Under the pieces are notes generated by a model. The model was not told the origin of the DNA. It was given only the letters and a program-made list of their open reading frames with translations, and ran no database searches. The position numbers and the translations under genes were made by a program. Positions 1-64,000 of a stretch of 64,000 nt of DNA are shown here, one piece after another. Within the stretch, counting starts at the first letter, position 1; each line of letters opens with the position of its first letter. This stretch comes from Candidatus Nomurabacteria bacterium RIFCSPHIGHO2_02_40_30 (GTDB lineage Bacteria; Patescibacteriota; Minisyncoccia; Phycocordibacterales; UBA9973): contig MFTV01000016.1 of the NCBI GenBank assembly GCA_001785445.1, positions 159,859 to 223,858 of the forward strand. The letters are read 5' to 3'.

Positions 1-165
1 TGCCTTGGTACTCTTCGAGTAAATAAATTTAATTGTCAGGAATAATTTTGTTTTCGTCAAAACAAAATTTTCACGACCCTACCTCGCCTGTTTTCTTTAC
101 TAAGAAAACATAGCTGTGGCTCAAACTAAATTAGAAAAAACCCAAGCAGTTGGATTTTCTCTAAT

Positions 166-1338
166 TTAGTTTGCCCAGCTCCAGTCAGTACCCGGATTTT
201 TAGCGTTGAAAACTTCGAAGTGAATATGCGGGCCAGTGGAGCGTCCAGTGTTGCCAACGTAGCCGATGACTTGACCACGCATAACGTCCGCGCCACTCTT
301 AGTATTAAGTCTAGACATATGCGCATACAATGTTTTTGTGCCATTTGGATGTTCTACTATGGCCATATTGCCGTATCCGCCACCACATCTTTTCTGGCCA
401 ACCTTACACCCTGTCTTGACTACCAGCACTTTTCCGGAAGCAGAGGCGTAAATTTCTGTGCCTGTCGGCGCTCCGATGTCTATGCCTCTATGCCCTGGGC
501 CATGCAGACCCTGAGTTTTGTGCCCAGCAGGGGCGGGATTTACAAAGTATCCAATTAGGTTTTGTATTGGATGTGTCGCGTAGTAATTTCTATCTCTCGC
601 TGGAGCAGAATTCAAATTTGGCGCAGGTTTGTCGCCTCCTTCATCAAACATCTCGCCACCCGGAATCATAAGTTTGTCTCCGACGTCGAGTTTGTCGTCA
701 GGAGTTATGCCGTTATAAAAAGCAATGTCATTTACATCTGCTTTATAAAGCTTAGCGATATTTTTTAGTGTTTGCCCTTTGGTAACTGTGTGTTCGAGTC
801 CGGAAATAGGTAAAATGAAAAGCACGTCACCTTCGACGAGCTTTTCTCCTTTTTTCATATCGTTGGCCGCAAGAATAGTATTAACAGAAACGCCGAACAT
901 GTCGGCTATGGCAGAGATAGAGTCACCTTTTCTTACTACATACACACTTGTCTCTTCAAGATCAGGGTCTGGGGTATAGTCTCCATCCGAAGACCCCATT
1001 GGACCAGTTGCGGGCACGAGAGCATTGTCGGAAAGAATACTGACACTTGTGTCAGTATTCAGAGTATCTTTTTTGCTAGACTTCTCGTTCTTTTCTTGAA
1101 TTATTGAAACGGAGGAAACATTTGCCTGAAGAAGGGCTAGGGTTTGAGAATTTTGCTGAATGTTTTTGTTTGGTTGAGTAGTGGTGTTCGTATCACTTTG
1201 CGCATAAGCGTCATCGCCTATGAGCGCAGAAAAGAAACCTGCTTGTGCCGGCAGAGGTGATAACGACAAAAACAACGACCCCAACAATAGGGAAATGCCC
1301 AGAAAAGAATGGAATATTTGAGTTAAAGTTCTCATCAT
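166..1338 (-). CDS. Secreted LysM-domain peptidoglycan endopeptidase, M23 family
   Basis: N-terminal signal peptide; two LysM-like segments (YVVRKGDSISAIADMFGVSVNTILAAN; HTVTKGQTLKNIAKLYKADVNDIAFYN); C-terminal M23 motifs (HRGIDIGAPTGTEIYA...GYGNMAIVEHPNG...GNTGRSTGPHIHFEV). Confidence 0.85.
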   Translation of the reverse strand: MMRTLTQIFHSFLGISLLLGSLFLSLSPLPAQAGFFSALIGDDAYAQSDTNTTTQPNKNIQQNSQTLALLQANVSSVSIIQEKNEKSSKKDTLNTDTSVSILSDNALVPATGPMGSSDGDYTPDPDLEETSVYVVRKGDSISAIADMFGVSVNTILAANDMKKGEKLVEGDVLFILPISGLEHTVTKGQTLKNIAKLYKADVNDIAFYNGITPDDKLDVGDKLMIPGGEMFDEGGDKPAPNLNSAPARDRNYYATHPIQNLIGYFVNPAPAGHKTQGLHGPGHRGIDIGAPTGTEIYASASGKVLVVKTGCKVGQKRCGGGYGNMAIVEHPNGTKTLYAHMSRLNTKSGADVMRGQVIGYVGNTGRSTGPHIHFEVFNAKNPGTDWSWAN

Positions 1339-1463
1339 AGTACCTAGCGTCCCTGATTCCAGTCATCTCAAGCGGTATCTGCCATATAAAGGTACTTAGG
1401 TAGGATAGTCCAAAATAGGTCAAAAGTCAACTGGGTGGGGATAACCCTAAAAACATCCAAAAT

Positions 1464-1492
1464 TTGACAAAATAAGATAAATAGTGTATAGT
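1464..1492 (+). promoter_or_regulatory. Sigma70-like promoter (TTGACA-N17-TATAGT) upstream of the 1551 CDS in the AT-rich divergent intergenic region
   Basis: ttgaca at ~1464-1469 and tatagt at ~1487-1492 with a 17-nt spacer; the position is appropriate for the + gene at 1551. Confidence 0.3.
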
Positions 1493-1550
1493 AGGAGTAC
1501 ATTTAGTTAAAAATTAGAGTTAAAAATTAAAATCTATATAATATAAATAT

Positions 1551-2684
1551 ATGTCACTGATATTAGATGCATTGAGAAAAGCAAAAAAAATAGTAGAAGC
1601 TAAAGACAAGCCTGTTGAGAAAAAGGTAGGTGGACCAATGCGAATTAATTTAAGTAACGAAGCAGAAAAGAAAAGACAAGAAAATAGGTCTGCGCCCGTT
1701 GTTGTACCTGAAAAAGTTGTAACTCCTGGCAGTGAGAATCTTGCGCCGCCTGATGATAAAACAGATGAGATATCTGCAAGAGGAGAATCCACAAGAGAAA
1801 GAGTTAGGAAAAATATAGAAAGAATTAAAGAAGAAAGAGAAGTAAGAAGGATAAGAGAAAGACTGCTTAATAGAGCAGATGGCAACATTAAGACTCCTGT
1901 AAAAAATGAGCAATATGCAGTAGCACCAGACGATCAAAGTCAAGAGTTTCTTACGGAGGTAAGAGAAAACCTGAGGTTAAAGAGTAAGCCTTTCTTTTTG
2001 CGATGGTATTATAAGAAAAAGGATACACCAGAGAAACTTGAAGAAAAAATCACAAGTATACGTAAAGACAATGAAAGAATGAGGCAGGAAAGTAATGAAT
2101 TTGCAGACGGAGTTTTGGATGCTGTTAAAAGAGCTCCGAAAAATTTTTTTAACTCTGTTAAAACAGAGTGGAATGGAGGAAAAATTGTAGAATTGAACAA
2201 AAAATTAGTAAGATTAAAAAATAAAATAGAAAGACAAAATAAGAGTAAACATGGACATACTGCTGGATATGGTGTCGAGCATAATGTAAGGGGAGATGCA
2301 GATAGGAGACGAGAAGTTCAACATAGTAGAGAAATAAGTCCGTACGACAATGGGGATGAGTCAAGTAGAGAAAATGACGAAGAAATCAATAACGTTAATA
2401 ACATACAAAGTAGAGAATTGACTGAAGTGTATGAAAATAACTTGAGAAAAGTTCTTCCAGAAAATACATATATAATTTGGCAAAATATAAATGCCCAAGA
2501 TACTATTATGTTAAAAGAAAACGAAGTGTCAGAAGAATTTAAAAGCTTGTTTTTTTATTTGCAAAAACTTCATAAGATAACTGAAGTTCAACCAACTTCC
2601 ACTCAAACTGTTGAGGAGTATATAAAATTTACTTTGCAAAAAGCAGAGCGAATGGGAAGGTTAGATCAAGTAAAGTTGAACTAA
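1551..2684 (+). CDS. Hypothetical highly charged (K/E/R-rich) protein
   Basis: Long ORF with coding-like periodicity and low-complexity charged composition; no recognisable catalytic motif. Confidence 0.5.
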   Translation: MSLILDALRKAKKIVEAKDKPVEKKVGGPMRINLSNEAEKKRQENRSAPVVVPEKVVTPGSENLAPPDDKTDEISARGESTRERVRKNIERIKEEREVRRIRERLLNRADGNIKTPVKNEQYAVAPDDQSQEFLTEVRENLRLKSKPFFLRWYYKKKDTPEKLEEKITSIRKDNERMRQESNEFADGVLDAVKRAPKNFFNSVKTEWNGGKIVELNKKLVRLKNKIERQNKSKHGHTAGYGVEHNVRGDADRRREVQHSREISPYDNGDESSRENDEEINNVNNIQSRELTEVYENNLRKVLPENTYIIWQNINAQDTIMLKENEVSEEFKSLFFYLQKLHKITEVQPTSTQTVEEYIKFTLQKAERMGRLDQVKLN

Positions 2685-2700
2685 TTTATGCTAGTATAAA

Positions 2701-4740
2701 TTGGTGGAAGACCACCTAAAGGAACTTAACAAAGAACAGAGGGAAGCGGCACTTCACATGAAAGGGCCGATTTTGATAGTGGCTGGCGCTGGAGCAGGGA
2801 AGACAAAAACTATCACGCACAGAATAGTGAATTTAATAAAAAACGGAGTTGCCCCTGAACGTATTTTGGCTGTAACTTTCACCAACAAAGCCGCCAAGGA
2901 AATGCGAGAACGCGTTATTGCCGAAATTGAAAAAAATGCCCAAATGACTCAAGAGCAAGACAATATTCCGTTTGTCAGCACTTTTCATTCGCTTGGAGTT
3001 TACATAATAAAAGAAAATGCGCGAATATTGGGGCTGACAAAATATTTTACAATTTTGGACGAGTCCGACTCTACTTCGCTCGTCAAAGAAGCGTTGAAAG
3101 AGATAGACATAGACCCCAAAATGTACGACCCCAAGAAAATAAAAAATATAATTAGCCGAGAAAAAGGAAAATTTATACACCTAGCCGACTATACAGAAAC
3201 AAACAGCAACAATACTTTGGGTAAAATAGTGGCGCAGGTTTGGAATTTATATGAAAAGAAAAAAGAAAAAGAAAATTCCTTGGATTTTGATGACTTGCTT
3301 TTAAAGGCGACAAAATTATTGAAAGATAACGCTGAAATTAGAAAAATATATCAGGAGAAATGGGAATATATACACATTGACGAGTATCAAGACACCAACG
3401 AAGTGCAATATTTGATGTCAAAATTGCTTTCGGAGAACAATAAAAACATCTGCGTGGTGGGAGATGCCGACCAAAACATATATTCGTGGCGGGGAGCAAA
3501 TTTGAAAAACATTTTAAGCTTTGAAAAAGATTATCCTGATGCGAAAATAGTTCTTTTAGAACAAAATTACCGTTCCACTCAAAATATTCTGGAAGCAGCC
3601 AATGTCGTCATCAAGAAAAATAAATACCGACCGGATAAAAATTTGTTTACCAAAAATAAAACCGGAGAAAAAATTTCTTTATACGAAGCACTCGATGAAA
3701 ACGACGAAGCAGACTTCGTCGCTACAAAAATTTTAGAAGTACTAGACAACGGAGTGGGCACTATTTTTGATAGGTCGCTGTCTGTGCGTGCTCGCACAGC
3801 GCTGCCTCTCGGCTCGTCAGCCTGCGAGACACCCCTCAAAAACACGCCCACTCCGTTGTCTGAAATAGCCATATTATATAGAGCCAATTTTCAGTCTAGG
3901 GCGCTGGAAGAAGCAATGCTCCGGTACAATATTTCATACCAAGTTTTAGGTGTGAAATTTTTTGAAAGAAAAGAAATTAAAGATACCTTGGCCTATCTGC
4001 GCGCTGCATTAAACAGAGACAGCCTTTCGGACGTAAAAAGAATCATAAATTTCCCTACACGGGGCATTGGCAAGGTCACCTTGGCTAAAATTTTTGCAAA
4101 TGACGTAGAAAGTCTGCCCATAAAAGTAAAAATCAAGGTTAATAACTTTTATAAAATTTTGGAAGACATAGGAGAAAAAATAAAAACTAGCAAAACCTCG
4201 GAAGTTATAAAGTTTGTGGTAAAAAAGTCCGGCATAGAAAGTGAATTATCAAATGGTACTGAAGAAGACATAGAAAGACTTGAAAATATAAAAGAACTAG
4301 CTACACTGGCGCTGAAGTATGATAATTTAGAAAATGGGGGAGGCGTAGAAAAGCTCTTGGAAGATGCGTCACTTGCAAGCGATCAAGACTCAATAATGAT
4401 TGAAGAGAAAAAAGAAACAAAAAACGCAGTTAAGCTTATGACGGTACACGCATCAAAGGGACTTGAATTTAAATATGTTTTTATCACTGGCCTTGAAGAC
4501 GGACTTTTCCCGCATCAGAAGCACAATGTGGAGGCAAGTGAAGATAGCGAAGAAGAACGTAGACTTTTCTATGTAGCGCTTACTCGCGCCAAAGAGAAGT
4601 TATTTCTATCATTTACAAATTTTCGCACCATCTTCGGTTCACGACAGATAAATGCGCCGTCGGAATTCGTTTCGGACATATCGGCAGGTTTATTAGAAAA
4701 AGAAGGGGAAAAAAATAAAATAAAAACTATCTATATATAA
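2701..4740 (+). CDS. pcrA: ATP-dependent DNA helicase, UvrD/PcrA/Rep family (TTG start)
   Basis: Walker A GAGAGKTKTITHRI; motifs AVTFTNKAAKEMRER, DEYQDTN, VVGDADQNIYSWRGA, ILYRANFQSRALEEA; C-terminal HASKGLEFKYVFITG and YVALTRAKEKL. Confidence 0.9.
   Translation: MVEDHLKELNKEQREAALHMKGPILIVAGAGAGKTKTITHRIVNLIKNGVAPERILAVTFTNKAAKEMRERVIAEIEKNAQMTQEQDNIPFVSTFHSLGVYIIKENARILGLTKYFTILDESDSTSLVKEALKEIDIDPKMYDPKKIKNIISREKGKFIHLADYTETNSNNTLGKIVAQVWNLYEKKKEKENSLDFDDLLLKATKLLKDNAEIRKIYQEKWEYIHIDEYQDTNEVQYLMSKLLSENNKNICVVGDADQNIYSWRGANLKNILSFEKDYPDAKIVLLEQNYRSTQNILEAANVVIKKNKYRPDKNLFTKNKTGEKISLYEALDENDEADFVATKILEVLDNGVGTIFDRSLSVRARTALPLGSSACETPLKNTPTPLSEIAILYRANFQSRALEEAMLRYNISYQVLGVKFFERKEIKDTLAYLRAALNRDSLSDVKRIINFPTRGIGKVTLAKIFANDVESLPIKVKIKVNNFYKILEDIGEKIKTSKTSEVIKFVVKKSGIESELSNGTEEDIERLENIKELATLALKYDNLENGGGVEKLLEDASLASDQDSIMIEEKKETKNAVKLMTVHASKGLEFKYVFITGLEDGLFPHQKHNVEASEDSEEERRLFYVALTRAKEKLFLSFTNFRTIFGSRQINAPSEFVSDISAGLLEKEGEKNKIKTIYI
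3745..3860. repeat. GC-rich palindromic element inserted in-frame in pcrA, bounded by perfect 15-bp inverted repeats
   Basis: gacaacggagtgggc (3745-3759) and gcccactccgttgtc (3846-3860) are exact reverse complements; an inner hairpin ctgtgcgtgctcgcacag (3782-3799) is present; the enclosed ~60% GC segment encodes TIFDRSLSVRARTALPLGSSACETPLKNTPTP, which sits between the conserved DNGVG and (A)ILYR(A/S)N helicase motifs and has no counterpart in UvrD/PcrA homologs. Confidence 0.55.
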
Positions 4741-4748
4741 GAAAATTT

Positions 4749-5597
4749 ATGAAAGCAAAAAAATCATTGGGACAGAATTTTTTGAAATCAGAGCCGGCTC
4801 TGCGAAAAATTGTTGAAGCAGGAGAAATAAAACCAGAGGACATAATTTTGGAAATAGGACCGGGGAAGGGTGCACTGACTAAAAAACTTTTGGAGAAGTG
4901 CAGGCATGTCATAGCTGTAGAAAAAGATTATGAACTTGTTTCTTTACTAAAAGAAAAATTCGCCGAACAGATAAAATCCAGCTCTCTTGTACTAGTGCAT
5001 GAGGACATACTGCAATTTAATATTGACGAAGCAGTTTTAACTTTTTCGAATGGTCTGGCCGGGAGAGGGACCCGGGAAACCGAGGACCTGAGAAAAAGTT
5101 CAAAACTGCGAAGTTATAAAATTATCGCCAACATTCCTTATAATATAACTGGAGCGATTTTGAAAAAATTTTTAACAGCAAAGAATCAGCCTACCACCAT
5201 GGTCTTAATGGTACAGCATGAAGTAGCTAAAAGAATAATGGCGTATGACGGCAAAGAGAGTCTCCTTTCACTTTCTGTCAAAATGTATGGTGAACCAAAA
5301 ATGGTCACGAAAGTTCCGGCGCGATATTTTTCTCCAAGCCCAAAGGTGGACTCGGCAGTAATTGCTATAAAAAATATTTCTAGAAAAATGTTTGAAGAAA
5401 ACAAAATTAATGAAGAAAATTTCTGGAAAATAGTGCATGCGGGTTTTGCCCACAAAAGAAAAAAGCTCTCTGGTAACTTAAAAAAGTTACAAATTTCGCA
5501 AGAACCGTTCTTGCGAAATTTAGGCAACAAAAGGGCGGAGGATTTGTCCCCAAAAGACTGGGTTGCTTTGGTGAAAAGTGCTATAATTAGGCCATAA
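4749..5597 (+). CDS. rsmA: 16S rRNA (adenine1518/1519-N6)-dimethyltransferase
   Basis: N-terminal KKSLGQNFL; SAM-binding EIGPGKGALT; ANIPYNIT motif; length typical of KsgA. Confidence 0.9.
   Translation: MKAKKSLGQNFLKSEPALRKIVEAGEIKPEDIILEIGPGKGALTKKLLEKCRHVIAVEKDYELVSLLKEKFAEQIKSSSLVLVHEDILQFNIDEAVLTFSNGLAGRGTRETEDLRKSSKLRSYKIIANIPYNITGAILKKFLTAKNQPTTMVLMVQHEVAKRIMAYDGKESLLSLSVKMYGEPKMVTKVPARYFSPSPKVDSAVIAIKNISRKMFEENKINEENFWKIVHAGFAHKRKKLSGNLKKLQISQEPFLRNLGNKRAEDLSPKDWVALVKSAIIRP
5042..5097. repeat. GC-rich palindromic mini-element inserted in-frame in ksgA; same family as the copy at 49921-49976
   Basis: tttttcgaatggtctggccgggagagggacccgggaaaccgaggacctgagaaaaa has conserved arms (gaatggtctggc ... 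ggaaaccgaggacctga) matching the reverse complement of the intergenic copy; it encodes ~19 extra residues (NGLAGRGTRETEDLRKS) immediately before the conserved NIPYNIT motif, where homologs have none. Confidence 0.55.
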
Positions 5598-5626
5598 TTA
5601 AATTAGATTGGTTAAAACACAAAAGG

Positions 5627-6517
5627 ATGCCTTGGATTGCTTTTGCAGTACTGTTTCTTTTGGCGCTTTTTTTCATAAAGAATAAATCTTCACTCCTAAA
5701 TAGCGTAAAAAATGAATCAACCACAGGGCTATCTTACGGCGATGCCATACTGGAAGACTTGGTAAATAAAGATACGGATCTAGATGGGGTATACGACTGG
5801 GAAGAGTCTCTTTGGGGGACTGACCCGACCAAAAAAGATACAGATGATGATGGGGTCTTAGACAACCTGGAAATAAAAGATTTATCGGCCCAGGGCGGAC
5901 TTGTCCCGGGAGGGCAGCAAGTAGAGCTTGGCAATGAAAAATTGACGGAAACGGACAAATTCTCCAGAGAGTTTTTTTCTATCGTTGCAACTCTCAATCA
6001 AAATGGACTGGTAGATCTGGCGACAGTGGACAAATTAGGTAGTTCCTTAGCTGACCGTATAAAAAATACCCTCCAGAGAAAAATGTTTTCTATTTCCGAC
6101 ATAAAAATAGCCTCAAGTGATACATTACAGGCTGTAAAAAACTACGACAACGCACTTACTAGTTTATATAAAAAATACCCCACTGGCAAAACAGTCATGG
6201 AAGTGTTGCAAAAATTTATGGTTGACGAGAACAATGTTGACGTGAATGTACTATCCGAGCTTGACCCTATAATAATTCGCATCCAAAAAATTATAACTGG
6301 GCTCTTGGAAATTAGTGTGCCGAAATCCCTCGCCTCCATCCATTTAGAGCTCGTAAATATCTTACAAAAGCTATCAGAAAATACGAGTGATATAAAACTT
6401 TATGAAAGTGATGTTATCGTAGCTTTGAGCGCCATCGGCCAGTATGAGGCGAATATCACTGCGCTGGAAACTACTTCAAATAAACTTGGTACTATAATTG
6501 AGCAAAAATTGAAGTAA
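5627..6517 (+). CDS. Membrane-anchored hypothetical protein with thrombospondin-type-3-like Ca-binding repeats
   Basis: N-terminal TM segment (IAFAVLFLLALFFI); DTDLDGVYDWEE and DTDDDGVLDNLE match DxDxDGxxD calcium-binding repeats. Confidence 0.5.
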   Translation: MPWIAFAVLFLLALFFIKNKSSLLNSVKNESTTGLSYGDAILEDLVNKDTDLDGVYDWEESLWGTDPTKKDTDDDGVLDNLEIKDLSAQGGLVPGGQQVELGNEKLTETDKFSREFFSIVATLNQNGLVDLATVDKLGSSLADRIKNTLQRKMFSISDIKIASSDTLQAVKNYDNALTSLYKKYPTGKTVMEVLQKFMVDENNVDVNVLSELDPIIIRIQKIITGLLEISVPKSLASIHLELVNILQKLSENTSDIKLYESDVIVALSAIGQYEANITALETTSNKLGTIIEQKLK

Positions 6518-6551
6518 AGAGTAAAAAACTGTATAATAACCTATGTAAACA

Positions 6552-9503
6552 ATGAAAAAAAAGACAAGTCAAAAATTAATCTCCTTTCTCATAATTATCG
6601 CAATACTGATTCCAGCTGTTTTATTTTCTAGGCCGAAACAGGCAGAAGCGCAGACTGCTCTCGGTGGCCCTAGCTGGCTAGTTGATATATTTACAGGCGG
6701 AACACTTGGTGCCTCCGGAGTAAGCGCTGGGCAAGAAACTATTCAGACAGGTTTTAAAATCAAAGAGTTCGCCAAAGACATTCTAAAACAAATTATAATG
6801 ACAGTGCAAAAAAGGCTTTTGGCGGAGATGACCAAGAGCACCATAAACTGGATCAATACTGGTTTCCATGGATCACCACTTTTCGTAGAAAATCCGAAAT
6901 CTTTTTTCACGGACATTGTAAAGTCGGAGGTAAAAACCATTGTGGACCAAATAGGCTACGATGTACTCCACCAGCCTTTCGGTAAACAAATGGCTTTGAA
7001 TATTATCAATAGCTACAAAAGCACCCTACAAAGCAATTCCGAATACACATTGAGTAGAGTTATAAATGACCCCAGACTGCTTCAGAACTATAGAACCGAT
7101 TTTAATGTTGGCGGGTGGAACGGTTTTTTTATCAATAACCTATACCCGCAGAATAATTATCTGGGGTACAACATGATAATCAGGGAAAGCCTTGGCAGAA
7201 AAGTAGACAACCCGATAAATAATGAAATAAAAAAAGTACAGGACACTTTACAAAAAGGGATGGGGTTCTTGTCGCCAGAGACTTGTCCGGGCAACAGCGC
7301 CAATTCTCAAGCATACAATAAAGTTATTGGCAATGCCTGGCAACGACCTAGCTTTAAAACTCCAGCTATGTCAGACAGTGAAAAAAATGCACTCAATGCC
7401 TGTTATAACAACAGTATTGGAGCCGAATCTGAGGCAGAAGCATGTGTCCAACGTGTACACGACCAATACAATACCAGAGTTGGCGCGGCTAAAGCCACTT
7501 GGGCGAACACCAATACTTGCAAGGCTGGTTTGGTTACTACCACTCCCGGCTCGGTGGTGGCAAGCCAAATCACCAATGCCATGGGCTCTAATTTCAGGCA
7601 AACGGAACTTGGCGCCGCTCTTGGCAATAGCATGTCGGCAATTTTTGATGCATTGCTAACTAAATTCTTAGGAGACGGCTTGAATGCGTTGGCCAGCAAA
7701 GTAAATCCAGAACCGGAGCCAGATACTTGGGATTATGATGGTCATACTCTTGGTGGTCCGGGAGATAATAACAGAGATCCATTTAGTGGTCCAGATGAAG
7801 TTGTGGACTTAGGTGACTTCAAAGAAACTGTAGACAGAGGAATAGAGAACACAAATATGGAGCTTGAACTTATCTTCAACGACATTACTGCTCTCATAGA
7901 TCCAGGTACAGGTAAGATTTTAAATAACCCTGGAATTATGCAAATACTTGGTTTGATTTGGCCAGCCACACGAGAACTCGATATATGTTTACCAGGTCCA
8001 GATTTGGGATGGCAGGCGCGAACACTCAAAGAGCTCGAAAGAAATAGTGGAAAACTTAACCAAAAATCTACTGATGATGATCCTAAAGAAGCAGCCACAG
8101 CCAGACTAGTTCTTCGAGAACTGCAATTTGCTGTAGATTTCTTTGAAGACTGGATAAATAACAAAATGATGATAGAACTTCCTAATGCCATATTGTATAT
8201 GGACGCAGTGGATGCGCTAGAAACCTTATATCAACAATCAGATGAGCTGGTTGCCCAAAAAAGAGCAAAGGCTTCGGCTCTAGCAAGATTGCAGGCTATT
8301 AAGTCTGGCCTAGACGATTTTACGACACAGCCAGAACCCAACTCGGGTGGGGAAAAAGTTTTGATCAATTTGAAAAAGCAGTACAATGCCATAAGTGCTA
8401 CTGTTTCCAATACTGCCAGCTTGGATGATACGCGAAACGATTTATCTATTGCTAAAGAGAAATTTGAAAAGTTGAAACAATTGACAAAACAGTGCACCGC
8501 AGAAAGAACAAAAAAGGGTTGGGCTAACCCAGGCGGGCAGAGTTCGCTCAATAACTCCGGCACAGAAAGACAACTATTTTGTGATTATCCAGTTAGTGGC
8601 GGGTACACTCATGAGTCATTTATAGGTCCTGACTCAACAAGACCTAAATTGCCAATGGTAAATGGAAAAAAAGTATTTAAATTTGACAAGGCTTTTGGTA
8701 GCGGCACCACTGACATAGCCATGGACTGCAATTTTATATACAAAGCGAATGTCTTGGATTATAAAGGCACTATTCCCGGCTTGACCACTGCCGTAGATTC
8801 ATCTCCAGCGTCACCCTTAGGCACATGTTCGTATTTAAACTACGAAGACGAACCAAGGGTTGATGAGAGTGTGACAGAAAGTGCCTGCCTAGACAGGGGC
8901 GGGACGTGGGGAGGAGTAGGGAGCTCAACTACCACAACCACAACTACCCCCCCCGGTACTCCACCACCTCCACCCCCAACAATTATCGGAAGCTGTGGAA
9001 CATCAAACGGGCAAATTTTCTCTTCCGGTTCTCTTACGACGAATCTATGTAGCACCGGCACTCCTTCTTCTTTATTTGGCTCTGGACCTTGGACTTGGAA
9101 TTGTAACGGCAGTGGTGTTGGCGGTTACGGCGCTACTTGTTCTGCCAACTTAGCGCAAGTAGTTACTCCACCACCTCCACCTACAGCCGGACAAGTAGCT
9201 TTGTCGGCTTCTTCTAGCATTGGTCCATCTTTCTCTATGGGGTCTGTAACACTTACCGCGACCAATCCTGACTCCGGACAATTTTATTATTACTTCTTTT
9301 GCAATCGCTCGCAGACTGACTCTCCTCCGCCAGTGCCAAATGGTTTTATAAATTCTCCCCTGTTGATCAGCGAGAGCACATATGTCTCTCCGGTAAAATG
9401 TAGTTACCCTACCGCAGGGACTTACCGTCCGAAAGTGATTAGTTTGAAACTTGGCAATCCGTTAATATGGCGGCAGGGCTGGGCAACGATAACTGTGCAA
9501 TAA
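6552..9503 (+). CDS. Large secreted protein (983 aa) at the head of the T4SS-like cluster; C-terminal Thr/Pro linker and a YYYFFCN/PKD-like domain
   Basis: Signal peptide (ISFLIIIAILIPAVLFSRPKQAEA); poly-Thr/Pro linker TTTTTTTPPGTPPPPPPT; C-terminal FYYYFFCN...C.YPTAGTYRPKV motif shared with the 2296-aa protein. Confidence 0.6.
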   Translation: MKKKTSQKLISFLIIIAILIPAVLFSRPKQAEAQTALGGPSWLVDIFTGGTLGASGVSAGQETIQTGFKIKEFAKDILKQIIMTVQKRLLAEMTKSTINWINTGFHGSPLFVENPKSFFTDIVKSEVKTIVDQIGYDVLHQPFGKQMALNIINSYKSTLQSNSEYTLSRVINDPRLLQNYRTDFNVGGWNGFFINNLYPQNNYLGYNMIIRESLGRKVDNPINNEIKKVQDTLQKGMGFLSPETCPGNSANSQAYNKVIGNAWQRPSFKTPAMSDSEKNALNACYNNSIGAESEAEACVQRVHDQYNTRVGAAKATWANTNTCKAGLVTTTPGSVVASQITNAMGSNFRQTELGAALGNSMSAIFDALLTKFLGDGLNALASKVNPEPEPDTWDYDGHTLGGPGDNNRDPFSGPDEVVDLGDFKETVDRGIENTNMELELIFNDITALIDPGTGKILNNPGIMQILGLIWPATRELDICLPGPDLGWQARTLKELERNSGKLNQKSTDDDPKEAATARLVLRELQFAVDFFEDWINNKMMIELPNAILYMDAVDALETLYQQSDELVAQKRAKASALARLQAIKSGLDDFTTQPEPNSGGEKVLINLKKQYNAISATVSNTASLDDTRNDLSIAKEKFEKLKQLTKQCTAERTKKGWANPGGQSSLNNSGTERQLFCDYPVSGGYTHESFIGPDSTRPKLPMVNGKKVFKFDKAFGSGTTDIAMDCNFIYKANVLDYKGTIPGLTTAVDSSPASPLGTCSYLNYEDEPRVDESVTESACLDRGGTWGGVGSSTTTTTTTPPGTPPPPPPTIIGSCGTSNGQIFSSGSLTTNLCSTGTPSSLFGSGPWTWNCNGSGVGGYGATCSANLAQVVTPPPPPTAGQVALSASSSIGPSFSMGSVTLTATNPDSGQFYYYFFCNRSQTDSPPPVPNGFINSPLLISESTYVSPVKCSYPTAGTYRPKVISLKLGNPLIWRQGWATITVQ

Positions 9504-9504
9504 A

Positions 9505-12354
9505 ATGAAAAAATTTTTACCCTTCATTTTAATACTATTTATACTGGTAGGACTATTTAGCCCGATAGGGCAAGTCTATGCATCTCAGGCAAACCCGAAG
9601 GAAATCTGTAATGCTGACCTTAGTAATACTCCCTGTACTCCTGAATTTTGTTTCACCTCTGAGGGCGCAATTTATCGTAGCGGAATATCAAAAGCAAATT
9701 GCCCTACCACAGGAGGATATAATTGGGGAACTAGGGAGCAATATGGAAGAGGAACTGAAGCTCGCACTGCGGCAACTGATATAGTGCCAGGAGATACACC
9801 TGCATCCGGGGAGTCAGAATTTGAAAAAAATAGTGGAAGCTGTACAACCCTGGTGGCAGGGAACGTTGAAGATTGCATAGTTAAATTAATTTATTATATT
9901 TTTTATGTTATTCCGGCTTTCTTGCTAAGCCTAGCCGGAAAATTTTTTAATGTAATTATATCTCTTACACTAAGCAGTCTTTTATACACTTCGTCCCCTT
10001 TCATATCGGAAGCATGGGGAATTGTGCGCGACCTCTCAAATCTTTTCTTTATACTTATTCTGCTTTACATAGCTATAAGAACCATCCTAGGCATAGGGGG
10101 TTCAGATGTGAAAAAAATGATAGTGCAGGTAATAATTATGGCTTTGCTTATAAACTTTTCCATGTTCTTTTCTAAAATAATTATTGATTCTGCCAATATC
10201 TTGGCTTTGGTTTTTTATAATAAAATTAATGTGGAGACCACAGTAAATGGACAACGAAGAGATAATTTACCAACAATCAATCAATCCAAAACCGGAATAG
10301 AAGAAAAAGATGTTGCAGGAGGAATACTGTCTGCTTTCGACCCTACTAAATTATTATCCGCAGAGTTTTTTAAAAAAGCTAAGGAAAAAACCCAAGCAGT
10401 GGGTATGGGTGTTATAGGTACCGCTGCCTATGTGGCGGGCGGAGCGTATCTCGGAACATTTATTCCAGTACCAATATTGGGAACAGTAATAGGAGCTGCT
10501 GGAGGGTATGTAACGTCACAAGTAGTGGGCTTGTTTATAAGTACAGATAAAGTACCCCCGGGGCTGATGATTGGGATTATTCTTACTGCTGGCATGATGA
10601 TGCTTTTTGCAGCGTACGCATTTTTTATAGCCGGATTAGCTTTTATATCAAGACTAATTGAGCTTTGGGTTTTGATCATCTTCTCTCCTTTTGCTTTTAT
10701 GTCTTCAACGATACCGTTGTTTCAAAAGATTGAAGGCATAGGGTGGGATGAATGGATAAAACGCATCCTAAAATTATCGTTTATGGCGCCGATTTTTATG
10801 TTCTTTCTTTACTTAATATTCAAACTAGTATCGTTAGACATATTCAAAAGTCTTGCGGATAGAAGTTTCCCAGACCAAGGCACGCTTGAAGCTTTAGTGC
10901 TTATGATTATACCAGCAATGGTAATTTTAATTCTTCTCCATAAATCTACAGAGTACGCTAAAAAGGTATCGGGTGAGTTAGGGGGGATGGTTATAAAGGG
11001 CGCAAGCGTGGCGCTAGGAATTGCAGGTGGGTTAGCAATAGGTGGAATAGCTCAAGGTCTCCAAGCAACTGCTGGCAGGGCTGGCAATCTTCTTGCTAGT
11101 TCTGCAAGATTAAAGGAAATGGAAGGAAGAGAAGGTCCTGGTGTGCGTAATGCTTTTGCCAGGTTTGCTGGTGGAAGGTTGAGAACTATTGGCAATGTGG
11201 CTGCTGATAGTAACTTTGATGCAAGGAAGGGAGCAGTGGGCGCTGTCTTGGGTGCGGCAGAAGGAGTAACCGGACTACAATTTGGGAAAGCGTCTAAACT
11301 ATTAACAGGAAAAGACAGCTATAGACAAGATAGGAAAAAGAGAGACGAACAAAGAAGAAAGAGGGCTGAAGAACTAAAAGTAGGACCGGATGAAGCATTG
11401 ACGCAAAACTTGCGAAAAGTAGAAGGTGCTCATCAAGATCTTCTAGTAGACCAGATTACAGATGAAGATGGGCATAAACATGGAAACGCAGAGTACATTG
11501 AATTATTAGATACTAGAATTACAGCGCAAAGAGCAAGAGCAAATAATTATTCAGCAAGGTCAAGAGAAAATCCTACTGGAATTAACTCAGCTACTGGAAA
11601 TACTTACAAGAAAGATGCCCAAATCGCTCAAGATATTGCAGCAGATTCTGAAGGAGAAAGAAAAGCAATTAAGGATGCAGGAGTATTTATTTCATCAACA
11701 GGAAAGATACTTGATTACAGTCAAAATACAACAACCAAGCAAGTAACAGAAGAGACACGAAATAATGTAACTAGTCTTGCAGCCAATACAAAATCACAAG
11801 TAGATACAGCACTAAAGAATATCGAAAAAGAAGAAGCAGAAAACGCAGAGGCCATAAAGGGGGCCACAGAAGTCTTGTCAGAGGCAGAAAAAGCTAGAAA
11901 TACAGCAACACAAAAGGGTGATACTGAGGCTATAGCTAGAACAACGAAAGCATTAAGAGATGCTACTGCTAACTTAGAAAAAATTAAGACTGATGGAACT
12001 GAATCTATAGCTACGGCTAAGTCTGCTCATGAAAAAGCAATAGAAAGAGCCGCCAAAGCTACGGAAGCCCTAAAGAAGGTTGAGGACAATGTAGCTAAAA
12101 ATGGAGTTGGAGGTAGGTCAATAAATGACTTAGAAGATAAAGATATTCCACATGCTCACCATGCAGTAGAACGTTCAACTAAGAAGAGACAAAGAGGTTA
12201 TGCCGAAGGGCTTGAAAGCTCAAATCGTTTCTGGAGTGGAGGACAATATAATCCGACAAATATTGGCAGGGCGGAAGTTAATGAAACGGTTCATAATATA
12301 AGAATGAATGCAAAATTAGATAGTGGACATGGAGGAAAAGGAGGAGGACACTAA
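9505..12354 (+). CDS. Polytopic membrane protein with a long C-terminal coiled-coil domain; VirB6/TrbL-like candidate
   Basis: Signal peptide, then ~6-8 hydrophobic helices between aa ~120-480, followed by a ~450-aa charged coiled-coil tail; position 5' of the VirB3/VirB4-like genes. Confidence 0.45.
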   Translation: MKKFLPFILILFILVGLFSPIGQVYASQANPKEICNADLSNTPCTPEFCFTSEGAIYRSGISKANCPTTGGYNWGTREQYGRGTEARTAATDIVPGDTPASGESEFEKNSGSCTTLVAGNVEDCIVKLIYYIFYVIPAFLLSLAGKFFNVIISLTLSSLLYTSSPFISEAWGIVRDLSNLFFILILLYIAIRTILGIGGSDVKKMIVQVIIMALLINFSMFFSKIIIDSANILALVFYNKINVETTVNGQRRDNLPTINQSKTGIEEKDVAGGILSAFDPTKLLSAEFFKKAKEKTQAVGMGVIGTAAYVAGGAYLGTFIPVPILGTVIGAAGGYVTSQVVGLFISTDKVPPGLMIGIILTAGMMMLFAAYAFFIAGLAFISRLIELWVLIIFSPFAFMSSTIPLFQKIEGIGWDEWIKRILKLSFMAPIFMFFLYLIFKLVSLDIFKSLADRSFPDQGTLEALVLMIIPAMVILILLHKSTEYAKKVSGELGGMVIKGASVALGIAGGLAIGGIAQGLQATAGRAGNLLASSARLKEMEGREGPGVRNAFARFAGGRLRTIGNVAADSNFDARKGAVGAVLGAAEGVTGLQFGKASKLLTGKDSYRQDRKKRDEQRRKRAEELKVGPDEALTQNLRKVEGAHQDLLVDQITDEDGHKHGNAEYIELLDTRITAQRARANNYSARSRENPTGINSATGNTYKKDAQIAQDIAADSEGERKAIKDAGVFISSTGKILDYSQNTTTKQVTEETRNNVTSLAANTKSQVDTALKNIEKEEAENAEAIKGATEVLSEAEKARNTATQKGDTEAIARTTKALRDATANLEKIKTDGTESIATAKSAHEKAIERAAKATEALKKVEDNVAKNGVGGRSINDLEDKDIPHAHHAVERSTKKRQRGYAEGLESSNRFWSGGQYNPTNIGRAEVNETVHNIRMNAKLDSGHGGKGGGH

Positions 12355-12397
12355 GTAGTTAAAAAATAGAAAGTTATAAAGTTTATAAAGAAAAAAC

Positions 12398-12913
12398 ATG
12401 ACTGATAAATTACAAAAAATAATTAAAGAAGAAGTGGCAAAATTGCCAAAAGATGCGCAAGATGCGATTAACGCTTTTGATTGGGCAAAAGCTGTGGAAG
12501 AAATTGGAAGTAAACACTTATTGGATGAAAGTGAAGTGAATGATTTTCAGGTGGAAACTCTATTAGTTTTAGTGGGGCTGATTGATCCGCAATTTTACCC
12601 AGTCAATATTGAAAACCACGTGGGCACTACTAAAGATAGCGCCACTAAAATGGCTGACGAGGCATATGAGAAAGTATTTACCCCCATAAGTAATACTATA
12701 GAAGAAAATATTAAGAAAAATTTAAAAAACAAAAAACCAAATGCGACGCAGACGCTAAATTTTATTCTCTCCGGCGGAGATTATTCTACTTTTGTTGCTC
12801 CCTCTCCTTCACAAGGAGAGGGTCGAGGTGAGGTGCATCCCACTCCTCCCAGCCTTGCAGACATCCAAGCTAATATGAATAAAACAAGTTTAAAAGATAA
12901 GTTAGTAATATAA
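12398..12913 (+). CDS. Hypothetical protein, tandem paralog A
   Basis: N-terminal region parallels the next ORF (KLPKDAQDAINAFDWAKAV.../LLVLVGLIDPQFYP vs ELPGDTQSAIAAVDWRAAI.../ELVLCGLLSPENYP); the C-terminus carries a GC-rich palindromic segment. Confidence 0.5.
   Translation: MTDKLQKIIKEEVAKLPKDAQDAINAFDWAKAVEEIGSKHLLDESEVNDFQVETLLVLVGLIDPQFYPVNIENHVGTTKDSATKMADEAYEKVFTPISNTIEENIKKNLKNKKPNATQTLNFILSGGDYSTFVAPSPSQGEGRGEVHPTPPSLADIQANMNKTSLKDKLVI
12800..12822. repeat. GC-rich perfect hairpin (10-bp stem) embedded in the coding sequence of the 12398 ORF
   Basis: ccctctcctt-cac-aaggagaggg; followed by a further GC-rich imperfect palindrome gaggtgaggtgcatcccactcctc; the cccactcc 8-mer is shared with the right inverted repeat of the pcrA element. 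Confidence 0.4.
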
Positions 12914-12921
12914 TCCCATAT

Positions 12922-13590
12922 ATGAATGATGTCATAGATTTATTACAAATAAAGATTGAAAAAGCCAAACGGGAATTGCCGGGGGACACCCAGAGTGCCA
13001 TTGCGGCTGTTGATTGGAGAGCGGCCATCTTGGGACTGCGCGCCAAATACGGCTATAATTTTGAACAGCTGGGAGACCTGGAGCTTGAAACAGAATTAGT
13101 GCTTTGCGGACTTTTATCTCCGGAGAATTATCCCAAAGAATTATCCAAGCGCATGGGAATTTCCAAAGCCCAAGTAGATGAACTGGTAAATGAAATGAAT
13201 ATGTCTGTTTTTGCAAAAATACGTGAAGAATTAATAAAAAATACCGAAAGAAGAAAAATATTCGCGAAGAATAAGGTTGTAACAAAAACTTTGGATAAAG
13301 TAAAACCAATCGAGCCCCCTCGAGTAGTTACTCTTAAAGATATCACTACTCCACCTCGGCCTCTAATAACCAAAGACGAAGGGAATAAACTGCCAGTACC
13401 GGAAAAATTAGAAATAAAGGGAGACGTAAAACCTATATTTGAACAAAAGTTGTCCAGTAGTTTTCAAATACCCACGATAAAAACAGATCACTCCTTAAAT
13501 AATATTTCCAAGCCTGCCGTCTCCGCTTCTGGGACAGCTTCCGCAGCTTATCCGCCCAAAGCCGACCCTTATCGTCTACCACCCGAGTAA
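12922..13590 (+). CDS. Hypothetical protein, tandem paralog B
   Basis: Paralogous N-terminal domain to the 12398 ORF; divergent Pro/Lys-rich C-terminus. Confidence 0.5.
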   Translation: MNDVIDLLQIKIEKAKRELPGDTQSAIAAVDWRAAILGLRAKYGYNFEQLGDLELETELVLCGLLSPENYPKELSKRMGISKAQVDELVNEMNMSVFAKIREELIKNTERRKIFAKNKVVTKTLDKVKPIEPPRVVTLKDITTPPRPLITKDEGNKLPVPEKLEIKGDVKPIFEQKLSSSFQIPTIKTDHSLNNISKPAVSASGTASAAYPPKADPYRLPPE

Positions 13591-13602
13591 AATATAAGAA
13601 AT

Positions 13603-14034
13603 ATGCAATTCAAAGTACCACAATTTTTAGACATAGAAGACAAAATTTTCGGCCCTTTTACTTTTAGGGAGTTCATTTACTTGGCCGGTGGCGCAGGGTT
13701 GTGTTTTGTGCTTTATAGATTATTGGGATTTTACTTAGGGGCTATACCAATTCTCGCCATGGCAGCGCTGGCGCTGGCGCTTACTTTCTACAAGCCTAAC
13801 AACAAGCCATTTATAAATATGATTGAAGCTGGACTCAAATACATGACTCAAGACAAGCTGTATGTGTGGAAAAAACCAGAAGCCAGACTAAATACCAAAG
13901 AGCAAAACAAAGTAGTAAGTGAAGAAAAAGGAATACCAAAGCCAAATGAAGAAATAAGACTAAGTGGAAGCAAGTTACGGGACTTAGCTTGGAGTCTGGA
14001 TGTAATGGATTTAAACCAGCATGCAGATAAATGA
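13603..14034 (+). CDS. Small two-TM membrane protein, VirB3/PrgI-like candidate
   Basis: 143 aa; two adjacent hydrophobic helices (FIYLAGGAGLCFVLYRLLGFYLGAIPILAMAALALALTF); sits immediately 5' of the VirB4-like ORFs, as in Gram-positive T4SS loci. Confidence 0.4.
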   Translation: MQFKVPQFLDIEDKIFGPFTFREFIYLAGGAGLCFVLYRLLGFYLGAIPILAMAALALALTFYKPNNKPFINMIEAGLKYMTQDKLYVWKKPEARLNTKEQNKVVSEEKGIPKPNEEIRLSGSKLRDLAWSLDVMDLNQHADK

Positions 14035-14045
14035 TATAAAAATAT

Positions 14046-14684
14046 ATGGCATTAAATGCAAAAGCAACTCAAGAGTTTGTCCCAATCAAGGAAGTACGTG
14101 ATGGCATCATCGTCCTAAAAGACGGCGGACTTCGGGCCATAATATTGGCGAATTCCACCAATTTATCCTTGAAGTCAGACGACGAACAAAAAGCGACAAT
14201 ACTTCAGTTTCAAAACTTTTTAAATACTTTGGATTTTTCTATTCAAATATCAGTGCAGTCAAGGAGGCTGGACATTCGGCCGTATCTTTTGCTTTTGGAA
14301 AATAGAATAAAATTACAAAATGAACCATTGCTTAAGTTGCAAACCAAAGAATACATAGAGTTTATTAGAAATTTTACCGATACGGTAAGCATAATGACCA
14401 AGAGTTTCTTTGTGGTGGTGCCGTACACGCACACTGTGCTAAAATCAGACACCGGCATTCTCGGGGGGCTCTTTTCCCGAAAAAACAAAGAAGAAATTAA
14501 GATTGCCAAACAAGAAGACTTCGAAGAAAAAAGATCGCAGCTGGAAGAGCGAGTAAGCGTCATCCAACAAGGTCTTAACCGTTGCGGTATAAAGTCGGCT
14601 CAACTAGGAACCGAAGAAATTGTGGAATTATTTTACAAGGTTTTTAACCCTGGGGAGTTGGAAGGTAAAATTAAGATGGAATAG
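14046..14684 (+). CDS. N-terminal portion of the VirB4/TraE/PrgJ-family T4SS ATPase, as a separate ORF
   Basis: FVPIKEVRDGIIVLKDGGLRAIILANSTNLSLKSDDEQKATILQFQNFLNTLDFSIQISVQSRRLD resembles the conserved N-terminus of Gram-positive VirB4-like ATPases; 212 aa plus the 628-aa next ORF gives ~840 aa, a typical VirB4 length. Confidence 0.5.
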   Translation: MALNAKATQEFVPIKEVRDGIIVLKDGGLRAIILANSTNLSLKSDDEQKATILQFQNFLNTLDFSIQISVQSRRLDIRPYLLLLENRIKLQNEPLLKLQTKEYIEFIRNFTDTVSIMTKSFFVVVPYTHTVLKSDTGILGGLFSRKNKEEIKIAKQEDFEEKRSQLEERVSVIQQGLNRCGIKSAQLGTEEIVELFYKVFNPGELEGKIKME

Positions 14685-14686
14685 TC

Positions 14687-14802
14687 CCGTTAGAAGCCGC
14701 GGTCGCAGTTTAATATATAATATGTTAATAGAAAATATAAAATTTAATAACTTAATCAAGCATAGTCTCGGTCTGATGACCGCGACCTGCTTCTAACGGG
14801 AT
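14687..14802. repeat. 116-bp element with GC-rich terminal inverted repeats and an AT-rich core, separating the two VirB4 ORFs
   Basis: tcccgttagaagc (left end) and gcttctaacggga (right end) are a perfect 13-bp inverted repeat, extended by imperfect GC-rich subterminal repeats (cgcggtcgcag / gaccgcgacc); the core contains a TATAAT-like box. Confidence 0.5.
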
Positions 14803-16687
14803 GGGAATCTTACAAAAGTGGTTTGGAAAAAAAAATAATGACGTAAACAGTAGTTCCGCGGGAAGGGGTGGGATGCAAGCGTCTACTCTCCCAGTGGTGC
14901 CGGAAGAGATTTACAAAAAAGCCAGTCTGGAATTCCAAGACATCATTGCGCCGTCGGCGCTTAAAATTGACTCGAAGTCTATAAGTTTGGGAGATAAAAT
15001 CGCCCGTACTTTCTTCATCATATCTTATCCTAGATTTTTGACCGATAATTGGTTTTCTCCGATAATTAATTTGGATAAAGTTTTCGATATTTCACTTTTT
15101 ATTCACCCGATAGATACTTCTCTGATGCTGCGGCAGTTCCAGAAAAAAGTAGCTGAAGTGCAAAGCCAAATAAATGTACGTGAAAGCAAGGGCATGGTTC
15201 GCGACCCCATGCTCGACACCGCCTACCAAGACTTGGAAGGCCTGCGAGATAACCTGATTCAAGCCCAACAGAAAATGTTCGATGTCGGCATTTACATTAC
15301 CATTTATGCCGACAATGAAATGGACCTATTCAAGCTAGAAAATGAAATCAAGTCAATGCTGGAGTCAAAGCTAATATACATCAAGCCAGCTCTGTTCCAA
15401 CAAGAAGATGGTTTTAAGAGCGTCATACCGATAGAAAATGACCTGTTAGGCATTAATCAAAAATTAAATTCGGAGCCGCTTTCAAGCGTGTTTCCATTTA
15501 TTTCTTTCGACCTAACCTCTGACAGAGGAATACTCTATGGCATCAACAGGCATAACTCCAGCCTGGTTATTTTCGACCGGTTTTCTCTGGAAAACTACAA
15601 CTCGGTAACCTTCGCCAAAGCAGGGTCCGGCAAATCATATGCGACCAAACTCGAAATTCTAAGGTCCCTAATGTTTGACATCGATGTTATCGTTATTGAT
15701 CCGGAAAGGGAATATGAATTTCTTTCCGAGGCTGTCGGGGGGAGGTATTTTAATATATCTCTTTCTTCCGACCACCACATCAATCCATTTGACTTGCCAA
15801 TACCGCGCGAAGACGAAACCGCCGAGGATGTTTTGCGATCAAATATTATAAACTTAGTCGGGCTTTTCCGGCTTATGCTCGGCGGGTTGACTCCGGAAGA
15901 AGACTCAATCGTAGATAAGGCTATTTCAGAAACTTATGCCATCAAAGATATCACTCCGGAGTCGGATTTTTCGAATATTGAACCGCCGCTCCTTTCGGAC
16001 TTTGAAATGGTGCTCTCTGGCATGGAAGGCAGCGATTCGATCGTGGTGCGTTTGGCAAAATATACCAAAGGCTCTTGGGCGACATTTCTAAACAGACCGT
16101 CAAATGTGGATATAAATAAAAAATTCGTTGTTTTTTCCGTTCGAGACATGGAAGACGAATTAAAACCGGTGGCCATGTATATAATCATGCATTATATATG
16201 GAATGCCATACGCAAAAATTTGAAGAAACGTTTACTGGTGGTGGATGAAGCATGGTGGATGATGAAGTCTGAAGATACCGCTTCATTCTTGTATTCCTTG
16301 GCTAAAAGAGGAAGAAAATACTACCTTGGGCTTGCTACTATCACTCAAGATGCGGCGGACTTTATGAATTCTCCGTATGGGGTGCCGATAATCACTAACT
16401 CCTCTATTCAACTTCTCCTGAAACAGTCTCCGACCACTATTGATATTTTACAAAAAACTTTCAACCTGACCGATGAAGAAAAGTACCTGCTTTTGGAGTC
16501 GGGCGTGGGCGAAGGGATATTCTTTGCGGGGCTGAAACATGTGGCCATTAAAATAATCGCTTCTTATACCGAAGACCAAATCATTACCTCTGACCCATCG
16601 CAAATATTATCAAACAGAAAAGCTAAAGAAGATTTTGAAAAAGGAGAAATGGCGCCTGCCAACCCTCCGGAAAAAGTGTTACAATAA
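14801..16687 (+). CDS. virB4: Type IV secretion ATPase, VirB4/TraC/TrbE family (C-terminal ATPase portion)
   Basis: Walker A FAKAGSGKSYAT; Walker B LLVVDEAWWMM; conserved LGDKIARTFFIISYPRFL region; ITQDAADF motif. Confidence 0.8.
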   Translation: MGILQKWFGKKNNDVNSSSAGRGGMQASTLPVVPEEIYKKASLEFQDIIAPSALKIDSKSISLGDKIARTFFIISYPRFLTDNWFSPIINLDKVFDISLFIHPIDTSLMLRQFQKKVAEVQSQINVRESKGMVRDPMLDTAYQDLEGLRDNLIQAQQKMFDVGIYITIYADNEMDLFKLENEIKSMLESKLIYIKPALFQQEDGFKSVIPIENDLLGINQKLNSEPLSSVFPFISFDLTSDRGILYGINRHNSSLVIFDRFSLENYNSVTFAKAGSGKSYATKLEILRSLMFDIDVIVIDPEREYEFLSEAVGGRYFNISLSSDHHINPFDLPIPREDETAEDVLRSNIINLVGLFRLMLGGLTPEEDSIVDKAISETYAIKDITPESDFSNIEPPLLSDFEMVLSGMEGSDSIVVRLAKYTKGSWATFLNRPSNVDINKKFVVFSVRDMEDELKPVAMYIIMHYIWNAIRKNLKKRLLVVDEAWWMMKSEDTASFLYSLAKRGRKYYLGLATITQDAADFMNSPYGVPIITNSSIQLLLKQSPTTIDILQKTFNLTDEEKYLLLESGVGEGIFFAGLKHVAIKIIASYTEDQIITSDPSQILSNRKAKEDFEKGEMAPANPPEKVLQ

Positions 16688-17678
16688 TGTTATGAAATTT
16701 AGACTTTTATTGCCATATTTTCTTACAGCATTTCTGGTGTTTTGCGTTGTCCAGCCTATTGAGATATTTGCCGCCTCCAGTAGCAACATCTTGGTTGATG
16801 TTACACCTTCAAATCCTGCTCCAAACGAAGATACTACTATTACCTTGAGCAGTTATGCGAATAATTTAGACAGTGTTTTGATACAATGGTCTGTTGACGG
16901 TAAAAATGTTTCTTCGGGTATTGGCCAAAAGTCTTTTTCTTTAATGGCGCCGGCGTCAGGCTCACAGGCAGTTATCTTGGCTCGAATATCTTTGCCGGAC
17001 GGTGAATTAGAAAAAAGAATAATTATTAGGCCTTCCGTCATGGTATTGCTCTCCCAGGCGAATGATTCTTACGTTCCTCCATTTTACAAAGGCAAAGCGT
17101 TGCCTACGGCCGACAGCGAAATAAAAGTAGTGGCTATGCCGGAAATAAAAATAAATTCTACATTGGTAGATGCTAAAAATCTGACCTATGCATGGAAAAA
17201 AGATTATACTAATATGCCGGGAGAGTCAGGCTACGGCAAGAATTCTTTTGTCTATGTCAATGATTACTTGGAAGATTCCAGCAATATCAGCGTAACAGTC
17301 TCAACTGTCAACCAGGATTTTTCTGTAGATGGAAATATAAATATAGGAATGTCAATTCCAAAAATAAATTTTTATAAAAACGACAACACTTTAGGAACTA
17401 TTTGGGACATTGCCTTGTCCGATCCTTACCAAATCCAAGGACCAGAAACAATAGTAGCCGTACCTTATTTTATTTCACCGAAAGAAATACAGAACCCTAG
17501 ACTAGTATGGAATTGGTCCATTAATGATAGTATTATCAATATACTGGGCTTTAAGAAAAATGTAATACCACTGCAACCGCAGAGTGGCGCATCTGGAACA
17601 TCCAAGTTGAAACTTGAAGTTGAAAACATGGATAAAATCTTTCAAACAGTAAGCAAAACTATGAGCGTAGAATTTTAA
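16635..17678 (+). CDS. Secreted hypothetical protein (the true start is probably the internal Met at ~16692)
   Basis: Signal peptide MKFRLLLPYFLTAFLVFCVVQPIEIFAA; no recognisable domain. Confidence 0.5.
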   Translation: MKKEKWRLPTLRKKCYNNVMKFRLLLPYFLTAFLVFCVVQPIEIFAASSSNILVDVTPSNPAPNEDTTITLSSYANNLDSVLIQWSVDGKNVSSGIGQKSFSLMAPASGSQAVILARISLPDGELEKRIIIRPSVMVLLSQANDSYVPPFYKGKALPTADSEIKVVAMPEIKINSTLVDAKNLTYAWKKDYTNMPGESGYGKNSFVYVNDYLEDSSNISVTVSTVNQDFSVDGNINIGMSIPKINFYKNDNTLGTIWDIALSDPYQIQGPETIVAVPYFISPKEIQNPRLVWNWSINDSIINILGFKKNVIPLQPQSGASGTSKLKLEVENMDKIFQTVSKTMSVEF

Positions 17679-17681
17679 AAT

Positions 17682-18674
17682 ATGAAAAAATTAGGTAAAA
17701 TAATAATAATTTTAACTTATGTAAGTTTTGTCCTGACGGGTGTTTTTATGCCATTAAATTTTAGTTTTGCTCAAACTGGGGGAGCAACTGGTTCGTTTGA
17801 TGATCCCAGATGTACTCCTCCACAAGTTATAAAAGACGGTAAATGTGTTACGCCAACAAGTACCCCTTACCAACTTTTAGCCCCAATCAAGATCTCACAG
17901 GGTCAAAATCTTGTAAATTTTGATCCTGGGGATAATAACGCATTGGGCAGATACCTGAATATAATGATAAAGCTAATAATAGGTCTGTCTGCTGTTATGG
18001 CAGTAGTGATGATAGTGATAGGTGGCATGGAGTATATGACCAGCGAGCTTGTCTCAAGTAAAGAAGCAGGTAAGGAAAGAATCAGAGACGCCCTTCTCGG
18101 ACTTGTTATAGCCTTAGGCGCCTATGCTTTGCTTTTTACCATAAATCCAGATTTGCTTAGTACTGATATAAATATAGATCCAGCAACTATTCAAGTGGTT
18201 TTGCAAGAAGATAGAGATGGTAGTCCGCCCAGCCTTAGTCCATTTACTGGAGCTTTACCTACTGGAGCCGTGGCTGGCTGTCAAGAAGGAGTAGTAAAAT
18301 CTGCTTCTACTGGAATTGTTGCCTGCAGTAACATCAGTGGTAATATTGACCAAATGGTTGCCGCTGCCAGACAAGCTAGTTTAGTAATATGGGCTGGAGG
18401 ATTCAGAACAGCTGCGCAACAAACAGCATTAAGGCAGCAACACTGCAATGGAAATGTGTCTGACCCAAGGGCACCATGTAACCCACCTACTGCTGTCCCG
18501 GGAACATCAAGGCACGAAAGTGGTCTAGCTTTAGACTTAACTTGTAACGGAACAACAATTCAATCACCTAGTAATGCTTGTTTCATATGGTTAAGAAATA
18601 ATGCTTCAAGGTATGGATTTCAAAACCTAATAGGTGGTACTGAACCTTGGCATTGGTCAACTGATGGGCATTAA
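17682..18674 (+). CDS. Fusion of a VirB2/TrbC-like pilin-type two-TM module with a C-terminal M15 (VanY-like, LAS) zinc peptidase
   Basis: Signal/TM, then a second TM (IIGLSAVMAVVMIVIGGMEYMT...LLGLVIALGAYALLFTI); C-terminal M15 motifs SRHESGLALDL and EPWHW. Confidence 0.55.
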   Translation: MKKLGKIIIILTYVSFVLTGVFMPLNFSFAQTGGATGSFDDPRCTPPQVIKDGKCVTPTSTPYQLLAPIKISQGQNLVNFDPGDNNALGRYLNIMIKLIIGLSAVMAVVMIVIGGMEYMTSELVSSKEAGKERIRDALLGLVIALGAYALLFTINPDLLSTDINIDPATIQVVLQEDRDGSPPSLSPFTGALPTGAVAGCQEGVVKSASTGIVACSNISGNIDQMVAAARQASLVIWAGGFRTAAQQTALRQQHCNGNVSDPRAPCNPPTAVPGTSRHESGLALDLTCNGTTIQSPSNACFIWLRNNASRYGFQNLIGGTEPWHWSTDGH

Positions 18675-18685
18675 AAATAAATTTT

Positions 18686-27286: not shown

Positions 27287-28153
27287 TTATAATGTGGTTT
27301 CCACTTTCATTTTTAATGCATCCCTCAACGACTTGATTGCGTCGTTCAAAGACTGATGCGCATTCTTTAATAATGTTTGTGTATCTTGCGCCAATGTTCG
27401 CAATGTTGTCCTGTTTTCAGTTGAAAGTTCGTCAATCGAAAGAGATAGTAAGGCATTTGCTTCTGCAATTTTTGTTTTTGCCTCATTTAATTTAGCTTCT
27501 GCCGTAGCTACAAAACTTAGGGCTGTCGTCACATCTACTCCTTTAGCTTCCAGCTTGGTTACTTGGGTATTAACCTTATCTTTGAGTTTACTGATTCTTT
27601 CAACAGCTGTGTCGAATCTTTCAAGAGCTTTTTCTCGTCCCAGCACCCTAGTTTCTTTTATTTTTGCCTTGACTGCATCTTTCTCGTCTTTGATTTTAGC
27701 TCGGAGGTCTTCCATTTTTTGCTTGGCCTCCTCTCTTTTTACTTCTATTACTTTTTTTACTTCTTCCCTTTTAGTCTTCATTTCAGTGCGTATTGCTTCA
27801 CGCTTCTCTTTCATCTCTGTGTTGAAAGCCTCTCTCTTTGTTTGCATTTCTTTTCTCACTTCCTCTCTTCCATCTTTCACTTTGTCTTTAGCTGCTTCTC
27901 TAACTGTTTTTATTTCAGCTTGGTTCGCTTCACGTCTGGCTTTTAAGTCAGCCTGAACTTGCATTTGGGCTTTTAGGCGCGCATCTGCATCTGCTCTTCT
28001 TTTTTGCGCCGGAGTCGTAACAGCTCCTATATTTGTTTCCGCAGTTACATTGGTGGTAGCAGAAACTTCCGCGTTTTCTTCGGCATATATAGTGTGTGCG
28101 TTCAAAACAAGTATTATTGCTAAAGGAATAAACAAAGTTAAATATTTTTTCAT
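27287..28153 (-). CDS. Secreted coiled-coil protein (K/E/R/A-rich repeats)
   Basis: Signal peptide MKKYLTLFIPLAIILVLNAHTIYA; repetitive KREE/EVKK heptad-like sequence. Confidence 0.5.
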   Translation of the reverse strand: MKKYLTLFIPLAIILVLNAHTIYAEENAEVSATTNVTAETNIGAVTTPAQKRRADADARLKAQMQVQADLKARREANQAEIKTVREAAKDKVKDGREEVRKEMQTKREAFNTEMKEKREAIRTEMKTKREEVKKVIEVKREEAKQKMEDLRAKIKDEKDAVKAKIKETRVLGREKALERFDTAVERISKLKDKVNTQVTKLEAKGVDVTTALSFVATAEAKLNEAKTKIAEANALLSLSIDELSTENRTTLRTLAQDTQTLLKNAHQSLNDAIKSLRDALKMKVETTL

Positions 28154-28194
28154 AAGTATTTTAGTATTAAACTATTAATAATAGACCTAGCCTA

Positions 28195-30210
28195 TTATAT
28201 CAAAAACGCCACCAAAAGTAACGCAACTATGTTTAGTATTTTGATCATAGGATTGATAGCAGGACCAGCTGTGTCTTTATATGGGTCTCCTACAGTGTCT
28301 CCGGTAACTGCAGCCTTATGGGCCTCACTACCTTTTCCGCCATGGTTTCCTTGTTCAATGTGTTTCTTGGCATTGTCCCATGCACCCCCTCCAGAAGTCA
28401 TTGAAATCGCCACGAAAAGTCCGGTAATAATAGAGCCTACCAGTAACCCTCCCAGAACCACAAAACCTTTCTCTTGACCAAAAAGCAAAATGACTAATAT
28501 CGGCGCGAATACAGGGATAAGAGCCGGCAGTATCATTTGTTTGATAGCTGCACCGGTAATAATTGATACGGCCTTGGCATAGTCCGGCAACGCTCTCCCT
28601 TCCATGATTCCTTTTATTTCTCTAAATTGTCTCCTGATTTCTTCCACGACTTTGCCGGCAGTTTTACCCACAGCTTCCATGCATAATGCTCCGAAATAGT
28701 ACGGCAAGAGTCCTCCGATAAAAAGCCCGACAATCACATATGGATTACTCAAATCAAAAGTTATGGCCTTGCCAGCTTTTGCAATCTCTTCTGTGTAGGA
28801 GGCAAAAAGAACAAGCGCGGCGAGTCCGGCCGAGCCTATAGCGTAGCCTTTAGTGACTGCTTTAGTAGTGTTGCCTACGGCATCTAGTGGATCAGTAACA
28901 TCGCGAACTTCTTTCGGAAGCTCGGCCATCTCGGCAATGCCTCCGGCATTATCGGTGATAGGGCCATAGGCGTCTATGGCCACAATAATTCCTGTCATGG
29001 AAAGCATAGACATTGCGGCCACAGCTATTCCGTACAGGCCAGCGTAGTTGTAGCTTACTAATATCCCAAGAACGATTGTAAATAAAGGCCAAGCAGTGGA
29101 CTTCATTGATATGGCTAAACCTTGAATCACATTTGTGCCGTGACCGGATACCGATGCTTCCGCAATTGATTTCACGGGAGCATATTTTGTCGAGGTAAAA
29201 TATTCTGTAATTATGACCAGAGCTCCAGTAACAAAAAGACCCACCACTGAACAAATAAATAAGTCCATTACCTCGTATTTGCCATTACCTGCCATCAATA
29301 ATTTAGTAACAGGGTAGAAAGAAATTAAAGCAAGAATTCCGGAAGCTACTAGACCTTTGTATAAAGCTCCCATTATATTACTCGATTGATTACCCAAACG
29401 CACAAACCAAGTGCCGACAATTGACGCAAAAATTGCTACTCCGCCAATTACTAACGGGTAAAGAATTGCATTTTCAAAACCGACAAAAAGTAGGGAACCG
29501 AGTAGCATTGTAGCCACTGAAGTAACAGCGTAAGTTTCAAATAAGTCCGCAGCCATACCGGCGCAGTCGCCAACATTGTCGCCAACATTGTCTGCGATAA
29601 CTCCAGGGTTTCTTGGGTCGTCTTCTGGTATGCCTGCCTCAAGCTTACCGACAAGGTCTGCGCCCACATCCGCTGCTTTGGTAAAAATTCCTCCTCCTAA
29701 TCTTGCGAAAATAGAAATTAGCGAAGCCCCGAAGCCAAGGCCGACAAGCGCGGTAATATCTTTGGTAATTGCATAAAATAAAGTGACTCCAAGTAAGGCA
29801 AGGCCCACTACCAGAAGCCCGGTAACTGTGCCGCCTTTAAATGCTAGAGAGAGAGCACTTTCTATACCTTGTCTGGCAGCTTCTGTTGTGCGGACATTTG
29901 CTCGCACAGAAACATTCATACCTATGTATCCAGCGAGAGCAGAGAAGACAGCTCCGATCAAAAATCCGAGAGCCATAGTCCAGCCGAGCTTGGGTACAAA
30001 ACCAATAATAAAGAAAAGTATTAATGCTATAACTGCAATAGTTTTGTATTGTTTATTTAAATAAGCACTAGCACCGTCTTGTATTGCTTTGGCAATTTCC
30101 TGCATGCGCGCATTTCCGGCGCTCTTTTTTAAAATTGACTTAGCTAAAAATAAACCGTAAACAATAGCCACAACGGAACTGATAATTGCAAACCATAAAA
30201 AGTTACTCAT
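28195..30210 (-). CDS. hppA: Membrane-bound H+/Na+-translocating pyrophosphatase
   Basis: [18 protein letters not shown] and [19 protein letters not shown] signature motifs; ~15 TM helices; 671 aa. Confidence 0.9.
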
Positions 30211-30214
30211 TTTT

Positions 30215-31372
30215 TTATTCGTTTATTTTATCACTAATAATTTCTTTGTCCGGAACTACTGTGCCATCGCCCTTGATATCTATTCTCCAACCAGTGAGTT
30301 TGGCGGCTAGGCGCACGTTTTGTCCGCCCTTGCCGATAGCCAGAGACAATTGGTCATCAGCCACTTCTACCACAGCTTTATGTTCTTTTTCGTCTACTTC
30401 GATAGAGATAACTTTGGCTGGGGACAGAGAATTAGAAACAAAAATTTTAGGGTCAGAAGACCAAGGAATAATATCAATTTTTTCTCCAGAGAGCTCGCTG
30501 GTAATAGTGTTTACTCGCGTGCCTTTCTGTCCGACGCAAGAACCGACAGCATCAATGTGTTCGTCATTAGAAAATACCGCTATCTTAGAACGCGCTCCCG
30601 GCTCTCTAGCTATAGACTTCAACTCTACAATTCCATTCTGGATTTCTGGCGCTTCAATGGCAAAAAGTTTCTCTATAAATTTAGGGTGCGTACGGGAAAG
30701 GCGCAAATTGATGCCCCTAGGGCTGTCTTCCACCGAGTATAGGTAGGCGCGGACTCGTTGTCCTCGCTCCCAAAATTCCCCTGGGATTTGTTCTTCCGCC
30801 GGCAAGATACCGGTCGCACGGTTAAAGTCTATATATATATTTCCTCTCTCAACTTTCTGCACCACTCCGCCAACTATTTCTCCCTCTTTGGTGCCATATT
30901 CGTCTATTATAGAAGTGCGTTCTGCCTCGCGGATTTTCTGGATGATGACTTGCTTGGCCGTCTGGGCGGCTATGCGTCCGTAGTCTTCTTTGGCCTCCAG
31001 TGGAAAAATAATTTCATCATTTAATTCTACCCCTTTTTTTATTTTCTTGGCGTCTTCGAGCATGATGTGATGCTCGGCGTTGAAGTGCACGCGTTCATCC
31101 TCGGTATCTTTTACCGAATACTCTTTCTCTTTTTTATTTTCTTCACCCACGATTGCGATACTTTCATCCACCACGATTTTCACTTGGAAGAATTCTGTCT
31201 TGCCGGTGTCTAAGTTAAATTTTGCGCGAATTATTTGTCCTTTTTTGCCGTAATCTTTTTTGTAAGCGGCAGCCATGGCTTGCTCTATGGCGTCTAGGAT
31301 TTTTTCTTTTGGAATTTTTCTCTCTTCTTCTAATTGCTCCAAAGCTGACTTGAATGTTTTGATGTCTAACAT
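30215..31372 (-). CDS. nusA: Transcription termination/antitermination factor NusA
   Basis: NusA N-terminal domain, S1 domain ([20 protein letters not shown]) and two KH domains ([12 protein letters not shown]; [21 protein letters not shown]). Confidence 0.9.
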
Positions 31373-31389
31373 ATATTTTTGTACCAGAT

Positions 31390-31418
31390 AGAGGCTAAAC
31401 CTCTATCTGGTGGTTATT
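31390..31418 (-). promoter_or_regulatory. Perfect 11-bp-stem hairpin in the nusA 5' leader
   Basis: ccagatagagg-ctaaa-cctctatctgg, immediately upstream of the nusA start. Confidence 0.3.
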
Positions 31419-31535
31419 AAATTTTTCTAATAAAAAAGCCCCGTTGTTACAGGACTTACCAATTGGGAGCATACCACACCCCTTTTTTTGATGCAAGCAC
31501 TTGACTTATATATATAACAAGTATATGGTGTATAT

Positions 31536-31808
31536 ATGAATAATGCAGTTATAAATTTTAATACAGATGCTAAACTTAAAAGCGAGGCGAAACAAGTCCT
31601 AGACGAGATGGGACTAAATTTCTCTATTGCCTTAAATGCTTATTTAAGGAAACTAGTTGTAGAAAAAAGGATAGAGTTTACTACACCAGAGATACCCAAT
31701 GCTCGTTTAAGAAAAGCGATAAGAGAAGGGCGCAAAGAGTATGCCACTGGAAAGATGAAAGTCTATAAAACTCACGAAGAATTGGAGAAGCATCTCCTGT
31801 CTTTATGA
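31536..31808 (+). CDS. dinJ: Type II antitoxin, DinJ/RelB family
   Basis: INFNTDAKLKSEAKQVLDEMGLNFSIALNAYLRKLV matches the DinJ N-terminus; overlaps the downstream toxin by 4 nt. Confidence 0.7.
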   Translation: MNNAVINFNTDAKLKSEAKQVLDEMGLNFSIALNAYLRKLVVEKRIEFTTPEIPNARLRKAIREGRKEYATGKMKVYKTHEELEKHLLSL

Positions 31809-32068
31809 TTGATATATTAACTAGTAAAAAATACGATAAATCTTTCAAAAAGAAAGATAAATTTGTGCAACAGAAAGCTCTTGAGCGAATAAGACTTTTT
31901 AGAGAAGACCCCTTTAATGCCTTATTAGATAATCACAAGTTACATGGAGAATATGAAGGGTGCAACAGCATAAATATTACTGGGGATTTTCGGGCAATTT
32001 TTGAATATATTACTAAAAATAAAGTAGTCTTTTACGACATAGGCACCCATCCGGAATTATATCGATAA
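31805..32068 (+). CDS. yafQ: Type II toxin, RelE/YafQ family mRNA interferase
   Basis: 87 aa; HKLHGEYEGCNSINITGDFRAIFEY...VFYDIGTHPELY matches the YafQ/RelE C-terminal pattern. Confidence 0.7.
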   Translation: MIDILTSKKYDKSFKKKDKFVQQKALERIRLFREDPFNALLDNHKLHGEYEGCNSINITGDFRAIFEYITKNKVVFYDIGTHPELYR

Positions 32069-32077
32069 ATGTGAAAG

Positions 32078-32112
32078 AAGACAAAAACGGTCTAAAAGCC
32101 GTTTTTGTCTTC
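32078..32112. terminator. Bidirectional intrinsic terminator between yafQ (+) and the GIY-YIG gene (-)
   Basis: gaagacaaaaacgg-tctaaaa-gccgtttttgtcttc, perfect 14-bp stem, T-rich run downstream. Confidence 0.7.
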
Positions 32113-32186
32113 TTAGTCTTTCTTTTTTTATTTCGTCCTTATAAATAAAGGTTTTTTATACACTATTTACCCCCACACCTTTTGTT

Positions 32187-32495
32187 TTATTGAAGACTTT
32201 CGGAGATTCTTTTTTTCAATTGCCCAAGTGCCTTACCATCTTTCTTTAACATATATTCTCTTGTCCTAGCGTCATCCTCACTCTTACAAGCTTCATAATA
32301 TCGAATTTCAAATGGTCTTCTAGCTTTAGTTGAACGATTAAGTCCCTTGTTATGTTCCGAAAGTCTTCGCTTCAGGTCATTGGTTGAGCCTATATATAGT
32401 TTGTCATCTTTTAAGCTTTTTAGAATATATACATAAAACATAATCATATTATAGGACCTGAAGCTATAAAACGAAAGGTGTGGGGGGTTATCCAC
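32187..32495 (-). CDS. Small GIY-YIG nuclease-domain protein (start probably at the internal MFYVYIL)
   Basis: FYVYILKSLKDDKLYIGSTNDLKRRLSEHN is the GIY-YIG signature; ~85-100 aa. Confidence 0.75.
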   Translation of the reverse strand: MDNPPHLSFYSFRSYNMIMFYVYILKSLKDDKLYIGSTNDLKRRLSEHNKGLNRSTKARRPFEIRYYEACKSEDDARTREYMLKKDGKALGQLKKRISESLQ

Positions 32496-32514
32496 CTTTT
32501 ATGCACAATATGTA

Positions 32515-32542
32515 TTGACAAACAGGGGAAGGGTGGTATAAT
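32515..32542 (+). promoter_or_regulatory. Near-consensus sigma70 promoter (TTGACA-N16-TATAAT), followed by a two-hairpin 5' leader
   Basis: ttgaca (~32515-32520) and tataat (~32537-32542); leader hairpins gcgtaaaca-gga-tgtttacgc (~32563-32585) and ccgtca-gaagat-tgacgg (~32600-32617). Confidence 0.45.
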
Positions 32543-32622
32543 TGACAGTAGGAATAATTCGTTGCGTAAACAGGATGTTTACGCTTTGACAATTTCGTTT
32601 TTTTTGGGTTTCCGTCAGAAGA

Positions 32623-33393
32623 TTGACGGAGCCCATGAAAGGGTTTTTTATGAAGAAGTTTTTGATGGCCGTAGCCATCATCGTTGTGATGACGACGATG
32701 GCTCATGGCCAGCAGGTAGTCTTGGCTCCCGGAAGAGTTCCGGGGGTCGAGGGCTACCTTCCTGTGGTCGTGGCTGGTGACGGAAACCAGACCACACTAC
32801 TAGTGCGGGGGCCAGCAGGCACAGCGAAAAAAGTTGGTTTCGACTTGTTCGACCAGGATGGTCAAGCGAGTCAGCTCCTCGTAAATGGGGAGCCAGCAGT
32901 TTTATTCGTGGCGGTTACTAATCCCATGACGGGAAAGGTTGTCACCGAACTGACATGGAGTGGTCAGTTCAAGGTGGTTTGGGTGAAAGTTACCCAGCCA
33001 CTGAACATAAACGGAGTGCCAGAGACCTCGGTCTCCATGGCGCTCCAAAAGGTTATCGGCGCAGGTGTCGTTCCCTTCGCCGCTGACCTTGCTCCCGTGG
33101 AAGCGACGAAAGTCGCCACCTTCTACGGCGGGAAAAGAACTGGGTTGGCTTTTTGCAACCCGAACGACACAACCGTAACGATTTCGATCACCAGAGAGGG
33201 GGCGGAGGTCGTTACAAAAAATCTTGCGCCAAAAGCGCAAGTCTCCCTTTTCCTGGGGGAGTTGTTCTCAAAGTTTTCTTCAGGAGTCGAGTTCATCCGA
33301 ATCGACTCCAGTCTGCCGGTGGCCGTCATGCCACTCGTCACAGACGGAGAAAATTTCTTCACCCTGTCGGTGGACAGAGTGAGGGGGAATTAG
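32623..33393 (+). CDS. Secreted hypothetical protein with atypically high GC (probable start at the ATG of MKKFLMAVAIIVV, ~32650; the ORF-track start is TTG)
   Basis: Signal peptide; gene body ~55% GC versus ~38% in surrounding genes; flanked by a local AT-rich promoter and a GC-rich terminator. Confidence 0.55.
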   Translation: MTEPMKGFFMKKFLMAVAIIVVMTTMAHGQQVVLAPGRVPGVEGYLPVVVAGDGNQTTLLVRGPAGTAKKVGFDLFDQDGQASQLLVNGEPAVLFVAVTNPMTGKVVTELTWSGQFKVVWVKVTQPLNINGVPETSVSMALQKVIGAGVVPFAADLAPVEATKVATFYGGKRTGLAFCNPNDTTVTISITREGAEVVTKNLAPKAQVSLFLGELFSKFSSGVEFIRIDSSLPVAVMPLVTDGENFFTLSVDRVRGN

Positions 33394-33415
33394 GGCGGTG
33401 CGAGGAGCACCGCCC
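33393..33415 (+). terminator. GC-rich hairpin terminator, followed by two further hairpins (~33416-33436, ~33459-33482)
   Basis: gggcggtgc-gagga-gcaccgccc; then ccagaagc-cttttg-gcttctgg; then gccggaagcaaaatgtcttctggc followed by attttttatt. Confidence 0.55.
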
Positions 33416-33526
33416 CCAGAAGCCTTTTGCTTCTGGTTCATATCGTTTTTATATGTGCCGGAAGCAAAATGTCTTCTGGCATTTTTTATTGCCCAAAATT
33501 GATTTGGTGTATAACTTTTTATTGCA

Positions 33527-34282
33527 TTGCAGTATAGCAGGGTATATAATTGTTCTATATATATGATGACCCAGAATTCTAAAATAGGCCTAGGACTAGT
33601 TGCTGTTATTATTTTGGTCTTGATAGTTTTCTGGTACCCGAGTTATAAAGTTCAAAATATTCAAAATGAACAAAAAGATAAGTTAATTTTGGACGATAAA
33701 GTTTACAAGCTCAACAAGCTAGTGCTAGCTCACGAATGCTCTCAAGTTTTAGAAGAAGCTGAAGCGTATCTCTCAACAAATGCCGACGCCGAGCAAATTT
33801 GGAGCGCATTAGGAGCTTGCCAGTTTGACCTCGGAAAATTTAAAGATGCAAAAGATAGTTTTCAAAAAGTTCTTGCATTAGAACCCGAAAATGTTGCCGC
33901 CAAGAACTATTTAAAACAAATGGAATTTAAAACAGGTGAAATTGTGGTTACCGGCACGGAAACTCCTTTTGATAAGATAGAGTTCGAGTCGAGGATGGGA
34001 CTCAACTTTGATGAGATTTTGACTTTTGTAAAGGCCACCGAGAAACCTTCCAATATATTGGAGTATTTATTAGCAAGCTATACCACTACCAACAGCTTGG
34101 ACAACACAATTTTATTTTTGAAAGATGCTTTGAAAAAAGCCGGCATGAATTTTACTTTTTCTGGAGCCAAAACAGGCACCATTATTTCTTATGGGAATGA
34201 AAAAGAAAGAAAAATAATCATGCTTGAGAAGAAGAATTCTTTAGTAAAAGTGGAAATGAATTATCAAAAATTAACAAATTAA
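33527..34282 (+). CDS. Membrane-anchored TPR-repeat protein
   Basis: N-terminal TM ([17 protein letters not shown]); TPR-like helices ([36 protein letters not shown]). Confidence 0.5.
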
Positions 34283-37200
34283 TGAAAAACAAACATTACA
34301 CATTATTATTCGCAAGCATAATTATCTCTATTTTTTTTGGGGTAAACCTTGCCAATGCTTCCACTCTCAATGTCTCCGGCTGGGCAAACTCTGCTTGTAA
34401 TGCAAGCAACGGTACTTCTTTTTCCATTACCGAAGACAGGTCTTTTTATATTACTAATGCTTGGATCGGAGGCAATGGAGTATGGGATGATCAGATAGGA
34501 TTTTCCGGCACATTTAACGGAAATGTTGTCGTAAATACCAGCGCTGGTTGGTCAGGTGGATGTAGTGGTGATGCTCAAGCTGGAAGTGGCTACACTGATT
34601 TTTATCCTCTCTCTATGACTGGCTCAACGGACAACGATACTTTTACTTTTTCTCTTCTGGCTCTGCAAAAAAGAGATGAGATATCATCAAGTAATACCTT
34701 TCATGGAAGCATTGAATATAGCTACACAAAAAATCTCTGTAGTCCCGGGCAATATACTTTAAACAATGGATGTGTATGGGACACCGGAACGATTTCCGTT
34801 AGCGCAGGTGGTACCACTGTCACCAGTAGCAACGCTAGTCCCGGAGGGTCTGTATCATGCACCGCTCCTTGTAGCCCAGTAATTAGTTGGAATGTAACCA
34901 GTGGTTTGCCTAGTTCTGGTCAAGTTAGAAAAAATAATGCGGTTTGGAACAGCGGGAACAATTCTGGCAATGTGACAGACTCTGGGCTTGGCGTCGGAAC
35001 TTACTCATATGATTTATATATTCAAGATGGCCACGGAGATTATCAAGGAATTCAAGGTCCGACTGTAACAGTTGCCGATGTTCCTATTGTCCCTACCCCC
35101 ACAGCCACTATGTCTGTTTTAGTAACTAAATTTGACCTTACTCCGACTAAAAAAAGTGACACGGCTACTGTAAAAAATGAAAGTGCGACAAGTGGTGGAA
35201 GTTTTGGTGTTATATGTACTGTTCCAACAGCTTTTCCTGGTCTTACATCAAGTTCAATAGATTGTCCTGACTCAGAATCATTTACTGCCAACTCCAGCAA
35301 ATCTTTTTCTGTAACACTTGACTCTAATACTCCAACTACTCCTGGAACTTACACAGGAGTTATGAGGATAAAAGCTACTGGAGAAAATGGAACAATTGTT
35401 TCAGGTGATTCAAAGGATATTGCCATTAGTTACGTTGTGCCTACAGTCGTAACTCCTGTTCCCACTTGTAGCGCTGACCCCACGACTGTTTTGGTTGGAC
35501 AAAATACCACTTTGACTGGGAGAAGCGGTGACGGTAGCAATTATTCTTGGTCAGCTTCAGGTGGCAATTTCAGCTCCACTAGCGGCAAGACGGTTACCGT
35601 AAACTTTGGTTCCACAGGGCAGAAAAATATATCCGTGACCAGTGGAGGCTCCACGGGTGCTTGCGCAGTTACTGTCAGCGCTACACCTGTTATGTCGGGC
35701 ACCCTTACTCCGTCGTCAACCTCTTGCGAAATTTATTCTGGTGCTTCTACTTGTAACGTAACCTTAACTTGGAGCACAACTAATCCAGAAGCTACATCTG
35801 CTGTGACAGCTGCTGCTTCACCATATGCGCCTGCTGTTAATGTAAGTGGAAATTCCGGCTCCCAATCTTTTGCTGTTCCGTATAGTAGTCGAACTTTTTA
35901 TCTTTATAACAACGCTAAATCTCTCGTTCCCACTTCTCCAAATGGCACTGGGGTAACTGTTACTTCAAGCTGTGTGGCAGGAACCACTTGGACTAGTGGT
36001 GCTTGTATTACAACTACAGCGCCACCGTCGCCTACGTGTCCTTCTGGCCAAACAGGAACACCTCCAAATTGTACAACACCTCCAACTTCAGGTAGTGTAA
36101 CTCTTACGGCTAATCCTAACTCAGGACCTGCGCCATTAAACGGAGTATCTCTCCGCGCAGCCGTTGGCGACTCTGCAGGATGGAAATATTATTATTATTT
36201 CTTCTGTAATGCCCCAAATCCAGTAGCCGTTCCTCCGGGTGGTTCTAATCCTCCATTTAATAACGATGGTGGGTCTGTGACGTATACTTCAAGTACAACT
36301 GCCAACTCAAGCAATAACTGCAATTATTCTTCTGCTGGTACTTACACCGGCAGAGTAGCTGTTTTGAAATATCAAGGTTCAGACCCGTTTACGACCAACT
36401 ACTGGCAGAATTCTTCAAACTGGAGACAGGCAACTGCTGCAGTGACAGCTACCACTCCTGTTTCTCCTATCACCGTCTCTCTCACTGCCAATCCACCTTC
36501 TATGACTCTACCTACCAACTCTACTATTCTGACTTGGACAACCACCGGTAATCCGACAAGTTGTATAGCATCCAACGGTTGGAGTGGAGCCAAAACAGCT
36601 AGTGGTGGAACTGAAAACAGAACAGGTCTGACTGCTCAAACCTATACCTACAATATTACCTGTTCAAAGTCAGGAGTGCCTGATGTTATAGACACAGCGA
36701 CGGTGGTGGTTACTGCCCCTGTTATGTCCGGCACTCTTGCTCCCACTAATCCTCCCGGACTTTCTTCTTGTATTATCGCATCTGGAGCTTCCGCCTGTAA
36801 CATAAATTTTTCTTGGACTACCACTAACCCTGTGAGCACTTCTTCTGTTACTAGAAATCCATCTTCCGGTTTTAATCCACCTCTTCAAAATTCTGGCACT
36901 AATGTTCCTTTTCCTGTGCCATACAACACCGCCACTTTCTTTCTTTATAATAATAATACCGAACTTGCTCAAAGCGCTGTCACTGCCAGTTGCGTGTCCG
37001 GCACTACTTGGGATGGGAGTAAGTGTGCTGTACCGTTGCCAGCGGCTCCGTCTAACCTGCAAGCGAGCAACGCTATCTGTGGAGCTATCCGCCTGACTTG
37101 GCAGGATAATTCCAACAACGAAACTGGGTTTAGAATTTACCGTAGTCGAAGCCAAAGCTTCAGCATTGGTGGATACTATGCTACCGTTGGAGCCAATGTT

Positions 37201-40200
37201 ACGAGCTATACTGACCCAACCCCAATGCAATTTTCCAGCAACTATTACATGATTGCATCTTACAACGGGGTTGGGGAGAATTACAGCAATGCCGTTTCCA
37301 TAACTCCTACCGGCTGTATGTCCGGCTGGTTAGATCCATCTGTTAGTTGCACTATTTCGGCAGGACAAAATAGTTGTAACGCAAACCTGTCTTGGAACAT
37401 AAATAATCCGGAAAGCACCCCAACAGCTATTACAGCCAGCGGTATGACCAATATAAATGTTTCCAATTCTTTGTCCACTCCCCAGTCAGGTACTCAAGCC
37501 GTATCTGTGCCATACAACAGCAGAACATTCTATCTTTACAACAATTCTAAACCTCTTGCTACCAGTGCTGCCACTGCTGATTGTGCCAATAATACCACCT
37601 GGACTGACGGTAAATGTTTGCTTAATTCATACACCGTCACTGCCACTGCCGGTCCTGGGGGCTCTATTTCTCTTGCGCCAAGTTCATTAAACACAAACAC
37701 GATTTCTTCGTGTGGCGAGATTAAAACCCCGGGGAATTATACTTTAGACAGAAACATATCTTCTTCGGGTACCATGTGTCTGAATGTGCATGATGTTTCA
37801 AATGTGCATCTTAACTGCAACAACTATTCAATTACCGGATCAAATGTTTACAGTGGCATGGCGACAGTTTATTTCAAAAATGTAAATAATTTTTCTCTCG
37901 AATCATGTACAATCGTTGCTGGTGGGGGTAGTCCAGTATATATTGGAAACAGTACACAAGGCACCATCAGAAAAAATACAGTTGGGAAATATGCTATGCA
38001 GGTTTTTAATAGCTCCGACCTCACGATCAAAAATAATACTTTCGATGCATCTTATTCGCAATACTATACCAACGGAAGTATCATAGAAAATAACTCATTT
38101 AGTGTGGTCATAGGTCCATCAAGTTTGGGACGTTCTTCTTATCCGGGAGTTGTTGTTTCAGCCGGAGGCTTTAATAATCGAATTGTGAACAATAATATTG
38201 ATGGAAAAGCTAGGGGTGTACTCAGTGAAGAAATAGGAGCAGATGACGGCATTGTTCTTGACGATGAAAGAGATGATTTTGTTCAAAACAATATCATCAA
38301 AAACAATTGGGATTGCGGGATAGAAACTGTCGGATTTATCAGAAATACCATTATGAGTGGCAATACAATTTCCAATTCTGGTCTGTGCGGAATAGGCGCT
38401 TGGTACCGCAATAGTTGGAAGGGAAATATAATTTCCGACAATATAATCAGTGATGCTCCTAACATGTTTTACTTTTTTCGGGTTTTTGGATTACAACCCA
38501 ACGAAACTTACGTTTATTTTGTTGATAACGCATTTAGTGGAAATAAATTTTTAAATCCACGAATCTCAAGCTCTGCACTTTTTAATTTTAGTTTCTTTGA
38601 TTACCGTAATAGTGGAAAAACAATCAATCCGGAAAATCTAGTCCTTGGGAACAATCGGTTTAGTAACAATGACTTTGGTGTTACAAACATGAATCCACCA
38701 CAATTTTATCCTGCCTCCATGATCGTTGATGGAGGCGGTAATAGATGCAGTAGTATAAACAGTTTCGGTAACCCTCTAGCTTGTTCGGGATCCGTGGCAT
38801 TTTCTCCTACTCCTACTTCTATTTCAGCGCTTGCTATTTCTTCCATTTTTTCTCCCACTCCAGCCCTCGCCGCTTCCGTTTCTTCCAGTACTTCTCAAAA
38901 AGTAAACTACGGTGATAAAGCCACTTTTACTGTTACCCCAGACACGGGCTATTCCACATATTCTATTACTGGTTGTAATGGTTTATTATTTGGCGCCACT
39001 TACACTACTGAACCTATTACTGGCGATTGCGCTGTCTCAGCTACGTTCAACATTAATAAATACACCGTTACTACATCTGCAGGTCCCGGCGGTTCAATAT
39101 CTCCAGCTTCCAGATCAGTGGACCATGGTTTAACTACAACCTTTACTGTTACCCCTGACTCCGGTTATTCCATAGGTTCCGTCACCGGTTGCGACGGCTC
39201 AGGTACTGCTAATTATACAACCGGCCCTATTGTCAGTAACTGTATTGTTTCTGCAACCTTTTCATTTATTCCAGTTATGTCCGGCACTCTTGTTCCCACT
39301 GACCCTCCCGGACTTTCTTCTTGTGTAATTTCCGCGGGACAAAATAGTTGTAATATAAATCTGTCTTGGAGTGTAACAAACCATGAAGGAGCTGTGACAG
39401 CTATAACTGCCAACGGAATGGCCAATAGAAATTACTTCAATATATATTCAGGCACTGATTCTTTTACTGTTCCATACAATGATTTGGGTGTATACTTTTT
39501 CCTTTACAACAGCGGCAACAAACTTGCGGAAACAAAAGTTTCCACTGTCTGCGACACTGGCACTAACTGGGATGTCAATGTTAGTAAATGTGTTTCTCTG
39601 GCTGCTGATTTGACAGCTGGCGCTGTTACGCCAACAACTGCCACGGTTAATATATCGACTACATTCTCATCTCCTGTTTCCAATATTGGCAGTGTTTCTA
39701 CCGGAAACTCTTTCTTCAACTTCTTTCAAGTTGCTACTGCTATCAACGGAGGTGGTACTATCACTGACCTAGGAGCAACCAACATGGGAACTCTTAATGC
39801 CGGTTCACAGAGTACGAGTACGAAATCACACATTTTTTCTTCCACAGGGAACTATTCTATTCGTGTTTGCGCGGACAAGAGTTCGTCCGGAAATTCGGGG
39901 ACTATCACTGAATCAGACGAGAACAATAACTGCGGGATCTGGACAAATATCACGGTTACTAGCACCGCAGTGCCTGCGGGGGACATCTCCGCCACTTCTT
40001 GCGTTATCGCAAGTGGTGCGTCTACCTGTAATTCGTCAGTGACTTGGAGCACTCAAAATCTTACTGCTGGGGCTACGGAAGTTACCAGAAACAATCCAAA
40101 TGGCACTCATGTTTCTTTCAATACTTCTGGGACTAATGTAAATAATGCAGTCAACAATGGAGAAAGTATTTTCTACCTATATCATAATATTAGCGGGACT

Positions 40201-41172
40201 CCTACTGTTTTAGACTCTACAGAGATAAATGCTTCTTGTGATGTCGGTACGGTTTGGGACGGAAGTAAGTGTGCGCCGAGCGCACAGCCTTCTGGTTGGA
40301 TCAGGTGTAATGATTTAGACACTATATGTACTATCTCTTATAATTCTTCAGCCACCATTACTTGGTTTACTGCCAACACCAGTTCATGTACAGTCGCCCC
40401 TACAGGTTGGACTGGCACAGCAAGTCAAACAGGAAAATCAACTGGTGCTCTAACTGCCAATACGGCTTACGACTTAAGTTGTAATGGGATAGATGGTTCT
40501 AATTTCAGCAAACACCTTGATGTTGTCGTTGATGCTCCTCTGGTACCGATTGACGGGGGGTGGAGCAATTGGGGAAATTGCAGTGAAATCTGCGGAGGGG
40601 GTATACAAACTCGTTTTTGTAACAATCCGGCGCCGAATAACGGTGGCGCCATTTGCTCTGGTGATTCCGTTCAATTATGTAACGTTCAATCTTGCAGTGG
40701 TGGTCGCGCCAATGGTTTATGTGCACCTATCGCCGCGCCGACACACTATAACTGTTCAGTAGGAGGGACCTATGTTCCAGATGGAGGCGTTGACCGTGAC
40801 GACGGCACGACTGATACTTGGACTTGGACATGCAAAGGTAATGCTGCGAAAAATTCATTTTGTTCAGAGTCAAAGTCAGTTGCTACTTGCGAAGATACAG
40901 CAGCTGTTAATTTCGGAGGAGCTACTCCGTGCTCTTATGTTGTTATTGACGTACAACGTTGTGACGACCCATCTGCCAACAACAACGGCAATCCTGTACC
41001 TTGTACCTACGATAGTCCAAATATTTGCAACGACCCAGAGGCTAACAACCTTGGAGCCAGCGCCTCCTGCACATATACTTCTGGGAAAGTATGCCGTAAT
41101 CCATTTGCTAGCAATTACGGCAGAGCGCTTCCTTGTAAATATCAGAAAAAACCAAGCTTCATAGAAAATTAG
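34282..41172 (+). CDS. Giant secreted or cell-surface multidomain protein (2296 aa), putative adhesin
   Basis: Signal peptide; InlB-B-repeat-like YTVT(A/T)SAGPGGSIS modules; FN3-like [34 protein letters not shown]; PbH1 beta-helix repeats ([28 protein letters not shown]) at ~37.8-38.5 kb; five ~105-aa Cys-containing repeats (SGTL.P...C.I.SGASACN..LSW.TTNP...(V/F)PY(N/S)...FYLYNN...C..GT.WDGSKC, two of them more divergent); a thrombospondin type-1 repeat at ~40555-40700; 4x CxDPxAxNxGxxxxCxY C-terminal repeats. Confidence 0.75.
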
Positions 41173-41174
41173 CA

Positions 41175-41201
41175 AAAAATCCCCCAATTGGGGGATTTTT
41201 T
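41175..41201 (+). terminator. Intrinsic terminator after the giant gene
   Basis: aaaaaatccccc-aatt-gggggatttttt, perfect palindrome with flanking A- and T-tracts. Confidence 0.75.
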
Positions 41202-41216
41202 GCTATACTTAAGTGA

Positions 41217-42977
41217 ATGCAAATAAATGAAGCACAGTTTAAAAAGTTTGTTTTAGAGTCCGGTCTAGTAACGCGCTCTGATTTTGAGCTCGGAGTGAAA
41301 GAAGCGGAGGCAAAAAAGCAGAAAATCGGAGACGTTCTCTTATCTTCAGGCAAGATATCGGAAACTGATCTAAAACGCATGGAGGCTTTTGTTCTAGGAA
41401 TACCGTTTATCAGTTTAACTAGTCAGAAAATTGACTTTTCCGTATTATCTCTCATTCCTGAACCCATAGCGCATAACTACAACATTGTTGCCTACAAGAA
41501 AAATGAAGATAGTCTGGAGGTGGCCATGCTGGATGTCGATGACCTACCAGTCATTGATTTTATTAAAAAGCGTTCTGGGCTTAAAATTCTTCCTCGCCTT
41601 ACCGACACAGTCTCAATCAAGGCCGTACTTGTACAGTACAGGAAAAGTCTAAAGGCCGAATTTCAAAATATTATACAAAAAGAGTCTACAACACTCGGGG
41701 AAAATTCTTCTCCAGATGCCGAAAAAATGCCCGAGAAATCCGAGTCGGAGTTAAAGCAAATGGCGGAAGATTTACCGGTAGTAAAAATTGTCGACTCCTT
41801 GATTTTCCATGCAATTTTGCAAAATGCATCTGACATTCATATTGAGCCGGGGGAAAAGGAGCTCACAGTACGCTACAGGATAGACGGCATACTGCATGAT
41901 GCTATGGTGCTCGACAAAGCTGCTGGGGCTGGCATAACTGCCCGCATTAAAGTGTTGGCTAATTTAAAACTGGATGAAAAAAGATTACCGCAAGACGGCA
42001 GATTCAAGAAAGAACAAGATGGAGAGAAAATTTCTTTTCGTGTTTCCACCTTGCCTACTTTTTTCGGAGAAAAAACCGTGATGAGAATTTTAAAAGAAAA
42101 TAATCATGGGTTTTCGCTGGAAGCTCTTGGTTTCCATGGCGAAGGACTGGAGCGAATTCATGCTTCTCTAACTCAAAAGACGGGAATGGTGCTGGCCACT
42201 GGCCCTACTGGTAGCGGTAAGACCACCACACTCTATACCATGCTTGATATCTTAAACAAACCGGAGGTAAATATTTCAACCGTGGAAGACCCGATTGAAT
42301 ATCAAATGCCGAGAGTGAATCAAACCCAAGTAAAGCCAGAAATAGGGCTGACCTTCGCGAACGGATTGCGGTCACTTCTGCGCCAAGATCCGGACATAAT
42401 AATGGTGGGGGAGATACGAGATGGCGAGACAGCTGGGCTTGCTGTCAATGCTTCGCTTACAGGCCACTTAGTGCTTTCTACGATTCATACCAACTCCGCC
42501 GCCGGCGCCATTCCTCGATTAGTAGACATGGGAGTTGAGCCATTTTTAATCACAGCGACGGTAAAAACAATTATCGCCCAAAGATTAGTCCGTAGGTTGA
42601 CTCCCAGTAAAGAAAAATATTTCTTATCCCCGGCCGAGATAAAAAATCTTGCCAAAGTTGTTGAGCTGGAAAGAGTTTTGGGATTTTTAAAAACTGAAAA
42701 TATTATAGGCCCGAATGATACTTGGGACAAAATTCCTTTCTATAAACCGATTAAAACTAGTGAATTTGAAGATGGATATTCCAGCCGTACGGGCATGCAT
42801 GAAGTTTTAAAAGTTAGTCCTACCATTAAAGATATGATTATAGCTGGCAAGTCTCAAGATGACATAGAAATACAGGCTAAAAAAGAAGGTATGATGACCA
42901 TGCTCGAAGACGGAGTTTTCCAAGCAGTTTTAGGTGTAACTACTTTGGAGGAAGTATTTAGAGTTGTTTCCGAATAA
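41217..42977 (+). CDS. pilB: Type IV pilus assembly ATPase (GspE/PilB family)
   Basis: N-terminal GSPII_E_N-like domain; Walker A ATGPTGSGKTTTLYT; Asp box, Walker B (IIMVGEIRD) and His box (TIHTNSAAG). Confidence 0.9.
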   Translation: MQINEAQFKKFVLESGLVTRSDFELGVKEAEAKKQKIGDVLLSSGKISETDLKRMEAFVLGIPFISLTSQKIDFSVLSLIPEPIAHNYNIVAYKKNEDSLEVAMLDVDDLPVIDFIKKRSGLKILPRLTDTVSIKAVLVQYRKSLKAEFQNIIQKESTTLGENSSPDAEKMPEKSESELKQMAEDLPVVKIVDSLIFHAILQNASDIHIEPGEKELTVRYRIDGILHDAMVLDKAAGAGITARIKVLANLKLDEKRLPQDGRFKKEQDGEKISFRVSTLPTFFGEKTVMRILKENNHGFSLEALGFHGEGLERIHASLTQKTGMVLATGPTGSGKTTTLYTMLDILNKPEVNISTVEDPIEYQMPRVNQTQVKPEIGLTFANGLRSLLRQDPDIIMVGEIRDGETAGLAVNASLTGHLVLSTIHTNSAAGAIPRLVDMGVEPFLITATVKTIIAQRLVRRLTPSKEKYFLSPAEIKNLAKVVELERVLGFLKTENIIGPNDTWDKIPFYKPIKTSEFEDGYSSRTGMHEVLKVSPTIKDMIIAGKSQDDIEIQAKKEGMMTMLEDGVFQAVLGVTTLEEVFRVVSE

Positions 42978-43052
42978 ATACCTGTCCCGTACTAAATTAA
43001 TGATTAAAAACAATGACCACTATTATTAACAATTTAAAATTTTAGTACTGGG

Positions 43053-44270
43053 ATGTTTTTCTCATACAAGGCAAAATCAAAGGCAGGGGATATAACAGAG
43101 GGAGTTTTGGAGGCGGCAGGTCGTCTGGCACTCGCGCGCGACCTGCGCGCGCGCGGTCTGATACCTTTGTCTGTTACCGAAGAAAACGTAAATTTTCTCA
43201 GCAAACTGTCGGCGCTCACAAATGTTTTTTCTAGAATCAGCGTTAACGAACAGATTGTTTTCACAAAAAATTTAAGTGGGATGCTGAAAGCTGGGCTTTC
43301 ACTTTTTCGGGCTTTATCAGTTTTAAAAAAACAGACAAAAAACGCTAAGATGGACAAGGTTCTGACTTCTCTATCCAATGACATAAATTCTGGAGAAACA
43401 TTATCTTCCGGACTTTTAAAATTCCCTGACATTTTTTCAAAACTTTTTGTATCCATGACCAAGGCTGGCGAGGAGTCCGGTAATTTAGATGGGGCGCTTT
43501 CCGATATCGGAATTAATTTGGAAAAATCGCATTCATTAACCAGAAAGATCAGAGGGGCGCTAATTTATCCCGGAGTGATTCTCTCCGCCATGGTGGTTAT
43601 CGGTGTTTTAATGTTTGCTTTCGTGGTGCCGACTCTCGCCAGCACCTTTAAAGAACTCGGTGTTGTTTTGCCCACTTCCACTCGTGTCCTTATTTTTCTA
43701 GGTAACTTTTTCTCCAACCACTTGATTCTAACCTTCATAATGATAATTGGCACAGCCTTGCTTTTGTATTTTCTTTTTATTTCTAAGTTTATGGCGAAAT
43801 ACATTGATTACACCGTTATTAGAATTCCAATTATCGGGAATTTAGCAAGGTCACTAAATACCGCCCGCACCGCCCGCACCATGTATTCTTTGCTGCTGGC
43901 GGGGGTTTCCATCACTCGGGCAGTAGAAATTACGCAAGACGTAGTGCAAAATATTTACTACAAGCAAGTTTTAAGTGAAGCTAAATTGGCAGTCGAAAAA
44001 GGAGCCCCATTTTCTCAAGCTTTTGAAAATAGTCAAAATCTTTATCCGGTAATGATGTCGGAGATGATCCAAGTCGGAGAAGAAACTGGAAAATTATCAG
44101 ATATGTTATTGCAAGTCGCTTTGTTTTATGAAGAGGAAATTGAAAATAAAACAAAGAACCTTTCGACGATCATCGAGCCAGTGCTCATGGTTGTCATTGG
44201 CGCTGGGGTCGGATTTTTCGCCATTTCCATGGTCTCGCCGCTATATTCAATTTTAGGCAGTATAAATTAA
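43053..44270 (+). CDS. pilC: Type IV pilus inner-membrane platform protein (GspF/PilC family)
   Basis: Two T2SS-F domains, 3-4 TM segments, 405 aa; synteny with pilB and the pilin genes. Confidence 0.9.
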   Translation: MFFSYKAKSKAGDITEGVLEAAGRLALARDLRARGLIPLSVTEENVNFLSKLSALTNVFSRISVNEQIVFTKNLSGMLKAGLSLFRALSVLKKQTKNAKMDKVLTSLSNDINSGETLSSGLLKFPDIFSKLFVSMTKAGEESGNLDGALSDIGINLEKSHSLTRKIRGALIYPGVILSAMVVIGVLMFAFVVPTLASTFKELGVVLPTSTRVLIFLGNFFSNHLILTFIMIIGTALLLYFLFISKFMAKYIDYTVIRIPIIGNLARSLNTARTARTMYSLLLAGVSITRAVEITQDVVQNIYYKQVLSEAKLAVEKGAPFSQAFENSQNLYPVMMSEMIQVGEETGKLSDMLLQVALFYEEEIENKTKNLSTIIEPVLMVVIGAGVGFFAISMVSPLYSILGSIN

Positions 44271-44732
44271 ATGATGAAAAACTTTTATCAAAAGGGGATA
44301 ACAATTATTGAACTACTGATAGTCATAGTCGTTATCGGCATAATGGCTTTAATTGTACTGCCGCAATTTTCATATATTAAAGAAAATCAAGTATTAAAAA
44401 ATGGAGTCAGTGACATTTTGTCATCCATAGATAAAGCTCGCGGACAAACTCTTTCCTCCCTCAATTCTTCAGAGTATGGAGTGCACTTCGAGTCCGATAA
44501 AGTTATAATATTTAAAGGCACAGTCTTTTCTGCTATTGCTCCGGACAATGAAAATATTGACCTTACTTCGCCGGCAACGATATCCGCCATTACACTTGGG
44601 GGAGGAGGCTCAGATATTTACTTCAATCGTCTTTCTGGAAGTCCTAGCGTTACTGGCACAGTAACTCTTTCTACTACAAATTATTCCAAAATTATTACGA
44701 TTTCAGCCACTGGGGTTGGGAGCTCAAACTAA
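44271..44732 (+). CDS. Type IV pilin (major pilin candidate)
   Basis: Prepilin class III N-terminus QKGITIIELLIVIVVIGIMA (G|xxxxE cleavage/methylation motif, hydrophobic alpha1). Confidence 0.75.
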   Translation: MMKNFYQKGITIIELLIVIVVIGIMALIVLPQFSYIKENQVLKNGVSDILSSIDKARGQTLSSLNSSEYGVHFESDKVIIFKGTVFSAIAPDNENIDLTSPATISAITLGGGGSDIYFNRLSGSPSVTGTVTLSTTNYSKIITISATGVGSSN

Positions 44733-45254
44733 ATGCTAAATTTTTTTAAAAAAAATAAAGCCTGCCCGCAATGCTTACAGCATAGCTGTTGCAGGCGGGG
44801 TTTCATGGTAATTGAGATACTTATCGTTGCATCTATTATTACTGTCTCGATTTTAGCAGCCATGGCAGTATCTCAAAAATCTATTTATGTCATGAGGCAA
44901 GCCTTTCACGCCACCCAAGCTGGCTTTTTGTTAGAAGAAGGAGCTGAAGCTGTCCGGATACTTCGCGATAATGCTTGGAGTAACATCTCTTCTCTCACCG
45001 CAGGGACAAATTACTATACCACTTTTTCAGGCGGGACTTGGACATTATCAGCCACAGCGAATACTGTGGGAATTTTTACCCGCACTGTGACTGTTGCAAG
45101 TGTCAGTAGAGATAATGTTACAAAAGACATAGTCACAAGTGGTGGGACGGATGACACAGGAACAAAATTAGTAACTGTAACTGTATTTTGGTCTGAAGCC
45201 GGCACAACTGTAACCAAGACTTTGAAATTTTATATAATAAATATTTTTTCTTAA
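44733..45254 (+). CDS. Minor pilin/pseudopilin
   Basis: RRGFMVIEILIVASIITVSIL prepilin-type N-terminal motif. Confidence 0.6.
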   Translation: MLNFFKKNKACPQCLQHSCCRRGFMVIEILIVASIITVSILAAMAVSQKSIYVMRQAFHATQAGFLLEEGAEAVRILRDNAWSNISSLTAGTNYYTTFSGGTWTLSATANTVGIFTRTVTVASVSRDNVTKDIVTSGGTDDTGTKLVTVTVFWSEAGTTVTKTLKFYIINIFS

Positions 45255-45260
45255 AAATAA

Positions 45261-45770
45261 ATGAAAATTACTAAATTAAAAATTAAAAATTATAAAAAAG
45301 GTTATGCGATTCTGGAACTTCTTTTTTATATTGCTTTTTTTGCGATTCTTTCTTTAGTAGTTATTAACGCCATGATTGTCATGACTCGGTCTTTCAGAGA
45401 AACTTCCATTCAGGGCGAATTAATACAAAGCGGAGTTATTATGGAGCGTATCTCTAGGGAAGTAAGACAGGCTTACAACATTAGCTCAATTAGCGCCACT
45501 GATTTAAACCTTGATTCTACAGACAATGGTGGGGCAAATAAAACTGTAGAGTTCTTGCTTTCTGGTACAGATATACAGCTTTTAGAAAATGGAGTTCTTA
45601 CCGGAAATTTGAATACTCTCAATATCACAGTTACTGCTCTAACTTTTACCCAAATAACTACCACTAAAGGCAAGGCCGTGAAAATAGCTTTCACTGTCAG
45701 GTCGAGCAACGACAAATTAAATCGCACCCAAGATTTCTACGACACCATTGTGCTTAGGGGTATATATTGA
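45261..45770 (+). CDS. Minor pilin/pseudopilin
   Basis: KKGYAILELLFYIAFFAILSL prepilin-type N-terminal motif. Confidence 0.6.
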   Translation: MKITKLKIKNYKKGYAILELLFYIAFFAILSLVVINAMIVMTRSFRETSIQGELIQSGVIMERISREVRQAYNISSISATDLNLDSTDNGGANKTVEFLLSGTDIQLLENGVLTGNLNTLNITVTALTFTQITTTKGKAVKIAFTVRSSNDKLNRTQDFYDTIVLRGIY

Positions 45771-47521
45771 CCATGAGAAAATATTTTAAAAAAATAAAAA
45801 GAAATCGAGGGGCGGCCATGCTCATATCTGTTATCTTTTTTACGTTTATTTCTTTGGCGATAATTTCCGGACTTGTGGCGCCGGCAGTGCGTGAATTTAG
45901 AAATGCCAGTGTATATTTAAATTCTAAAAAATCATATTTCTTGGCCGAGTCCGGCAGTGAAGATGCGTTATACAGGATACTAAATAATATGGCAATAGGA
46001 GCTAGTGAAACAATTACTCTAGATTCCAACGATGCCACGACAGACATTACAGATATTAGTGGAAATACAAAACAAATTACATCGCTGGGGGATGTTTCAA
46101 ATTACCAAAGAAAAACCAGCCTGACATTATCCACTAACAACGGTGTTTCTTTTAATTACGGCATGCAAATTGGCAATGGCGGCTTAGTTATGTCTAATAG
46201 CGCCACAATCAACGGCAATGTGTACGTCAATGGCGACATTACCGGCTCTAATAGCGCCACAATCACTGGGACTGCTATGGCCGCTGACCGTACTGCGGAA
46301 ATTATTGACCAAGTTAATGACACTGGTACGCCGACAGACACAATTTTATTTGGCAATGCTACTAGTACCCAAGACGGCGCGCAAAGCTTTACCGTTGCTA
46401 GCTCTGATGTTATTACCCAAATTTCTTTGTATATCAAAAAAGTCGGCTCGCCAAGCAACGCTACCGTTCGAATTACTGCGGATTCAAGCGGAAAGCCTGC
46501 AACCAGTTCTCTTGCCACAGGAACGCTTTCAGCTTCGAGTGTGACGGGTTCTTACGGATGGGTAAATATTGCTTTATCACCAAACGTTACTCTTTCTACA
46601 AGCACAACTTACTGGCTGGTCATAGATGCCGGTGTTAATGCGTCAAATTATTATATTTGGGGAGCAAACAACGCGCAATATGCGGGTGGTTTGGGCAAGT
46701 TGGGGCAATATGGGACTACAACGTGGAATAATACTAGTCCTTCAGGGCTGGACGCTTTTTTCAAAGCTTATCTTGGAGGCGTAAACTCTACTATCAGCGG
46801 GATGACTATCGGTCAGTCTGGGGTTGGCAATGCTTCGGCACATATTGTGAATGATTCAACTATCGCTGGCAGTCTTTATTGTCAGACTGGCAGTGGGAAC
46901 AATAAAAGTTGTGATACTTCACAAACGGATCCAGCGCCTCTTAATTTCCCCATTTCTGACTCACAAGTACAATCGTGGAAAGATGATGCAGTTGCTGGCG
47001 GAACCCAGAGCGGAGATATAAATTTATCAGATAGCGAGACGCTTACTATTGGTCCTAAAAAAGTAGTTGGTAATTTATATGTGAGCAATAGCGGAATTTT
47101 AACAATCTCGGGTACGCTCTGGGTCACTGGCAATATTGTTTTATCAAACAGCGCCCAAGTTAAACTTTCTGGTTCTTATGGGTCGGGCAGTGGCATGATT
47201 ATTTCTGATGGTACAGTTTCTACTTCTAATTCCGCCACTTTTAGCGGTTCTGGAGTTTCTGGCAGTTATATGATGATGCTCACTACTTCCACATCGTCCT
47301 CGGCAATAAATGTCGCTAATAGCGCAGGCACAGTTATACTTGTTGCTCCGTATGGAACGATTTCATTTTCCAACACTGCCGGCGCCAAAGAAGCCATAGC
47401 TAAGACGATAAGCATGTCCAACAGCGCGACATTAACTTATGAGTCCGGCTTAATGAATGTGAATTTTGTGAGCGGTCCTTCTGGGAGCTGGGAAGTGCAA
47501 ACTTGGAAAGAAGACCAATAA
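45767..47521 (+). CDS. Large pilus-associated protein with a pilin-like N-terminal TM segment (PilX/tip-protein candidate)
   Basis: RNRGAAMLISVIFFTFISLAIISG hydrophobic N-terminus; Ser/Thr/Gly/Asn-rich repetitive beta-rich body; last gene of the pilin operon with a 4-nt overlap. Confidence 0.45.
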   Translation: MTMRKYFKKIKRNRGAAMLISVIFFTFISLAIISGLVAPAVREFRNASVYLNSKKSYFLAESGSEDALYRILNNMAIGASETITLDSNDATTDITDISGNTKQITSLGDVSNYQRKTSLTLSTNNGVSFNYGMQIGNGGLVMSNSATINGNVYVNGDITGSNSATITGTAMAADRTAEIIDQVNDTGTPTDTILFGNATSTQDGAQSFTVASSDVITQISLYIKKVGSPSNATVRITADSSGKPATSSLATGTLSASSVTGSYGWVNIALSPNVTLSTSTTYWLVIDAGVNASNYYIWGANNAQYAGGLGKLGQYGTTTWNNTSPSGLDAFFKAYLGGVNSTISGMTIGQSGVGNASAHIVNDSTIAGSLYCQTGSGNNKSCDTSQTDPAPLNFPISDSQVQSWKDDAVAGGTQSGDINLSDSETLTIGPKKVVGNLYVSNSGILTISGTLWVTGNIVLSNSAQVKLSGSYGSGSGMIISDGTVSTSNSATFSGSGVSGSYMMMLTTSTSSSAINVANSAGTVILVAPYGTISFSNTAGAKEAIAKTISMSNSATLTYESGLMNVNFVSGPSGSWEVQTWKEDQ

Positions 47522-47551
47522 AGTCTTTAAATATATGCTATAATTTCGGCT

Positions 47552-48307
47552 ATGAAGAAAATTATTATTGGCAATTGGAAAATGAATCCGCTTACACTAA
47601 AAGATGCGGGAAAATTGTTTTCCAGTGTTACTAAGGGGATATACGGTATCAAAAAAACAGATGTAGTTATTTGCCCGCCAGTTTTATATATTGAAAGACT
47701 GAAAAAACTGTCTAAAAAAATATCCCTAGGCGCGCAAGATGCCTTTTGGGGGGAAGTTGGTCCTTTTACTGGGCAAATTTCCGCCCATATGCTTTATAAT
47801 GCAGGTATACGGTATGTTATTTTGGGGCATTCAGAAAGACGGGAACTGGGCGAAACAAGTGAAGTGGTCAATAAAAAAGTTAAAGAATCTCTCTCTGCTG
47901 GGCTTCGGCCGATACTCTGTATTGGGGAAAGTATCCGAGATGAAAGTCACGGATACTTTAACTTGGTTAAAAATCAACTAGAGGAATGCTTAAATGGGGT
48001 CTCTAAAAATTCTATTTCTAAAGTTATTGTTATGTATGAGCCAGTGTGGGCTATATCAAGTACTGCTAATCGCAGAGATGCCACTTCAGGGGACTGCCGC
48101 GAGATGGCTATTTTTATCCGCAAAATTCTTTCAGATAAATTTGGCGGGGAAGTTGCCAATGTGAGAATTATTTACGGCGGTTCCGTGAGTGGAAAAAATG
48201 CGGAAGATTTTTTAAAGAATGGCGGCGTGGATGGGTTGCTACCCGGTCGTGCGAGCTTGGATGCCAAAAAGTTTGTGGAAATTATCAAGATAGCAGAGAA
48301 AATATGA
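47552..48307 (+). CDS. tpiA: Triosephosphate isomerase
   Basis: IIGNWKMN; ILGHSERR; VMYEPVWAI; IIYGGSV. Confidence 0.9.
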   Translation: MKKIIIGNWKMNPLTLKDAGKLFSSVTKGIYGIKKTDVVICPPVLYIERLKKLSKKISLGAQDAFWGEVGPFTGQISAHMLYNAGIRYVILGHSERRELGETSEVVNKKVKESLSAGLRPILCIGESIRDESHGYFNLVKNQLEECLNGVSKNSISKVIVMYEPVWAISSTANRRDATSGDCREMAIFIRKILSDKFGGEVANVRIIYGGSVSGKNAEDFLKNGGVDGLLPGRASLDAKKFVEIIKIAEKI

Positions 48308-49512
48308 GGCTAAAAAGTTTAGAGAGTGTAAACTTGCAAGGCAAAACTATTCTTTATCGCGTGCCCTACGATATTGAGCTCGTGGAAATAAATGGCTCTC
48401 TAGGGCTCGCAGATGACATGCGCATAAAGGCAACGCTCTCAACTTTGCAGTATCTTTTAAAAGAAAATTGTAAGATTGTCATTTTGACTTATGTGGGGCG
48501 TCCTGATGGGAAAGTAGTGGAGAAACTTCGCACCACGCCTCATGCCAAAAGACTAAGCGAGCTTTTGGGTTGCAAGGTTGGTAAAGTGGATGACTGCATT
48601 GGAGAAGAGGTAGAAAGGAGAATTATAGCAATGCAGGCTGGAGATATTTTGATGCTGGAGAACGTAAGATTTTATAAAGAAGAGACTGATGATGATGATG
48701 AATTCGCCAAAAAACTCTGCATAGGCAAGGATTATATAGTGTTTGACGGTTTTCCTCAGGCGCACAGAATTCATGCATCTACCACTGGCATAGAACGGCA
48801 TTTACCGGCTGTTGCAGGTCTCTATCTTGAAAGTGAAGTTAAAATGCTGTCTAAATTACTGGAGAGTCCGGAACGCCCCTTCACTGTAATTATCGGTGGG
48901 GCAAAAATTTCTGATAAAGTGGATGCAGTAAATAATTTATTAAAAATAGCCGATAAAGTTTTAGTCGGCGGAGCTGTCGCCAATGTTTTCCTTAAAGCAC
49001 AAGGTCACGAACTTGGGTCTTCTTTCGTTGAGGATGTTTTTGTCGATGAAAAAAAGCGTGAGAAAAAAGACTGGGTCGTATATGCCAAAGAAATATTGGA
49101 AACATATAAAGATAAAATTATTTGTCCGACTGATTTGGTAATATCTGATGGTGTATCAACCAAGGTTATCAATATCACTTTTGATAAAGTGCCGGAGAAT
49201 TGGGCGGCGCTTGATATTGGTCCTGAAACACAAAAAATGTTTTCAGATATTATAGAAAAATCCAAAACAGTTTTTCTGGCCGGTCCCATGGGCAAGTTTG
49301 AAGACAAAAATTTTACACAAGGGTCAGAAGCAATACTTACTGCTATGAAAAAGGTAAATGGAGAGACCATTATTGCCGGTGGAGATACCATTGCCATGAC
49401 GCGCCAGTACGGAAATCTGGAAGATTATTCGCACGTGAGCCTTGCCGCTGGCGCAACTTTGGAATTTTTAGCCGGTAAAACTCTCCCGGCTCTCATGCCA
49501 CTTATGCGATAG
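48304..49512 (+). CDS. pgk: Phosphoglycerate kinase
   Basis: LQGKTILYRVPYD; VIIGGAKISDKV; AGGDT; 4-nt overlap with tpiA. Confidence 0.9.
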   Translation: MRLKSLESVNLQGKTILYRVPYDIELVEINGSLGLADDMRIKATLSTLQYLLKENCKIVILTYVGRPDGKVVEKLRTTPHAKRLSELLGCKVGKVDDCIGEEVERRIIAMQAGDILMLENVRFYKEETDDDDEFAKKLCIGKDYIVFDGFPQAHRIHASTTGIERHLPAVAGLYLESEVKMLSKLLESPERPFTVIIGGAKISDKVDAVNNLLKIADKVLVGGAVANVFLKAQGHELGSSFVEDVFVDEKKREKKDWVVYAKEILETYKDKIICPTDLVISDGVSTKVINITFDKVPENWAALDIGPETQKMFSDIIEKSKTVFLAGPMGKFEDKNFTQGSEAILTAMKKVNGETIIAGGDTIAMTRQYGNLEDYSHVSLAAGATLEFLAGKTLPALMPLMR

Positions 49513-49909
49513 CAGAAATAATTTTTTTTATTACCTCGTCTACTTCTCCTTTTTCATATTTTTTGGTGGCAAATTTAGGCAGACCGTCGCTGAAATATCT
49601 TGGAATCAAATGTATATGGAAATGCGGTACGTCTGTCCCTCCCACGGAGACTTGCACATAGTCGCATGATAATCCATTTTTTATGGAGAGCATTAATTTT
49701 TTAACTAATTTAAAAATCTCCGACACGGTTTCATCATCGGCTTCCTGCATCCAGACGAAATGCTTTTTAGGTATGACGAGGATATGGCCGCTGGAGACCG
49801 GCTCTATATCTAAAAAGGCGAAGAAACTATCATTTTCATAAATCTTGTCGCAAGGAATTTCTTTGTTTATAATTTTGCAAAAAATACAATCATTCATAGA
49901 AAGTTTCAC
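49502..49909 (-). CDS. HIT-family nucleotide hydrolase (probable GTG start, or the internal Met)
   Basis: Histidine-triad motif VPHFHIHLIP; 135 aa. Confidence 0.8.
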   Translation of the reverse strand: MKLSMNDCIFCKIINKEIPCDKIYENDSFFAFLDIEPVSSGHILVIPKKHFVWMQEADDETVSEIFKLVKKLMLSIKNGLSCDYVQVSVGGTDVPHFHIHLIPRYFSDGLPKFATKKYEKGEVDEVIKKIISAIA

Positions 49910-49920
49910 AAAATCAAAGT

Positions 49921-49976
49921 TTTTTCAGGTCCTCGGTTTCCTGGGGCCCCGCGCCCCAGCCAGACCATTCAAAAAC
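49921..49976. repeat. Intergenic copy of the GC-rich palindromic mini-element also found inside ksgA
   Basis: The reverse complement gtttttgaatggtctggctggggcgcggggccccaggaaaccgaggacctgaaaaa matches the ksgA copy in both arms, while the central stem differs but keeps self-complementarity (cggg...cccg vs tggggc...gcccca). Confidence 0.55.
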
Positions 49977-50020
49977 TTTATTTTGCAAAACTTTCTATAT
50001 TATATGCTAAAATTCCACTT

Positions 50021-51700
50021 ATGCAAAAGTATGGTGAATTACTGCGGACTCTTTTAGCAAAGAGAGGCATTACGGACGAGGCGCAAGCGGAGATTTTTCT
50101 GGAACCCGATTATCAAAGAGATTTGCATGACCCATTTTTAATGCGTGACATGGAGAAGGCTTGCGTTCGGCTCTTTGAAGCCATAGATAACAATGAAAAG
50201 ATAGTTATTTACGCTGATTATGATTGTGACGGCATTCCGGGAGCAGTAATATTACAAGATTTGTTTAGAGAAATAAAATATACGAACTACGAGGTCTATA
50301 TTCCACAGAGGAATTCCGAAGGCTACGGGCTCAACTTAGATGCTGTTAAAGATTTTGCAAATTCTAATGTGAAGTTAATAATAACCATTGATTTGGGGAT
50401 TACTGCTGTGGCTGAAGTAGCCCAAGCAGAAGTAGACGGCATAGATATAATAATTACCGACCATCACTTGCCTCGCCAAAGCGAGAGCAACGGCGGGCTT
50501 GCTTTCAATTTGCCACGCGCCTATGCTATTTTGAACCCAAAGGTAGATAATTACCCTGAAAAAATGCTCTGTGGCGCCGGAGTGATGTTTAAATTTGTGC
50601 AAGGATTTTTAAAAAAATATGGCGAATACTTCAAGGTAAAAGAAGGTGTAGAAAAATGGATGCTCGACATGGCTGGCGTTGCTACACTTTCCGACATGGT
50701 GCCACTTGTCGGTGAGAACAGGGCACTAGCTTATTTCGGCATGAAAGTTTTAAGAAAATCTCCGCGTCCTGGCTTGCAGAAACTTTTAGCAAAACTAAAC
50801 ATCGAGCAGAAATATCTTTCAGAAGATGACTTAGGCTTTATGGTAACTCCGAGGCTGAACGCCGCTTCACGCATGGATGACCCGATGCGAGCTTTTGAGT
50901 TACTTTCTACTGATGATGAAGTACAGGCTGAAGCGTTAGTGAAACATTTATCAAGAATAAATGATGAGAGAAAAAGTATTGTCACAGGAATCATGCGGGA
51001 TGTAAATAAGAATTTTGATAAGCGCCAAATGAATGAGGTAATAGTTATCGGCAATCCCGCTTGGCGTGTGGGGGTTCTGGGGCTAGTGGCAGGTAAAATT
51101 TGTGACGAATATCAAAAGCCTGTATTTGTGTGGGGCAAAGACGAGAATGAATGCATCAAGGGTTCTTGCCGTAGTGATGGCTCGGTGTCGGTAGTGGAGT
51201 TAATGACAGCTTCAAGCGAATCTTTCATTGATTTCGGTGGGCATGAGCTCGCAGGGGGGTTCACGGTTGAAAATGAAAAAATTCATTTCTTAGAAGAAGC
51301 TTTGTCTCTATCTTTTACAAAAGTGCAAAGACCTAAAAAAGAAAATGTAACAAGTTACGACATCAAATCTGACTTAAGCATAGTAAATATGAAAAATTGG
51401 CGAGAGATAGAAAAGCTTGTACCCTTCGGGCTCGCTAATCCAAAGCCTGTTTTTCTTTTTGAAGGTGTTAAGATAGAAAATATAAAAAAATTCGGCAAAA
51501 ATGGTTCGGGTGAGCATTTGGAAATTATTTTCTCTGATGTAAAAAAGAGTAAAGCTAAAGCTATCTCTTTTTTTTCTAATATAGACTCTTTTAAAAATAC
51601 TTTATCAGAAGGATTAAAGCTAAATTTACTGGCCACTTTTGACTTATCTCGCTTCAGGGGGAGAGAAGAGCTAAGACTTCGAATTATTGATATACTTTAG
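50021..51700 (+). CDS. recJ: Single-stranded-DNA-specific exonuclease RecJ
   Basis: DHH motifs (IYADYDCDGI, ITDHHLP), DHHA1 region; 559 aa. Confidence 0.85.
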   Translation: MQKYGELLRTLLAKRGITDEAQAEIFLEPDYQRDLHDPFLMRDMEKACVRLFEAIDNNEKIVIYADYDCDGIPGAVILQDLFREIKYTNYEVYIPQRNSEGYGLNLDAVKDFANSNVKLIITIDLGITAVAEVAQAEVDGIDIIITDHHLPRQSESNGGLAFNLPRAYAILNPKVDNYPEKMLCGAGVMFKFVQGFLKKYGEYFKVKEGVEKWMLDMAGVATLSDMVPLVGENRALAYFGMKVLRKSPRPGLQKLLAKLNIEQKYLSEDDLGFMVTPRLNAASRMDDPMRAFELLSTDDEVQAEALVKHLSRINDERKSIVTGIMRDVNKNFDKRQMNEVIVIGNPAWRVGVLGLVAGKICDEYQKPVFVWGKDENECIKGSCRSDGSVSVVELMTASSESFIDFGGHELAGGFTVENEKIHFLEEALSLSFTKVQRPKKENVTSYDIKSDLSIVNMKNWREIEKLVPFGLANPKPVFLFEGVKIENIKKFGKNGSGEHLEIIFSDVKKSKAKAISFFSNIDSFKNTLSEGLKLNLLATFDLSRFRGREELRLRIIDIL

Positions 51701-51702
51701 TC

Positions 51703-52179
51703 ATGCTAAAAAAGGAGATACACATATATACAGATGGAGCGGCGAGGGGGAATCCGGGGCCTGCCGGCTGGGGAGCAGTTTTCTTAGTGGGTACAAAGGT
51801 TTTTGAGATGGGCGGTAGGGCCGACCATGCTACCAACAACATTATGGAGCTTACGGCGCCAATAGAGACTCTCAAATATGTTAAAAAGCATAAAATAGAA
51901 GCCGAGATACTGTTTTTTGCCGATTCAAAATATGTGATAACAGGCATCAACGAGTGGATACATAATTGGCTGAAAAATAACTGGCGCACAGCCAACAAGA
52001 AGCCAGTATTAAATCAAGAGCTTTGGCAAGAACTTCATGCATTAAATCAAGAATTTAAAGCGAAATGGCATTACGTAAAAGGCCACAACGGCGACAAATG
52101 GAACGACCGAGCGGATGAAATAGCTACCAGCTTTGCCGACGATGCTCCGGTGGCTCTCAAGAAAAATAAATTATTTTGA
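51703..52179 (+). CDS. rnhA: Ribonuclease HI
   Basis: IYTDGAARGNPGPAGWGAV; NNIMELTAPIETL; ADSKYV; HYVKGHNGDKWNDRADEIA; ends in TGA abutting the comEC ATG. Confidence 0.85.
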   Translation: MLKKEIHIYTDGAARGNPGPAGWGAVFLVGTKVFEMGGRADHATNNIMELTAPIETLKYVKKHKIEAEILFFADSKYVITGINEWIHNWLKNNWRTANKKPVLNQELWQELHALNQEFKAKWHYVKGHNGDKWNDRADEIATSFADDAPVALKKNKLF

Positions 52180-53628
52180 ATGCGGGACAGGATTTTCTAC
52201 TCAATATGTTTTGGTTTTGTGCTTGGAGTACTGTGGGGTTCTTTTGTTTCTACAGATTTGTATTTGGTTTTCTTATTTGCTGAGATTGCTTTTGCGCTAT
52301 TTTTATTCTTTTCTTTAATTTCCCAAAATAGCTGGGGGATTATCGCAAGTATTTTTATTTTGACTTTTGTTTTTGGCTTATGGAGATTCAGCATAGCAGA
52401 CAGAGTTGCGCCAATTGTGGTTTCTATGCATGGCGAGATAGTGGATGAACCGACCATGGGAGAAAATAATCAAAAGTTGATAGTGCAAACCAAAGAAACT
52501 ATAATTTTAATTACTACTGATTTTGAAAATAATTATAAATACGGGGATATAATCAATTTTTCCGGTAAACTGGAAAAACCAGAAAACTTTATTACCGACC
52601 AAGGCAAAGAATTTGATTATATAAATTATTTAAGAAAAGATGGTATTTTTTATGTAATAAGTTTCCCCAAAGTAGAGATTATCTCACGAGGGAATGGTAA
52701 TTTTATTCAAGCTTTTTTATTTTCTGTTAAAGAGAAGTTTCTAGAAAAAATGAATCTGGCAATACAGACTCCAGAGAGTCTCTTGATGGGGGGTCTTATT
52801 TTGGGAGAAAAAGCTTCTTTTAGTGCCCCAATGAGGAAAAGTTTTGTTGATACCGGAACGATACATATAATAGCGCTCTCTGGCTATAATGTGACGATAG
52901 TGGCCGAATGGCTTATGAAGTTGTTTGCCCAAATACCCTATGCGTCCAAAAATCTTGGTATTGGTATAGGGATTTTCACAATCTTACTTTTCGTATTAAT
53001 GACAGGTGGCAGCTCCACAGCCATCCGGGCGGGGATTATGGCAGTTTTAGCATTAATTGCCCGTGCGACCGGCAGAAATTATGATGTCGCGCGGGCTCTC
53101 ATTCTGGCGGGGGTATTTATGATTTTACTCAATCCATTTGTGCTGGTGTATGACGTGTCTTTTCAGCTTTCTTTCATCGCTACAGTGGCGGTGATATTTT
53201 TTACACCAAAGATAGAAAAGTATTTTTTATGGGTGACGAAAAGTTTTGGTCTGCGAGACATTATTTCTGTTACCTGCGCCACATATATTTTCATCATGCC
53301 TTTTATTCTTTACAAAATGGGCAATCTTTCCATAGTAGCTCTGCCCGCTAATATTTTAATTCTTCCCCTTATTCCATTTACTATGTTCCTCGGTTTTCTC
53401 ACAAGTTTTGTAGGGCTTATTTCTTATGTACCTTCTGTGCCATTAGGCTATATTTCGTACTTATTTCTACACTACGAGCTTGGCGTTATAAATTTTTTCG
53501 CAAATATTCCTTTTGCCTCTCTTTCATTTCCTAATTTTCCATTTTTACTAACACTAGCTATCTACGCATATTTTATTTACGTGCTTTTCGGCAAAAGTGT
53601 TAAAAAAACTTTTGAAACAAATTTTTAA
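52180..53628 (+). CDS. comEC: DNA internalisation competence protein ComEC/Rec2, membrane channel portion (DUF4131 plus competence domain) without the C-terminal MBL domain
   Basis: Multiple TM helices; competence-domain motif LLMGGLILGEKASFSAPMRKSFVDTGTIHIIALSGYNVTIVAEWL. Confidence 0.75.
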   Translation: MRDRIFYSICFGFVLGVLWGSFVSTDLYLVFLFAEIAFALFLFFSLISQNSWGIIASIFILTFVFGLWRFSIADRVAPIVVSMHGEIVDEPTMGENNQKLIVQTKETIILITTDFENNYKYGDIINFSGKLEKPENFITDQGKEFDYINYLRKDGIFYVISFPKVEIISRGNGNFIQAFLFSVKEKFLEKMNLAIQTPESLLMGGLILGEKASFSAPMRKSFVDTGTIHIIALSGYNVTIVAEWLMKLFAQIPYASKNLGIGIGIFTILLFVLMTGGSSTAIRAGIMAVLALIARATGRNYDVARALILAGVFMILLNPFVLVYDVSFQLSFIATVAVIFFTPKIEKYFLWVTKSFGLRDIISVTCATYIFIMPFILYKMGNLSIVALPANILILPLIPFTMFLGFLTSFVGLISYVPSVPLGYISYLFLHYELGVINFFANIPFASLSFPNFPFLLTLAIYAYFIYVLFGKSVKKTFETNF

Positions 53629-53708
53629 GGGGTTTTGAGCTCGACGGAGCGAAAACTTCAAGATTTTTTAAGCTTCAAAAAATCTGTACCGACAAAAATT
53701 TCGGTTTC
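53629..53708. terminator. Conserved multi-hairpin intergenic module, copy 2, between convergent comEC and sodA
   Basis: ggggttttgagctcgacggagcgaaaacttcaagattttttaagcttcaaaaaatctgtaccgacaaaaatttcggt; same architecture as copy 1, with compensatory changes in hairpin 1 (gctc/gagc vs ggct/agcc). Confidence 0.55.
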
Positions 53709-53719
53709 TAAAGTTTTTT

Positions 53720-54391
53720 TTATAAAGCCTCTTTGAAGTTTTTTTCTATTACTTCCCAGTTTAAGTTTACGAAAAAGTCTTCCACGTAATCTTTTTTCCC
53801 ACCCGGGCTATAGTCTGCGATGTAGGCATGTTCCCACATATCCAAGGCGAGTACCACAGCGCATCCGGAGAGCTGTCCGAGCTCATGATCTCCGACATAA
53901 GCATTCAAGAGGCATTTGTCTTTTTTGTCATAATACAGCATCGCCCAGCCGATGCCTCGGCTCATGGCTATGGCCTTGAAACGAGCGAGCCAAGCTTCAA
54001 AGGAGCCCGAAGTAGATTCTATTGCCTTATGTAATTCTCCATCTTTTGAAATTATTTTTGCTCCGTTTGAAAGGGCGTCGAAGTATATTTCGTGGTTACG
54101 CATGCCATCATACTCGAAACCAAACCTTCTTTGTATTTCCCCCAGCTCGTAGGCATATTTCTCCGAGTCTTTTGCGAGCTCCTCTATTTTTTGTAAAATT
54201 AAATTTGTATTTTTTACATAGCCGGCATAGAGCTTCAAGTGGTCTTCAATGGTTTTGGCAGATATTCCTTTAAGTGCCGGGATGTTAAACTTTTTTTCTT
54301 CAAACTTCTTGAGCATGTTAATATTGTACCATGTTTCAAAGTCGCAAGAAGTATGCTCTGTTGATTTTCGCCCTGTTACTTTTGGTGGCAA
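53720..54391 (-). CDS. sodA: Fe/Mn superoxide dismutase
   Basis: N-terminal helical domain and C-terminal DMWEHAYIADY...NWEVIEKNF motif characteristic of Fe/Mn-SOD. Confidence 0.85.
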   Translation of the reverse strand: MPPKVTGRKSTEHTSCDFETWYNINMLKKFEEKKFNIPALKGISAKTIEDHLKLYAGYVKNTNLILQKIEELAKDSEKYAYELGEIQRRFGFEYDGMRNHEIYFDALSNGAKIISKDGELHKAIESTSGSFEAWLARFKAIAMSRGIGWAMLYYDKKDKCLLNAYVGDHELGQLSGCAVVLALDMWEHAYIADYSPGGKKDYVEDFFVNLNWEVIEKNFKEAL

Positions 54392-55200
54392 CTATGTACC
54401 TATTTTACCTTGACTTTAAAGGTTCTAATCAAGGTTTAACCTTTGCTATGCTAGATGTTGGTCAAGGAGACGCTCTTTTTATCGAGTCGCCCACCGGCAC
54501 ACAGATTATGTTTGACACGGGGTCGGCGCGTAGCGTCTTGGGTCAGCTCTCTAGAGTTATGTCTCCGTTTGATAAAAGTATTGATGCCGTAGTTGTTACC
54601 AATCCGGACGCAGACCATATAGCCGGCTTCATGGATATTTTGAAAAATTATAAAGTAGGCATGGTTTTTGAGCCGGGCACGGTAAATGATTCAAAAATAT
54701 ATCAAAATATTAAAACAGAAATAAAAAATAAAAACATTCCGAATATTTTAGCAAGAAAGGGGATGCGTTTAAATATTGGTGGCGGAGCTTTTATAGAAAT
54801 TTTATTTCCAGACAGAGATGTTTCTTTATGGGACACCAATGATGGCTCTATCATAGCGAAGTTAAGCTATGGCAAGATTTCCGTCATGCTTACTGGCGAC
54901 TCGACAATGCTGACAGAGAAAATAATTCTCAAGGAAAATTCCATAGGGAAACTCGCCAGTACTGTTTTAAAAGTCGGGCATCACGGCTCGCGGACTTCTA
55001 CCTCGGCAGACTTTGTAAAAACGGTGGCCCCAGCTTACGCGCTCATCTCTGACGGTAAAAATAATAAATACGGCCATCCGCACCAAGATACGCTAGACAC
55101 TCTGTCAAAATTTGGCGCGAAAGTTTTTCGGACAGACTTACTTGGTACTATAATCATGAAATCTGATGGGCAAAATGTGAAGTTTTCTTTTATGAAATAA
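54331..55200 (+). CDS. ComEC-type metallo-beta-lactamase-domain protein (separate C-terminal ComEC module with its own N-terminal TM); the start may be the internal Met at ~54394
   Basis: MBL motif AMLDVGQGDALFIESPTGTQIMFDTG...NPDADHIAG...VGHHGS as in the ComEC C-terminal domain; N-terminal hydrophobic helix; the ORF-track start overlaps the sodA 5' end. Confidence 0.7.
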   Translation: MFQSRKKYALLIFALLLLVATMYLFYLDFKGSNQGLTFAMLDVGQGDALFIESPTGTQIMFDTGSARSVLGQLSRVMSPFDKSIDAVVVTNPDADHIAGFMDILKNYKVGMVFEPGTVNDSKIYQNIKTEIKNKNIPNILARKGMRLNIGGGAFIEILFPDRDVSLWDTNDGSIIAKLSYGKISVMLTGDSTMLTEKIILKENSIGKLASTVLKVGHHGSRTSTSADFVKTVAPAYALISDGKNNKYGHPHQDTLDTLSKFGAKVFRTDLLGTIIMKSDGQNVKFSFMK

Positions 55201-55211
55201 TCTGTTATATT

Positions 55212-56405
55212 ATGAACATGCAAGATAAACAAATTGAGAAGCTTATTAAAAACGAGGAGAAAAGACAGAAAAGCATTATCAACTTAATTCCTTCTGAAAA
55301 CTATGTTTCTAAAGATGTTCTAACCGCCCTTGGGTCTATATTTGATAATAAATATGCTGAAGGCTACCCATACGCGAGATATTATGGAGGTCAAAGATAT
55401 ACAGATGAGCTAGAAACTCTTTGCCAAGACCGAGCCCGAAAACTCTTTAAGTTAAAAAAGGATTTTTGGCATGTAAATGTCCAGCCACTTTCAGGATCTC
55501 CTGCGAATTTGGCTGTGTACCTTGCCCTTGTTCCAAAAGGAGCGAAAGTTATGGGCCTACCTCTATCTTCCGGCGGGCATTTGACACACGCGCAGAAAGT
55601 TTCCATTACTGGTAAAGTCTGGGAACAATTACCCATAGTACTAGATTTGAAAACTGAACTTATCGACTATAAAAAAATGAAAGAGGATGCAGTCAGAGAA
55701 AAACCAGTTCTTATTATTGTTGGTTTTACCGCATATCCCCGAATTATTGATTTCAAAAAATGTCGAGAAATTGCAGATGCTTGCGGCGCGTATCTAATGG
55801 TAGATATGTCACACTTTGCTGGTCTTGTGGCAGGAGGTGTATATCCGACTCCGTTCCAATATGCAGATGTTGTTATGACTACCACTCACAAAACTCTCCG
55901 AGGCCCTCGAAGCGCAATTCTCTTTTCAAGAAAAGACAAAAAAATAGGCGACAAAAGTATCTCAACGCTTATCGATAAAGCCATATTCCCAGGTCTTCAG
56001 GGTGGACCGCATATGAGTCAAATTGCCGCTGTTGCAGTTATGCTAAAAGAAGATGATTCTCCAGCTTTTAAAAAATACACAAAACAAGTTCTTAAAAATG
56101 GGAAAGTATTAGCCAGTGAACTTATGCGACTAGGGTGGAGAATCGTTTCCGGTGGTACTGATTCCAATGTTATTTTGGTGGATACTTGGATGAATGGTAA
56201 AGGCATAGTCGGGAAAGAAGCCGAGGCCAAGCTCGAAAAAGCTGGAATTATTTGTAATAAAAATACTATTCCCGGAGAAACTCGTTCACCTTTTGACCCT
56301 TCTGGTATTCGTCTTGGTGCTCCCGCCGAGACAACAAGAGGTAAAAAAGAAAAAGATTTTATTTTGATTGCTAGAAAAATCGATAAAGTTTTGAAAGGGA
56401 AATAG
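55212..56405 (+). CDS. glyA: Serine hydroxymethyltransferase
   Basis: GYPYARYYGG; SGGHLTHG; PLP-binding site TTTHKTLRGPRSA. Confidence 0.9.
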   Translation: MNMQDKQIEKLIKNEEKRQKSIINLIPSENYVSKDVLTALGSIFDNKYAEGYPYARYYGGQRYTDELETLCQDRARKLFKLKKDFWHVNVQPLSGSPANLAVYLALVPKGAKVMGLPLSSGGHLTHAQKVSITGKVWEQLPIVLDLKTELIDYKKMKEDAVREKPVLIIVGFTAYPRIIDFKKCREIADACGAYLMVDMSHFAGLVAGGVYPTPFQYADVVMTTTHKTLRGPRSAILFSRKDKKIGDKSISTLIDKAIFPGLQGGPHMSQIAAVAVMLKEDDSPAFKKYTKQVLKNGKVLASELMRLGWRIVSGGTDSNVILVDTWMNGKGIVGKEAEAKLEKAGIICNKNTIPGETRSPFDPSGIRLGAPAETTRGKKEKDFILIARKIDKVLKGK

Positions 56406-56406
56406 A

Positions 56407-56778
56407 ATGGGAGCACACATTACATTAAACGATACGTTGCAGTTAACCCAAGAACAAGGGTTTCCTGTTGAGCTTAATTTGGAAAAGCATTTAGTTAGTC
56501 CTATTAGATTTGAAGATTTTAAAGGTAAAATTTTTGAGTTTAAAAACAAAGAAGATATTCGAGTGTATCAAGTTCCACCTGTCCGGAATTTTTTAGTGGA
56601 AAATAGAGGTGGTAAATGGATATATTGGGGTTTGGTGCATATTGTAGCTCTTACCTATGACTATGAGAATAAAATTACATCAGGGAAATTTAAAATTATT
56701 TACATCAATACTCCCGAAGAAATGAAAAAAGCTTACGAACTCGCTGATCGTCGCCCTAATTTAAACTACTTTACTTAA
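56407..56778 (+). CDS. Hypothetical small protein
   Basis: 123-aa ORF tightly packed between glyA and the CYTH gene; no recognisable motif. Confidence 0.4.
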   Translation: MGAHITLNDTLQLTQEQGFPVELNLEKHLVSPIRFEDFKGKIFEFKNKEDIRVYQVPPVRNFLVENRGGKWIYWGLVHIVALTYDYENKITSGKFKIIYINTPEEMKKAYELADRRPNLNYFT

Positions 56779-56800
56779 AAAAGTGCAAAATAAATAATTT

Positions 56801-57340
56801 ATGATTGAAGTTGAAAAAAAGTTTCAGCCAACAGAAGAACAGTTGAAAGTGCTTCTCGAAGGAGCAGAATTTTTGGGTGAGAAAATAGTGCATGATATTT
56901 ACTACGATTATAGTGATTATCGACTTCTGAAAAAAGATGTAAGATTGCGTAATAGAAATAACTTTTTTGAATTAAAAGTTGGCAAATCTTCCGGAGTAAG
57001 CCAAGAAATAGAAAAAAGGGAAGATATTGAGAAGTATTTTAGTACTAGTAACTTGGGAGAATTTATACAAAAAAACCTTGTTGTTATTATTGACTATCAG
57101 TCAAAAAGACAAAAATATAAAAAGGAAAATTTCAGTATTGATTTAGATGAGATGAATTTCGGATATAAGCTTTGCGAGATTGAGCTTTTAGTTGAAAAAG
57201 AGGAGCAAGTAAAAGATGCAGAAAATAAAATAATTGATTTTGCCCAAAAGTATAATTTTGATTTTAAAAGAATTCTTTCAAAAAGATTCGAATTTCTAAG
57301 GAAATTCAAGCCAGAAATTTACAAGGAACTCCGTAAATAA
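56801..57340 (+). CDS. CYTH-domain protein (triphosphate tunnel metalloenzyme family)
   Basis: N-terminal MIEVEKKF matches the ExExK signature of CYTH/CyaB-ThTPase proteins; size 179 aa. Confidence 0.45.
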   Translation: MIEVEKKFQPTEEQLKVLLEGAEFLGEKIVHDIYYDYSDYRLLKKDVRLRNRNNFFELKVGKSSGVSQEIEKREDIEKYFSTSNLGEFIQKNLVVIIDYQSKRQKYKKENFSIDLDEMNFGYKLCEIELLVEKEEQVKDAENKIIDFAQKYNFDFKRILSKRFEFLRKFKPEIYKELRK

Positions 57341-57381
57341 AAACAGTTTTGTTTTAAGGCTTTTTCTGCTATATTTTCTCT

Positions 57382-58083
57382 ATGGCAAAGAAAGGCAAAC
57401 TCATAGTAATAGACGGCACGGATAGCAGCGGAAAAGCCACGCAGACAGAACTTCTGATTAGGCATTTGAAACACGACGGTCGCAAAGTAAAAGTGGTGGA
57501 TTTTCCAGATTATTATTCAAACTTTTTCGGCAAATTTATCGGCCACTGTCTTTCCGAGCAGTATTATAATTTCGTGAAGGTACATCCCAAAATCGCTTCG
57601 GTGCTTTATGCGGCAGACCGATTCGAATCAAAAGATAAAACAAAAAAATGGCTTAAGAATGGATATATAGTAGTTGCCAACAGATATGCTAGCGCAAATC
57701 AAATCCACCAAGGTGGGAAAATCGAGAGTACGAAGAAAAGGGAGAATTTTCTTAAATGGCTGGCAGAGATGGAGTATGAAGTTTTTAAAATTCCCAAACC
57801 GGACGTCGTGGTTTATTTAGACGTTCCTATTCCCATAGTGCTGAAGTTAATAAAAGAGAGAAATAAAAATAGCCATAGAAGCTATCTAGGCAATAAAAAA
57901 GCAAAGAAAGTTGATGTCCATGAAAAAAATGTTAAATTTTTGGAAAATTCTCGCAAGAGCGCCCTCTGGCTCGCCAAAACTCAAAAGGGTTGGATTAAAA
58001 TAGACTGCATTAAAAATGGAATTATAGATACTCGTGAAAATATTCATAAAGAAATTTACGCAAAAGTTAAAAAGATTATTTAA
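57382..58083 (+). CDS. tmk: Thymidylate kinase-like nucleoside monophosphate kinase
   Basis: P-loop GKLIVIDGTDSSGKATQ; LYAADRFE (cf. Tmk LFAADRxE); VANRYASANQIHQG lid-region similarity. Confidence 0.55.
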   Translation: MAKKGKLIVIDGTDSSGKATQTELLIRHLKHDGRKVKVVDFPDYYSNFFGKFIGHCLSEQYYNFVKVHPKIASVLYAADRFESKDKTKKWLKNGYIVVANRYASANQIHQGGKIESTKKRENFLKWLAEMEYEVFKIPKPDVVVYLDVPIPIVLKLIKERNKNSHRSYLGNKKAKKVDVHEKNVKFLENSRKSALWLAKTQKGWIKIDCIKNGIIDTRENIHKEIYAKVKKII

Positions 58084-58106
58084 AAGTAAAGTATTAAAAA
58101 CTTGTT

Positions 58107-58138
58107 TAGCAATAACAAGCGGTCGCGTGTTATTGCTG
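58107..58138. terminator. Perfect hairpin agcaataaca-agcggtcgcg-tgttattgct between convergent tmk-like and PaaX-like genes; paralog of the element at 58715
   Basis: 10-bp perfect stem; loop aacaagcggtcgcgtg is shared with the second copy. Confidence 0.5.
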
Positions 58139-58140
58139 TT

Positions 58141-58704
58141 TTAGCATAAATCAAATTTTTTCATTAAATGTAACTGGTTGTCCACATTTTCAGCTAAAAT
58201 AAAACGCACGTGTTTTCTAGCATTATAAAGTTCTATAATAAATTCAATTTCTTTGCTACAAGGGTAAGGATAAACGAAGACTGATTTCTGAAGTTCAATA
58301 AGACCTATTTCTCTAAAATGCAAACGTAAAGAATCACGCAACCCCTTTAGCTTTTCTGGGATATCAAACATAACTATGCGCCATTTTCCGTCCCACTTTG
58401 CCGGCTTTTTTATTTCTATTTTATCAATATTAAATCGCAAGGCTTTTTTATTTCCATTTTCACTTAAGATCATAGTGGTTGTACCATCTCTGTTATGCCT
58501 TTCTTTGATTAAGTGAGAAGTATATAAAGAGTAAATTGCTCTTTGTAGTGCCTGGCGGTTTATTTTCTCCCATTCTTTTGGTATTTGTTTCAAAATCCAC
58601 CAATGCTTTTTGGGCGATCTAGTTAAGCCAAGAGCTAGACCTGCTAGTAAAAGTAGAAGAATTTTCTTTTTCAGATTTCCTATTCTTAAGTTTCTAGTTT
58701 GCAT
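58141..58704 (-). CDS. PaaX-like / VSR-family putative transcriptional regulator with an N-terminal hydrophobic segment
   Basis: KWDGKWRIVMFDIPEKLKGLRDSLRLHFREIGLIELQKSVFVYP matches the PaaX C-terminal W.G.W..V.(Y/F)DIPE...R..LR..L...G...LQ.SV(W/F) pattern. Confidence 0.45.
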   Translation of the reverse strand: MQTRNLRIGNLKKKILLLLLAGLALGLTRSPKKHWWILKQIPKEWEKINRQALQRAIYSLYTSHLIKERHNRDGTTTMILSENGNKKALRFNIDKIEIKKPAKWDGKWRIVMFDIPEKLKGLRDSLRLHFREIGLIELQKSVFVYPYPCSKEIEFIIELYNARKHVRFILAENVDNQLHLMKKFDLC

Positions 58705-59160
58705 TTTCTTATTATAGCATTAACAAGCGGTCGCGTGCTAATGCTGGGGTGGTTTTTGATGGCTGAAAAGTATATAATCAAGAGTAATATGCGAATTCCA
58801 ATTGTAAATGAACAAGACAACCTTTTATATTTTAAAGACAAAAGCGAACGCGATAAACGTAAGGAAATAACGCGGTCTTCAAGCCTGATAATTTTTAATG
58901 AAAAAGGTGAAGTTCTTTTGGCTAAGCGCTCAAAGAATAAGAAAAATTCTCCAAATGTTTGGGGTCCTTCAGCTGAAGGATCGTTGGAAGAAGGGGACAC
59001 CTATGAATCTAATGCTATTAAAGAGGCCGAAGAAGAAATAGGAATAAAATTGGATAATGTAATAATTGGTCCCAAACGCAGAGAATCTGATAACTACCAT
59101 GAGTATTTTATACAGTGTTTTTTTGCTACAATTTCTTCAAGCACCAAATTTACTCTTTAA
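58699..59160 (+). pseudogene. NUDIX hydrolase interrupted by an in-frame TAA (true start probably the internal Met at ~58762 or ~58789); the conserved C-terminus continues in-frame to ~59295
   Basis: Nudix box GPSAEGSLEEGDTYESNAIKEAEEEIGI; after the TAA at 59158-59160 the same frame reads ESEVDEVCWVSLEKLKNWYSKSREEFLSTFGNSLEVIKNYAYQS, resembling the usual Nudix C-terminal (W.sleel) region. Confidence 0.55.
58715..58748. promoter_or_regulatory. Second copy of the aacaagcggtcgcgtg hairpin, in the divergent promoter region between the PaaX-like gene and the NUDIX gene; candidate operator
   Basis: agcattaaca-agcggtcgcg-tgctaatgct (one stem mismatch); same loop as the copy at 58107. Confidence 0.45.
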
Positions 59161-59278
59161 GAGTCAGAAGTTGACGAAGTATGCTGGGTTTCTTTAGAAA
59201 AATTAAAAAATTGGTATTCGAAAAGTCGAGAAGAATTTTTGTCAACATTCGGGAATAGTTTGGAAGTTATAAAAAATT

Positions 59279-59701
59279 ATGCGTATCAAAGTTAAAAAAC
59301 TTAAGAAAAATGCAAAGTTGCCGAAGTATCATCATCCGGGGGATGTGGGCATGGATGTGTATGCTATGGAGACCGTGACGGTAAAGCCCATGGAGCATTA
59401 TCGTTTCTGGCATGGCTTTGCGCTCGAGTTTCCAGAGGGTTATGTAGCAACCATTATGGATAAAAGCAGTATTTCCAAAGAAGGTTTTCACGCTATCGGT
59501 GGAGTTTTTGATGCCGGTTATCGCGGGGAATACAACACACTATTAGTAAATTTATCAGACAAATCGTATACTTTTGAAGAAGGTGACAAAGTTTCTCAAC
59601 TTGTGATTTTGCCTGTAGTCATAGCAGAGATAGAAGAAACTGATACACTTAATGAGTCAGCTCGCGGAGAAGGAAAATTTGGCTCAACTGGCAAAAAATA
59701 A
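59279..59701 (+). CDS. dut: dUTP diphosphatase
   Basis: GDVGMDVYA (motif I/II) and GVFDAGYRGE (motif III); C-terminal Gly-rich arm (ARGEGKFGSTG). Confidence 0.8.
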   Translation: MRIKVKKLKKNAKLPKYHHPGDVGMDVYAMETVTVKPMEHYRFWHGFALEFPEGYVATIMDKSSISKEGFHAIGGVFDAGYRGEYNTLLVNLSDKSYTFEEGDKVSQLVILPVVIAEIEETDTLNESARGEGKFGSTGKK

Positions 59702-59704
59702 ATA

Positions 59705-61447
59705 ATGCAGGAAAAAATAAGAAATTTAATAGGAGAAGCGTTGGAGAGTCTCAATATTGGAGGTGTGGCTTTTGTTGTAGAGCATCCAGAAGATTTAAAG
59801 AATGGCGATTATTCCACCAATGTGGCTATGGCCTGTGCTAAAAATTTAAAAACCAATCCAAAAGAACTGGCAGAAAAGATTGTAGCCGAGATGTCAAAGG
59901 CTGCCTTTGACAATTTAGAAAAAATTGAAGTTGCTGGCGCCGGATTTATCAATTTCCACTTGTCTCGCAAATTTTTTGCAAAAAGTGTCGAAGAAATTTT
60001 GAATCAAGGAGAAGATGTTGGAAAAAATAATTCTCTGCAAGGTAAAAAAATAATGGTGGAGTATACTGACCCGAATCCTTTCAAGCCTTTTCACATTGGC
60101 CACTTGATGACCAATGCTATAGGCGAGTCCATAGCGAGAATTCTGGAGCATTCCGGCGCCGCAGTTTCTCGCGCCAATTATCAGGGGGATGTCGGGCTAC
60201 ATGTGGCCAAGGCCATCTGGGGTCTTTTGAAAAATCCGGAGCTAGCTGACCAGTCTATAGTTTCCAATGCTGCCGAAGCCACGAATATCGGCAAGGCTTA
60301 TGTAGCTGGCGCCACAGCTTACGAAAGTGATGAGAAAATAAAAAAAGAAATAGATGAAGTAAATAAAAAGATTTATGATAGGAGTGATAAAAAAATAAAC
60401 GAGTTGTATGATTGGGGGTTCAGGGTGACGATGGATGCTTTTGAAGACTTGTATAAAATACTTGGCACTAAATTTGATTACTATTTTGTAGAAAGTATCA
60501 TGGCGCCCATTGGAGAGAGAGTCGTAAAAGATAATTTAGATAAAATTATAGATTCAAGAGACAGCAAGATGATCTTTGAGAAATCCGATGACGCGATTGT
60601 ATTCAAAGCTGAAAAGTATGACCCCAAACTTCATACTCGCGTATTCATTACTTCTGGCGGTATTCCCACGTATGAGGCGAAAGAGCTTGGGCTGGCGCTA
60701 GAGAAATTCCGCACCGAGCCAAATTTAGACCTTTCTGTCGTTATCACTGCCAACGAACAAGCTGATTATATGAAAGTGGTGGCGAAGGCTCTCTCGTTGA
60801 TTCACCCGGAGTATGAAAATAAAATGCTACACATCACTCATGGCATGATGCGCCTTGCTACGGGCAAGATGTCTTCCCGAAAGGGGAATGTAGTTACGGG
60901 TGAATCATTGATTCGTGATACAGTGGAGTTAGTGCACCAGAGACTCGAAGCTCGGGATTGGGACCATGAGATTAAAGAAAAAGTTGCAAGTATAGTAGGC
61001 GTGGCAGCGCTCAAATATTCTATCCTGAAGCAGTCCACGGGTGGGGACATCATGTATGATTTTGATAAGTCAATTTCTTTTGAAGGGGACTCCGGGCCAT
61101 ACTTGCAATATTCTTATGCTCGGGCGAACTCTGTTCTAGAAAAAGCGAAAAAAGAAAATATTTTTCCAGACCCTCATGCTTTCGGAATGGAGATTTCGGA
61201 AGTAGAAAAATTATTGTACAGATTCCCTGAAGTAGTATCGAGGTCAGCCTCTGAATACGAGCCACACTACATAGCGAGCTATCTCATAGAAGTGGCTCGT
61301 GCCTTCAACAGCTTTTATGGCAACACCGTCATCGTAGATACAAAAGACAAAACTTCTTCATACAAAATTGCCCTAACTTTCGCATTTTCTTTCGTAATAA
61401 AAAATGGTTTACAACTCCTAGGCATACAAGTCCCAGAAAAAATGTAG
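59705..61447 (+). CDS. argS: Arginine--tRNA ligase
   Basis: N-terminal Arg_tRNA_synt_N-like region; HIGH motif EYTDPNPFKPFHIGHL; C-terminal DALR anticodon-binding-like helical domain. Confidence 0.9.
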   Translation: MQEKIRNLIGEALESLNIGGVAFVVEHPEDLKNGDYSTNVAMACAKNLKTNPKELAEKIVAEMSKAAFDNLEKIEVAGAGFINFHLSRKFFAKSVEEILNQGEDVGKNNSLQGKKIMVEYTDPNPFKPFHIGHLMTNAIGESIARILEHSGAAVSRANYQGDVGLHVAKAIWGLLKNPELADQSIVSNAAEATNIGKAYVAGATAYESDEKIKKEIDEVNKKIYDRSDKKINELYDWGFRVTMDAFEDLYKILGTKFDYYFVESIMAPIGERVVKDNLDKIIDSRDSKMIFEKSDDAIVFKAEKYDPKLHTRVFITSGGIPTYEAKELGLALEKFRTEPNLDLSVVITANEQADYMKVVAKALSLIHPEYENKMLHITHGMMRLATGKMSSRKGNVVTGESLIRDTVELVHQRLEARDWDHEIKEKVASIVGVAALKYSILKQSTGGDIMYDFDKSISFEGDSGPYLQYSYARANSVLEKAKKENIFPDPHAFGMEISEVEKLLYRFPEVVSRSASEYEPHYIASYLIEVARAFNSFYGNTVIVDTKDKTSSYKIALTFAFSFVIKNGLQLLGIQVPEKM

Positions 61448-61460
61448 TAGAATATCTTGA

Positions 61461-63062
61461 ATGACCCAAGAACAGGCGTTAAATATTTTGAAAACCGGTG
61501 CGAATATTTTTTTGACTGGTGAACCGGGAGCAGGGAAGACACATATAGTAAATACGTACGTAAATTATTTGCGCACCTCTGATGTGGAGCCTGCAATCAC
61601 AGCTTCCACTGGTATTGCCGCGACTCATATCGGTGGAATGACAATTCATTCTTGGAGTGGCATTGGCATTAAAACAAAATTAGATAAATATGATTTAGAT
61701 AAAATAGCTAGCAGTGAATATATTAGTAAACGTGTAAATCGTACTCGTGTACTTATTATTGATGAGATTTCTATGCTCTCGGAGAATATGCTCAATATGG
61801 TGGACATGGTTTGCCGGGAAATAAAGCAGAGCAGTGAACCATTCGGCGGAATACAAATTATTTTAGTCGGCGACTTTTTTCAGTTACCACCGATTGTTAA
61901 AAGAGATTTTGCAGAAGAAAAACAAAATAGTTTAATAGAAAATCCACAGGTCAGACCTGTGGGAACTTTTGCTTATGATGCAGGGGCTTGGAATAGGGCA
62001 AGGCTAGTTGTTTGTTATTTGACTGAACAGCATCGTCAGGATGATAAAGATTTTCTTTCTGTTCTCTCTGGAATACGCGCCAACAATGTAGAAAGAGAAC
62101 ATATGAATCATATTAATGCTCGGCAAATTGGTGTGGATGACATGCCGGAGAATATTACGAAACTTTTTTCACACAATATGGATGTGGATAGAGTAAATAA
62201 TACTGAACTTGCGAAGCTGGAAGAAGAAATAAAATTATTTAGAATGACAGAAAGTGGTAATGAAAAAATTATTGAAACTCTCAAAAAAGGTTGTTTGTCG
62301 CCAGAAAAACTAGAGCTCAAAATTGGCGCTGTTGTAATGTGTACCAAAAATAATCCCAAAGAAAGATTTGTGAATGGGACACTTGGCACTATTGCAGGGT
62401 TTGAAGAATTTAGTGGAAATCCGATTTTTAAAAATAGGAATGGAAGGAGTATTGTCATTGCACCGATGGGTTGGATAGTGGAAGAAAATGGCAAAATTCG
62501 CGCGCAGATAACTCAGATTCCACTTAGGCTGGCTTGGGCTATTACCGTGCACAAGAGCCAGGGGATGAGTATGGATGCGGCAGTGATGGATTTGTCGCAG
62601 GTTTTTGAATTTGGGCAGGGCTATGTGGCACTTTCACGTGTACGCAGACTCTCAGGGCTTTATTTGCTAGGTATTAATGAACACGCACTCAAAGTACATC
62701 CGAAAATTTTAGAAAAAGACATTGAATTTAAGAAAAATTCTGTTGAGGCCGTGGAAGTTTTTGGTAAACTTGCAGAAATTGAACTAAAGAAAATGCATGA
62801 CAACTTTTTGCTTGCTTGCGGAGGGAAGGTAAGACAAATATCCACCCCGACGCAAGCATCACCCCTTAAGAGGGGAATTAATGCATTTTCCGAAATTAGA
62901 GAAAAACATCCAAATGCCTATCGTCCATGGACCACAGAACAAGATGAAGAATTGGCAAAGTTATTTAGCTCTGGGATTTCTGTAGCAGATTTAACAAAAA
63001 AATTTGGCAGAAAAAGAGGAGGGATTACATCAAGACTAGAAAAACTAGGGTTAAGAAAATAG
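61461..63062 (+). CDS. PIF1/RecD-family ATP-dependent DNA helicase with a C-terminal basic extension
   Basis: Walker A LTGEPGAGKTHIV; TASTGIAATHIGGMTIHSWSGIG; Walker B LIIDEISML; C-terminal VHKSQGMSMD. Confidence 0.75.
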   Translation: MTQEQALNILKTGANIFLTGEPGAGKTHIVNTYVNYLRTSDVEPAITASTGIAATHIGGMTIHSWSGIGIKTKLDKYDLDKIASSEYISKRVNRTRVLIIDEISMLSENMLNMVDMVCREIKQSSEPFGGIQIILVGDFFQLPPIVKRDFAEEKQNSLIENPQVRPVGTFAYDAGAWNRARLVVCYLTEQHRQDDKDFLSVLSGIRANNVEREHMNHINARQIGVDDMPENITKLFSHNMDVDRVNNTELAKLEEEIKLFRMTESGNEKIIETLKKGCLSPEKLELKIGAVVMCTKNNPKERFVNGTLGTIAGFEEFSGNPIFKNRNGRSIVIAPMGWIVEENGKIRAQITQIPLRLAWAITVHKSQGMSMDAAVMDLSQVFEFGQGYVALSRVRRLSGLYLLGINEHALKVHPKILEKDIEFKKNSVEAVEVFGKLAEIELKKMHDNFLLACGGKVRQISTPTQASPLKRGINAFSEIREKHPNAYRPWTTEQDEELAKLFSSGISVADLTKKFGRKRGGITSRLEKLGLRK

Positions 63063-63103
63063 TATACTCATATAATTTTACATTACCAAAAGAATTTGGT
63101 ATA

Positions 63104-63131
63104 ATTATGACATTATTAATAATGTCATAAT
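63104..63131. promoter_or_regulatory. 28-bp perfect palindrome overlapping a TATAAT box, immediately upstream of the ArsR-family gene; candidate autoregulatory operator
   Basis: attatgacatt-attaat-aatgtcataat; overlaps the putative -10 tataat (~63100-63105), 7 nt upstream of the ATG at 63138; half-site attatgacatta recurs at 63387-63398. Confidence 0.5.
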
Positions 63132-63137
63132 TAAAAT

Positions 63138-63413
63138 ATGAAAAAAGCAGTAAATTATAAATATTTTGAAAAAATTATAAAAGGAGGGGCAAATCATCGC
63201 AGATTGCAAATACTTTTCTTGCTAGAGAAAAATCCAGGCTTGTCTGTAGAGCTTGTTTCTTCAAATCTCAATGTCGTGTTTGTTACCATTGCTAGCCACC
63301 TGCAGAAGCTCCATCATTCTGGCCTTGTTAGCAAACAATACATTGGACGAACAGTTGTTCATCATGTAACTAAACGAGGGAAGGATATTATGACATTATG
63401 TAGAATGTTATAA
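63138..63413 (+). CDS. ArsR/SmtB-family winged-helix transcriptional regulator
   Basis: NHRRLQILFLLEKNPGLSVELVSSNLNVVFVTIASHLQKLHHSGLV matches the HTH_20 pattern. Confidence 0.65.
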   Translation: MKKAVNYKYFEKIIKGGANHRRLQILFLLEKNPGLSVELVSSNLNVVFVTIASHLQKLHHSGLVSKQYIGRTVVHHVTKRGKDIMTLCRML

Positions 63414-63485
63414 TATAGATACTTTTCAAATAGTTTTCCACATTTTGTTTTATTTTTTATCTAAAATTTTGATATAATTATTCCA

Positions 63486-64000
63486 ATGTCTACGATAAAA
63501 CTCTTGCGTTTTTTATTTGCCCTAGTTATTTTTGTCAGTGTTTTTTCTTTTACTCCGAAAGTTTTTGCTTTTACTTCTAGTAATTTTAATTCTAACATTA
63601 ATACTTCTTTTTATACTGACAATACTTCTTATGGTTTTACTTGTCCGACTTCACATTTTACTTCTGGGATGTATGTAGATTACTATATTGCCCTCGACAA
63701 TCTCCCTCCTGTTCGTGTTTCAGCTGGTGGTGAAATCTGCTATCAGCATCAAGTTTTTCATTATAGTGATATTGATTCTGCCGGGATTCTTGCAGCCACT
63801 TTTCCTACAGCGGATTTAACTATAGGACATCATGTTCGTTTTTTCTTTTCTAATTCTGCTGACCCGAATGCAGATTATTTTGAATTTGACACTAATGGCG
63901 GTATTGCCCCTACTCCGCCAAGTCCTCCACCTAGCCCTGTTTGCACCGTAGATTGTTTTTCAAATGTACTATTTTTGCCTGGGCTGGAAGCAAGTCGTTT
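63486..64000 (+). CDS. Secreted hypothetical protein, 5' partial (runs off the window end; absent from the ORF track because it has no stop)
   Basis: ATG at ~63486, signal peptide MSTIKLLRFLFALVIFVSVFSFTPKVFA, open frame to position 64000 with a Pro-rich PTPPSPPPSP segment. Confidence 0.5.
   Translation, partial: MSTIKLLRFLFALVIFVSVFSFTPKVFAFTSSNFNSNINTSFYTDNTSYGFTCPTSHFTSGMYVDYYIALDNLPPVRVSAGGEICYQHQVFHYSDIDSAGILAATFPTADLTIGHHVRFFFSNSADPNADYFEFDTNGGIAPTPPSPPPSPVCTVDCFSNVLFLPGLEASR

Follow-up and report, generated by a model that had tools for sequence, protein, structure and literature searches.

How does a GC-rich hairpin come to lie in the middle of an intact helicase gene, and why does the gene tolerate it? 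CPR/Patescibacteria genomes are tiny and have few recognised mobile elements. Here we analysed a stretch of 64,000 nt (the window) from contig MFTV01000016.1 (assembly GCA_001785445.1) of Candidatus Nomurabacteria bacterium RIFCSPHIGHO2_02_40_30. The host open reading frame within it matches the Pfam domains UvrD-helicase (PF00580, E = 6e-86) and UvrD_C (PF13361, E = 1e-62), and the best solved relative of the encoded protein is PcrA 1pjr (E = 6e-149). The features of the palindromic element inside this gene, and of a second family found nearby, are collected in Table 1.

Table 1. Positions of the palindromic elements, their parts and their host genes in the 64,000-nt window
Feature	Position	Strand	Remarks
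pcrA/uvrD host gene	2701..4740	+	679 aa, TTG start, intact frame; from ORF list, Pfam and PcrA 1pjr
Family-1 palindromic element	3744..3861	.	118 nt; 'F' orientation relative to pcrA
Left outer arm AGACAACGGAGTGGGC	3744..3759	.	Encodes ..DNGVG; locus-specific, co-varies with right arm
Inserted peptide VGTIFDRSLSVRARTALPLGSSACETPLKNTPTPLS	3754..3861	+	ORF residues 352-387; replaces 5-residue PcrA loop
Inner left arm TTTTTGATAGGT	3764..3775	.	Pairs with 3831-3842; matches weakly conserved AT-rich family arm 'ttc.ttt'
Family-1 conserved core	3772..3835	.	About 64-66 nt; nhmmer envelope; consensus of 113 unique copies
Hairpin 1, CTGTGCG-TGCT-CGCACAG	3782..3799	.	5 inner base pairs hypervariable between copies, always Watson-Crick
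Hairpin 2, CTC.CGGCT-CGTC-AGCC.G.GAG	3806..3828	.	Near-invariant except two compensated pairs
Inner right arm ACCCCTCAAAAA	3831..3842	.	Inverted-repeat partner of 3764-3775; family consensus
Right outer arm GCCCACTCCGTTGTCT	3846..3861	.	Encodes ..PTPLS
Family-2 palindromic element in ksgA/rsmA (4749-5597)	5031..5110	.	In frame; MFE -38.7, z about -4.8
Second family-2 copy, intergenic	49896..49998	.	Inverted repeat; motif scan

The outer arms of the pcrA element form a perfect 16-nt inverted repeat that encloses a GC-rich segment of 86 nt, and an imperfect palindrome around the element reaches about 3740-3865. By simple arithmetic, the number of perfect 16-nt inverted repeats within 300 nt that chance would place in a random sequence of 64 kb is about 0.005. 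The 118 nt have a GC content of 58%, and the bin 3750-3849 reaches 61%, against a background of 40% for the window and 30-40% in the bins neighbouring the element. The predicted RNA fold is a three-way hairpin with a free energy of -62.4 kcal/mol, compared with -35.3 ± 3.9 kcal/mol for dinucleotide shuffles (z = -7.0), and none of 200 shuffles was as stable. A search of Rfam returned nothing relevant, either for the whole window at the gathering threshold or for the element at E ≤ 10, and tRNA and tmRNA searches found none; the element has no Pfam match. No third copy of the 16-nt arm exists in the window with up to 3 mismatches allowed, and the pcrA copy is the only member of its family (family 1) within these 64 kb.

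At the protein level, the HMMER alignment to Geobacillus PcrA breaks exactly at the element, where 36 aa stand against PcrA residues 348-352 (5 aa). In PcrA, the only host protein mapped, the insertion falls in a domain 2A loop that joins a helix to the strand of motif IV. The net gain is 31 residues immediately preceding motif IV. In an AF2 model the insert is coil with a pLDDT <50. The model is weak (mean pLDDT 66.7, shallow alignment of closely related sequences) and was used solely for the lack of confident structure in the insert.

The original prediction, made from the sequence alone, had described a palindromic, hairpin-rich insertion in pcrA with about 60% GC, exact 15-bp inverted repeats and about 32 added residues in an unbroken frame, and had expected it to map to a surface loop of domains 2B/2A. 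These claims held, with the repeat extended to 16 perfect nucleotides, the gain set at 31 residues and the site placed in a loop of domain 2A that may be at the surface. The left repeat also encodes DNGVG as claimed, but the description of this peptide as conserved failed: it is not a helicase motif, and near orthologues keep only its Asp (variants such as DSGAD, DGGTN and DNGAG).

The next question is whether the extra segment was gained in this lineage or lost elsewhere. Genome loci were scanned with peptide patterns, which returned about 20 close relatives and many distant Bacilli; the latter were used as outgroups. Sister lineages at 69-79% identity (L012, L016-L019, L048, P0085, P0097) have an empty loop of 14-17 residues at this site, as do all distant bacteria examined. 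The pcrA insertion is thus derived, as demonstrated by the empty sites in sisters and outgroups together with the HMMER split at the element. Universal presence of an equivalent segment in orthologues, which the original prediction had named as grounds for its refutation, is therefore not what we found.

The same prediction would also have failed without further copies, and these exist well beyond pcrA. A pattern for the core matched at least 124 times in at least 120 metagenome loci; 35 of these 124 matches lie in pcrA and 89 elsewhere. Altogether, at least 113 distinct core copies were present in CPR metagenome and genome contigs, in palindromes of 82-139 nt. Hosts of in-gene copies identified by Pfam were TGT (two copies in one gene), class-I IleRS, TsaD, ArgRS, Pep_deformylase, RecG and Formyl_trans_N. 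A profile of the peptide read in the F orientation, searched against 1.84 billion representative proteins, gave 30 matches at E ≤ 1e-3, many of them fragments, and added KsgA and pilin leader regions. This protein-profile census is poor because the representatives, chosen at 50% identity, often lack the insert. Outside pcrA, in-frame copies thus occur in eight or more further families of housekeeping genes (tgt, tsaD, ileS, argS, def, recG, fmt and ksgA), and intergenic or leader copies lie upstream of the genes for DHQ synthase (aroB) and TrmD (trmD). Most family-1 copies are intragenic.

Several contigs or genomes hold more than one copy (L102, L104/L125, L009). A single 122-kb contig has copies in ileS and pcrA (L104, L125), and a second site within pcrA is filled in L009, P0119, L115 and L131. 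The sequences CGCTCG ... CTCGCT bracket about 23 intergenic copies; a CTCG duplication and paired end motifs are both conceivable. For in-gene copies no target-site duplication is visible, and the ends of their arms merge into host-specific sequence. The dispersal of the copies, and their in-frame position in several gene families, are direct observations. Their mobility is inferred from this distribution alone, since neither a transposase nor a target-site duplication nor a donor element was identified for the in-gene copies.

A sceptical reading would hold that the pcrA segment is a non-mobile, fast-evolving lineage-specific linker with an accidental palindrome, or else an assembly artefact. 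In its favour, the insert region of PcrA is hypervariable in length and sequence across orthologues, and all sequences come from metagenome assemblies. Against it, the 66-nt core recurs within unrelated genes and between genes in numerous independent assemblies from different studies, an identical PcrA protein was found on 25 and 71 contigs, the fold is far more stable than shuffles (z = -7), and the covariation statistics given below are extreme. We consider this reading practically ruled out.

How is the element built, and which of its parts are constrained? The core follows the layout (A/G)GGTCGCTGTCT-stem-TGCT-stem-AGCGCTGCCTCTCGG..CGTC..CCTGCGAGACACCCC. Across copies, 89.9% of the cells are paired, compared with 68% in shuffles, and the covariation score is 0.545 against 0.165 in shuffles, with none of 500 shuffles reaching it and slid controls giving at most 0.16. 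Hairpin 1 (helix 3) is paired in 99.2% of cases with double changes in all 7 of its 7 pairs, and G-U accounts for only about 0.4% of its pairs. Counted on the mRNA sense strand, G-U is not in excess of A-C (39 vs 33). The near-absence of G-U and the missing sense-strand excess indicate that pairing is kept on both strands. A weak bias exists on the F strand of the core itself, with 108 A-C against 58 G-U mismatches regardless of the orientation of the host gene.

The outer arms behave differently from the core. They are unrelated between loci, with only a weak AT-rich consensus adjoining the core, and other genomes carry different yet complementary arms at the same pcrA site. Between orthologues, identity is 92% in the core blocks, 73% in the flanks (52% at third codon positions) and about 50% in the arms. 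The stems covary, and the core is constrained at the nucleotide level beyond its host gene. Selfish DNA that is only tolerated should decay once inserted; that the core instead outconserves the host gene suggests that it is functional or continually renewed, in a mode that the repeat-family reading favoured below does not specify.

One explanation for this constraint would be a function of the core as a structured nucleic acid, whether as an RNA motif or as an ssDNA priming, protein-binding or processing site, which the host or a partner exploits, the coding copies being kept for that function. Conserved unpaired blocks beside freely covarying stems are the usual signature of functional structure, the core outconserves its host gene, and the weak bias towards its own strand points the same way. 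Nevertheless, no Rfam match appeared even at the permissive threshold, no associated protein or phenotype is known, and the scarcity of G-U is also compatible with palindromes being homogenised by mutation alone. The core is unlikely to act as an mRNA element because both orientations relative to transcription occur and no wobble preference on the sense strand exists. We therefore give this explanation very little weight. A narrower candidate, a regulatory hairpin specific to the pcrA mRNA, was rejected, as copies of this core lie in either orientation in many different genes as well as between genes, without a wobble bias on the sense strand.

The orientation of the copies raises the question of how the two states are related. 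At every host site known in both orientations, each of them is open in the host frame; both orientations were seen at the tgt, tsaD, fmt and pcrA sites. In pcrA, the reverse complement of the window element matches the R-type insert of 40 of the 120 orthologues, and its reading, DNGVGVFLRGVSQADEPRGSAVRARTDSDLSKIVPTPLS, is likewise open in the pcrA frame. The closest comparison is that of L001 with L002-L004 and L156, in which the flanks are 99.5-99.6% identical (14 differences in 10,000 upstream positions) and the element is an exact reverse complement save 1 nt, between identical 16-nt arms. Such inverted pairs were detected by BLAST on core-masked contexts, the core being off-centre in the element. 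The pcrA tree requires at least 15 flips among its 68 leaves.

The host reading frames are distributed accordingly, with 37 copies in F0 and 50 in R1, compared with 3 and 0 in the stop-containing frames F1 and R2. In 43 of 47 copies the frame that an inversion would bring into use is also open; among non-partner frames the open share is 31-60%. The two loop peptides read GSLS..ALPLGSSACETP and GVSQADxPRGSA..DSDP. Precise inversion thus separates near-identical strains, flips recur on the tree, and both orientations are open. This evidence lies between strains and lineages and not inside one population, for which no reads were available. The flipping in place, the two open orientations and the conservation of the core above the host gene had not been part of the original prediction.

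These observations bring to mind a programmed intragenic inverton, in which a dedicated invertase would flip a host-controlled switch between two versions of a loop in PcrA and the other enzymes. In support of it, the inverted-repeat-flanked segment is wholly intragenic, both orientations are in frame and natural even between near-identical strains, recoding intragenic invertons are already a documented class (PMC10028968), and conservation of the core exceeds the neutral expectation. However, the element is dispersed, with copies between genes as well as within them, both peptides are low-complexity loops in housekeeping enzymes without an evident functional difference, and all 9 of 9 near-identical PcrA variants of the window species are in F orientation. 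No invertase has been linked to the element, although recombinases were not sought, and only strains and lineages were compared. The crossover must fall in the arms, yet these vary by locus and genome, which, by inference only, is hard to square with a sequence-specific recombinase. We therefore regard a programmed switch as improbable.

A second palindromic family is present in the window, with one copy in ksgA and one in intergenic DNA (Table 1). The ksgA copy is read as ..FSNGLAGRGTRETEDLRKS.., and its reverse complement reads FSQVLGFPGPSPGQTIRKS. When aligned, the two copies have shared blocks and a compensated inner stem. In other genomes (P0135) a family-1 element occupies the same site in ksgA as the family-2 element does here. 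A GC-rich structured block at 32.6-33.5 kb was checked as a possible cluster of elements and rejected.

Taken together, the reading that we favour, and consider likely, is that the window segment is one copy of an in-frame, dispersed hairpin repeat family that inverts in place and resembles the Rickettsia palindromic elements (RPEs). In this view, the family consists of short GC-rich hairpin-forming interspersed repeats of Nomurabacteria/Paceibacteria (CPR) genomes, with a conserved core of about 66 nt that contains two small hairpins and would be closed by a long, locus-variable outer stem. Copies would have been inserted at many sites, both between genes and at surface loops encoded by essential housekeeping genes, and those within genes would be translated through. 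We propose that in-gene copies survive because their frame is free of stops and a peptide rich in Gly, Ser, Pro, Arg and Ala can be tolerated in a loop. We further propose that, because identical inverted arms bound the element, the segment between them flips in place repeatedly. By the geometry of the element, an inversion would exchange frame F0 for R1, both of which are kept open; hence the gene would remain intact after a flip, with only the loop peptide altered. Points that weigh against this reading are the missing transposase, target-site duplication and donor for in-gene copies, the single family-1 copy in the window, the unexpectedly strong conservation of the core, the lack of evidence from within one population, the origin of all sequences from metagenome assemblies and the low confidence of the AF2 model.

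The mechanisms of flipping and spreading are inferred. Since the arms differ at every locus, inversion presumably depends on homology or structure and not on a dedicated sequence-specific invertase; it may proceed by template switching or by recombination of the two arms within a hairpin or cruciform. Spread would be non-autonomous and hairpin-dependent, via an enzyme that has not been identified. A bolder version, which we think unlikely, would give the core a function of its own, as a structured nucleic acid or as the module recognised by a CPR-specific, hairpin-directed recombination system; flipping would then switch the surface loops of essential enzymes between two coded states throughout the lineage.

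If the favoured reading as an inverting repeat family is correct, CPR genomes harbour hairpin-repeat families that invade essential genes within their coding sequence, in parallel to the RPEs of Rickettsia, whose genomes are likewise reduced. Recurrent flipping, two open orientations and a conserved core would make this a natural system for asking how a protein gains a new loop and copes with it, by what means short inverted repeats bring about inversion when no dedicated enzyme is involved, and what keeps seemingly selfish DNA conserved. On the practical side, the inserts inflate or scramble alignments of CPR phylogenomic markers (aminoacyl-tRNA synthetases, TsaD, KsgA, PcrA) and are recognisable as strain-level markers. 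We found no description of the element in Rfam, Pfam or the searchable literature, and it appears to be undescribed for CPR bacteria.

Comparison with known systems places the family among several partly similar classes. Like the REP/REPIN sequences mobilised by RAYT and hairpin MITEs such as Correia, ERIC and BOX, family 1 consists of short non-autonomous hairpin repeats; REPINs are hairpins of about 100 nt, and the mobility of these classes is thought to depend on hairpins and ssDNA. In contrast, REP/REPINs are extragenic, with a conserved terminal tetranucleotide and a RAYT gene, whereas family-1 copies are mostly intragenic. A typical MITE is marked by target-site duplications and by terminal inverted repeats conserved between copies. 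Neither was found for in-gene family-1 copies; the direct-repeat-like CGCTCG...CTCGCT bracket is limited to the intergenic subgroup.

In plastids, small inversions associated with hairpins recur with homoplasy: loops that lie between short inverted repeats have flipped repeatedly. The GC-rich palindromic clusters or double-hairpin elements of fungal mitochondria are mobile, reside in AT-rich genomes in both orientations and sometimes lie in frame in coding sequence. Unlike family 1, these elements are organellar and mostly non-coding, and to our knowledge a design with two open frames has not been described for either.

Similar in genetic effect are the recoding intragenic invertons described for Bacteroides (Chanin et al., 'Intragenic DNA inversions expand bacterial coding capacity', PMC10028968), in which a short segment bounded by inverted repeats lies inside a gene and its inversion recodes a part while the remainder stays in frame, without a stop. 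The pcrA element shows this arrangement too. However, each of those invertons occupies one locus, is presumed to depend on an invertase and was seen as heterogeneity within populations, whereas family 1 is a dispersed repeat with locus-specific arms for which only differences between strains or lineages are seen, and for which an inversion driven by structure or homology is more likely.

The parallel favoured here is with RPE-1 to RPE-10 (Ogata et al. 2000; summarised in PMC10969869 and PMC1779305). The suggestion in the original prediction that the insertion is RPE-like is supported as behaviour, while homology to RPE families was not shown. Family 1 belongs to the CPR/Patescibacteria phylum, its copy number looks low (one family-1 and two family-2 elements in 64 kb), and it differs by its locus-specific outer arms, by a core that outconserves the host gene and by flipping in place with both orientations open in the host frame, which RPEs are not known to do. 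The element thus works like an RPE but is not filed as one, because no homology was shown, Rfam and Pfam gave no match and the host is a CPR bacterium. The likeness is nevertheless broad. In both cases, palindromic repeats of about 100-150 bp are interspersed in the intergenic and coding DNA of reduced, AT-rich genomes; they lie in frame in unrelated housekeeping genes including those for aminoacyl-tRNA synthetases and add a peptide, which in family 1 may fall at positions compatible with the fold; a transposase is known for neither, and ancient orthologous insertions are common to a clade. Many copies, a stable predicted hairpin and in-frame insertion in unrelated genes as well as in intergenic DNA are the RPE features that family 1 shows.

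The original prediction had described an inverted repeat with a GC-rich hairpin inserted in frame into pcrA. This description held and the pcrA finding is real, with two corrections: the perfect repeat is 16 nt long rather than 15 nt, and the net gain relative to Geobacillus PcrA in a HMMER alignment is 31 residues rather than about 32. The claim that the left repeat encodes a conserved DNGVG failed, as DNGVG is no conserved motif. By our own arithmetic, chance would yield approximately 0.005 perfect 16-nt inverted repeats within 300 nt per random 64 kb. The 118-nt unit, the only family-1 copy in the window, has a GC content of 58% compared to the window average of 40%. Its RNA fold is a three-way hairpin of -62.4 kcal/mol, while its dinucleotide shuffles fold at -35.3 +/- 3.9 kcal/mol (z = -7). 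The outermost arm bases belong to an Asp codon on the left and to Leu-Ser on the right. The HMMER alignment splits exactly at the element (query residues 352-387, i.e. 36 residues, versus PcrA 348-352), which places the insertion in the loop joining the long domain 2A helix to the strand entering motif IV. The AF2 model, built on a shallow alignment, was weak (mean pLDDT 66.7); in it residues 351-382 are predicted as coil with pLDDT below 50, flanked by helix 333-349 and strand 389-393. A tolerated loop is a possible reading that fits this prediction, which is not strong evidence for it.

Coordinates of the pcrA element, the family-2 copies and further sequence structures in the window
Feature	Position	Remarks
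UvrD/PcrA host gene	2701-4740	679 codons; contains the 118-nt unit in frame
Left outer arm	3744-3759	AGACAACGGAGTGGGC; perfect 16-nt inverted repeat with 3846-3861
Right outer arm	3846-3861	complement of 3744-3759; 86 nt separate both arms
ksgA	4749-5597	adjoins pcrA
Family-2 element in ksgA	~5031-5110	in frame; MFE -38.7, z about -4.8
Palindrome in 3' part of ksgA CDS	5491-5521	31 nt, perfect; AAATTTCGCAAGAAC-C-GTTCTTGCGAAATTT (..QISQEPFLRNL..)
Long intergenic hairpin	14685-14801	between ORFs 14046-14684 and 14801-16687; 13-nt perfect outer arms plus GC stem extension; AT-rich interior of ~60 nt containing CTGATGA
GC-rich block	32650-33500	55-66% GC; unusually structured, GC-corrected MFE residual z -4 to -6; overlapping ORF 32623-33393
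Second family-2 copy	49896-49998	intergenic
AT-rich palindrome, first copy	63102-63133	ATTATGACATTATTAATAATGTCATAAT
AT-rich palindrome, second copy	63387-63414	255 nt from the first

The window PcrA is identical to proteins of Candidatus Nomurabacteria (CPR/Patescibacteria) assemblies. Nearly all of 120 homologues (73-100% identity) possess some insertion at exactly the same site, the exceptions being proteins P0085 and P0097. Sister lineages (69-75% identity; loci L012, L016-L019 and L048) have merely 14-17 residues there, as do all more distant bacteria, which makes the insert a derived gain specific to this lineage. An equivalent segment in all orthologues, which would have refuted the RPE-like interpretation, is thereby excluded. 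In some genomes (L009 at 188-303, P0119, L115 and L131), pcrA contains a second family-1 copy, which has different arms of its own and lies between motifs Ia and Ib, a site that is empty in the window pcrA.

Among the 120 homologues, 31 proteins carry the window's F-type insert (GSLS..RAR..ALPLGSSACETP) and 40 the commonest, R-type insert (RGVSQADEPRGSAPRARGDSDP). Read in the frame of the gene, the window element stays open when reverse-complemented and gives DNGVGVFLRGVSQADEPRGSAVRARTDSDLSKIVPTPLS, whose core matches the R-type insert of protein P0049 exactly. F and R are one DNA element in opposite orientations. The cleanest inversion separates locus L001 (GCA_000991975.1) from L002-L004 and L156: flank identity is 99.5-99.6%, 14 positions differ over 10 kb upstream, the arms do not differ (AGATAGCGGCGCGGAT) and, apart from one base, the interiors are exact reverse complements of each other. 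Both orientations were found at each of the tgt, tsaD, fmt and pcrA sites, and on a helicase tree built with the insert masked they are interspersed, requiring at least 15 flips among 68 leaves by parsimony. Since the crossover would have to fall within the arms, which differ at every locus, we prefer an inversion driven by homology or structure over a sequence-specific invertase; this is an inference and not shown. Such inversion may proceed by template switching or by recombination within a hairpin or cruciform.

With the F and R elements aligned in a common orientation, the conserved core of ~64-66 nt reads GGGTCGCTGTCT-[5-bp stem]-TGCT-[stem]-AGCGCTGCCTCTCGG..CGTC..CCTGCGAGACACCCC. Scanning metagenome contigs with CCTCTCGGNNCGTCNNCCTGCGAGA yielded at least 120 loci with 124 matches, and only 35 of these matches were in pcrA. 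The core is thus dispersed, mostly outside pcrA, and the absence of other copies, the second finding that would have refuted an RPE-like element, does not apply either. Most non-pcrA copies sit within long ORFs and are translated as the F or R peptide. Hosts named by Pfam comprise queuine tRNA-ribosyltransferase, IleRS, ArgRS, TsaD, peptide deformylase, RecG and methionyl-tRNA formyltransferase; KsgA and other hosts were found via a representative-protein search, and additional copies lie directly upstream of aroB and trmD. The tgt gene of locus L102 (4220-4815) harbors two copies ~480 nt apart, one preceding the LFGIVQGG motif and the other following the CxCxxC zinc motif, and in tgt of L107 the first copy is in R and the second in F orientation.

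The 113 unique copies are read by their hosts in frames F0 (37), R1 (50), F2 (13), R0 (10), F1 (3) and R2 (0); the nearly unused F1 and R2 usually contain stops. According to the window coordinates, in-place inversion of a symmetric hairpin with this geometry converts F0 to R1, F2 to R0 and F1 to R2. Where the host frame was unambiguous, the frame that inversion would exchange it for was open in 43 of 47 copies, whereas the other two opposite-strand frames were open just 31-60% of the time. Such a pattern would be expected if the element is translated through and only gene-preserving flips survive.

Across 110 distinct copies, 89.9% of pair cells were Watson-Crick or wobble, compared to 68% in shuffles and 37-50% with slid partners, and the covariation score of 0.545 (0.165 in shuffles) was reached by none of 500 shuffles. 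Hairpin 1 was 99.2% paired, with double changes at all 7 of its 7 pairs (e.g. GC 55, CG 50, UA 3, AU 2). G-U was nearly absent there (about 0.4%), and copies oriented by host mRNA showed no excess of G-U over A-C (39 vs 33). Complementarity is therefore maintained on both strands, which suggests a DNA-level or orientation-independent cause rather than a sense-strand RNA structure. The outer stem showed a weak mismatch bias on the core F strand (A-C/C-A 108 vs G-U/U-G 58; alignment A1 of 110 copies), independent of host gene orientation; perhaps one specific strand folds. Between orthologous pcrA copies, unforced core blocks were 92% identical, but flanking coding DNA 73%, the variable stem 62%, flank third codon positions 52% and the arms 50%. 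Thus, the core is either constrained at the nucleotide level or continually renewed. Its conservation is the main fact that an account as tolerated selfish DNA leaves unexplained.

The outer arms of in-gene copies measure 13-27 nt, are locus-specific and extend into host codons; no target-site duplication was visible at these copies. Short arms characterize about 23 family-1 copies, most of them intergenic (including L112, L114, L121, L122, L139, L154, L160, L169, L174 and L201), and these are bracketed in a direct-repeat-like manner by CGCTCG ... (A)CTCGCT, often then ..GTTGG. A CTCG target-site duplication might account for this bracket, as might conserved motifs marking the ends or a cleavage site.

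The remaining types of insert found at the pcrA site are likewise long hairpins: 'NGLAG.GT..TEDLSKS' and 'FSQVLGSPGPSPGQTIRKS' represent a second family in its two orientations, 'RKFSAENF' and 'ENFQQKI' a third. The family-2 element in ksgA encodes FSNGLAGRGTRETEDLRKS, and its reverse complement reads FSQVLGFPGPSPGQTIRKS, an insert type at the pcrA site. The intergenic family-2 copy has the blocks TTTTT.GAATGGTCTGGC and GGAAACCGAGGACCTGA in common with it, while the inner stem differs in sequence and is compensated. It follows the same design, in which blocks are conserved, the inner stem is compensated and the arms are specific to the locus. Insertion sites are re-used by different families: at the ksgA position occupied by family 2 in the window, protein P0135 from a different genome carries family 1. 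Tandem or nested families (3 + 1, or 2 + 1) in the pcrA loop of P0027, P0029, P0101 and L183:610 raise the possibility that existing palindromes are preferred for insertion or that the pcrA site is a hotspot.

Further structures in the window are listed in the table as separate observations. The long intergenic hairpin had no Rfam match at the gathering threshold. For the GC-rich block there was no significant Rfam match, and its overlapping ORF had no Pfam match; its interpretation as a cluster of palindromic elements was checked and rejected. The duplicated AT-rich palindrome has the appearance of an operator.

Rickettsia palindromic elements (RPEs) are palindromic interspersed repeats of 100-150 bp that occur in genes as well as spacers and lie in frame within housekeeping genes; some of their insertions are ancient and shared (PMC10969869, PMC1779305). 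Because neither refuting finding was met, the RPE-like interpretation is supported, and it is extended by flipping, dual open frames and a conserved core. The pcrA insert probably belongs to a family of in-frame palindromic repeats that resembles RPEs and occurs in a new phylum; its members invert repeatedly in place, stay open in either orientation and share a core that is unexpectedly conserved. RPEs are the closest functional analogue of this family; the likeness claimed is in how the elements work and not in membership, as no homology is shown. Such elements are not described in Rfam or Pfam, nor for CPR/Patescibacteria in the literature searched, the coverage of which was incomplete, so that a prior description is not excluded. 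Of the criteria for a classical MITE, conserved terminal repeats are lacking, and a target-site duplication is at most suggested by the bracketed, mostly intergenic copies. The flipping, inferred here by comparing genomes, is similar to that of recoding intragenic invertons (PMC10028968); unlike in these, what inverts is a repeat dispersed over many sites, and its arms are specific to each locus.

Follow-up and report, generated by a model that had tools for sequence, protein, structure and literature searches.

Our analyses support a family of short, non-autonomous selfish DNA elements in CPR bacteria of the Paceibacteria/Nomurabacteria type, a reading to which we give a probability of roughly 0.8 and which takes in both GC-rich hairpins found in the window (the whole 64-kb stretch of DNA analysed here). 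Members of the family are dispersed over intergenic spacers and at least 15 host genes, and their presence, absence and orientation vary between close relatives, even at one and the same site. In the mechanism that we propose, whole hairpins would be copied and inserted more or less anywhere, and in compact genomes the only insertions to survive would be those in short spacers or in permissive protein loops, which would explain why the KsgA loop, two UvrD loops and the HIT-recJ spacer have been hit repeatedly; copies would subsequently decay via hairpin-mediated deletion. The conserved core, better folded on one strand than on the other, may serve as the handle for a putative trans-acting enzyme, the substrate of which would most likely be single-stranded DNA, and this last is the weakest step of the scheme. 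Against the selfish reading as a whole, the very strong conservation of the core would also fit a host function.

If the selfish reading is right, even CPR genomes of about 1 Mb with few recognisable transposons harbour active selfish DNA, largely inside essential genes, and many of the lineage-specific insertions of 20-40 residues and length differences in CPR proteins, which disturb annotation, alignment and structure prediction, would be explained. The fast turnover at fixed sites would provide strain-level markers, and the insertions would amount to a natural record of which loops in conserved enzymes are permissive. A full-text literature search combining CPR/Patescibacteria with palindromic elements or MITEs returned no description of such elements in the searchable literature.

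Copies in the window and beyond it

The two window copies (Table 1) were compared by aligning positions 5020-5120 (+) with the reverse complement of 49900-50000. An earlier note on this DNA had described them as a pair of GC-rich palindromes with common arms, and the alignment bears this out: GAATGGTCTGGC is exact in both copies (5048-5059, +; 49959-49970, -), as is GGAAACCGAGGACCTGA (5075-5091, +; 49925-49941, -), while the central stems, as had also been claimed, are unlike in sequence and each self-complementary (CCGGG-AGAGGGA-CCCGG versus CTGGGG-CGCGGGG-CCCCAG). The length of 56 nt proposed for the element had to be revised, these 56 nt being the tip of a longer AT-rich hairpin with a real extent of about 80-100 nt. 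In copy 1 the outer arms, GCAGTTTTAACTTTTTC and GAAAAAGTTCAAAACTGC, form an AT-rich stem of 17 bp. The predicted folding energies amount to -34.1 kcal/mol for copy 1 and -40.8 kcal/mol for copy 2 on the + strand of the window, and to -52.3 kcal/mol for the wider stretch 49883-50011 on the element strand. Allowing up to three mismatches, the shared 17-mer has two matches in the window against a chance expectation of 0.09, and two or more matches were reached in none of 100 shuffles; the 12-mer taken alone has no significance in the window. A covariance model of the family scores copy 1 at 85.8 bits and copy 2 at 82.7 bits and, run over the 64-kb window with filters off, identified no copies besides these two. 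A further GC-rich stretch considered as a candidate, 43107-43167, is ordinary coding sequence without AT-rich arms.

Table 1. Hairpin elements and adjoining genes (positions in the window)
Feature	Positions	Strand	Description	Further details
copy 1	5030-5109	+	80-nt hairpin, in frame inside ksgA	encodes about AVLTFSNGLAGRGTRETEDLRKSSKLR
copy 1 core	5048-5091	+	GAATGGTCTGGC, apical CCGGG/AGAGGGA/CCCGG, then GGAAACCGAGGACCTGA	
copy 2	49896-49998	-	103-nt hairpin in the HIT-recJ spacer	inverted repeat with 28-nt arms
copy 2 core	49925-49970	-	arms of copy 1; apical stem-loop CTGGGG/CGCGGGG/CCCCAG	
ksgA/rsmA	4749-5597	+	16S rRNA adenine dimethyltransferase, host of copy 1	Pfam RrnaAD, E = 5e-57
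HIT-family gene	49502-49894	-	Pfam HIT, E = 2e-21	ATG at 49892-49894 adjoins the hairpin base of copy 2
recJ	50021-51700	+	Pfam DHH, DHHA1 and RecJ_OB	starts 22 nt past the copy 2 hairpin

The reading frame of ksgA is open throughout the interval given in Table 1, and the encoded protein has identical counterparts among the entries for Candidatus Nomurabacteria MAGs. The near-identical database protein P0002 (KKR84483.1) lacks 36 residues (SLLSLSVKMYGEPKMVTKVPARYFSPSPKVDSAVIAI) elsewhere in the protein, either as a deletion allele or through a difference in assembly or gene calling. Neighbouring genes confirmed by Pfam comprise a UvrD-type helicase, KsgA/RrnaAD, PGK, HIT and RecJ. HIT and recJ are divergent genes separated by a 126-nt spacer, most of which is taken up by copy 2, whose + orientation runs in the direction of HIT. 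Just upstream of copy 2 ends a sigma-70-like site on the - strand (TTTGCA-17-TATAAT, 10/12; 49999-50027), although such sites near copy 2 are not enriched over shuffles; were this one used, the HIT mRNA would have its 5' end at the hairpin base and its AUG against the 3' arm.

Beyond the window, a scan of one genome per species with the pattern GGTCTGGC-N10-30-GGAAACCGAGGACC identified 21 loci. Eleven of these lie in CPR genomes (Nomurabacteria, Paceibacterota and MAGs labelled Saccharibacteria), all with long AT-rich, self-complementary flanks; the remaining 10, in high-GC genomes (Streptomyces, Actinoplanes and others), were discarded as chance matches in coding sequence. A relaxed pattern found at least about 95 AT-rich-flanked copies in metagenome contigs. 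The window copies, the genome scan and the metagenome matches listed make up the set of 107 copies analysed below, all of them AT-rich-flanked. Far from being confined to the two window sites, the family is thus represented in related genomes by over 100 additional copies at many unrelated sites, with two or three copies within a few kb on single contigs in some cases (L043, L057, L071, L075 and L128). Most copies were ascertained by a pattern that fixes 19 core bases, so that the conservation of the core in this set arises partly by construction. A covariance model built from 99 copies recovered only three extra, more diverged copies in 650 kb of fetched, already selected CPR contigs; with two copies in the 64 kb of the window and these three extra ones in 650 kb, the family is widespread yet has few copies.

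No known RNA family accounts for these sequences. Against Rfam 15 there was no match in the window at the gathering score, and matches around both copies with E up to 10 were at chance level only. The idea of a single-copy small RNA gene, suggested by one exact match per genome, was rejected in view of the intragenic copies, the occurrence of both orientations and the many loci. ARAGORN identified no tRNA in the window. On a viral contig (L022, IMGVR_UViG_3300035700_000486) the pattern has a match at 8711-8787, in the 3' half of a phage tRNA-Pro(CGG), GGTCCTCGGTTCAAATCCGAGTAGCCAGACCA, the reverse complement of the core resembling the variable loop and 5' side of the T-stem together with the acceptor 3' end with CCA. 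This likeness is confined to the 19 searched bases and is probably a coincidence, and a tRNA-derived origin of the element was rejected.

Anatomy, covariation and strand asymmetry

Each copy consists of one long hairpin with a median length of 93-95 nt. The outer stem, AT-rich and with a median of 28 nt on each side, frequently has a 1-base bulge in the 3' arm; it varies among copies, which group in subfamilies, and encloses an internal loop YGAAU/CUGAR that is replaced by Watson-Crick pairs in some of them. Further in, the conserved helix GGUCUGG / CCGAGGACC is GC-rich and irregular, containing a 2-nt bulge and a U.G pair; it is followed by a purine-rich strand of 4-5 nt (GGAAA, AGAGA or GGGGA) and by an apical stem-loop that varies through compensatory changes. 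The compensatory central stem noted between the two window copies holds well beyond them, with pair 25-41 being CG in 49, UA in 42 and GC in 5 of 99 copies. Over these 99 copies, 91% of cells are paired as against 76% in shuffles, double changes occur at 15 pairs, and the covariation score (0.352 versus 0.104) was reached by none of 500 shuffles; in controls with slid partners pairing was at most 63% and the signal was gone. Four KsgA genes retrieved through their protein, and hence free of the search pattern, contained three elements of the same family (hereafter family A), with both GGTCTGG (GGTCTGGC) and CCGAGGACC intact in all three, and peptides encoded by the core are present in about 60 KsgA proteins. 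Compared with the consensus sequences of SRP RNA domain IV, the hammerhead (CUGANGA/GAAA) and the K-turn, the core fits none.

The arms are self-complementary within a copy, while their outer 10-20 nt are unlike between copies, even on one contig. They recur as types rather than at random (e.g. ...CTAGAAAATTTTAGMAT and ...GAAAATAATTTTTTYGAAT), and are therefore part of the mobile unit. No terminal inverted repeats common to the copies were found, the outermost ends being unconserved, and direct repeats flanking the copies, looked for as target-site duplications, were close to the shuffled control.

Some individual copies depart from this architecture. Contig L096 carries three elements inside 900 nt, one of which (8049-8106, -) places the outer stem and internal loop of the family (ACTTTTTTGAAT...CTGAGAAAAAGT) around a different GC-rich core, and another (7966-8022, +) keeps the core arms and lacks the apical hairpin, a decayed form. 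In the L042 copy (element-oriented 1142-1180, plus about 20 nt beyond; 4730-4768 of the record, - strand) the 3' core arm CGAGGACC is present three times in tandem (GGACCCGAGGACCCGAGGACCCGAAAAAAA).

The two strands of the element are not equivalent. In 90 of 100 copies the + strand (GGTCTGGC...) gives a more stable fold than the complementary one, the mean difference being 4.6 kcal/mol, and among outer-stem mismatches, de-duplicated to 80 clusters, 42 are G.T and 14 A.C (p = 2e-4; sign test 28 versus 5), the G.T excess being concentrated 8-10 nt from the core. Since the orientation relative to the host gene, counted by site, is mixed, this asymmetry does not track the mRNA. It is a hint, rather than proof, of a strand-specific single-stranded intermediate, and would also fit a feature inherited from master copies; the G.T excess, in particular, could come from such master copies instead of from selection. 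The strongly conserved, strand-specific core nonetheless points to a putative recognition partner. On a bolder view, a trans-acting enzyme or host factor could recognise the core as a strand-specific hairpin, and the elements together could constitute a new system of single-strand hairpin insertion (homing), or a nucleic-acid signal used by the host, that repeatedly places interchangeable cassettes at a few essential-gene sites; we regard this extension as rather unlikely.

Host sites, turnover and competing explanations

Among the matches listed, 57 of the 107 copies (53%) fall within an open frame of 150 codons or more, with 19 in sense, 37 in antisense and one in both or ambiguous orientation. 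Hosts confirmed by Pfam are KsgA, UvrD/PcrA (at two sites), a class I aminoacyl-tRNA synthetase, TsaD, PheT, UvrC, UvrB, SMC and CCA/polyA polymerase, to which LigA, PolA, MnmA, cysteine desulfurase, UvrA, IleRS and LeuRS were added by eye only. The core has a stop codon in just one of its six frames, and the near lack of stop codons in any frame would make intragenic copies tolerable. Several frames are used and, as the frame is open in every intragenic copy, read-through translation is indicated: judged from the reading frames, intragenic copies would be translated as about 25 extra residues, and peptides spanning FSNGLAGRGTRETEDLRK are what such read-through would yield. Intergenic copies usually occupy the whole of a short spacer between distinct genes.

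A role as functional structured RNA, either cis-regulatory or as a small RNA with a core bound by a host factor (e.g. a HIT leader, a signal for mRNA stability or processing, or a terminator), would account for the strong covariation, for a core kept across diverged hosts and for the better fold of one strand with its excess of G.U-type mismatches. In the window, copy 2 has a promoter-like site on one side and the start codon of HIT on the other, and both copies would be transcribed in their + orientation. We consider such a role improbable, given that the majority of copies listed are in open frames, that both orientations relative to transcription occur at the same site, that the genes near copies have no function in common, and that Rfam contains no match. 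Furthermore, close relatives lack the element or hold unrelated hairpin families at the same place, and the element is therefore dispensable. An intrinsic (bidirectional) terminator was specifically rejected, flanking runs being rare at intergenic copies (T runs at 18% and A runs at 13%); no terminator-like site was found at copy 2, which lies between divergent genes.

The turnover behind this dispensability is best seen in the KsgA loop. Of the two strands that enclose the insert, one ends in HEDIL and the other, YKIIAN, runs on into NIPYNIT; the distance from DIL to YKI is 34 residues in the window protein, as compared with 8-9 in P0042 and P0064, the empty homologs nearest to it, and 7-17 across all 24 empty homologs. 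The earlier note was right that the insertion keeps the frame; its estimate of about 19 residues was too low, the insert having about 25-26 relative to empty homologs and ending five residues before NIPYNIT. The insert region is missing from the empty-site KsgA genes L144-L146, and KsgA of B. subtilis has a shorter segment at this position. In an AlphaFold model of moderate quality (mean pLDDT 69.5), residues 94-112 and 118-124, between strands 80-84 and 124-126, have a pLDDT below 50, the strands on either side being placed; this would put the insert in a permissive loop, predicted to be disordered, between two core strands.

Orthologs of KsgA hold palindromic elements, and not merely non-palindromic sequence, at this same position. 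Among 110 homologs, the loop contains family A in sense in 35 and in antisense in 27, other hairpin families in 24, and no element in 24; the nearest neighbour has the same loop state for 32 of the 110, and in 92 of 119 pairs with at least 80% identity the loop state differs. The other families include C (ERTLGRSDGDGQRKFSAENFRGESEN, ERTLGRSDGDGQRKFSAENFRGESENVLRN), D (FSDSPQKFSTENFLCPSS.LLPRV) and E, among others, and some KsgA proteins show the trace of a decayed element (GLGIFSEDL). Inserts of the type SLRTAKRNSLLEKI were observed at the loop in P0073 and P0078, and other palindromic loop inserts in homologs including P0025, P0029, P0032, P0036, P0047, P0050 and P0066 (DNA in L150, about 690-800); GC-rich inserts are also present at other positions of KsgA in P0049, P0094 and P0078.

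One ancient insertion per site, followed by flipping via the element's own inverted arms or by homogenisation through gene conversion, would leave a similar mixture of orientations. Indeed, for at least eight host genes the orthologous sites are occupied in both orientations, several copies at the KsgA site have similar inner arms, and on L043 three copies have identical cores, two of them sharing 15 nt of each arm and diverging further out, a pattern compatible with conversion tracts. The sense element of L147 and the antisense element of L148, however, lie in hosts that are about 90% identical and have unrelated arms and junctions about 12 nt apart, and are therefore independent insertions rather than products of inversion; the offset between their junctions further implies an insertion point that is not nucleotide-precise. 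Similarly, L123, the ortholog of the HIT-recJ spacer of the window, carries an element whose arms are different and whose relative orientation is opposite, the KsgA loop is held by unrelated hairpin families, and the two window copies have not been homogenised, all of which make an invertible cassette more doubtful still than a functional RNA. An origin of the arms from the target, including an inverted target duplication, was also rejected, the arms in L148 having no counterpart in the near-identical L147 host and empty KsgA sites having no half-arm. Finally, that the insertions are selected surface peptides added to KsgA and other enzymes is very improbable, despite the conservation of NGLAG.GT..TEDL in many KsgA homologs, and is already contradicted by the reading of the same DNA in at least five frames or orientations into unrelated peptides (GLAG..TEDL, GLAG..NRGP, WSGWG.., GPRF..PDH and QVLG..QTI), by the copies in intergenic DNA, by palindromy at the nucleotide level and by the predicted disorder of the insert.

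Known mobile elements and other hairpins in the window

The earlier note had proposed a structured, mobile mini-palindrome family akin to MITEs or REPs. The structured mobile family is supported; the MITE label is contradicted by the lack of conserved termini and of target-site duplications, and the REP label by the location of more than half of the listed copies inside genes and by the low copy number. By behaviour, the closest analogue is the Rickettsia palindromic elements (RPE; Ogata et al. 2000). As summarised in PMC10969869, RPE are short palindromic repeats of about 100-150 bp in the small AT-rich genome of a host-dependent bacterium, located in spacers and in unrelated housekeeping genes; their intragenic copies are in frame and contribute a peptide where the fold can accommodate it, and there are several families side by side, each with one conserved peptide. 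The CPR element likewise belongs to small AT-rich genomes of host-dependent bacteria and is palindromic, dispersed in spacers and housekeeping genes, frame-keeping and accompanied by several other families; no transposase or classical transposon hallmarks are known for either. It differs in its phylum (CPR/Patescibacteria), its length of about 80-100 nt, its conserved GC-rich tip core with variable arms, the use of its DNA in many frames and a very fast turnover of sites, with families competing for one loop. At this phylogenetic distance, sequence homology to the ten RPE families is improbable. The parallel with Rickettsia suggests that in-frame hairpin insertions are tolerated by reduced, host-dependent genomes, or that such genomes are unable to purge them.

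Bacterial MITEs (Correia/NEMIS, ERIC, BOX/RUP/SPRITE and the Coxiella QMITE) are small, non-coding, hairpin-forming, dispersed and non-autonomous, and are sometimes intragenic with in-frame fusions (PMC10969869, PMC5896051). Unlike these, the CPR element has neither shared terminal inverted repeats nor target-site duplications, and has few, mostly intragenic copies. REP/REPIN sequences are imperfect hairpins recognised on one strand, and RAYT (Y1/HUH) transposases mobilise them; by definition REPs lie outside genes, and they number hundreds of copies and have a conserved GTAG head and a RAYT gene alongside. The strand-specific fold and conserved irregular helix of the CPR element suggest that it, too, may be recognised as single-stranded DNA, whereas its few copies, more than half of them intragenic among the matches listed, lack a GTAG head.

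Two further systems share part of its architecture. GC clusters and byps of yeast mitochondria are mobile GC-rich palindromic mini-elements of a very AT-rich genome, some of them intragenic (var1; byps in Magnusiomyces). Both are organellar, and byps, which the ribosome skips, do not have to be open, whereas every intragenic CPR copy is open in frame. Integron attC sites are imperfect palindromes whose active form is a folded single strand, extrahelical bases marking which strand it is; they have conserved boxes at the base of the stem and a variable centre, and flank gene cassettes next to an integrase. The CPR element, by contrast, is conserved at the tip and varies in its arms, and no cassette or integrase setting was seen around it.

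The window contains hairpin elements of other kinds as well. Upstream of ksgA, within the UvrD/PcrA ORF (2701-4740), an unrelated 118-nt hairpin element lies in frame at 3744-3861 (+). Its outer stem (AGACAACGGAGTGGGC / GCCCACTCCGTTGTCT) is perfect over 16 bp and is followed by TTTTTGA/TCAAAAA and by a GC-rich core of two hairpins; the element folds at -60 kcal/mol (+), and the wider stretch 3725-3885 at -75.5 kcal/mol (-). Its site (EADFVATKILE..|..AILYRANFQSRA) is the one occupied by the ksgA-type family in L103, L107, L128 and L135. A third long-hairpin repeat has two intergenic copies, at 25868-25980 and 53602-53720, neither in an open frame and 84% identical over 80 nt, in which an outer stem of about 20 bp encloses a core of two small hairpins, one of them being GGATTTTTTAAGCTTCAAAAAATCC.

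Follow-up and report, generated by a model that had tools for sequence, protein, structure and literature searches.

The closest described systems are the MIRUs of mycobacteria, repeats that lie on start codons inside operons (Supply et al. 1997, summarised in PMC12548453 and PMC3184786) and possess tetranucleotide direct repeats, imperfect terminal inverted repeats and ORFs (PMC3184786). Coupling of genes by termination and reinitiation requires overlaps or very short distances (PMC10666635). A comparable arrangement is found in the window, i.e. the whole 64-kb stretch of Nomurabacteria DNA analysed here, where a short palindromic element separates two ORFs for VirB4. Overall, we consider it likely that this locus combines a two-gene VirB4 with a MIRU-like start-codon element made harmless by translational coupling. 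Start-codon repeats with such behaviour were, to our knowledge, previously known only as mycobacterial MIRUs.

The two genes of VirB4 and the age of their separation

ORF1 (14046..14684, plus strand, stop codon TAG at 14682-14684) encodes a stand-alone TraC-like or VirB4 N-terminal-domain protein of 212 aa, and ORF2 (14801..16687, plus strand) a VirB4-type ATPase body of 628 aa with a Walker A/B P-loop domain; the gap between them is 116 nt. Directly 5' of ORF1 lies a PrgI-family (VirB3-like) gene of the type IV secretion operon (13603..14034, plus strand; Pfam PrgI, E = 5.9e-10), and relatives show this gene order too. ORF2 is a VirB4/TraC-type type IV secretion ATPase by its P-loop domain and by a curated cut-off: it scored 88.3 bits against Pfam P-loop_TraG (cut-off 25.8), also matched Pfam AAA_10, reached 361.7 bits against the NCBIfam model conju_CD1110 for VirB4-like ATPases (cut-off 325; profile positions 181-733 of 752) and matches VirB4 in PDB 4ag5 (E = 1.3e-39) as well as TrwK. 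ORF1 matches positions 2-102 of conju_CD1110 and positions 102-233 of VirB4_plasma (NCBIfam), with scores below the whole-protein cut-offs, as expected of a fragment. Alignment to a fused VirB4 of 797 aa (P0264) placed residues 1-206 of ORF1 on its residues 1-213 (37% identity, E = 4e-43) and residues 46-610 of ORF2 on its residues 231-796 (56% identity). Given this collinearity, the two proteins together correspond to one VirB4, which agrees with an earlier note on this DNA that had read the 212-aa ORF as the VirB4 N-terminus and the 628-aa ORF as the remainder with Walker A and B.

A similar division is found in the two-gene VirB4 of Gram-positive conjugative plasmids (TrsD/TraD plus TrsE), where a separate VirB4-N-terminus homologue of about 200 aa is likewise encoded just 5' of the ATPase gene. 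However, the Patescibacteria ORF1 type forms a large family of its own (PF26593 TraC-like, the precomputed Pfam family of ORF1), and against the TrsD/TraD profile NF041427 ORF1 obtained 23.3 bits (E = 4.7e-5), short of the cut-off of 200 bits, which makes it a distant analogue or relative and not a member.

Two ORFs are present at this locus in 80 of 80 related species, in all three relative frames and in about half of the cases with spacers of 1-8 nt, and the best 120 of 8000 protein matches are all stand-alone proteins of 211-217 aa. In the closest relatives (89-90% amino acid identity), ORF1 and ORF2 are 4-7 nt apart, the element is absent and stop and start codons are intact (the empty junction reads GAATAA-ATTT-ATGGGAATT); the end of ORF1 (..E*) and the beginning of ORF2 (MGI..) in the window are the same as in these element-free relatives. 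Judged from these sequence comparisons, the two-cistron VirB4 (TraC-like N-domain protein plus P-loop ATPase) is ancestral in Nomurabacteria/Paceibacteria, and the 117-bp repeat is a later, lineage-specific insertion at the start codon of ORF2. The earlier note had offered a MITE-like insertion that split the gene, a natural two-subunit arrangement or a pseudogenising disruption. A recent split, with the insertion cutting a once-continuous VirB4 into two ORFs, would agree with the collinearity to the fused homologue and with simple sequence arithmetic (deleting 116 or 119 nt brings both frames into register), but it is refuted by the empty, already two-gene junctions of relatives; the two-gene state at the same point in all 80 species and in every relative frame, the unchanged ORF ends and the occupation of start codons of unrelated genes by family copies also contradict it, and we give it almost no credence. 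Since relatives lack the element and still have the split at this very point, which the note itself had named as the observation that would overturn an element-caused split, the element is not the cause of the division; its MITE-like nature stands, the splitting does not, and the natural two-subunit arrangement is borne out. Decay into a pseudogene, with VirB4 function disrupted by the element, is just as hard to credit, with nothing in its favour except the interruption itself: both ORFs are full length, without frameshifts and 85-92% identical to hundreds of homologues, which excludes pseudogenisation, and the same element also precedes rpsD, secY, ssb, tRNA synthetase genes and the like, which are essential. 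VirB4 is thus a normal two-cistron enzyme here and not a transposon-broken one, so annotation should retain both ORFs as functional.

A palindromic element and its family

The element between the two ORFs is MITE-like, palindromic and 117 bp long (14685..14801, plus strand), with T...A termini. Its two ends form an inverted repeat of 13 nt without mismatches (TCCCGTTAGAAGC at 14685-14697, GCTTCTAACGGGA at 14789-14801), and since this repeat ends at 14801, the final base of the element is the A of the ORF2 ATG. The left arm (14685..14706, plus strand), nearly invariant across copies, consists of T, the lower stem CCCGTTAGAAGC, a CGC bulge and the upper stem GGTCGC. The right arm (14778..14801, plus strand) reads GACCGCGACC-T-GCTTCTAACGGG plus A and includes the last codons of a mini-ORF, the TAA that ends it and a spacer of 4 nt (CGGG); this mini-ORF of 24 codons (MLIENIKFNNLIKHSLGLMTATCF; 14722..14796, plus strand, TAA at 14794-14796) starts in the AT-rich apical part. 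An inner GC-rich repeat of 6 nt (GGTCGC at 14701-14706, GCGACC at 14782-14787) and an AT-rich core are present, and the folding energy of the 117-nt RNA is -40.7 kcal/mol, compared with -20.4±3.2 kcal/mol for 200 dinucleotide shuffles (z = -6.4, none equal). The earlier description of two ORFs 116 nt apart with a perfect 13-nt repeat, GC-rich subterminal repeats and an AT-rich core was therefore accurate, and so was that of a TATAAT-like box, which lies flush with the ATG of the mini-ORF (14716..14721, plus strand). The box finds no support as part of the promoter for the distal half that the note had considered possible: its spacing to any start is unlike that of host -10 boxes, which lie 6-7 nt 5' of the ATG, a promoter scan detected no plus-strand promoter within the element, and family members of 66-82 nt have no AT core at all. 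Nor is the hairpin an intrinsic terminator: it is followed by ATGGGAATC and not by a U-tract, and none was called here. Among the covariance models of Rfam 15, the best match was a plant microRNA model, which reached 19 bits where its gathering score is 100, and the 66-nt variants had no match.

Within the 64-kb window, the family is represented by this single copy, and the 13-mer does not recur even with two mismatches allowed. An inverted repeat in pcrA, which had been likened to the element for its length, does exist (3744-3861, 118 bp); its arms are unrelated and its core is GC-rich, so it does not belong to the same family.

The earlier note had also proposed a search for further copies. 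At least 120 stretches in a metagenome scan carry the family, and 154 merged copies from 121 sources (fetched loci) made up the set analysed; 27 of the 121 sources have at least two copies within 15 kb, with a maximum of three within 3-7 kb, and tandem arrays were not seen except for one adjacent pair (L124). Copies range from 66 to 125 bp and all share nearly invariant arms of about 25 nt (consensus T-CCCGTTAGAAGC-CGC-GGTCGC ... GACCGCGACC-T-GCTTCTAACGGG-A), with cores that are 60-86% identical or so diverged that they no longer align. Some compensatory double changes occur in the arms, and in one diverged copy (L126) both arms changed in a compensatory way and the TAA was destroyed. One-sided arm changes are without strand bias (10 G-U on the plus strand vs 11 A-C), so selection for an RNA hairpin is not proven over selection for DNA terminal repeats.

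Termini are T..A in 82 of 89 copies, and copies ending C..G yield GTG starts. In 52 of the 89, the same 4-bp flank stands on both sides without a mismatch, compared with at most four in shifted controls; this flank, a target duplication made upon insertion, is almost always the TGNN of a start codon. About 20% of copies have no clear duplication. In the window copy, the left duplicate is missing and the ORF1 TAG is flush with the element. GC-rich variants of 66-71 nt with C..G ends lie away from start codons and have the duplications TTGA, TCAA and CCCG. The VirB4 junction is also filled at two other loci (L067 and L112), with ATGGG[T..A]TGGGAATTTTTGAT at the filled site of L067 and ATGGGAATTTTTGAT at the empty site of L051/L052, and five loci (L007, L016, L026, L076, L141) have the same element at the prgI/ORF1 junction. 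With 86%, 81% and 81% identity, the window core is closer to copies at other genes than to the same-site copy (69%), which suggests an independent insertion at the window site. Neither an autonomous partner nor a transposase between such arms was found in the 1.3 Mb of fetched loci, where each candidate long arm pair belonged to two separate copies, one on either side of ribosomal-protein or other genes. With its terminal inverted repeats, target duplication, filled and empty sites, small size, dispersed copies and no transposase, the family is best read as a widespread non-autonomous MITE-like mobile element of Patescibacteria, moved by a putative mobilising enzyme.

The right arm adjoins an ATG or GTG in 83 of 92 non-redundant copies, of which 78 open at least 60 codons, and the left arm adjoins a start codon in none of 67. 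ORFs 3' of the right arm have a median length of 212 aa vs 4 in control frames, and the genes concerned are mostly housekeeping (SSB, S4, MurG, TopA, FtsA/W, SecY, LeuRS, AlaRS, MreB and others), with 97 Pfam families in 75 proteins. A co-directional gene ends at most 400 nt 5' in 65 of 79 copies, for about 40 of these at most 31 nt. The family is associated with start codons and strictly polar. Insertion in TGNN leaves the old ATG on the left, and the terminal A of the element and the duplicated TG rebuild an ATG flush with the right arm. The host genome itself has no SD motifs, shows extended -10 boxes 6-7 nt 5' of many ATGs and appears to rely on leaderless initiation.

The mini-ORF and its possible role

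An ATG-initiated mini-ORF of at least 15 codons that ends at the right-arm TAA, 4 nt before the gene ATG, is present in 51 of 90 copies, the window copy included, and absent from the other 39. Control frames gave 1/90 and 3/90, and 300 core shuffles 8.0±2.6 of 90 with a maximum of 16. Most full-length copies have a mini-ORF of about 24 codons; internally initiated mini-ORFs have 18-25 codons (mode 24), and in short copies the frame begins at the old ATG. Codon periodicity is visible as well, with T making up 15% at position 1 vs 32% at position 2 and 31% at position 3. Thus, the open frame has been maintained by selection. At the same junctions we also identified a second, unrelated repeat family; in 11 of 12 cases it, too, ends in a mini-ORF, which stops 2-10 nt short of the gene ATG.

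The mini-ORF probably hands ribosomes to the gene behind it. Ribosomes on the mini-ORF would melt the hairpin that sequesters the start of ORF2, terminate 4 nt 5' of its ATG and reinitiate on ORF2, so that downstream expression might be largely preserved despite the insertion, in a genome without SD sequences.

Other roles were weighed against this coupling. A portable outward promoter in the AT core could transcribe the mini-ORF (possibly leaderless) together with the downstream gene and render ORF2 transcriptionally independent of ORF1, an idea encouraged by -10-like hexamers in the AT-rich core (TTTAAT 7 nt before the window mini-ORF ATG and, in two L164 copies, a perfect TGTGTATAAT at the same distance), by the position of native host promoters 6-7 nt 5' of ATGs and by the Neisseria REP2 and Borrelia repeats, which bear promoter, RBS and ATG (PMC3184786). 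We nevertheless regard it as unlikely, as the window copy gave no plus-strand site, the spacing of hexamers before mini-ORF ATGs has no clear peak at 6-7 nt, members of 77-82 nt without an AT core still sit on start codons with the frame open from the old ATG, and most copies lie within operons, where a co-directional gene ends a few nt in front of them. Hairpins of MITEs within mRNAs can be RNA-level signals, Correia/NEMIS being processed by RNase III and REP stabilising upstream mRNA. In the same way, the present hairpin might serve RNase III-type cleavage or REP-like 3' protection of the ORF1 message, uncoupling the amounts of the VirB4 subunits or producing a leaderless 5'-AUG message of ORF2, with the mini-ORF being incidental. 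The great stability of the hairpin, arms far more conserved than the core and partly changed in pairs, the start codon exactly at the helix base and the apparent leaderless initiation of the host all fit such a signal, yet it explains neither the open frame and codon periodicity of the core nor why a hairpin so nearly symmetrical should be strictly polar. One-sided arm changes without plus-strand wobble bias, the missing U-tract and the lack of an Rfam match speak against it as well; we consider it quite improbable.

The element might also be purely selfish, its mini-ORF a remnant of the start and end of a parent transposase and its start-codon bias solely a target preference of that enzyme. 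Many insertion sequences have the stop codon of their transposase within the right terminal repeat, and terminal repeats, 4-bp duplications, multiple copies, filled and empty sites and the C..G variants off start codons are all as expected. However, the TAA frame has stayed open and T has been avoided at codon position 1 in cores that are 60-86% identical or unalignable, the reverse orientation would rebuild an ATG equally well and is never seen (0/67), and the unrelated family has a comparable placement of its mini-ORF; this view is therefore highly improbable.

The family demonstrates by what means essential genes (ssb, rpsD, secY, tRNA synthetases) of tiny, gene-dense genomes can survive a transposon on their start codons, the route to tolerance presumably being the start codon rebuilt from the last base of the element and a mini-ORF positioned for termination-reinitiation. 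Together with the second mini-ORF family, it suggests that 'translationally transparent' mobile DNA has evolved by convergence. The family also offers a concrete handle on translation initiation in organisms without Shine-Dalgarno sequences. In practical terms, such elements will lead astray the annotation of start sites and the calling of gene fusions or gene splits in metagenome-assembled genomes. More speculatively, and with rather low probability, the element could be a mobile 'ribosome hand-over cassette' that seeks start codons and was co-opted by SD-less, largely leaderless Patescibacteria. Operon-internal housekeeping genes would then gain their own ribosome entry at an AUG in an open AT-rich loop, from which the mini-ORF would unzip the hairpin and stop 4 nt short of the gene. 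In these genomes, several repeat families without common origin would have converged on this one design, a natural and portable alternative to Shine-Dalgarno sequences, and start-codon-targeted transposition with built-in coupling would be a general strategy beyond the single mycobacterial precedent.

Relation to known repeats

Correia/NEMIS of Neisseria, Nezha of cyanobacteria and ERIC resemble the element in size (about 100-150 bp), terminal inverted repeats, target duplication, missing transposase, a long RNA stem-loop, filled and empty sites between relatives and frequent co-transcription with neighbours. However, they duplicate TA or other sites without a tie to start codons and have no conserved stop-before-ATG mini-ORF, and for several of them a parent insertion sequence is known or inferred, whereas none was found in the 1.3 Mb of loci for the Patescibacteria family. 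REPINs share two conserved inverted sequences of about 25 nt around a less conserved spacer, which fold into a hairpin of about 100 nt, as well as a high copy number per genome and mobilisation in trans (by RAYT transposases in REPINs, by a putative enzyme here). Identity with REPINs or REP-RAYT systems was rejected, as REPINs have no target duplication and the present family has one of 4 bp; moreover, REPINs lie outside genes and show no precision towards start codons, and a single REP already forms a small palindrome.

Like the element, Neisseria REP2 and the Borrelia upstream repeats stand directly 5' of many genes, carry translation-start information and form internal stem-loops (PMC3184786). 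REP2 differs in bearing promoter, RBS and the gene ATG without terminal inverted repeats, whereas the Patescibacteria element leaves the old ATG behind and supplies a new one from its last base and the target duplication, which the mini-ORF would feed. In synthetic bicistronic designs (PMC12548453), a short leader ORF that ends beside the gene start brings ribosomes to the downstream start codon and opens inhibitory structure there, as proposed for the mini-ORF, but these are engineered and have an SD, unlike the natural, mobile and SD-less element.

The likeness is closest to MIRUs. Both are short, non-coding-looking repeats in operons (40-100 bp in MIRUs, 66-125 bp here), insert at start codons with tetranucleotide direct repeats, have imperfect terminal and internal inverted repeats and are thought to limit the harm of insertion, and both carry an internal ORF placed for coupling to the downstream gene, seen here in 51 of 90 copies with its translation predicted. 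On the other hand, the sequences are unrelated and come from Patescibacteria and Actinobacteria, respectively; the Patescibacteria arms are long, nearly perfect and invariant, with a hairpin of about -40 kcal/mol, and the tandem VNTR arrays of MIRUs are not seen. Between the end of the mini-ORF and the ATG lie 4 nt (TAA-CGGG-ATG), whereas the MIRU ORF overlaps the ATG by 4 nt, and in Patescibacteria the terminal base of the element supplies the first base of the start codon. Thus, the Patescibacteria element appears to work like a MIRU without being a member of the MIRU family.

Origin of the divided VirB4 gene

ORF1 (14046-14684, + strand; 212 aa, stop codon TAG) and ORF2 (14801-16687, + strand; 628 aa) are surrounded by a T4SS operon of Gram-positive type, with a PrgI-like gene (prgI) immediately 5' and a T4SS pilin/VanY protein 3'. 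ORF2 exceeded the curated VirB4-like ATPase cut-offs, and its structure matches were VirB4 and TrwK. ORF1 alone had no match in PDB or in a local copy of Pfam and matched the stand-alone TrsD/TraD family weakly; its homology rests on a fused 797-aa VirB4 homologue (P0264), residues 1-213 of which align with ORF1, and on the NCBIfam VirB4 profiles, whose N-terminal positions it matched. Residues 46-610 of ORF2 align with residues 231-796 of P0264, and the collinear order, ORF1 then ORF2, upholds the earlier note's reading of the pair as the VirB4 N-terminus and its remainder. In content, the two frames make up one VirB4.

The headline of that note, a VirB4 gene split by an inserted element, is not correct: relatives are cut at the same place without any element, an outcome that the note itself had named as speaking against its claim. 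The best 120 of 8000 protein homologues of ORF1 were all 211-217 aa long, and the best 150 representatives of 50%-identity clusters were stand-alone proteins save one fused. ORF1 and ORF2 were separate frames in 80/80 loci from 80 species, with all three relative phases found and a spacer of 1-8 nt in about half. The closest relatives (89-90% identity) lack the element and have the junctions GAATAA-ATTT-ATGGGAATT or GAATAA-AAATAT-ATGGGAATT, and their ORF1 C-terminus and ORF2 N-terminus are matched by those of the window. The split is ancestral and the element a later insertion into the short spacer; the window's VirB4 is an ordinary, ancestrally split one. An intron-like or bypass-type removal restoring one long VirB4 is needless, the genes of relatives being separate with no insert present.

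A palindromic element family inserted at start codons

The spacer contains a 117-bp palindromic element (14685-14801), hereafter the VirB4 element, in which a perfect 13-nt inverted repeat (14685-14697 / 14789-14801) bounds the 116-nt gap and encloses a further, inner repeat pair (GGTCGC/GCGACC) as well as an AT-rich core; its last base is the A of the ORF2 ATG. The 117 nt fold as RNA with -40.7 kcal/mol, compared to -20.4±3.2 for shuffles (z = -6.4). Given this strong fold and the perfect repeat, the inverted-repeat DNA reported earlier is real rather than a product of chance. Further copies, whose search in relatives had been proposed, were found with the same arms (CCCGTTAGAAGC) at this junction (L067, L112), at the prgI/ORF1 junction one upstream (L007, L016, L026, L076, L141) and elsewhere. 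At least 120 stretches were retrieved by a metagenome scan for either arm, and a profile run against all fetched DNA gave 154 copies in 121 sources, 27 of which had at least two copies within 15 kb; nhmmer found no copy in the 64-kb window beyond the VirB4 one. Arms are nearly invariant, cores range from 86% identity to unalignable, and lengths group around 115-119 nt, shorter forms measuring 77-82 or 66-71 nt.

Several variants were seen within the family. About 20% of copies (e.g. L145, L155, L160, L191, L199) have the right arm GCTTCTAAACGGG with one additional A, which gives a bulge in the lower stem and a gap of 5 nt between the stop of the internal mini-ORF (see below) and the gene's ATG, and a subfamily has the upper stem altered on both sides (GATCGC / GCGATC). 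A GC-rich short variant (66-71 nt in L086, L119, L127, L156, L165, L187 and L198; 137 nt in L146) shares the outer 12-nt arms, mostly with C...G termini, and has an inner hairpin of varying sequence and preserved pairing (CTCGCGAAGCGAG, CTGCCGAAGGCAG, GCCTAGTAAGGC), behind which comes a conserved GCTACGGCC-CCTTGGGGCGACC. This variant is located away from start codons, with duplications TTGA, TCAA, TTTA and CCCG, and had no match in Rfam. Tandem or nested copies of 176-194 nt occur in L124 (~3994-4105 and adjacent), L181 (6620-6805) and L111 (1169-1363); in L124, the right arm and ATGAAT of one element are directly followed by another left arm.

Insertion has left a signature. Termini are T...A in 82/89 non-redundant copies, and the 4 nt flanking one end are the same as those flanking the other in 52/89, with three of four matching in 10 more, compared to at most 4 perfect matches in shifted controls. 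The duplicated 4-mer is TGNN in 81/89 copies and the base 5' of the left duplicate is usually A; hence a start codon, A|TGNN, was the target. On the left the old ATG persists, and the new one consists of the element's last A and the duplicated TG. Copies ending in C...G give GTG starts, the old ATG still being seen at the left (L093, L159). The insertion model is confirmed by comparing filled L067 (ATT-ATGGG[T...A]TGGGAATTTTTGAT) with empty L051/L052 (ATT-ATGGGAATTTTTGAT).

The window copy has no left duplicate, and the TAG of ORF1 directly adjoins it; if the expected insertion product had lost 9 nt in one deletion, this sequence would result. An upstream stop (TAG/TAA) flush with the element's first T, the left duplicate being absent, was seen in the window (14682-14685) as well as in L137/L180, L164 and L088, so that stop and downstream start face each other across the hairpin base. 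Such junctions may stem from a deletion or from another mode of insertion. The window core is nearest to copies preceding other genes (L137 86%, L016 81%, L195 81%) and only 69% identical to the same-site copy of L067, nor is there any particular closeness between the VirB4 genes of the window and of L067; this site was therefore hit independently.

ATG or GTG directly follows the right arm in 83/92 non-redundant copies, at least 60 codons being open in 78 of these 83, and is found directly at the left arm in 0/67; the downstream ORF has a median length of 212 aa versus 4 aa in the other frames. Since the element's ends are symmetrical, an element inserted backwards would equally restore an ATG; as none was seen, some polar feature within the element must be important. 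The genes behind the copies are ordinary ones, frequently essential (ssb, rpsD, murG, topA, ftsA/W, secY; also leuS, alaS, mreB, rpmE, recR, pilB), the rpsD copy lying in the context rpsM-rpsK-rpsD. Most copies are operon-internal, a few nucleotides past a co-directional gene, and where neighbours overlap in ATGA, the target duplication keeps both stop and start.

No transposase or autonomous partner was found in the fetched loci; distant arm pairs considered for this role (L153, L133) surround rpsM/rpsK and further ordinary ORFs instead of a transposase. The family was absent from the viral contigs searched, where two matches were chance matches in GC-rich DNA. A dif/Xer-like site (TATGTTAA in the core) was dismissed because its distance to the putative XerC arm differs among copies, and integron attC-like core sites (GTTAGAA...TTCTAAC) because their box order is opposite to attC, both judged by eye.

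An internal mini-ORF and proposed translational coupling

Within the right arm, a TAA precedes the ATG of the gene by 4 nt (GCTTC-TAA-CGGG-ATG). Upstream of this TAA, its frame stays open over a median of 26.5 codons, compared to 5 and 12 in the other two, and in 51/90 copies it includes an ORF of 15 codons or more that begins with ATG (mini-ORF), control frames giving 1 and 3 and shuffled cores (n=300) an expectation of 8.0±2.6 with a maximum of 16. In the window it spans 14722-14796 (+ strand; MLIENIKFNNLIKHSLGLMTATCF). In 44 copies an internal in-frame ATG lies in the AT-rich apical region, 21-118 nt inside the element (mostly 34-58), and nearly all mini-ORFs starting there have 18-25 codons (mode 24) and end in ..LTATCF. 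In all in-frame ~80-nt forms and some long ones, the mini-ORF begins at the old ATG and runs across the left arm (M-x-PVRSRGR...). As a general rule, such a bridging uORF was rejected, being found in only 17/52 copies that retain the old ATG; the internal mini-ORF is more general. T occupies 15% of core codon positions 1, compared to 32% and 31% of positions 2 and 3, as would be expected if stops were selected against. In 39/90 copies there is no such mini-ORF, and one copy has lost the TAA via compensatory arm changes.

The ATG of ORF2 is the closing pair of a strong predicted helix and would thus be inaccessible unless the helix opens. A ribosome finishing the mini-ORF would open it and stop 4 nt from this ATG. 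Termination-reinitiation works over very short distances (PMC10666635, PMC6728339), within which the 4-nt gap falls, making coupling plausible; we infer this mechanism. The earlier note had raised the possibility that the core supplies a promoter, which fell away since a consensus scan gave no + strand site and short variants have no core; -10-like hexamers before mini-ORF ATGs likewise had no sharp spacing peak. Selection on the RNA helix was discarded, one-sided arm changes (10 G-U versus 11 A-C) having no strand (wobble) bias. A known RNA family, ribozyme or riboswitch was rejected for want of an Rfam match, and the CUGAUGA seen in the window copy is not shared by the rest of the family as a conserved motif.

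Adding to the plausibility of coupling, no Shine-Dalgarno motifs were visible upstream of the 46 long ORFs of the window, and operon-internal genes start 1-12 nt past their neighbours, with nothing but A/T-rich sequence before them. An extended -10 box (TGnTAnAAT) ends 6-7 nt before the ATG of many window genes (e.g. 47552, 50021, 57382, 61461 on the + strand; 58704, 54316, 22551 on the - strand), which by implication makes leaderless mRNAs widespread.

Neighbouring repeats and known systems

The pcrA repeat, which had been likened in length to the VirB4 element, is indeed a 118 bp palindrome (3744-3861, GC-rich core) within the PcrA/UvrD helicase ORF (2701-4740) and belongs to another family: its perfect 16-nt arms (AGACAACGGAGTGGGC / GCCCACTCCGTTGTCT) are unrelated and were found in 0/208 fetched loci. 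Its position corresponds to 36 residues inserted in frame (query residues 333-368) compared to PcrA 1pjr, and it resembles Rickettsia-type in-frame palindromic insertions. An unrelated AT-rich palindromic family (arm units ACTTTATAA / AAGTTATAAAGT; L008, L013, L016, L017, L019, L029, L037, L045, L050, L053, L070) occupies the same T4SS junctions before ORF1/ORF2 homologues of other species, with a remnant at ~12368-12397 of the window, and ends in a tiny ORF (MNF..., 2-16 codons) with its stop 2-10 nt before the gene's ATG in 11/12 cases. At least four further hairpin-forming families occur in prgI/ORF1 and ORF1/ORF2 spacers of different Nomurabacteria, several with arms of 7-8-nt tandem units in inverted orientation: those with AATTCGTAATTCG arms (L011, L027, L036, L069, L074), GCCTAGAGCCTAGA arms (L038, L039, L047, L075), AGCTAAAAGCTAAA arms (L041, L070) and the CTAGGCAAGACCTAAC hairpin (L005, L009, L010, L011). 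Repeats with ACTTTATAACTTT arms were also seen at these junctions. Other AT-rich inverted-repeat pairs of ~100-120 bp lie at 25868-25980, 53602-53720, 49896-49998 and 20875-20971 of the window; the first two, between convergent gene ends, could represent either bidirectional terminator-like elements or a further family of repeats.

Comparative support is strong for the anatomy of the VirB4 element and moderate for its proposed mode of action. The family fits the structural definition of a MITE, the parent element excepted. No paper containing the arm sequence, or reporting such elements in the Candidate Phyla Radiation, was found in the literature searched. Mycobacterial MIRUs are described as mobile and as inserting at start codons, their internal ORF becoming coupled to the gene (PMC12548453); their direct repeats are tetranucleotides, their terminal repeats imperfect, and their ORFs overlap the neighbours (PMC3184786). 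MIRU is the closest analogue, with seemingly the same way of working and without common membership. The two are unrelated in sequence and phylum; the VirB4 element family differs in its long, invariant hairpin arms, in a spacing of +4 as opposed to the -4 overlap of MIRU, and in its own last base completing the start codon. It represents a new form of an element type that is known but rare.

Follow-up and report, generated by a model that had tools for sequence, protein, structure and literature searches.

A GC-rich secreted-protein gene and a GIY-YIG mini-element in a probable mosaic interval of a Candidatus Nomurabacteria genome, flanked by nusA and a type IV pilus/adhesin locus

Introduction

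Does a gene of strongly deviant composition in a CPR genome mark recently imported DNA? The question is raised by positions 31536-33482 of a 64-kb stretch of Candidatus Nomurabacteria DNA (hereafter the window, meaning the whole stretch analysed), where a RelB/DinJ-YafQ pair, a gene for an 86-aa GIY-YIG protein and a secreted-protein gene of 54% GC lie side by side. The source organism is an ultra-small groundwater bacterium of an episymbiotic-type lineage. A previous sequence-only reading had taken these genes for an accessory islet and had singled out the GC-rich gene as the clearest horizontal-transfer candidate of the window. The toxin-antitoxin (TA) pair, the GIY-YIG gene, the GC-rich gene, its promoter and leader and the hairpins 3' of it are all present where that reading had placed them. 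The interval is, in our view, best explained as a mosaic of three independent units set between nusA and a type IV pilus/adhesin locus, and we assign a probability of about 0.7 to this explanation as a whole.

On the left, nusA (30215-31372, minus strand; Pfam NusA_N, KH_5 and S1) is the anchor of the locus and also a recombination breakpoint. On the right, a TPR protein gene (33527-34282, plus strand) is the next gene of the locus, followed by a gene for a 2296-aa adhesin-like protein and by type IV pilus genes. Rfam at gathering thresholds and ARAGORN returned nothing in the window, neither an intron nor any other RNA family, so that the GC-rich stretch does not correspond to a structured RNA already described.

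A dispensable toxin-antitoxin module

The first unit is a bicistronic operon on the plus strand with the antitoxin gene first. The 90-aa antitoxin (31536-31808) scores 36.8 bits against Pfam RelB (PF04221; cut-off 22.4) and 46.1 bits against TIGR02384 (cut-off 45.65), and the 87-aa toxin (31805-32068) scores 33.9 bits against PF15738 (cut-off 30) and 30.1 bits against TIGR02385 (cut-off 27.9), in agreement with the original assignment to the DinJ/YafQ type. The toxin scores 30.6 against the stricter YafQ model TIGR00053, below its cut-off of 87.25, and is therefore called RelE-superfamily, YafQ-like. A promoter-like site (TTGACT-17-TATGGT, 31499-31529, plus strand) overlaps a palindrome at 31499-31522 which, by analogy with known type II TA systems, is likely the autoregulatory operator of the pair. 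Downstream, a perfect hairpin of 16-17 bp with T-runs on both sides (32075-32114) separates the pair from the GIY-YIG gene and probably terminates transcription in both directions. By the same analogy, the antitoxin of this type II module is predicted to neutralise an mRNA-cleaving toxin of the RelE superfamily and probably represses its own palindromic promoter. With both HMMs above cut-off, the antitoxin gene first, a 4-nt overlap in which the genes share ATGA, and a promoter palindrome, the pair resembles the RelBE/DinJ-YafQ type II systems and shows nothing unusual. PADLOC gave no defence-system match for it.

Comparison with a near-identical strain indicates that this pair is accessory, as had been proposed. 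Over 9.7 kb (21707-31378), contig L015 and the window share 99.82% identity, which ends at 31378; window positions 31463-32136, and the TA pair with them, are missing there, as are positions 32170-32487, which hold the GIY-YIG gene. The remaining intergenic DNA of L015 is 84-91% identical to that of the window and so forms an imperfect empty site. A 68%-identical copy of the TA pair occupies a different place in the same locus of the relative L011. The pair may thus be regarded as a dispensable, wandering addiction module.

The GC-rich gene and its expression signals

The GC-rich gene (32650-33393, plus strand) encodes a 247-aa protein whose signal peptide ends in AHG-QQ. The start chosen by gene callers is the ATG at 32650, whereas the sequence-only reading had used the TTG at 32623 (256 aa). 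Its promoter (TTGACA-16-TG-TATAAT, 32515-32542, plus strand), described earlier as near-consensus, matches the sigma-70 consensus at 12/12 positions and carries the TG in addition. The leader of about 100 nt (32543-32649, plus strand) holds two hairpins (~32564-32584 and ~32605-32635), as had been noticed, and folds better than shuffled sequences (z = -3.8), but homologous loci do not conserve them: RNAalifold detected no common structure in six homologous leaders, and a conserved riboswitch-like leader is unsupported. The terminator at 33394-33482 (plus strand) consists of a GC-rich hairpin, then a long compound hairpin and a T-run; folding of the region 33385-33500 is much better than that of shuffled sequences (z = -7.5), and the 3' arm AATGTCTTCTGGCATTTTT is kept in L011 and L014 despite proteins only 31-36% identical. 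An integron cassette/attC reading of these hairpins was dropped, as no GTTRRRY core sites were seen by eye.

The secreted protein matched no family in Pfam, NCBIfam or PADLOC. A structure model of moderate confidence (pLDDT 73) has two beta-sandwich domains, and fold searches in PDB and BFVD returned generic beta-sandwich matches and one domain-level TM1070 match, with no functional clue. The product is predicted to be a strongly transcribed, Sec-exported protein of two beta-sandwiches, which probably acts in cell-surface or host interaction.

The atypical composition of the gene was confirmed. Its GC content of 0.54 is close to the value of about 55% given earlier, but the background is about 40% (window mean 0.40) rather than 38%. 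GC3 is 0.62-0.63, against an average of 0.36 elsewhere in the window and 0.48 in the highest other gene. Amino-acid composition alone predicts a GC of 0.46 and a GC3 of 0.38, and the excess in codon choice amounts to z = 4.2 relative to the 54 other genes; the shift is therefore real and goes beyond protein composition alone. TTC makes up 79% of its Phe codons versus 28% in other genes and ATC 75% of its Ile codons versus 17%, and the G-ending codons GAG, CAG, GCG and ACG are raised as much as the C-ending ones. In the family, roughly half of the GC-richness comes from a composition rich in Gly, Ala, Val, Pro and Thr, and roughly half from G/C-ending codons.

Probable exchange of alleles between relatives

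To place the secreted protein, 1.84 billion representative proteins were searched exhaustively with HMMER. This returned about nine close relatives at E < 1e-10, 31-43% identical to the query; those with readable contigs all lie in low-GC, CPR-type contigs, and no high-GC donor was seen. A word-indexed search with the protein found only itself, to which a family profile added nothing. Weak domain-level matches fall in giant proteins, and the sole source-named member is an Acidobacteria bacterium.

Three of the contigs carry nusA (L011, L014 and L015), and in each of them the homologue lies downstream of it, as in the window. The homologue is followed by a TPR gene in L018, and by genes for large surface proteins in L011 and L014. 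The five homologues all exceed their loci in GC (0.52-0.62, against 0.37-0.45), with weak outlier status in GC3 in L011 (z = 1.4) and L018 (z = 0.7). The sequence-only reading had named related genomes with the same genes at similar GC at this locus as the observation that would speak against it, and for the GC-rich gene this is therefore what was found. The suggested synteny comparison from nusA to the adhesin thus separates the units: the TA pair and the GIY-YIG element are absent from L015, but the GC-rich gene has GC-rich homologues in relatives.

Two contigs illustrate how variation arises here. In L015, an allele only 34% identical replaces the GC-rich gene behind the same promoter, which is 89% conserved despite the different gene behind it. 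Contig L005 is 74.9% identical to the window in nusA and 100% identical from 31373, throughout a block spanning 31373-42977. The mosaic structure of contigs L005 and L007 is read from metagenome assemblies. Sample ERZ4903137 holds both alleles. These comparisons indicate that horizontal exchange at this locus is allele or whole-locus replacement between related Nomurabacteria, and that the GC-rich gene is a hypervariable allele of a CPR-restricted family rather than a recent foreign import. As resident first gene of the pilus/adhesin locus, it would diversify very fast while homologous recombination in the conserved flanks swaps its alleles, and the GC-richness of the family would be a long-standing trait, with no relic of a recent transfer from a high-GC donor. 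A diversity-generating retroelement was considered as a source of the hypervariability and dropped, there being no template-like copy in 31300-33700 and no reverse transcriptase among the called neighbours.

Origin of the GC excess

A longer history of the family has a chance only slightly below even. It may have entered a Nomurabacteria ancestor long ago from a GC-rich lineage, its GC being kept by a gene-specific force. Candidates for this force are codon selection in a very highly expressed gene, selection on the structure of the mRNA, and a recombination hotspot with GC-biased gene conversion. Distant homologous modules in large extracellular proteins outside CPR are consistent with such an entry. 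The perfect consensus promoter would fit high expression, as would the finding that the next-highest GC3 values belong to probably well-expressed genes (ClpP 0.48, SOD 0.455, NusA 0.435), and the position of the gene exactly between recombination breakpoints would suit gene conversion. However, a rise of G-ending codons equal to that of C-ending ones is unusual for translational selection, and neighbours in the same block (the TPR protein and the giant protein) have an ordinary GC3 of 0.34-0.36.

That the whole interval is an acquired islet, with the GC-rich gene recently imported from a distant, GC-richer donor, is by comparison largely refuted and very unlikely. The codon bias and a GC3 about four standard deviations above the window's average are what such an import would bring, as is a secreted protein that falls in no Pfam or NCBIfam family and whose weak domain matches lie in giant proteins, with Acidobacteria as the one named source. 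Against this, the same locus holds homologues in related CPR genomes, all of them GC-rich; the closest of the 1.84 billion representatives occur only in low-GC CPR-type contigs; and alleles 34% identical share one promoter in backbones 99.8% identical. At such divergence, foreign GC3 should have decayed towards the host value.

It is also highly improbable that the allele swap and the mosaic backbones are metagenome assembly artefacts from chimeric contigs: L005, L007 and L015 are MEGAHIT contigs from complex samples, and exactly 100.00% identity over 12 kb beside 75% is unusual, but several samples yielded independent assemblies of the L015-type allele, 11 contigs in all, and its junctions recur in L016 and L017; the window type is present on 22 contigs, assembled at JGI, NCBI and ENA; and a de Bruijn assembler would need the junction k-mers in the reads.

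If the GC-rich gene is the resident, hypervariable allele that we favour, a strong compositional outlier here is not a recent import, and GC or codon deviation alone is a poor basis for calling horizontal transfer in CPR genomes. A hypervariable, recombining secreted-protein gene would then head a type IV pilus/adhesin locus, of the sort through which contact with hosts or phages is expected.

A GIY-YIG gene enclosed by inverted repeats

Between the TA pair and the consensus promoter lies a 317-bp mini-element (32170-32486, minus strand). Its arms (32170-32190 and 32466-32486) are 21-nt inverted repeats, 95% complementary and beginning with CCCCCACACCTTT, and they enclose the GIY-YIG gene. The gene is more likely the 86-aa ORF found in public assemblies (32187-32447) than a 102-aa ORF with a GTG start; a TATAAT box at 32448-32453 stands immediately 5' of its first ATG and six bases before the second. 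GIY-YIG (PF01541, 68.9 bits) is the sole domain that Pfam recognises in the protein. Its nearest solved or annotated relatives are the UPF0213 proteins BH0048, EF2693 and B. subtilis YazA; tblastn against plasmids gave two UPF0213-like matches only, and PADLOC a weak generic match only. The window holds a single copy of the element and no further copies of the repeat, and the flanking duplication of this copy is imperfect (TTTA on the left, GTTAT on the right).

The element abuts a pair of DnaA-box-like 9-mers (32488-32507, plus strand), TTATCCACC at 32488-32496 and TTATGCACA at 32499-32507, which stand just 5' of the -35 hexamer of the GC-rich gene. One G separates the first of them from the element. 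The pair is conserved in L015 and L011, and TTATNCACA occurs once in the whole 64 kb, at this pair.

Related elements across CPR

Stretches with exact 13-nt ends 275-305 nt apart were recovered from metagenomes (43) and genomes (22), a family sample biased by the requirement for exact ends. Nearly all contain a conserved ORF of about 84 aa, a single-domain GIY-YIG nuclease gene of 84-86 aa. CPR-wide, the family occupies 53 distinct insertion sites with unique flanks, and 38 of these full-length sites are bordered by an exact target duplication of at least 4 bp, the duplications being 4-5 bp long. For the first 39 sites, an earlier comparison with mismatched flanks gave duplications at 69% of sites versus 12% in the control. 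Other CPR contigs contain short hairpin and miniature copies, and 14/18 ORF-less copies of 32-137 nt likewise show a duplication of at least 4 bp. All copies retrieved by the exact-end scans share the same outer 13 nt, while the inner stem covaries, with compensatory changes at positions 15, 17 and 19.

The insertions favour certain sites. Exact TTATCCACA adjoins 16 of the 53 insertions, against a background of 4e-5 per position; a TATGA subfamily is inserted exactly at stop/start overlaps (ATGA gene junctions); and one lineage has three copies of the element within its RNase P RNA gene. The thought that DnaA-box targets imply an oriC was dropped, since the flanking genes, judged by eye, include a gene for a putative LexA-like protein, surface-protein genes and others, none of them dnaA-like.

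The nuclease ORF is under strong purifying selection (dN/dS ~0.08). Median pS between copies is 0.76, so that synonymous sites are saturated in most and most insertions are therefore old; the element could be largely domesticated. Two copies in L020 are recent intragenomic duplicates, being 97.8% identical in unrelated flanks.

What the element might be

The family thus combines the features by which transposons and insertion sequences are recognised: terminal inverted repeats, target duplications, many unrelated sites, presence or absence between strains and recent copies. It encodes no known type of transposase (DDE, HUH, serine or tyrosine recombinase), its only ORF being the GIY-YIG nuclease, and it therefore fits no established IS family. 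No earlier description of inverted-repeat-bounded GIY-YIG elements, or of the repeat sequence, was found in the literature searched. The sequence-only reading had taken the gene for a homing-type marker of horizontally acquired or defence-related DNA; its mobile or accessory character is borne out, but the gene belongs to a mini-element bounded by terminal inverted repeats and does not encode a classical homing endonuclease.

We tentatively propose, as a possibility that falls well short of an even chance, that the element is moved by its own 84-aa GIY-YIG protein and represents a class of bacterial DNA transposon not recognised before, with CCCCCACACCTTT ends, 4-5 bp duplications and its own miniature derivatives. 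The targets of such a transposon would be DnaA-box-like TTATCCACA sites and stop/start junctions of the ATGA type, and essential structured RNA genes (RNase P RNA) would tolerate it owing to the helix formed by its ends. Under the mosaic explanation that we favour overall, the window copy is a 317-bp selfish element inserted beside a DnaA-box-like TTATCCAC motif, upstream of a surface-gene promoter. Most likely the nuclease would recognise CCACA-containing ends and targets and make staggered cuts, probably on single-stranded or hairpin DNA by analogy with Ssn nucleases, and the stem formed by the paired ends may render insertions harmless in transcripts. To our knowledge, strand transfer is not known for a hydrolytic GIY-YIG nuclease, and the mobility mechanism is thus unproven.

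We consider it rather unlikely that the gene and its inverted repeats are instead a domesticated host module and no active transposon, in which an Ssn-like nuclease for single-stranded DNA would act with cognate repeats that control transformation or recombination close to surface genes. The age of the copies and the strong purifying selection would fit such a module, as would one copy per 64 kb here and the position of the element, directly 5' of a hypervariable surface gene and close to pilus genes, with a Competence/ComEC-like gene at a distance of 18 kb. There is also a precedent in Ssn, whose repeats cluster near host-interaction genes and modulate transformation (PMC11893778). However, most sites have target duplications, those of ORF-less copies included, the element is present or absent between near-identical strains, and recent intragenomic duplicates exist in L020. 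Insertions lie within RNase P RNA and at gene junctions in operons, and the L015 allele is equally variable without the element.

The family is small and sharply defined and offers a candidate for a new transposon mechanism; the mobile-element proposal is a testable model to which both the 2025 discovery of Ssn and the GIY-YIG insertions of CPR rRNA genes, so far without explanation, may be linked. If the nuclease drives mobility, it would represent a new enzyme class in bacterial transposition and a source of compact, sequence-specific nucleases with known cognate sites.

Comparison with known systems

The GC-rich gene recalls switching surface loci such as those for capsule, O-antigen and pilin, in which divergent alleles lie between conserved flanks, one backbone occurring with different alleles and different backbones with an identical block. 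It differs in that what varies is one small gene for a beta-sandwich protein, from a family restricted to CPR, and that this gene has a persistent GC excess.

For the element, several systems offer partial parallels. I-TevI-type homing endonucleases share the GIY-YIG catalytic domain, and the window protein has weak HMM similarity to group I intron endonucleases. A classical homing endonuclease was nevertheless rejected: the protein has 86 aa with no second, DNA-binding domain, the gene lies in neither an intron nor a phage, no intron occurs in the window, and the inverted-repeat ends and target duplications of the family are not products of homing. The Correia (nemis) elements of Neisseria are short, have inverted repeats and small target duplications, and form hairpins in co-transcripts; unlike the element described here, they encode no protein. 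REP/RAYT systems, as discussed in PMC11893778, also pair a small nuclease gene with its own flanking palindromic repeats, but RAYTs are relatives of HUH (His-hydrophobic-His) tyrosine transposases and not GIY-YIG proteins.

GIY-YIG ORFs have been described in CPR rRNA genes, within insertions that are neither group I nor group II introns and that behave unlike homing (Tsurumaki et al. 2024, PMC11270868). Like the RNase P insertions, these are CPR GIY-YIG genes inside structured RNA genes. The passages on these insertions report no inverted repeats, duplications or protein-gene contexts.

Of the systems described so far, Ssn nucleases and their hairpin repeats come closest. Ssn nucleases (cd10448) are single-domain GIY-YIG proteins of about 90 aa whose genes are flanked on both sides by NTS/SRM hairpin repeats, with extra copies scattered in genomes near surface and host-interaction genes, an architecture that the authors likened to an insertion sequence (Chenal et al. 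2025, Nat Commun, PMC11893778). The window protein (86 aa; about 84 aa in the family) likewise has a single GIY-YIG domain. The repeats that flank its gene may be a counterpart of the Ssn repeats, short hairpin and miniature copies being found in other CPR contigs but nowhere else in the window. By sequence it is nearest to UPF0213/YazA proteins and not to known Ssn members, and its repeat CCCCCACACCTTT is unlike the SRM consensus. Target duplications, ORF-less miniatures, site preference and CPR hosts are not described in PMC11893778. The two systems also differ in architecture: the window gene is enclosed by a single long-range inverted repeat, whose arms are the two flanking repeats.

Gene content of the nusA-pilus interval

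The interval contains nusA (30215-31372, minus strand), a RelB/DinJ-family antitoxin gene (31536-31808), an overlapping YafQ/RelE-family toxin gene (31805-32068), a small GIY-YIG gene (32187-32447, minus strand) and a GC-rich gene with a signal peptide (32650-33393; hereafter the surface gene). Gene calls and protein-family matches confirm this content, which the sequence-only reading had already described. Beyond the surface gene are genes for a TPR protein, a 2296-aa adhesin-like protein and type IV pilus components (a PilB-like ATPase, a PilC-like platform protein and an N-methyl pilin). Internal DNA repeats of the adhesin-like gene, found as BLAST cross-matches (36718-36771/39271-39324 and 37354-37458/39328-39432), are probably repeated domain modules. 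Elsewhere in the window, a 628-aa protein of relatively high GC3 (14801-16687; GC3 0.47) carries a TraG-type P-loop/AAA_10 domain, which is typical of conjugation and type IV secretion.

The genes between nusA and the adhesin locus had been interpreted as a horizontally acquired islet, with the GC-rich gene as its clearest foreign member. Comparison with related public loci (L numbers) supports accessory status for the toxin-antitoxin pair and the GIY-YIG unit, but not a recent foreign origin for the GC-rich gene. The toxin-antitoxin pair is an antitoxin-first bicistron of standard layout, with a promoter-like site covered by a palindrome and a strong bidirectional hairpin downstream; PADLOC returned no defence-system hit for it. 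It is missing from L015, and L011 carries a 68%-identical copy downstream of its surface-gene homolog, so the pair is a wandering accessory module. The GIY-YIG gene lies in a 317-bp inverted-repeat unit (32170-32486) that is likewise absent as a whole from L015. Just 5' of the nusA start, a stretch of ~31 nt (31374-31404) with a perfect 12-bp hairpin (ACCAGATAGAGG ... CCTCTATCTGGT) is found in the window and in L005 and is missing from L015.

A family of GIY-YIG mini-elements

The GIY-YIG mini-element belongs to a family that we consider the feature most worth following up, the hypervariable surface gene being second. Its open reading frame (ORF) is enclosed by 21-nt inverted repeats at 32170-32190 and 32466-32486 (CCCCCACACCTTTTGTTTTAT and ATAAAACGAAAGGTGTGGGGG). 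Public data were scanned for CCCCCACACCTTT followed, after 275-305 nt, by AAAGGTGTGGGGG. Of the stretches recovered, 43 were metagenomic, with Rifle and Hainich groundwater among the sampled sites, and 22 came from species-representative genomes. The genomes were labelled as Nomurabacteria, Paceibacterota, Uhrbacteria, Parcubacteria and 'Saccharibacteria', together with one archaeon and one Methylobacter; our guess is that the last two may be mis-binned contigs. Nearly all of the stretches contain a conserved ORF of ~84 aa.

Removal of duplicate loci left 53 distinct insertion sites, and in 38 of these an exact direct duplication of 4-5 bp abuts the element ends (TTAT/ATAA in 21, TATGA in 8, and others). 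For the first 39 sites, a previous control gave duplications of at least 4 bp in 69%, against 12% with randomly paired flanks. ORF-less copies with the same ends also exist, at 32-40, about 70 and about 130-137 nt, and 14 of 18 are flanked by a duplication of at least 4 bp. Two copies in L020 are 97.8% identical within unrelated flanks, and L033 contains an identical tandem pair. Strong purifying selection acts on the ORFs (dN/dS ~0.08). Synonymous sites are saturated between most copies, yet the outer 13 nt of the ends are invariant and inner stem positions 15, 17 and 19 show compensatory changes (AU/GC 24/17, UA/CG 28/12 and UA/CG 28/15, respectively), which shows that the ends are under selection. 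A TATAAT box lies 6-8 nt before the ATG in most copies, which suggests a leaderless transcript. The GIY-YIG element shows every structural hallmark of a transposon family that has autonomous as well as non-autonomous members.

Target sites and RNase P insertions

Candidate targets of the family are GTTATCCACA and TATGA. An exact TTATCCACA abuts 16 of the 53 sites, or 22 if one mismatch is allowed; the motif occurs 42 times in the ~485 kb of retrieved loci, 16 of these occurrences adjoining an element, which may lie in either orientation relative to it. A single base separates the window copy from TTATCCACC, and TTATNCACA occurs only once in the 64 kb, at 32499-32507, immediately 5' of the surface-gene promoter. 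The near-empty site of L015 (9826-9850) already has TTATGCACC at this place, which makes the motif the target rather than a part brought in by the element. A CCACA core was directly observed in both the target and the element ends, which suggests that a single recognition specificity serves both. On two different contigs, a gene that appears LexA-like by eye from its translation has an element ~290 bp upstream (L026:3520-4702 and L049:1867-3037), in each case at a GTTAT|CCACAG site.

A second subfamily has the inner stem CATCTCAT, lacks the TATAAT box and is flanked by TATGA in every case (L020:75-391 and 1032-1348, L027, L042, L061, L065, L081 and L083). Its copies sit precisely at the overlapping stop/start (ATGA) junctions between genes of the same orientation, and the TATGA duplication gives the first gene back its stop codon and the following gene its start codon.

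RNase P RNA likewise carries insertions, as seen from its Rfam match and from the sequence itself. Three CCCCCACACCTTT-family members occupy one RNase P RNA gene in L021 (3912-4905) and the related L029 (7446-8310 region). In L021, the place expected for helix P3 is taken by a full-length copy (3935-4244) whose GIY-YIG ORF has decayed, a 133-nt ORF-less copy (4415-4547) forms an extended P12, and a 137-nt ORF-less copy (4739-4875) lies just before the 3' ACAAAAUUCGGCUUA conserved element. Residence in an essential structured RNA is evidently made possible by the terminal stem of the element.

A resident, hypervariable surface gene

The compositional anomaly of the surface gene is real. Its GC is 0.54 and its GC3 0.62, in a window of GC 0.40 where all other genes have a GC3 of at most 0.48. 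Amino-acid composition and window codon usage together predict only GC 0.46 and GC3 0.38, so that roughly half of the shift reflects codon choice, an excess of z = 4.2 against 54 genes. Earlier claims about its signals also hold: the promoter (32515-32542) matches 12 of 12 consensus positions and has an extended -10, and folding is far stronger than in shuffled sequence, with z = -3.8 for the leader and z = -7.5 for the 3' hairpins.

Candidatus Nomurabacteria bacterium RIFCSPHIGHO2_12_FULL_40_7 encodes a hypothetical protein with the same 247-aa sequence as the product, which places the window in a CPR/Patescibacteria genome of Rifle aquifer origin; a word-indexed homology search found no match to the protein besides itself. 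Exhaustive HMMER comparison with 1.84 billion representative proteins gave nine proteins at E < 1e-10, as well as weak domain-level matches to giant extracellular proteins. Full-length relatives, 245-290 aa long and 31-43% identical to the window protein, are secreted and stand alone. The AlphaFold model (pLDDT 73, pTM 0.73) has two beta-sandwich domains and a signal helix; searching with it for similar folds returned only generic Ig/FN3-like matches and one domain-level TM1070 match.

Related genomes carry the gene at the same locus and at similarly high GC, an outcome that by the sequence-only reading's own terms speaks against horizontal transfer. L015 has upstream genes exactly as in the window and a homolog immediately downstream of nusA; in L011 the homolog lies between nusA and a T2SSE gene, beside another RelB/YafQ pair; the order in L014 is nusA, a Y1-transposase-like gene, the homolog and large proteins; and in L018 a TPR gene follows the homolog. 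Every homolog is richer in GC (0.52-0.62) than its own locus (0.37-0.45), with GC3 z-scores of 5.3 in L014, 4.0 in L012 and 2.8 in L015, and weaker values in L011 (1.4) and L018 (0.7). These comparisons contradict a recent import: the surface gene is a resident hypervariable gene.

Its non-coding flanks are conserved across loci, comprising two DnaA-box-like 9-mers 5' of the -35 hexamer, a -10 hexamer followed by TGAC, and the terminator 3' arm AATGTCTTCTGGCATTTTT (window, L011 and L014). All three are kept while the proteins are only 31-36% identical, a pattern that argues for a protein under diversifying evolution. The 9-mer pair, TTATNCAC[A/C], lies directly 5' of the -35 hexamer (window 32488-32507; L015:9844-9863; L011 about 9832-9851) and could serve DnaA, or some other regulator, as an operator. 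The arm of the window terminator hairpin (33425-33482), AATG(T)CTTCTGG(G)CATTTT, is kept 3' of the homologs in L011 and L014, and L015 and L012 have a second terminator type in common (AAGCCTCGG...CGAGGCTTTTCTTAT).

L015 is 99.82% identical to the window over 9.7 kb, ending at the nusA start; identity is 89% in the promoter region and 97% at the TPR-gene start. The segment between the latter two holds a 290-aa allele with 34% protein identity to that of the window and its own leader and terminator; the allele boundaries fall at window positions 32552 and 33564. Both alleles are present in sample ERZ4903137 (L003 and L016). Conversely, L005 is 74.9% identical in nusA (L005:5664-6857 against window 30215-31372) and 64% in the H+-pyrophosphatase gene, and 100.00% identical from 31373 to at least 42977, the breakpoint being exactly the nusA start. 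In L007, identity is 100% between nusA (30275) and 42977; its 99.9%-identical block begins by BLAST at 29531, inside the H+-pyrophosphatase gene, with ~74% identity farther upstream. A block of at least 12 kb, from the toxin-antitoxin pair to the pilus ATPase, is thus 100.00% identical among L005, L007 and the window on divergent backbones. One backbone with different surface alleles, and different backbones with one surface block, is the pattern of apparent recombinational switching at a variable surface locus, as read from assembled contigs. At the TPR start codon, L015 also has a ~110-bp insertion (about 11013-11121; window ~33565) without counterpart in the window; it has inverted repeats of 13 nt (TCCCGTTAGAGAT ... 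ATCTCTAACGGGA), seems to have duplicated TGAG and represents a miniature element family other than the GIY-YIG family.

Protein identity of 31-43% implies saturation at synonymous sites, from which we infer that the high GC3 is an equilibrium property of the surface gene and not a relic. Expression-linked codon bias would fit the consensus promoter and the identity of the window genes with the next-highest GC3, which are probably well expressed (ClpP 0.48, SOD 0.455, NusA 0.435), but G-ending codons are raised as much as C-ending ones, which counts against it. GC-biased gene conversion at this recombination hotspot would be an alternative.

Comparison with known systems

A prior description of such a GIY-YIG element was not found in the searchable literature. 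The element does not qualify as a classical homing endonuclease, and since it encodes no known transposase it fits none of the established IS families. The closest proteins by sequence to the window nuclease are 1ZG2 and 1YWL, both of UPF0213, and B. subtilis YazA. The closest described system is the Ssn family of 94-aa single-domain GIY-YIG nucleases, which cut single-stranded DNA beside a cognate hairpin repeat; the same repeat flanks their genes, in an architecture that the authors remarked to be insertion-sequence-like (PMC11893778). That paper makes no mention of CPR bacteria, target duplications or miniature derivatives, and the Ssn repeat consensus is unrelated to the repeat of the GIY-YIG element. 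GIY-YIG ORFs have also been reported, without explanation, within insertions of CPR rRNA genes that are not introns, and the RNase P insertions resemble these (PMC11270868).

Follow-up and report, generated by a model that had tools for sequence, protein, structure and literature searches.

A secreted modular protein encoded upstream of pilB as a candidate tip adhesin of a Paceibacteria type IV pilus

The giant gene and the pilus locus

A single gene for a protein of 2296 aa takes up 10.8% of the window, by which we mean the whole 64,000-nucleotide stretch of DNA analysed here, and is followed by the genes of a type IV pilus. The initial annotation had placed this gene at 34282-41172, filling about 11% of the window, and the ORF proved to be real: it starts at an ATG and contains neither internal stops nor Ns. 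The locus contains the following genes and signals.

33563..34282, + strand: membrane-anchored TPR protein, 239 aa from its ATG (Pfam TPR_1/TPR_2; same gene call in loci L112-L115)
34282..41172, + strand: giant gene, secreted modular protein of 2296 aa (sequence; same product on other contigs)
41170..41205, + strand: palindromic 16-bp hairpin with a T-run, resembling an intrinsic terminator, 11 nt upstream of pilB (sequence)
41217..42977, + strand: PilB extension ATPase (Pfam T2SSE and MshEN)
43053..44270, + strand: PilC platform protein (Pfam T2SSF)
44271..44732, + strand: pilin, ...QKG/ITIIE, with Glu5, major or PilH-like (Pfam N_methyl, sequence)
44733..45254, + strand: minor pilin, ..RRG/FMVIE, with Glu5, in the PilI/PilV/GspI position (sequence)
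45261..45770, + strand: minor pilin, ..KKG/YAILE, with Glu5, in the PilJ/PilW/GspJ position (sequence)
45767..47521, + strand: p584, a 584-aa pilin-like protein without Glu5, ..NRG/AAMLI, PilK/PilX/GspK-like (sequence)

The exact 2296-aa product is present on at least 24 independently assembled contigs, including JGI 3300025323, GCA_001786145.1 and GCA_003488805.1 (the count is that of contigs read for this product; the index listing comprises 100 blocks), and the ORF is therefore not chimeric, a possibility that the initial annotation had wished to see checked. A mis-assembled or decaying reading frame joined across repeats, to which the 'partial' GenBank version of 1612 aa ending within the InlB-repeat region might point, can be set aside with near certainty, as that truncation is a contig end, the DNA repeats within the gene (stretches of 59 nt or less with 90% identity or less) have diverged too far to confuse an assembler, and a separate 2.6-kb metagenome contig spans the 3' end of the gene and its junction with pilB.

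The gene had been described as bounded by terminators. This applies to its 3' side, where the hairpin lies directly after the stop codon, but at the 5' side its start overlaps the stop of the TPR gene (TAATG, 34280-34284), and the nearest terminator-like site, at 33455-33482, lies upstream of the TPR gene. Given the overlap, the two genes are probably co-transcribed. No homologue of the TPR gene was found at the same position in the other related loci.

Downstream, the described order of pilB, pilC and pilin-like genes holds. Three pilins with Glu5 are followed by p584, which lacks it, an I-J-K order that is kept in more than 20 loci; the I, J and K assignments are based on order, size and Glu5 only, and PDB profile searches of the minor pilins recognised the N-terminal helix alone. 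The C-terminus of p584 is strongly conserved (GPSGGWxIxSW[KG]E..-COOH).

Export and domain composition of the 2296-aa protein

The protein is composed of the following parts, with Pfam calls above the gathering score unless marked as sub-threshold.

34282..34359, + strand: Sec-type signal peptide, aa 1-26, ...NLANA/S (sequence)
34360..35682, + strand: N-terminal region, aa 27-467, a Cys-containing domain and Ig/PKD-like domains (weak PKD and fn3_3 hints)
35683..36012, + strand: Cys-Ig repeat 1, aa 468-577
36715..37032, + strand: Cys-Ig repeat 2, aa 812-917 (modelled copy)
37033..37311, + strand: FN3-like domain, aa 918-1010 (Pfam fn3, sub-threshold)
37312..37623, + strand: Cys-Ig repeat 3, aa 1011-1114
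37693..38796, + strand: right-handed parallel beta-helix, aa ~1138-1505 (Pfam Beta_helix, PF13229, aa 1159-1306)
38869..39264, + strand: two divergent InlB B-repeats (Pfam Flg_new_2), aa ~1530-1661
39268..39597, + strand: Cys-Ig repeat 4, aa 1663-1772
39604..39933, + strand: CARDB (PF07705), aa 1775-1884 (30.6 bits, cut-off 22.7)
39958..40278, + strand: Cys-Ig repeat 5, aa 1893-1999, the most divergent of the five
40558..40695, + strand: thrombospondin type 1 repeat (TSP_1, PF00090), aa 2093-2138 (25.3 bits, cut-off 21.6)
40699..40881, + strand: small Cys-rich module, ...HYNC...WTWTC...C, aa 2140-2200; in many relatives no other domain stands between it and the tail
40888..41142, + strand: four tandem CxDPxAxNxG....C.Y repeats of 22-24 aa each, aa 2203-2287
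41143..41169, + strand: extreme C-terminal tail, proposed docking beta-strand (family conservation; precedent in PMC13533445)

The protein has a Sec-type signal peptide and 74 cysteines and is presumably displayed on the surface. A class III (prepilin) leader is absent, and a G-[FM]-T-L-I-E-type motif occurs in none of 177 relatives, which rules out a modular, adhesin-fused type IV pilin. A cell-wall-anchored LPXTG protein can likewise be rejected, since neither LPXTG nor a C-terminal hydrophobic segment was found in the protein or in 160 relatives. As it has neither LPXTG nor a T1SS retention module, the label 'cell wall surface anchor family protein' used in GenBank is unjustified.

The five copies of the ~105-aa Cys repeat reported initially share 40-50% pairwise identity, four invariant cysteines and the motifs then quoted. 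AlphaFold2 predicts for repeat 2 an Ig-like beta-sandwich of seven strands in two sheets (pLDDT 95.3), and on this model the fold of the repeat is Ig-like. No well-characterised family was found behind it: the five repeats have no Pfam match at E <= 0.01, NCBIfam gave none, and the PDB sequence matches were to antibody VH domains only, at E >= 0.028. The repeat had been called novel, which is correct as far as these databases are concerned, but it is not unique, given its Ig-like fold and the 1113 protein clusters, mostly from Patescibacteria, that its profile matches.

The parallel beta-helix is a genuine pectin-lyase-fold helix, recognised both by the PF13229 profile and by its structure. 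Its structural neighbours are polysaccharide epimerases, lyases and hydrolases, phage tailspikes and the adhesin PfbA; AlgE4, K1 lyase, GH110 and phi29 gp12 were among the enzymes and tailspikes compared, and the non-enzymes NosD and PfbA score as well as the enzymes. Two acidic motifs are conserved, GADDGI (D1321, D1322) and WDCGIE (D1344, E1348). The helix looks glycan-directed, and the protein as a whole may be specific for glycans.

Among the remaining modules, the InlB-B-like repeats noted before correspond to two Flg_new_2 domains above threshold (PF18998, 27.5 bits against 23.6; the second copy ends at aa 1661), which are also found in 48 relatives of the collected set. The FN3-like domain covers the profile almost in full (PF00041, positions 2-81 of 84, E = 0.0035), but its 18 bits fall short of the cut-off of 25. 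TSP_1, present in 57 relatives of the family set, matches the thrombospondin-1 TSR in the PDB with E = 1.3e-16. The four C-terminal Cys-rich repeats were confirmed, with units starting at aa 2203, 2227, 2249 and 2271; they have no Pfam match and recur in nine other collected proteins. The C-terminal 300 aa thus consist of an Ig-like domain, TSP1 and Cys-rich repeats. The region of aa 27-467, which is shared by just two to four collected relatives, is probably distal. CARDB, TSP1 and the conserved tail had all been overlooked in the initial annotation.

A conserved tail on a shuffled body

The protein ends in QKKPSFIEN, an instance of a family ending K-K-[KR]-P-x-F-I-E-[ND]-COOH, with V-K-V-K-K-P-I-F-I-E-N as the longer consensus. 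Among 159 representatives of Cys-Ig-domain carriers, clustered at <=50% identity, 113 have Glu at position -2, the background frequency of Glu being 2%. In related genomes, an acidic residue (Glu or Asp) occupies this position in 22 of the 27 genes located directly 5' of pilB, most of which carry the K-K-x-P-x-F-I-E-[ND] ending. At least three kinds of last domain precede the tail across the family, whose members range from 268 to 2929 aa and differ in architecture. The adhesins align over only 17-49% of the 2296-aa protein, at 33-45% identity, compared with 77-88% identity for the neighbouring PilB. The body is therefore the variable part of the family and the last ~9-10 residues the invariant one: the body is rebuilt by domain shuffling, even between close relatives, and within a pilus locus that is otherwise conserved it is the 2296-aa protein that evolves fast.

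Linkage of the tail to pilB

Loci were chosen by the Cys-Ig domain or the tail motif, not by pilB clusters. The position upstream of pilB is kept in 27 of 46 related genome loci, and the other 19 have no pil gene within their flanks. A scan of metagenome DNA for KKPxFIE[ND]-stop alone yielded 35 ORFs of at least 100 aa, 31 of them with at least 400 nt downstream. In 27 of these 31 (21 distinct sequences), pilB starts 23-204 nt downstream on the same strand, and in the remaining four a tandem surface-protein gene or a single intervening gene follows. The tail is thus tightly linked to pilB. That gene order is kept while gene content is replaced wholesale argues for selection on position; the PilB proteins of the linked loci are 68-100% identical and form one fairly narrow clade, and some of the synteny could therefore be inherited.

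A candidate tip adhesin and its alternatives

We propose, with evenly balanced confidence, that the 2296-aa protein is a tip adhesin of the Paceibacteria type IV pilus that is not homologous to PilC/PilY1. Given the shared Ig-like domain, the nine-residue tail and the site upstream of pilB, it probably forms the head with which the pilus binds the host. It had been suggested before to be a host-attachment adhesin that works with the pilus; the conserved position and the shared tail strengthen this suggestion considerably, the function itself being what we infer from them.

The proposed tip adhesin would be a Sec-exported, disulfide-rich modular surface protein of Parcubacteria/Paceibacteria (Patescibacteria), here of an ultrasmall groundwater bacterium. 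Its variable body, the putative host-recognising part, would be a series of Ig-like spacers (the five Cys-Ig domains and those of PKD, FN3, CARDB and InlB-B type) bearing glycan-directed modules, namely the pectin-lyase-fold beta-helix with its conserved acidic residues, the thrombospondin type 1 repeat and small Cys-knots. The tail, V-x-V-K-K-P-x-F-I-E-N-COOH, would be a docking beta-strand by which the protein is attached to the tip complex of minor pilins, with the PilK/PilX-like p584, lacking Glu5, as the most likely acceptor. The principle would be that of PilC/PilY1 and, by prediction, of MshQ, with the beta-sheet of PilK completed in trans. In PilC/PilY1, the ~10 C-terminal residues supply PilK with an additional beta-strand; tip retention and pilus assembly require them, and they suffice in part for pilus function. 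[quoted passage not shown] Extension and retraction of the pilus would then present a glycan-binding or glycan-cutting head to the host and pull the epibiont onto it. In cultivated Saccharibacteria, host binding occurs via type IV pili, and glycans are implicated (PMC11623550).

The strongest alternative, which we nevertheless regard as unlikely, is an adhesin retained in the envelope of the cell body, in which the tail would be a signal for retention or sorting common to the surface proteins of Paceibacteria, one that binds the wall or S-layer non-covalently or is recognised by a processing enzyme; its linkage to pilB would then reflect co-regulation or inherited order. The sheer size of the family, with its 1113 domain-bearing clusters, and the narrow clade of the linked loci are compatible with such a signal, as would be a p584 that provides its own strand. 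Tail-bearing paralogues without a pilus gene nearby (as in loci L001, L040 and L046) and the terminator between the giant gene and pilB also favour envelope retention, and both count against a tip adhesin, as does the absence of the PilY1 beta-propeller. However, neither a hydrophobic segment nor a known sorting motif is present in the tail, which has no NCBIfam or Pfam match. General sorting systems normally have substrates encoded all over the genome, whereas 27 of the 31 genes selected by the tail motif abut pilB, the others lie in the same upstream array, and this order persists through the wholesale replacement of gene content.

It is more doubtful still that the protein is a pilus-dependent exoprotein, mainly a secreted polysaccharide-degrading enzyme directed against host envelopes, that is loaded through its terminal peptide and released by a T2SS pseudopilus or a TCP/CFA-III-like system. 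TcpF and CofJ, which are secreted by T4b pili, dock on a minor pilin via a terminal peptide, and this precedent, the lack of an anchor, the linkage of the tail to pilB and the acidic residues and enzyme-rich fold neighbours of the beta-helix would all suit such a role. Nevertheless, the beta-helix is missing from every other collected family member, so catalysis is not the common function of the family, and Ig-like spacers in long strings are a typical feature of stalks by which a binding head is kept at a distance from a surface. Moreover, strand addition in PilY1 provides stable retention under load and is not used by T2SS cargo (PMC13533445).

Returning to the tip adhesin, we tentatively suggest, at somewhat less than even confidence, that the K-K-P-x-F-I-E-N tail is a portable plug by which interchangeable, rapidly shuffled host-recognition proteins are mounted on a PilK-like tip subunit. 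If so, these bacteria would have a host-range cassette system, with one conserved pilus and many swappable heads, some kept as unlinked or tandem spare copies, and the licensing of pilus assembly by a beta-strand in trans would reach Patescibacteria with a donor unrelated to PilY1.

Comparison with known systems

PilC/PilY1 proteins (Neisseria PilC1/2, Pseudomonas and Acinetobacter PilY1) are likewise exported by Sec, rich in disulfides and large (1000-3500 aa); their adhesive N-terminal part is variable, and they are encoded with pilus genes and PilI-J-K-type minor pilins, although paralogues can be unlinked. Their last ~10 residues are the only strictly needed docking element (PMC13533445), to which we liken the conserved tail. 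Homology was rejected: the whole 2296-aa protein has no PilY1/Neisseria_PilC (PF05567-type) match at E <= 1, and neither a C-terminal beta-propeller nor sequence similarity is present. We therefore propose a functional analogue, not a homologue. It also differs in that its gene lies upstream of pilB and not after pilX, in the strong K-K-P-x-F-I-E-N consensus of its tail, and in its patescibacterial host, assumed to be monoderm like its cultivated relatives. MshQ of the Vibrio MSHA pilus is likewise a large non-PilY1 protein in a pilus cluster and resembles it in the predicted donation of its tail, but has a different domain content and is encoded downstream of the minor pilins, in a diderm. 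LapA/SiiE-type adhesins and PfbA of Streptococcus pneumoniae share the long chains of Ig-like spacers with a binding head, although they are anchored by T1SS retention modules or LPXTG.

The p584 protein itself resembles the cis strand donors CpaL/TadG, GspK and ComGG in its pilin-like N-terminus without Glu5, large inserted domain and conserved C-terminus. As in CpaL/TadG or GspK, this C-terminus could act as a cis strand, in which case no place would be free for a strand in trans and the tail of the giant protein would need another site.

A large part of bacterial diversity belongs to Patescibacteria, most of which are believed to spend their lives attached to other microbes; to our knowledge, nothing is known of their host choice and attachment beyond a few cultivated Saccharibacteria. 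The nine-residue C-terminal signature, the position upstream of pilB and the unnamed Ig-like domain are three searchable handles on a candidate host-recognition protein. If the tail does dock on a PilK-like subunit, the strand-addition mechanism recently described for PilC/PilY1 would also operate in a distant phylum, through a donor that is not homologous, and metagenomes could be read directly for determinants of host range. Family definitions are in any case warranted for the CxDPxAxN repeat, for the Cys-Ig domain with its more than 1100 clusters, and for the small Cys-rich module that precedes the tail.

Organization of the giant gene

The giant surface protein is the product of one uninterrupted ORF without Ns that takes up 10.8% of the window, close to the ~11% estimated in the initial annotation. 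Downstream of it, as that annotation had it, lie pilB, pilC and pilin-like genes. The features referred to below are:

34282–41172 (+), giant protein, 2296 aa
44733–45254, minor pilin p2
45261–45770, minor pilin p3
45767–47521, p584, a 584-aa PilK-like protein

The ORF is not an assembly artefact. In a check for chimerism, the DNA copies of its repeats shared no more than 90% identity, over stretches of 59 nt or less, and the exact 2296-aa product was present on at least 24 contigs read (100 blocks in the index); independent assemblies with the identical product include JGI 3300025323, GCA_001786145.1 and GCA_003488805.1. In the last of these (L114, contig DNKI01000005.1), no pilB is called between the adhesin gene and pilC in an otherwise identical locus, leaving a gap of ~1.7 kb at 9891–11627, and the called pilC is just 336 aa long; gene decay, a faulty assembly or a frameshift could account for this. 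A GenBank entry from Parcubacteria group bacterium GW2011_GWC, 'Cell wall surface anchor family protein, partial', corresponds to residues 1–1612 and is partial where contig LBXY01000001.1 (L115) ends. Its product name is unsupported, as neither an LPXTG motif nor wall-anchor features are present in the protein.

The protein has a Sec-type signal peptide at its N-terminus and 74 cysteines in total. The five ~105-aa Cys repeats (aa 468–577, 812–917, 1011–1114, 1663–1772 and 1893–1999) are pairwise 40–50% identical, share four invariant cysteines and carry the motifs first read from the sequence, and the four C-terminal CxDPxAxNxG....C.Y units begin at aa 2203, 2227, 2249 and 2271. Among the other modules proposed at the outset, the beta-helix (Beta_helix) and the InlB-B-like repeats, here two divergent InlB B-repeats, exceed their Pfam thresholds, while FN3 is only a sub-threshold match (18 bits against a cut-off of 25). 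Two further domains above threshold had been overlooked, namely CARDB and a thrombospondin type 1 repeat, of which the latter has a PDB match to the TSR of thrombospondin-1 (E = 1.3e-16). A PDB sequence search with the N-terminal region gave no match.

Besides the Cys repeat, three modules have no Pfam match. A second Ig-like module (..TLTWTT.G.PTSC.AS.GWSG.K...G.....L....YTY.ITC..) occurs twice in the giant protein, at window positions 36007–36717 (aa 576–812) and 40273–40557 (aa 1998–2092), and also in 14–18 collected relatives; a module similar to it is the final domain ahead of the C-terminal tail in many family relatives. The other two are small Cys-rich modules at 40699–41142, one with the pattern HYxC...WxWxC...C, found in six of the collected family proteins, and one the 22–24-aa repeat of the C-terminal units above, CxDPxAxN[YF]G....C.Y, found in nine.

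The gene had been described as terminator-bounded, which holds on the 3' side, where a hairpin of 16 bp, with a T-run, comes after the stop codon. It does not hold for the immediate 5' side: the start of the gene overlaps the stop of a gene for a membrane-anchored TPR protein (TAATG), and the closest terminator-like site lies before that gene. We considered the TPR protein as a conserved receptor for the C-terminal peptide and rejected it, as no homologue was detected in 111 loci, even at E ≤ 10.

The Cys-Ig domain and the beta-helix

The Cys repeat (Cys-Ig domain) matched no Pfam or NCBIfam model, and against PDB sequences it gave only weak matches to antibody VH domains (E ≥ 0.028). It is unnamed, the sense in which 'novel' in the initial annotation holds, but by no means unique: when a profile built from its five copies was searched against 1.84 billion cluster representatives, 1113 proteins scored E ≤ 1e-3, of which 728 reached E ≤ 1e-10, and a single protein can have as many as 12 copies. 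This exhaustive search over representatives is the informative one, a word-indexed protein search with the same profile having returned only 17 short fragments. The repeat is a new sequence family with an old fold. The places that its four invariant cysteines occupy on the strands lead us to infer two local disulfides, one (C1–C2) spanning the first hairpin and the other (C3–C4) closing off a small hairpin at the C-terminal end.

Among species-representative genomes, a Cys-Ig domain with the peptide RTFYLYNN is encoded at 46 loci; this peptide is the pattern of the narrow alignment (A3) used for the scan, a choice that skews these loci towards close relatives. Nearly all belong to Nomurabacteria, Paceibacterota and other Patescibacteria. 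The single Verrucomicrobiae, Acidobacteriota and Thermoanaerobaculia cases have fragmentary or ambiguous ORFs and are uninformative as to the presence of the tail or of linkage to pilus genes.

The segment spanning aa 1113–1530, with the beta-helix, has 52 homologues at ~30–44% identity, most of them stand-alone 'right-handed parallel beta-helix repeat' proteins of 450–650 aa from Patescibacteria and one Woesearchaeota archaeon. The motifs GADDGI and WDCGIE are nearly invariant and place four acidic residues on adjacent coils, an arrangement that would suit glycan binding and glycan cleavage alike and does not discriminate between them. A PDB sequence search with the beta-helix gave no match. 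No other collected family member has the module; as cargo it is peculiar to the version of the giant protein encoded by this organism.

A conserved C-terminal tail encoded next to pilB

The position 5' of the pilus genes, noted from the window, recurs elsewhere: a domain-bearing gene lies directly upstream of pilB-pilC-pilins, on the same strand, in 27 of the 46 genome loci, all pilB-linked loci belonging to one clade and having been chosen via the domain or the motif. PilB at these 27 loci is 76–88% identical to that of the window. The upstream proteins are between 268 and 2929 aa long and align with only 17–49% of the giant protein at 33–45% identity, and nearly all of them terminate in K-K-[KR]-P-x-F-I-E-[ND]-stop (QKKPSFIEN in the window protein). 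Across 159 family representatives, the tail consensus is V-K-V-K-K-P-I-F-I-E-N, and 113 of them have Glu at position -2, compared with a background frequency of 2% for this residue. The tail behaves as a portable element, because the last domain ahead of it can be of three or more kinds that are unrelated to one another: CxDPxAxN repeats, a small Cys-rich WxWxC module or an Ig-like domain. Several metagenome-assembled genomes labelled 'uncultured Candidatus Saccharibacteria bacterium' (L002, L006, L014, L022 and others) have the same operon, with PilB 77–88% identical to the window's, and this label may be generic or wrong.

To remove the bias of domain-based selection, metagenome contigs were scanned for DNA encoding KKPxFIE[ND]-stop alone, and 35 of 65 matches end an ORF of at least 100 aa. 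Where at least 400 nt of downstream sequence was available (31 ORFs), pilB starts 23–204 nt downstream in 27 (21 distinct sequences); in the remaining four, the next gene encodes another signal-peptide-bearing surface protein or a single gene intervenes. Most of the longer motif-selected ORFs carry one to five Cys-Ig domains.

The 64-kb window encodes no further tail-bearing ORF. Elsewhere, tandem tail-bearing paralogues lie upstream of pilB in L018 (4852–7920 and 8018–10702) and L008 (6367–9627 and 9620–12781), and unlinked ones, with no pilus genes nearby, occur in L001, in L046 and on contig CAZADR010000002.1, where the unlinked copy (L040) and its counterpart (L039) are identical over the last 22 residues (...TCDGVSSSATLIVKKKPIFIED). 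These copies look as if one pilus had spare or alternative heads at its disposal.

A candidate tip adhesin of the type IV pilus

The genes after pilB and pilC encode three pilin-like proteins that each have a class III leader and Glu5 (G|ITIIE, G|FMVIE and G|YAILE), and then p584, whose mature N-terminus (G|AAMLI) lacks Glu5. This order is that of a putative PilH/I/J/K tip set (FimU/PilV/W/X, GspH/I/J/K) with the apical K subunit last, the GspI/J/K-type assignment being based on gene order, size and Glu5. In PDB profile searches, nothing beyond the N-terminal pilin helix of p2 and p3 was recognized, and p584, searched as a single sequence, had no match.

Modelling, genetics and biochemistry have shown that large PilC/PilY1 tip adhesins contribute a beta-strand to PilK through their last ~10 residues; without this strand, tip retention and pilus assembly fail, and the strand by itself partially suffices for the pilus to function (Ellison et al., PNAS 2026, PMC13533445). 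The same strand donation is predicted for MshQ, an unrelated large protein, and in GspK, ComGG and CpaL/TadG the strand is provided in cis (PMC13533445). Like PilC/PilY1, the giant protein is Sec-exported, large and disulfide-rich, with a variable body, an invariant C-terminus of ~10 residues and a Glu5-less PilK-like subunit encoded alongside. Unlike them, it has no PilY1 beta-propeller and is therefore an analogue rather than a family member. It bears all the sequence-level and genomic hallmarks of a donor of the strand in trans, and on these grounds we propose, as an even chance, that this Paceibacteria type IV pilus carries the giant protein as its tip adhesin. The Ig-like spacers would then project glycan-directed modules towards the host cell, consistent with the pilus-mediated, glycan-dependent host binding of cultivated Saccharibacteria (PMC11623550).

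The extreme C-terminus of p584, ..F.SGPSGGWxIxSW[KG]E[VST][EQK]-COOH, is strongly conserved in 22 orthologues (L002–L110) and ends in aromatic-[K/G]-E-x-x, as does the tail of the giant protein. It may be a strand acting in cis, as in CpaL/GspK, or a competitor of the adhesin tail; if it acts in cis, the giant protein's tail needs another site or another role. The unlinked tail-bearing paralogues and the terminator between the giant gene and pilB are compatible with the tail being a general envelope-retention signal, a reading that we regard as unlikely though worth keeping in view. The same two observations would also suit pilus-dependent release of the giant protein as an exoenzyme, a reading that we find more doubtful still. 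Fusion to a pilin or anchoring by sortase was rejected, since none of 177 relatives has a class III leader or an LPXTG motif.

Descriptions of the Cys-Ig domain, of the tail or of a PilY1-like donor in Patescibacteria were not found in the searchable literature. A giant modular surface adhesin is an ordinary type of protein; what appears new and testable is the Ig-like family that lacks a name, the C-terminal signature shared across the family and its near-obligatory place before pilB.

Other genes in the window

At 3–6 kb downstream of the pilus cluster, the window encodes RecJ (50021–51700), RNase H (51703–52179) and ComEC (Competence and DUF4131 domains, 52180–53628), and a metallo-beta-lactamase-fold protein is encoded at 54331–55200; the same pilus may also be used in DNA uptake. 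Between nusA and the unit formed by the TPR and adhesin genes, at 31536–32068 (+) and 32187–32495 (-), there is a RelB/YafQ toxin-antitoxin pair with an ORF containing a GIY-YIG domain, as assigned from the precomputed gene calls of L112–L115. The region 6552–16687 contains two large ORFs, of 983 and 949 aa, along with several shorter ones, all without Pfam match, followed by a TraG/VirB4-like P-loop ATPase (14801–16687), and may represent a Patescibacteria type IV secretion or conjugation-like system.
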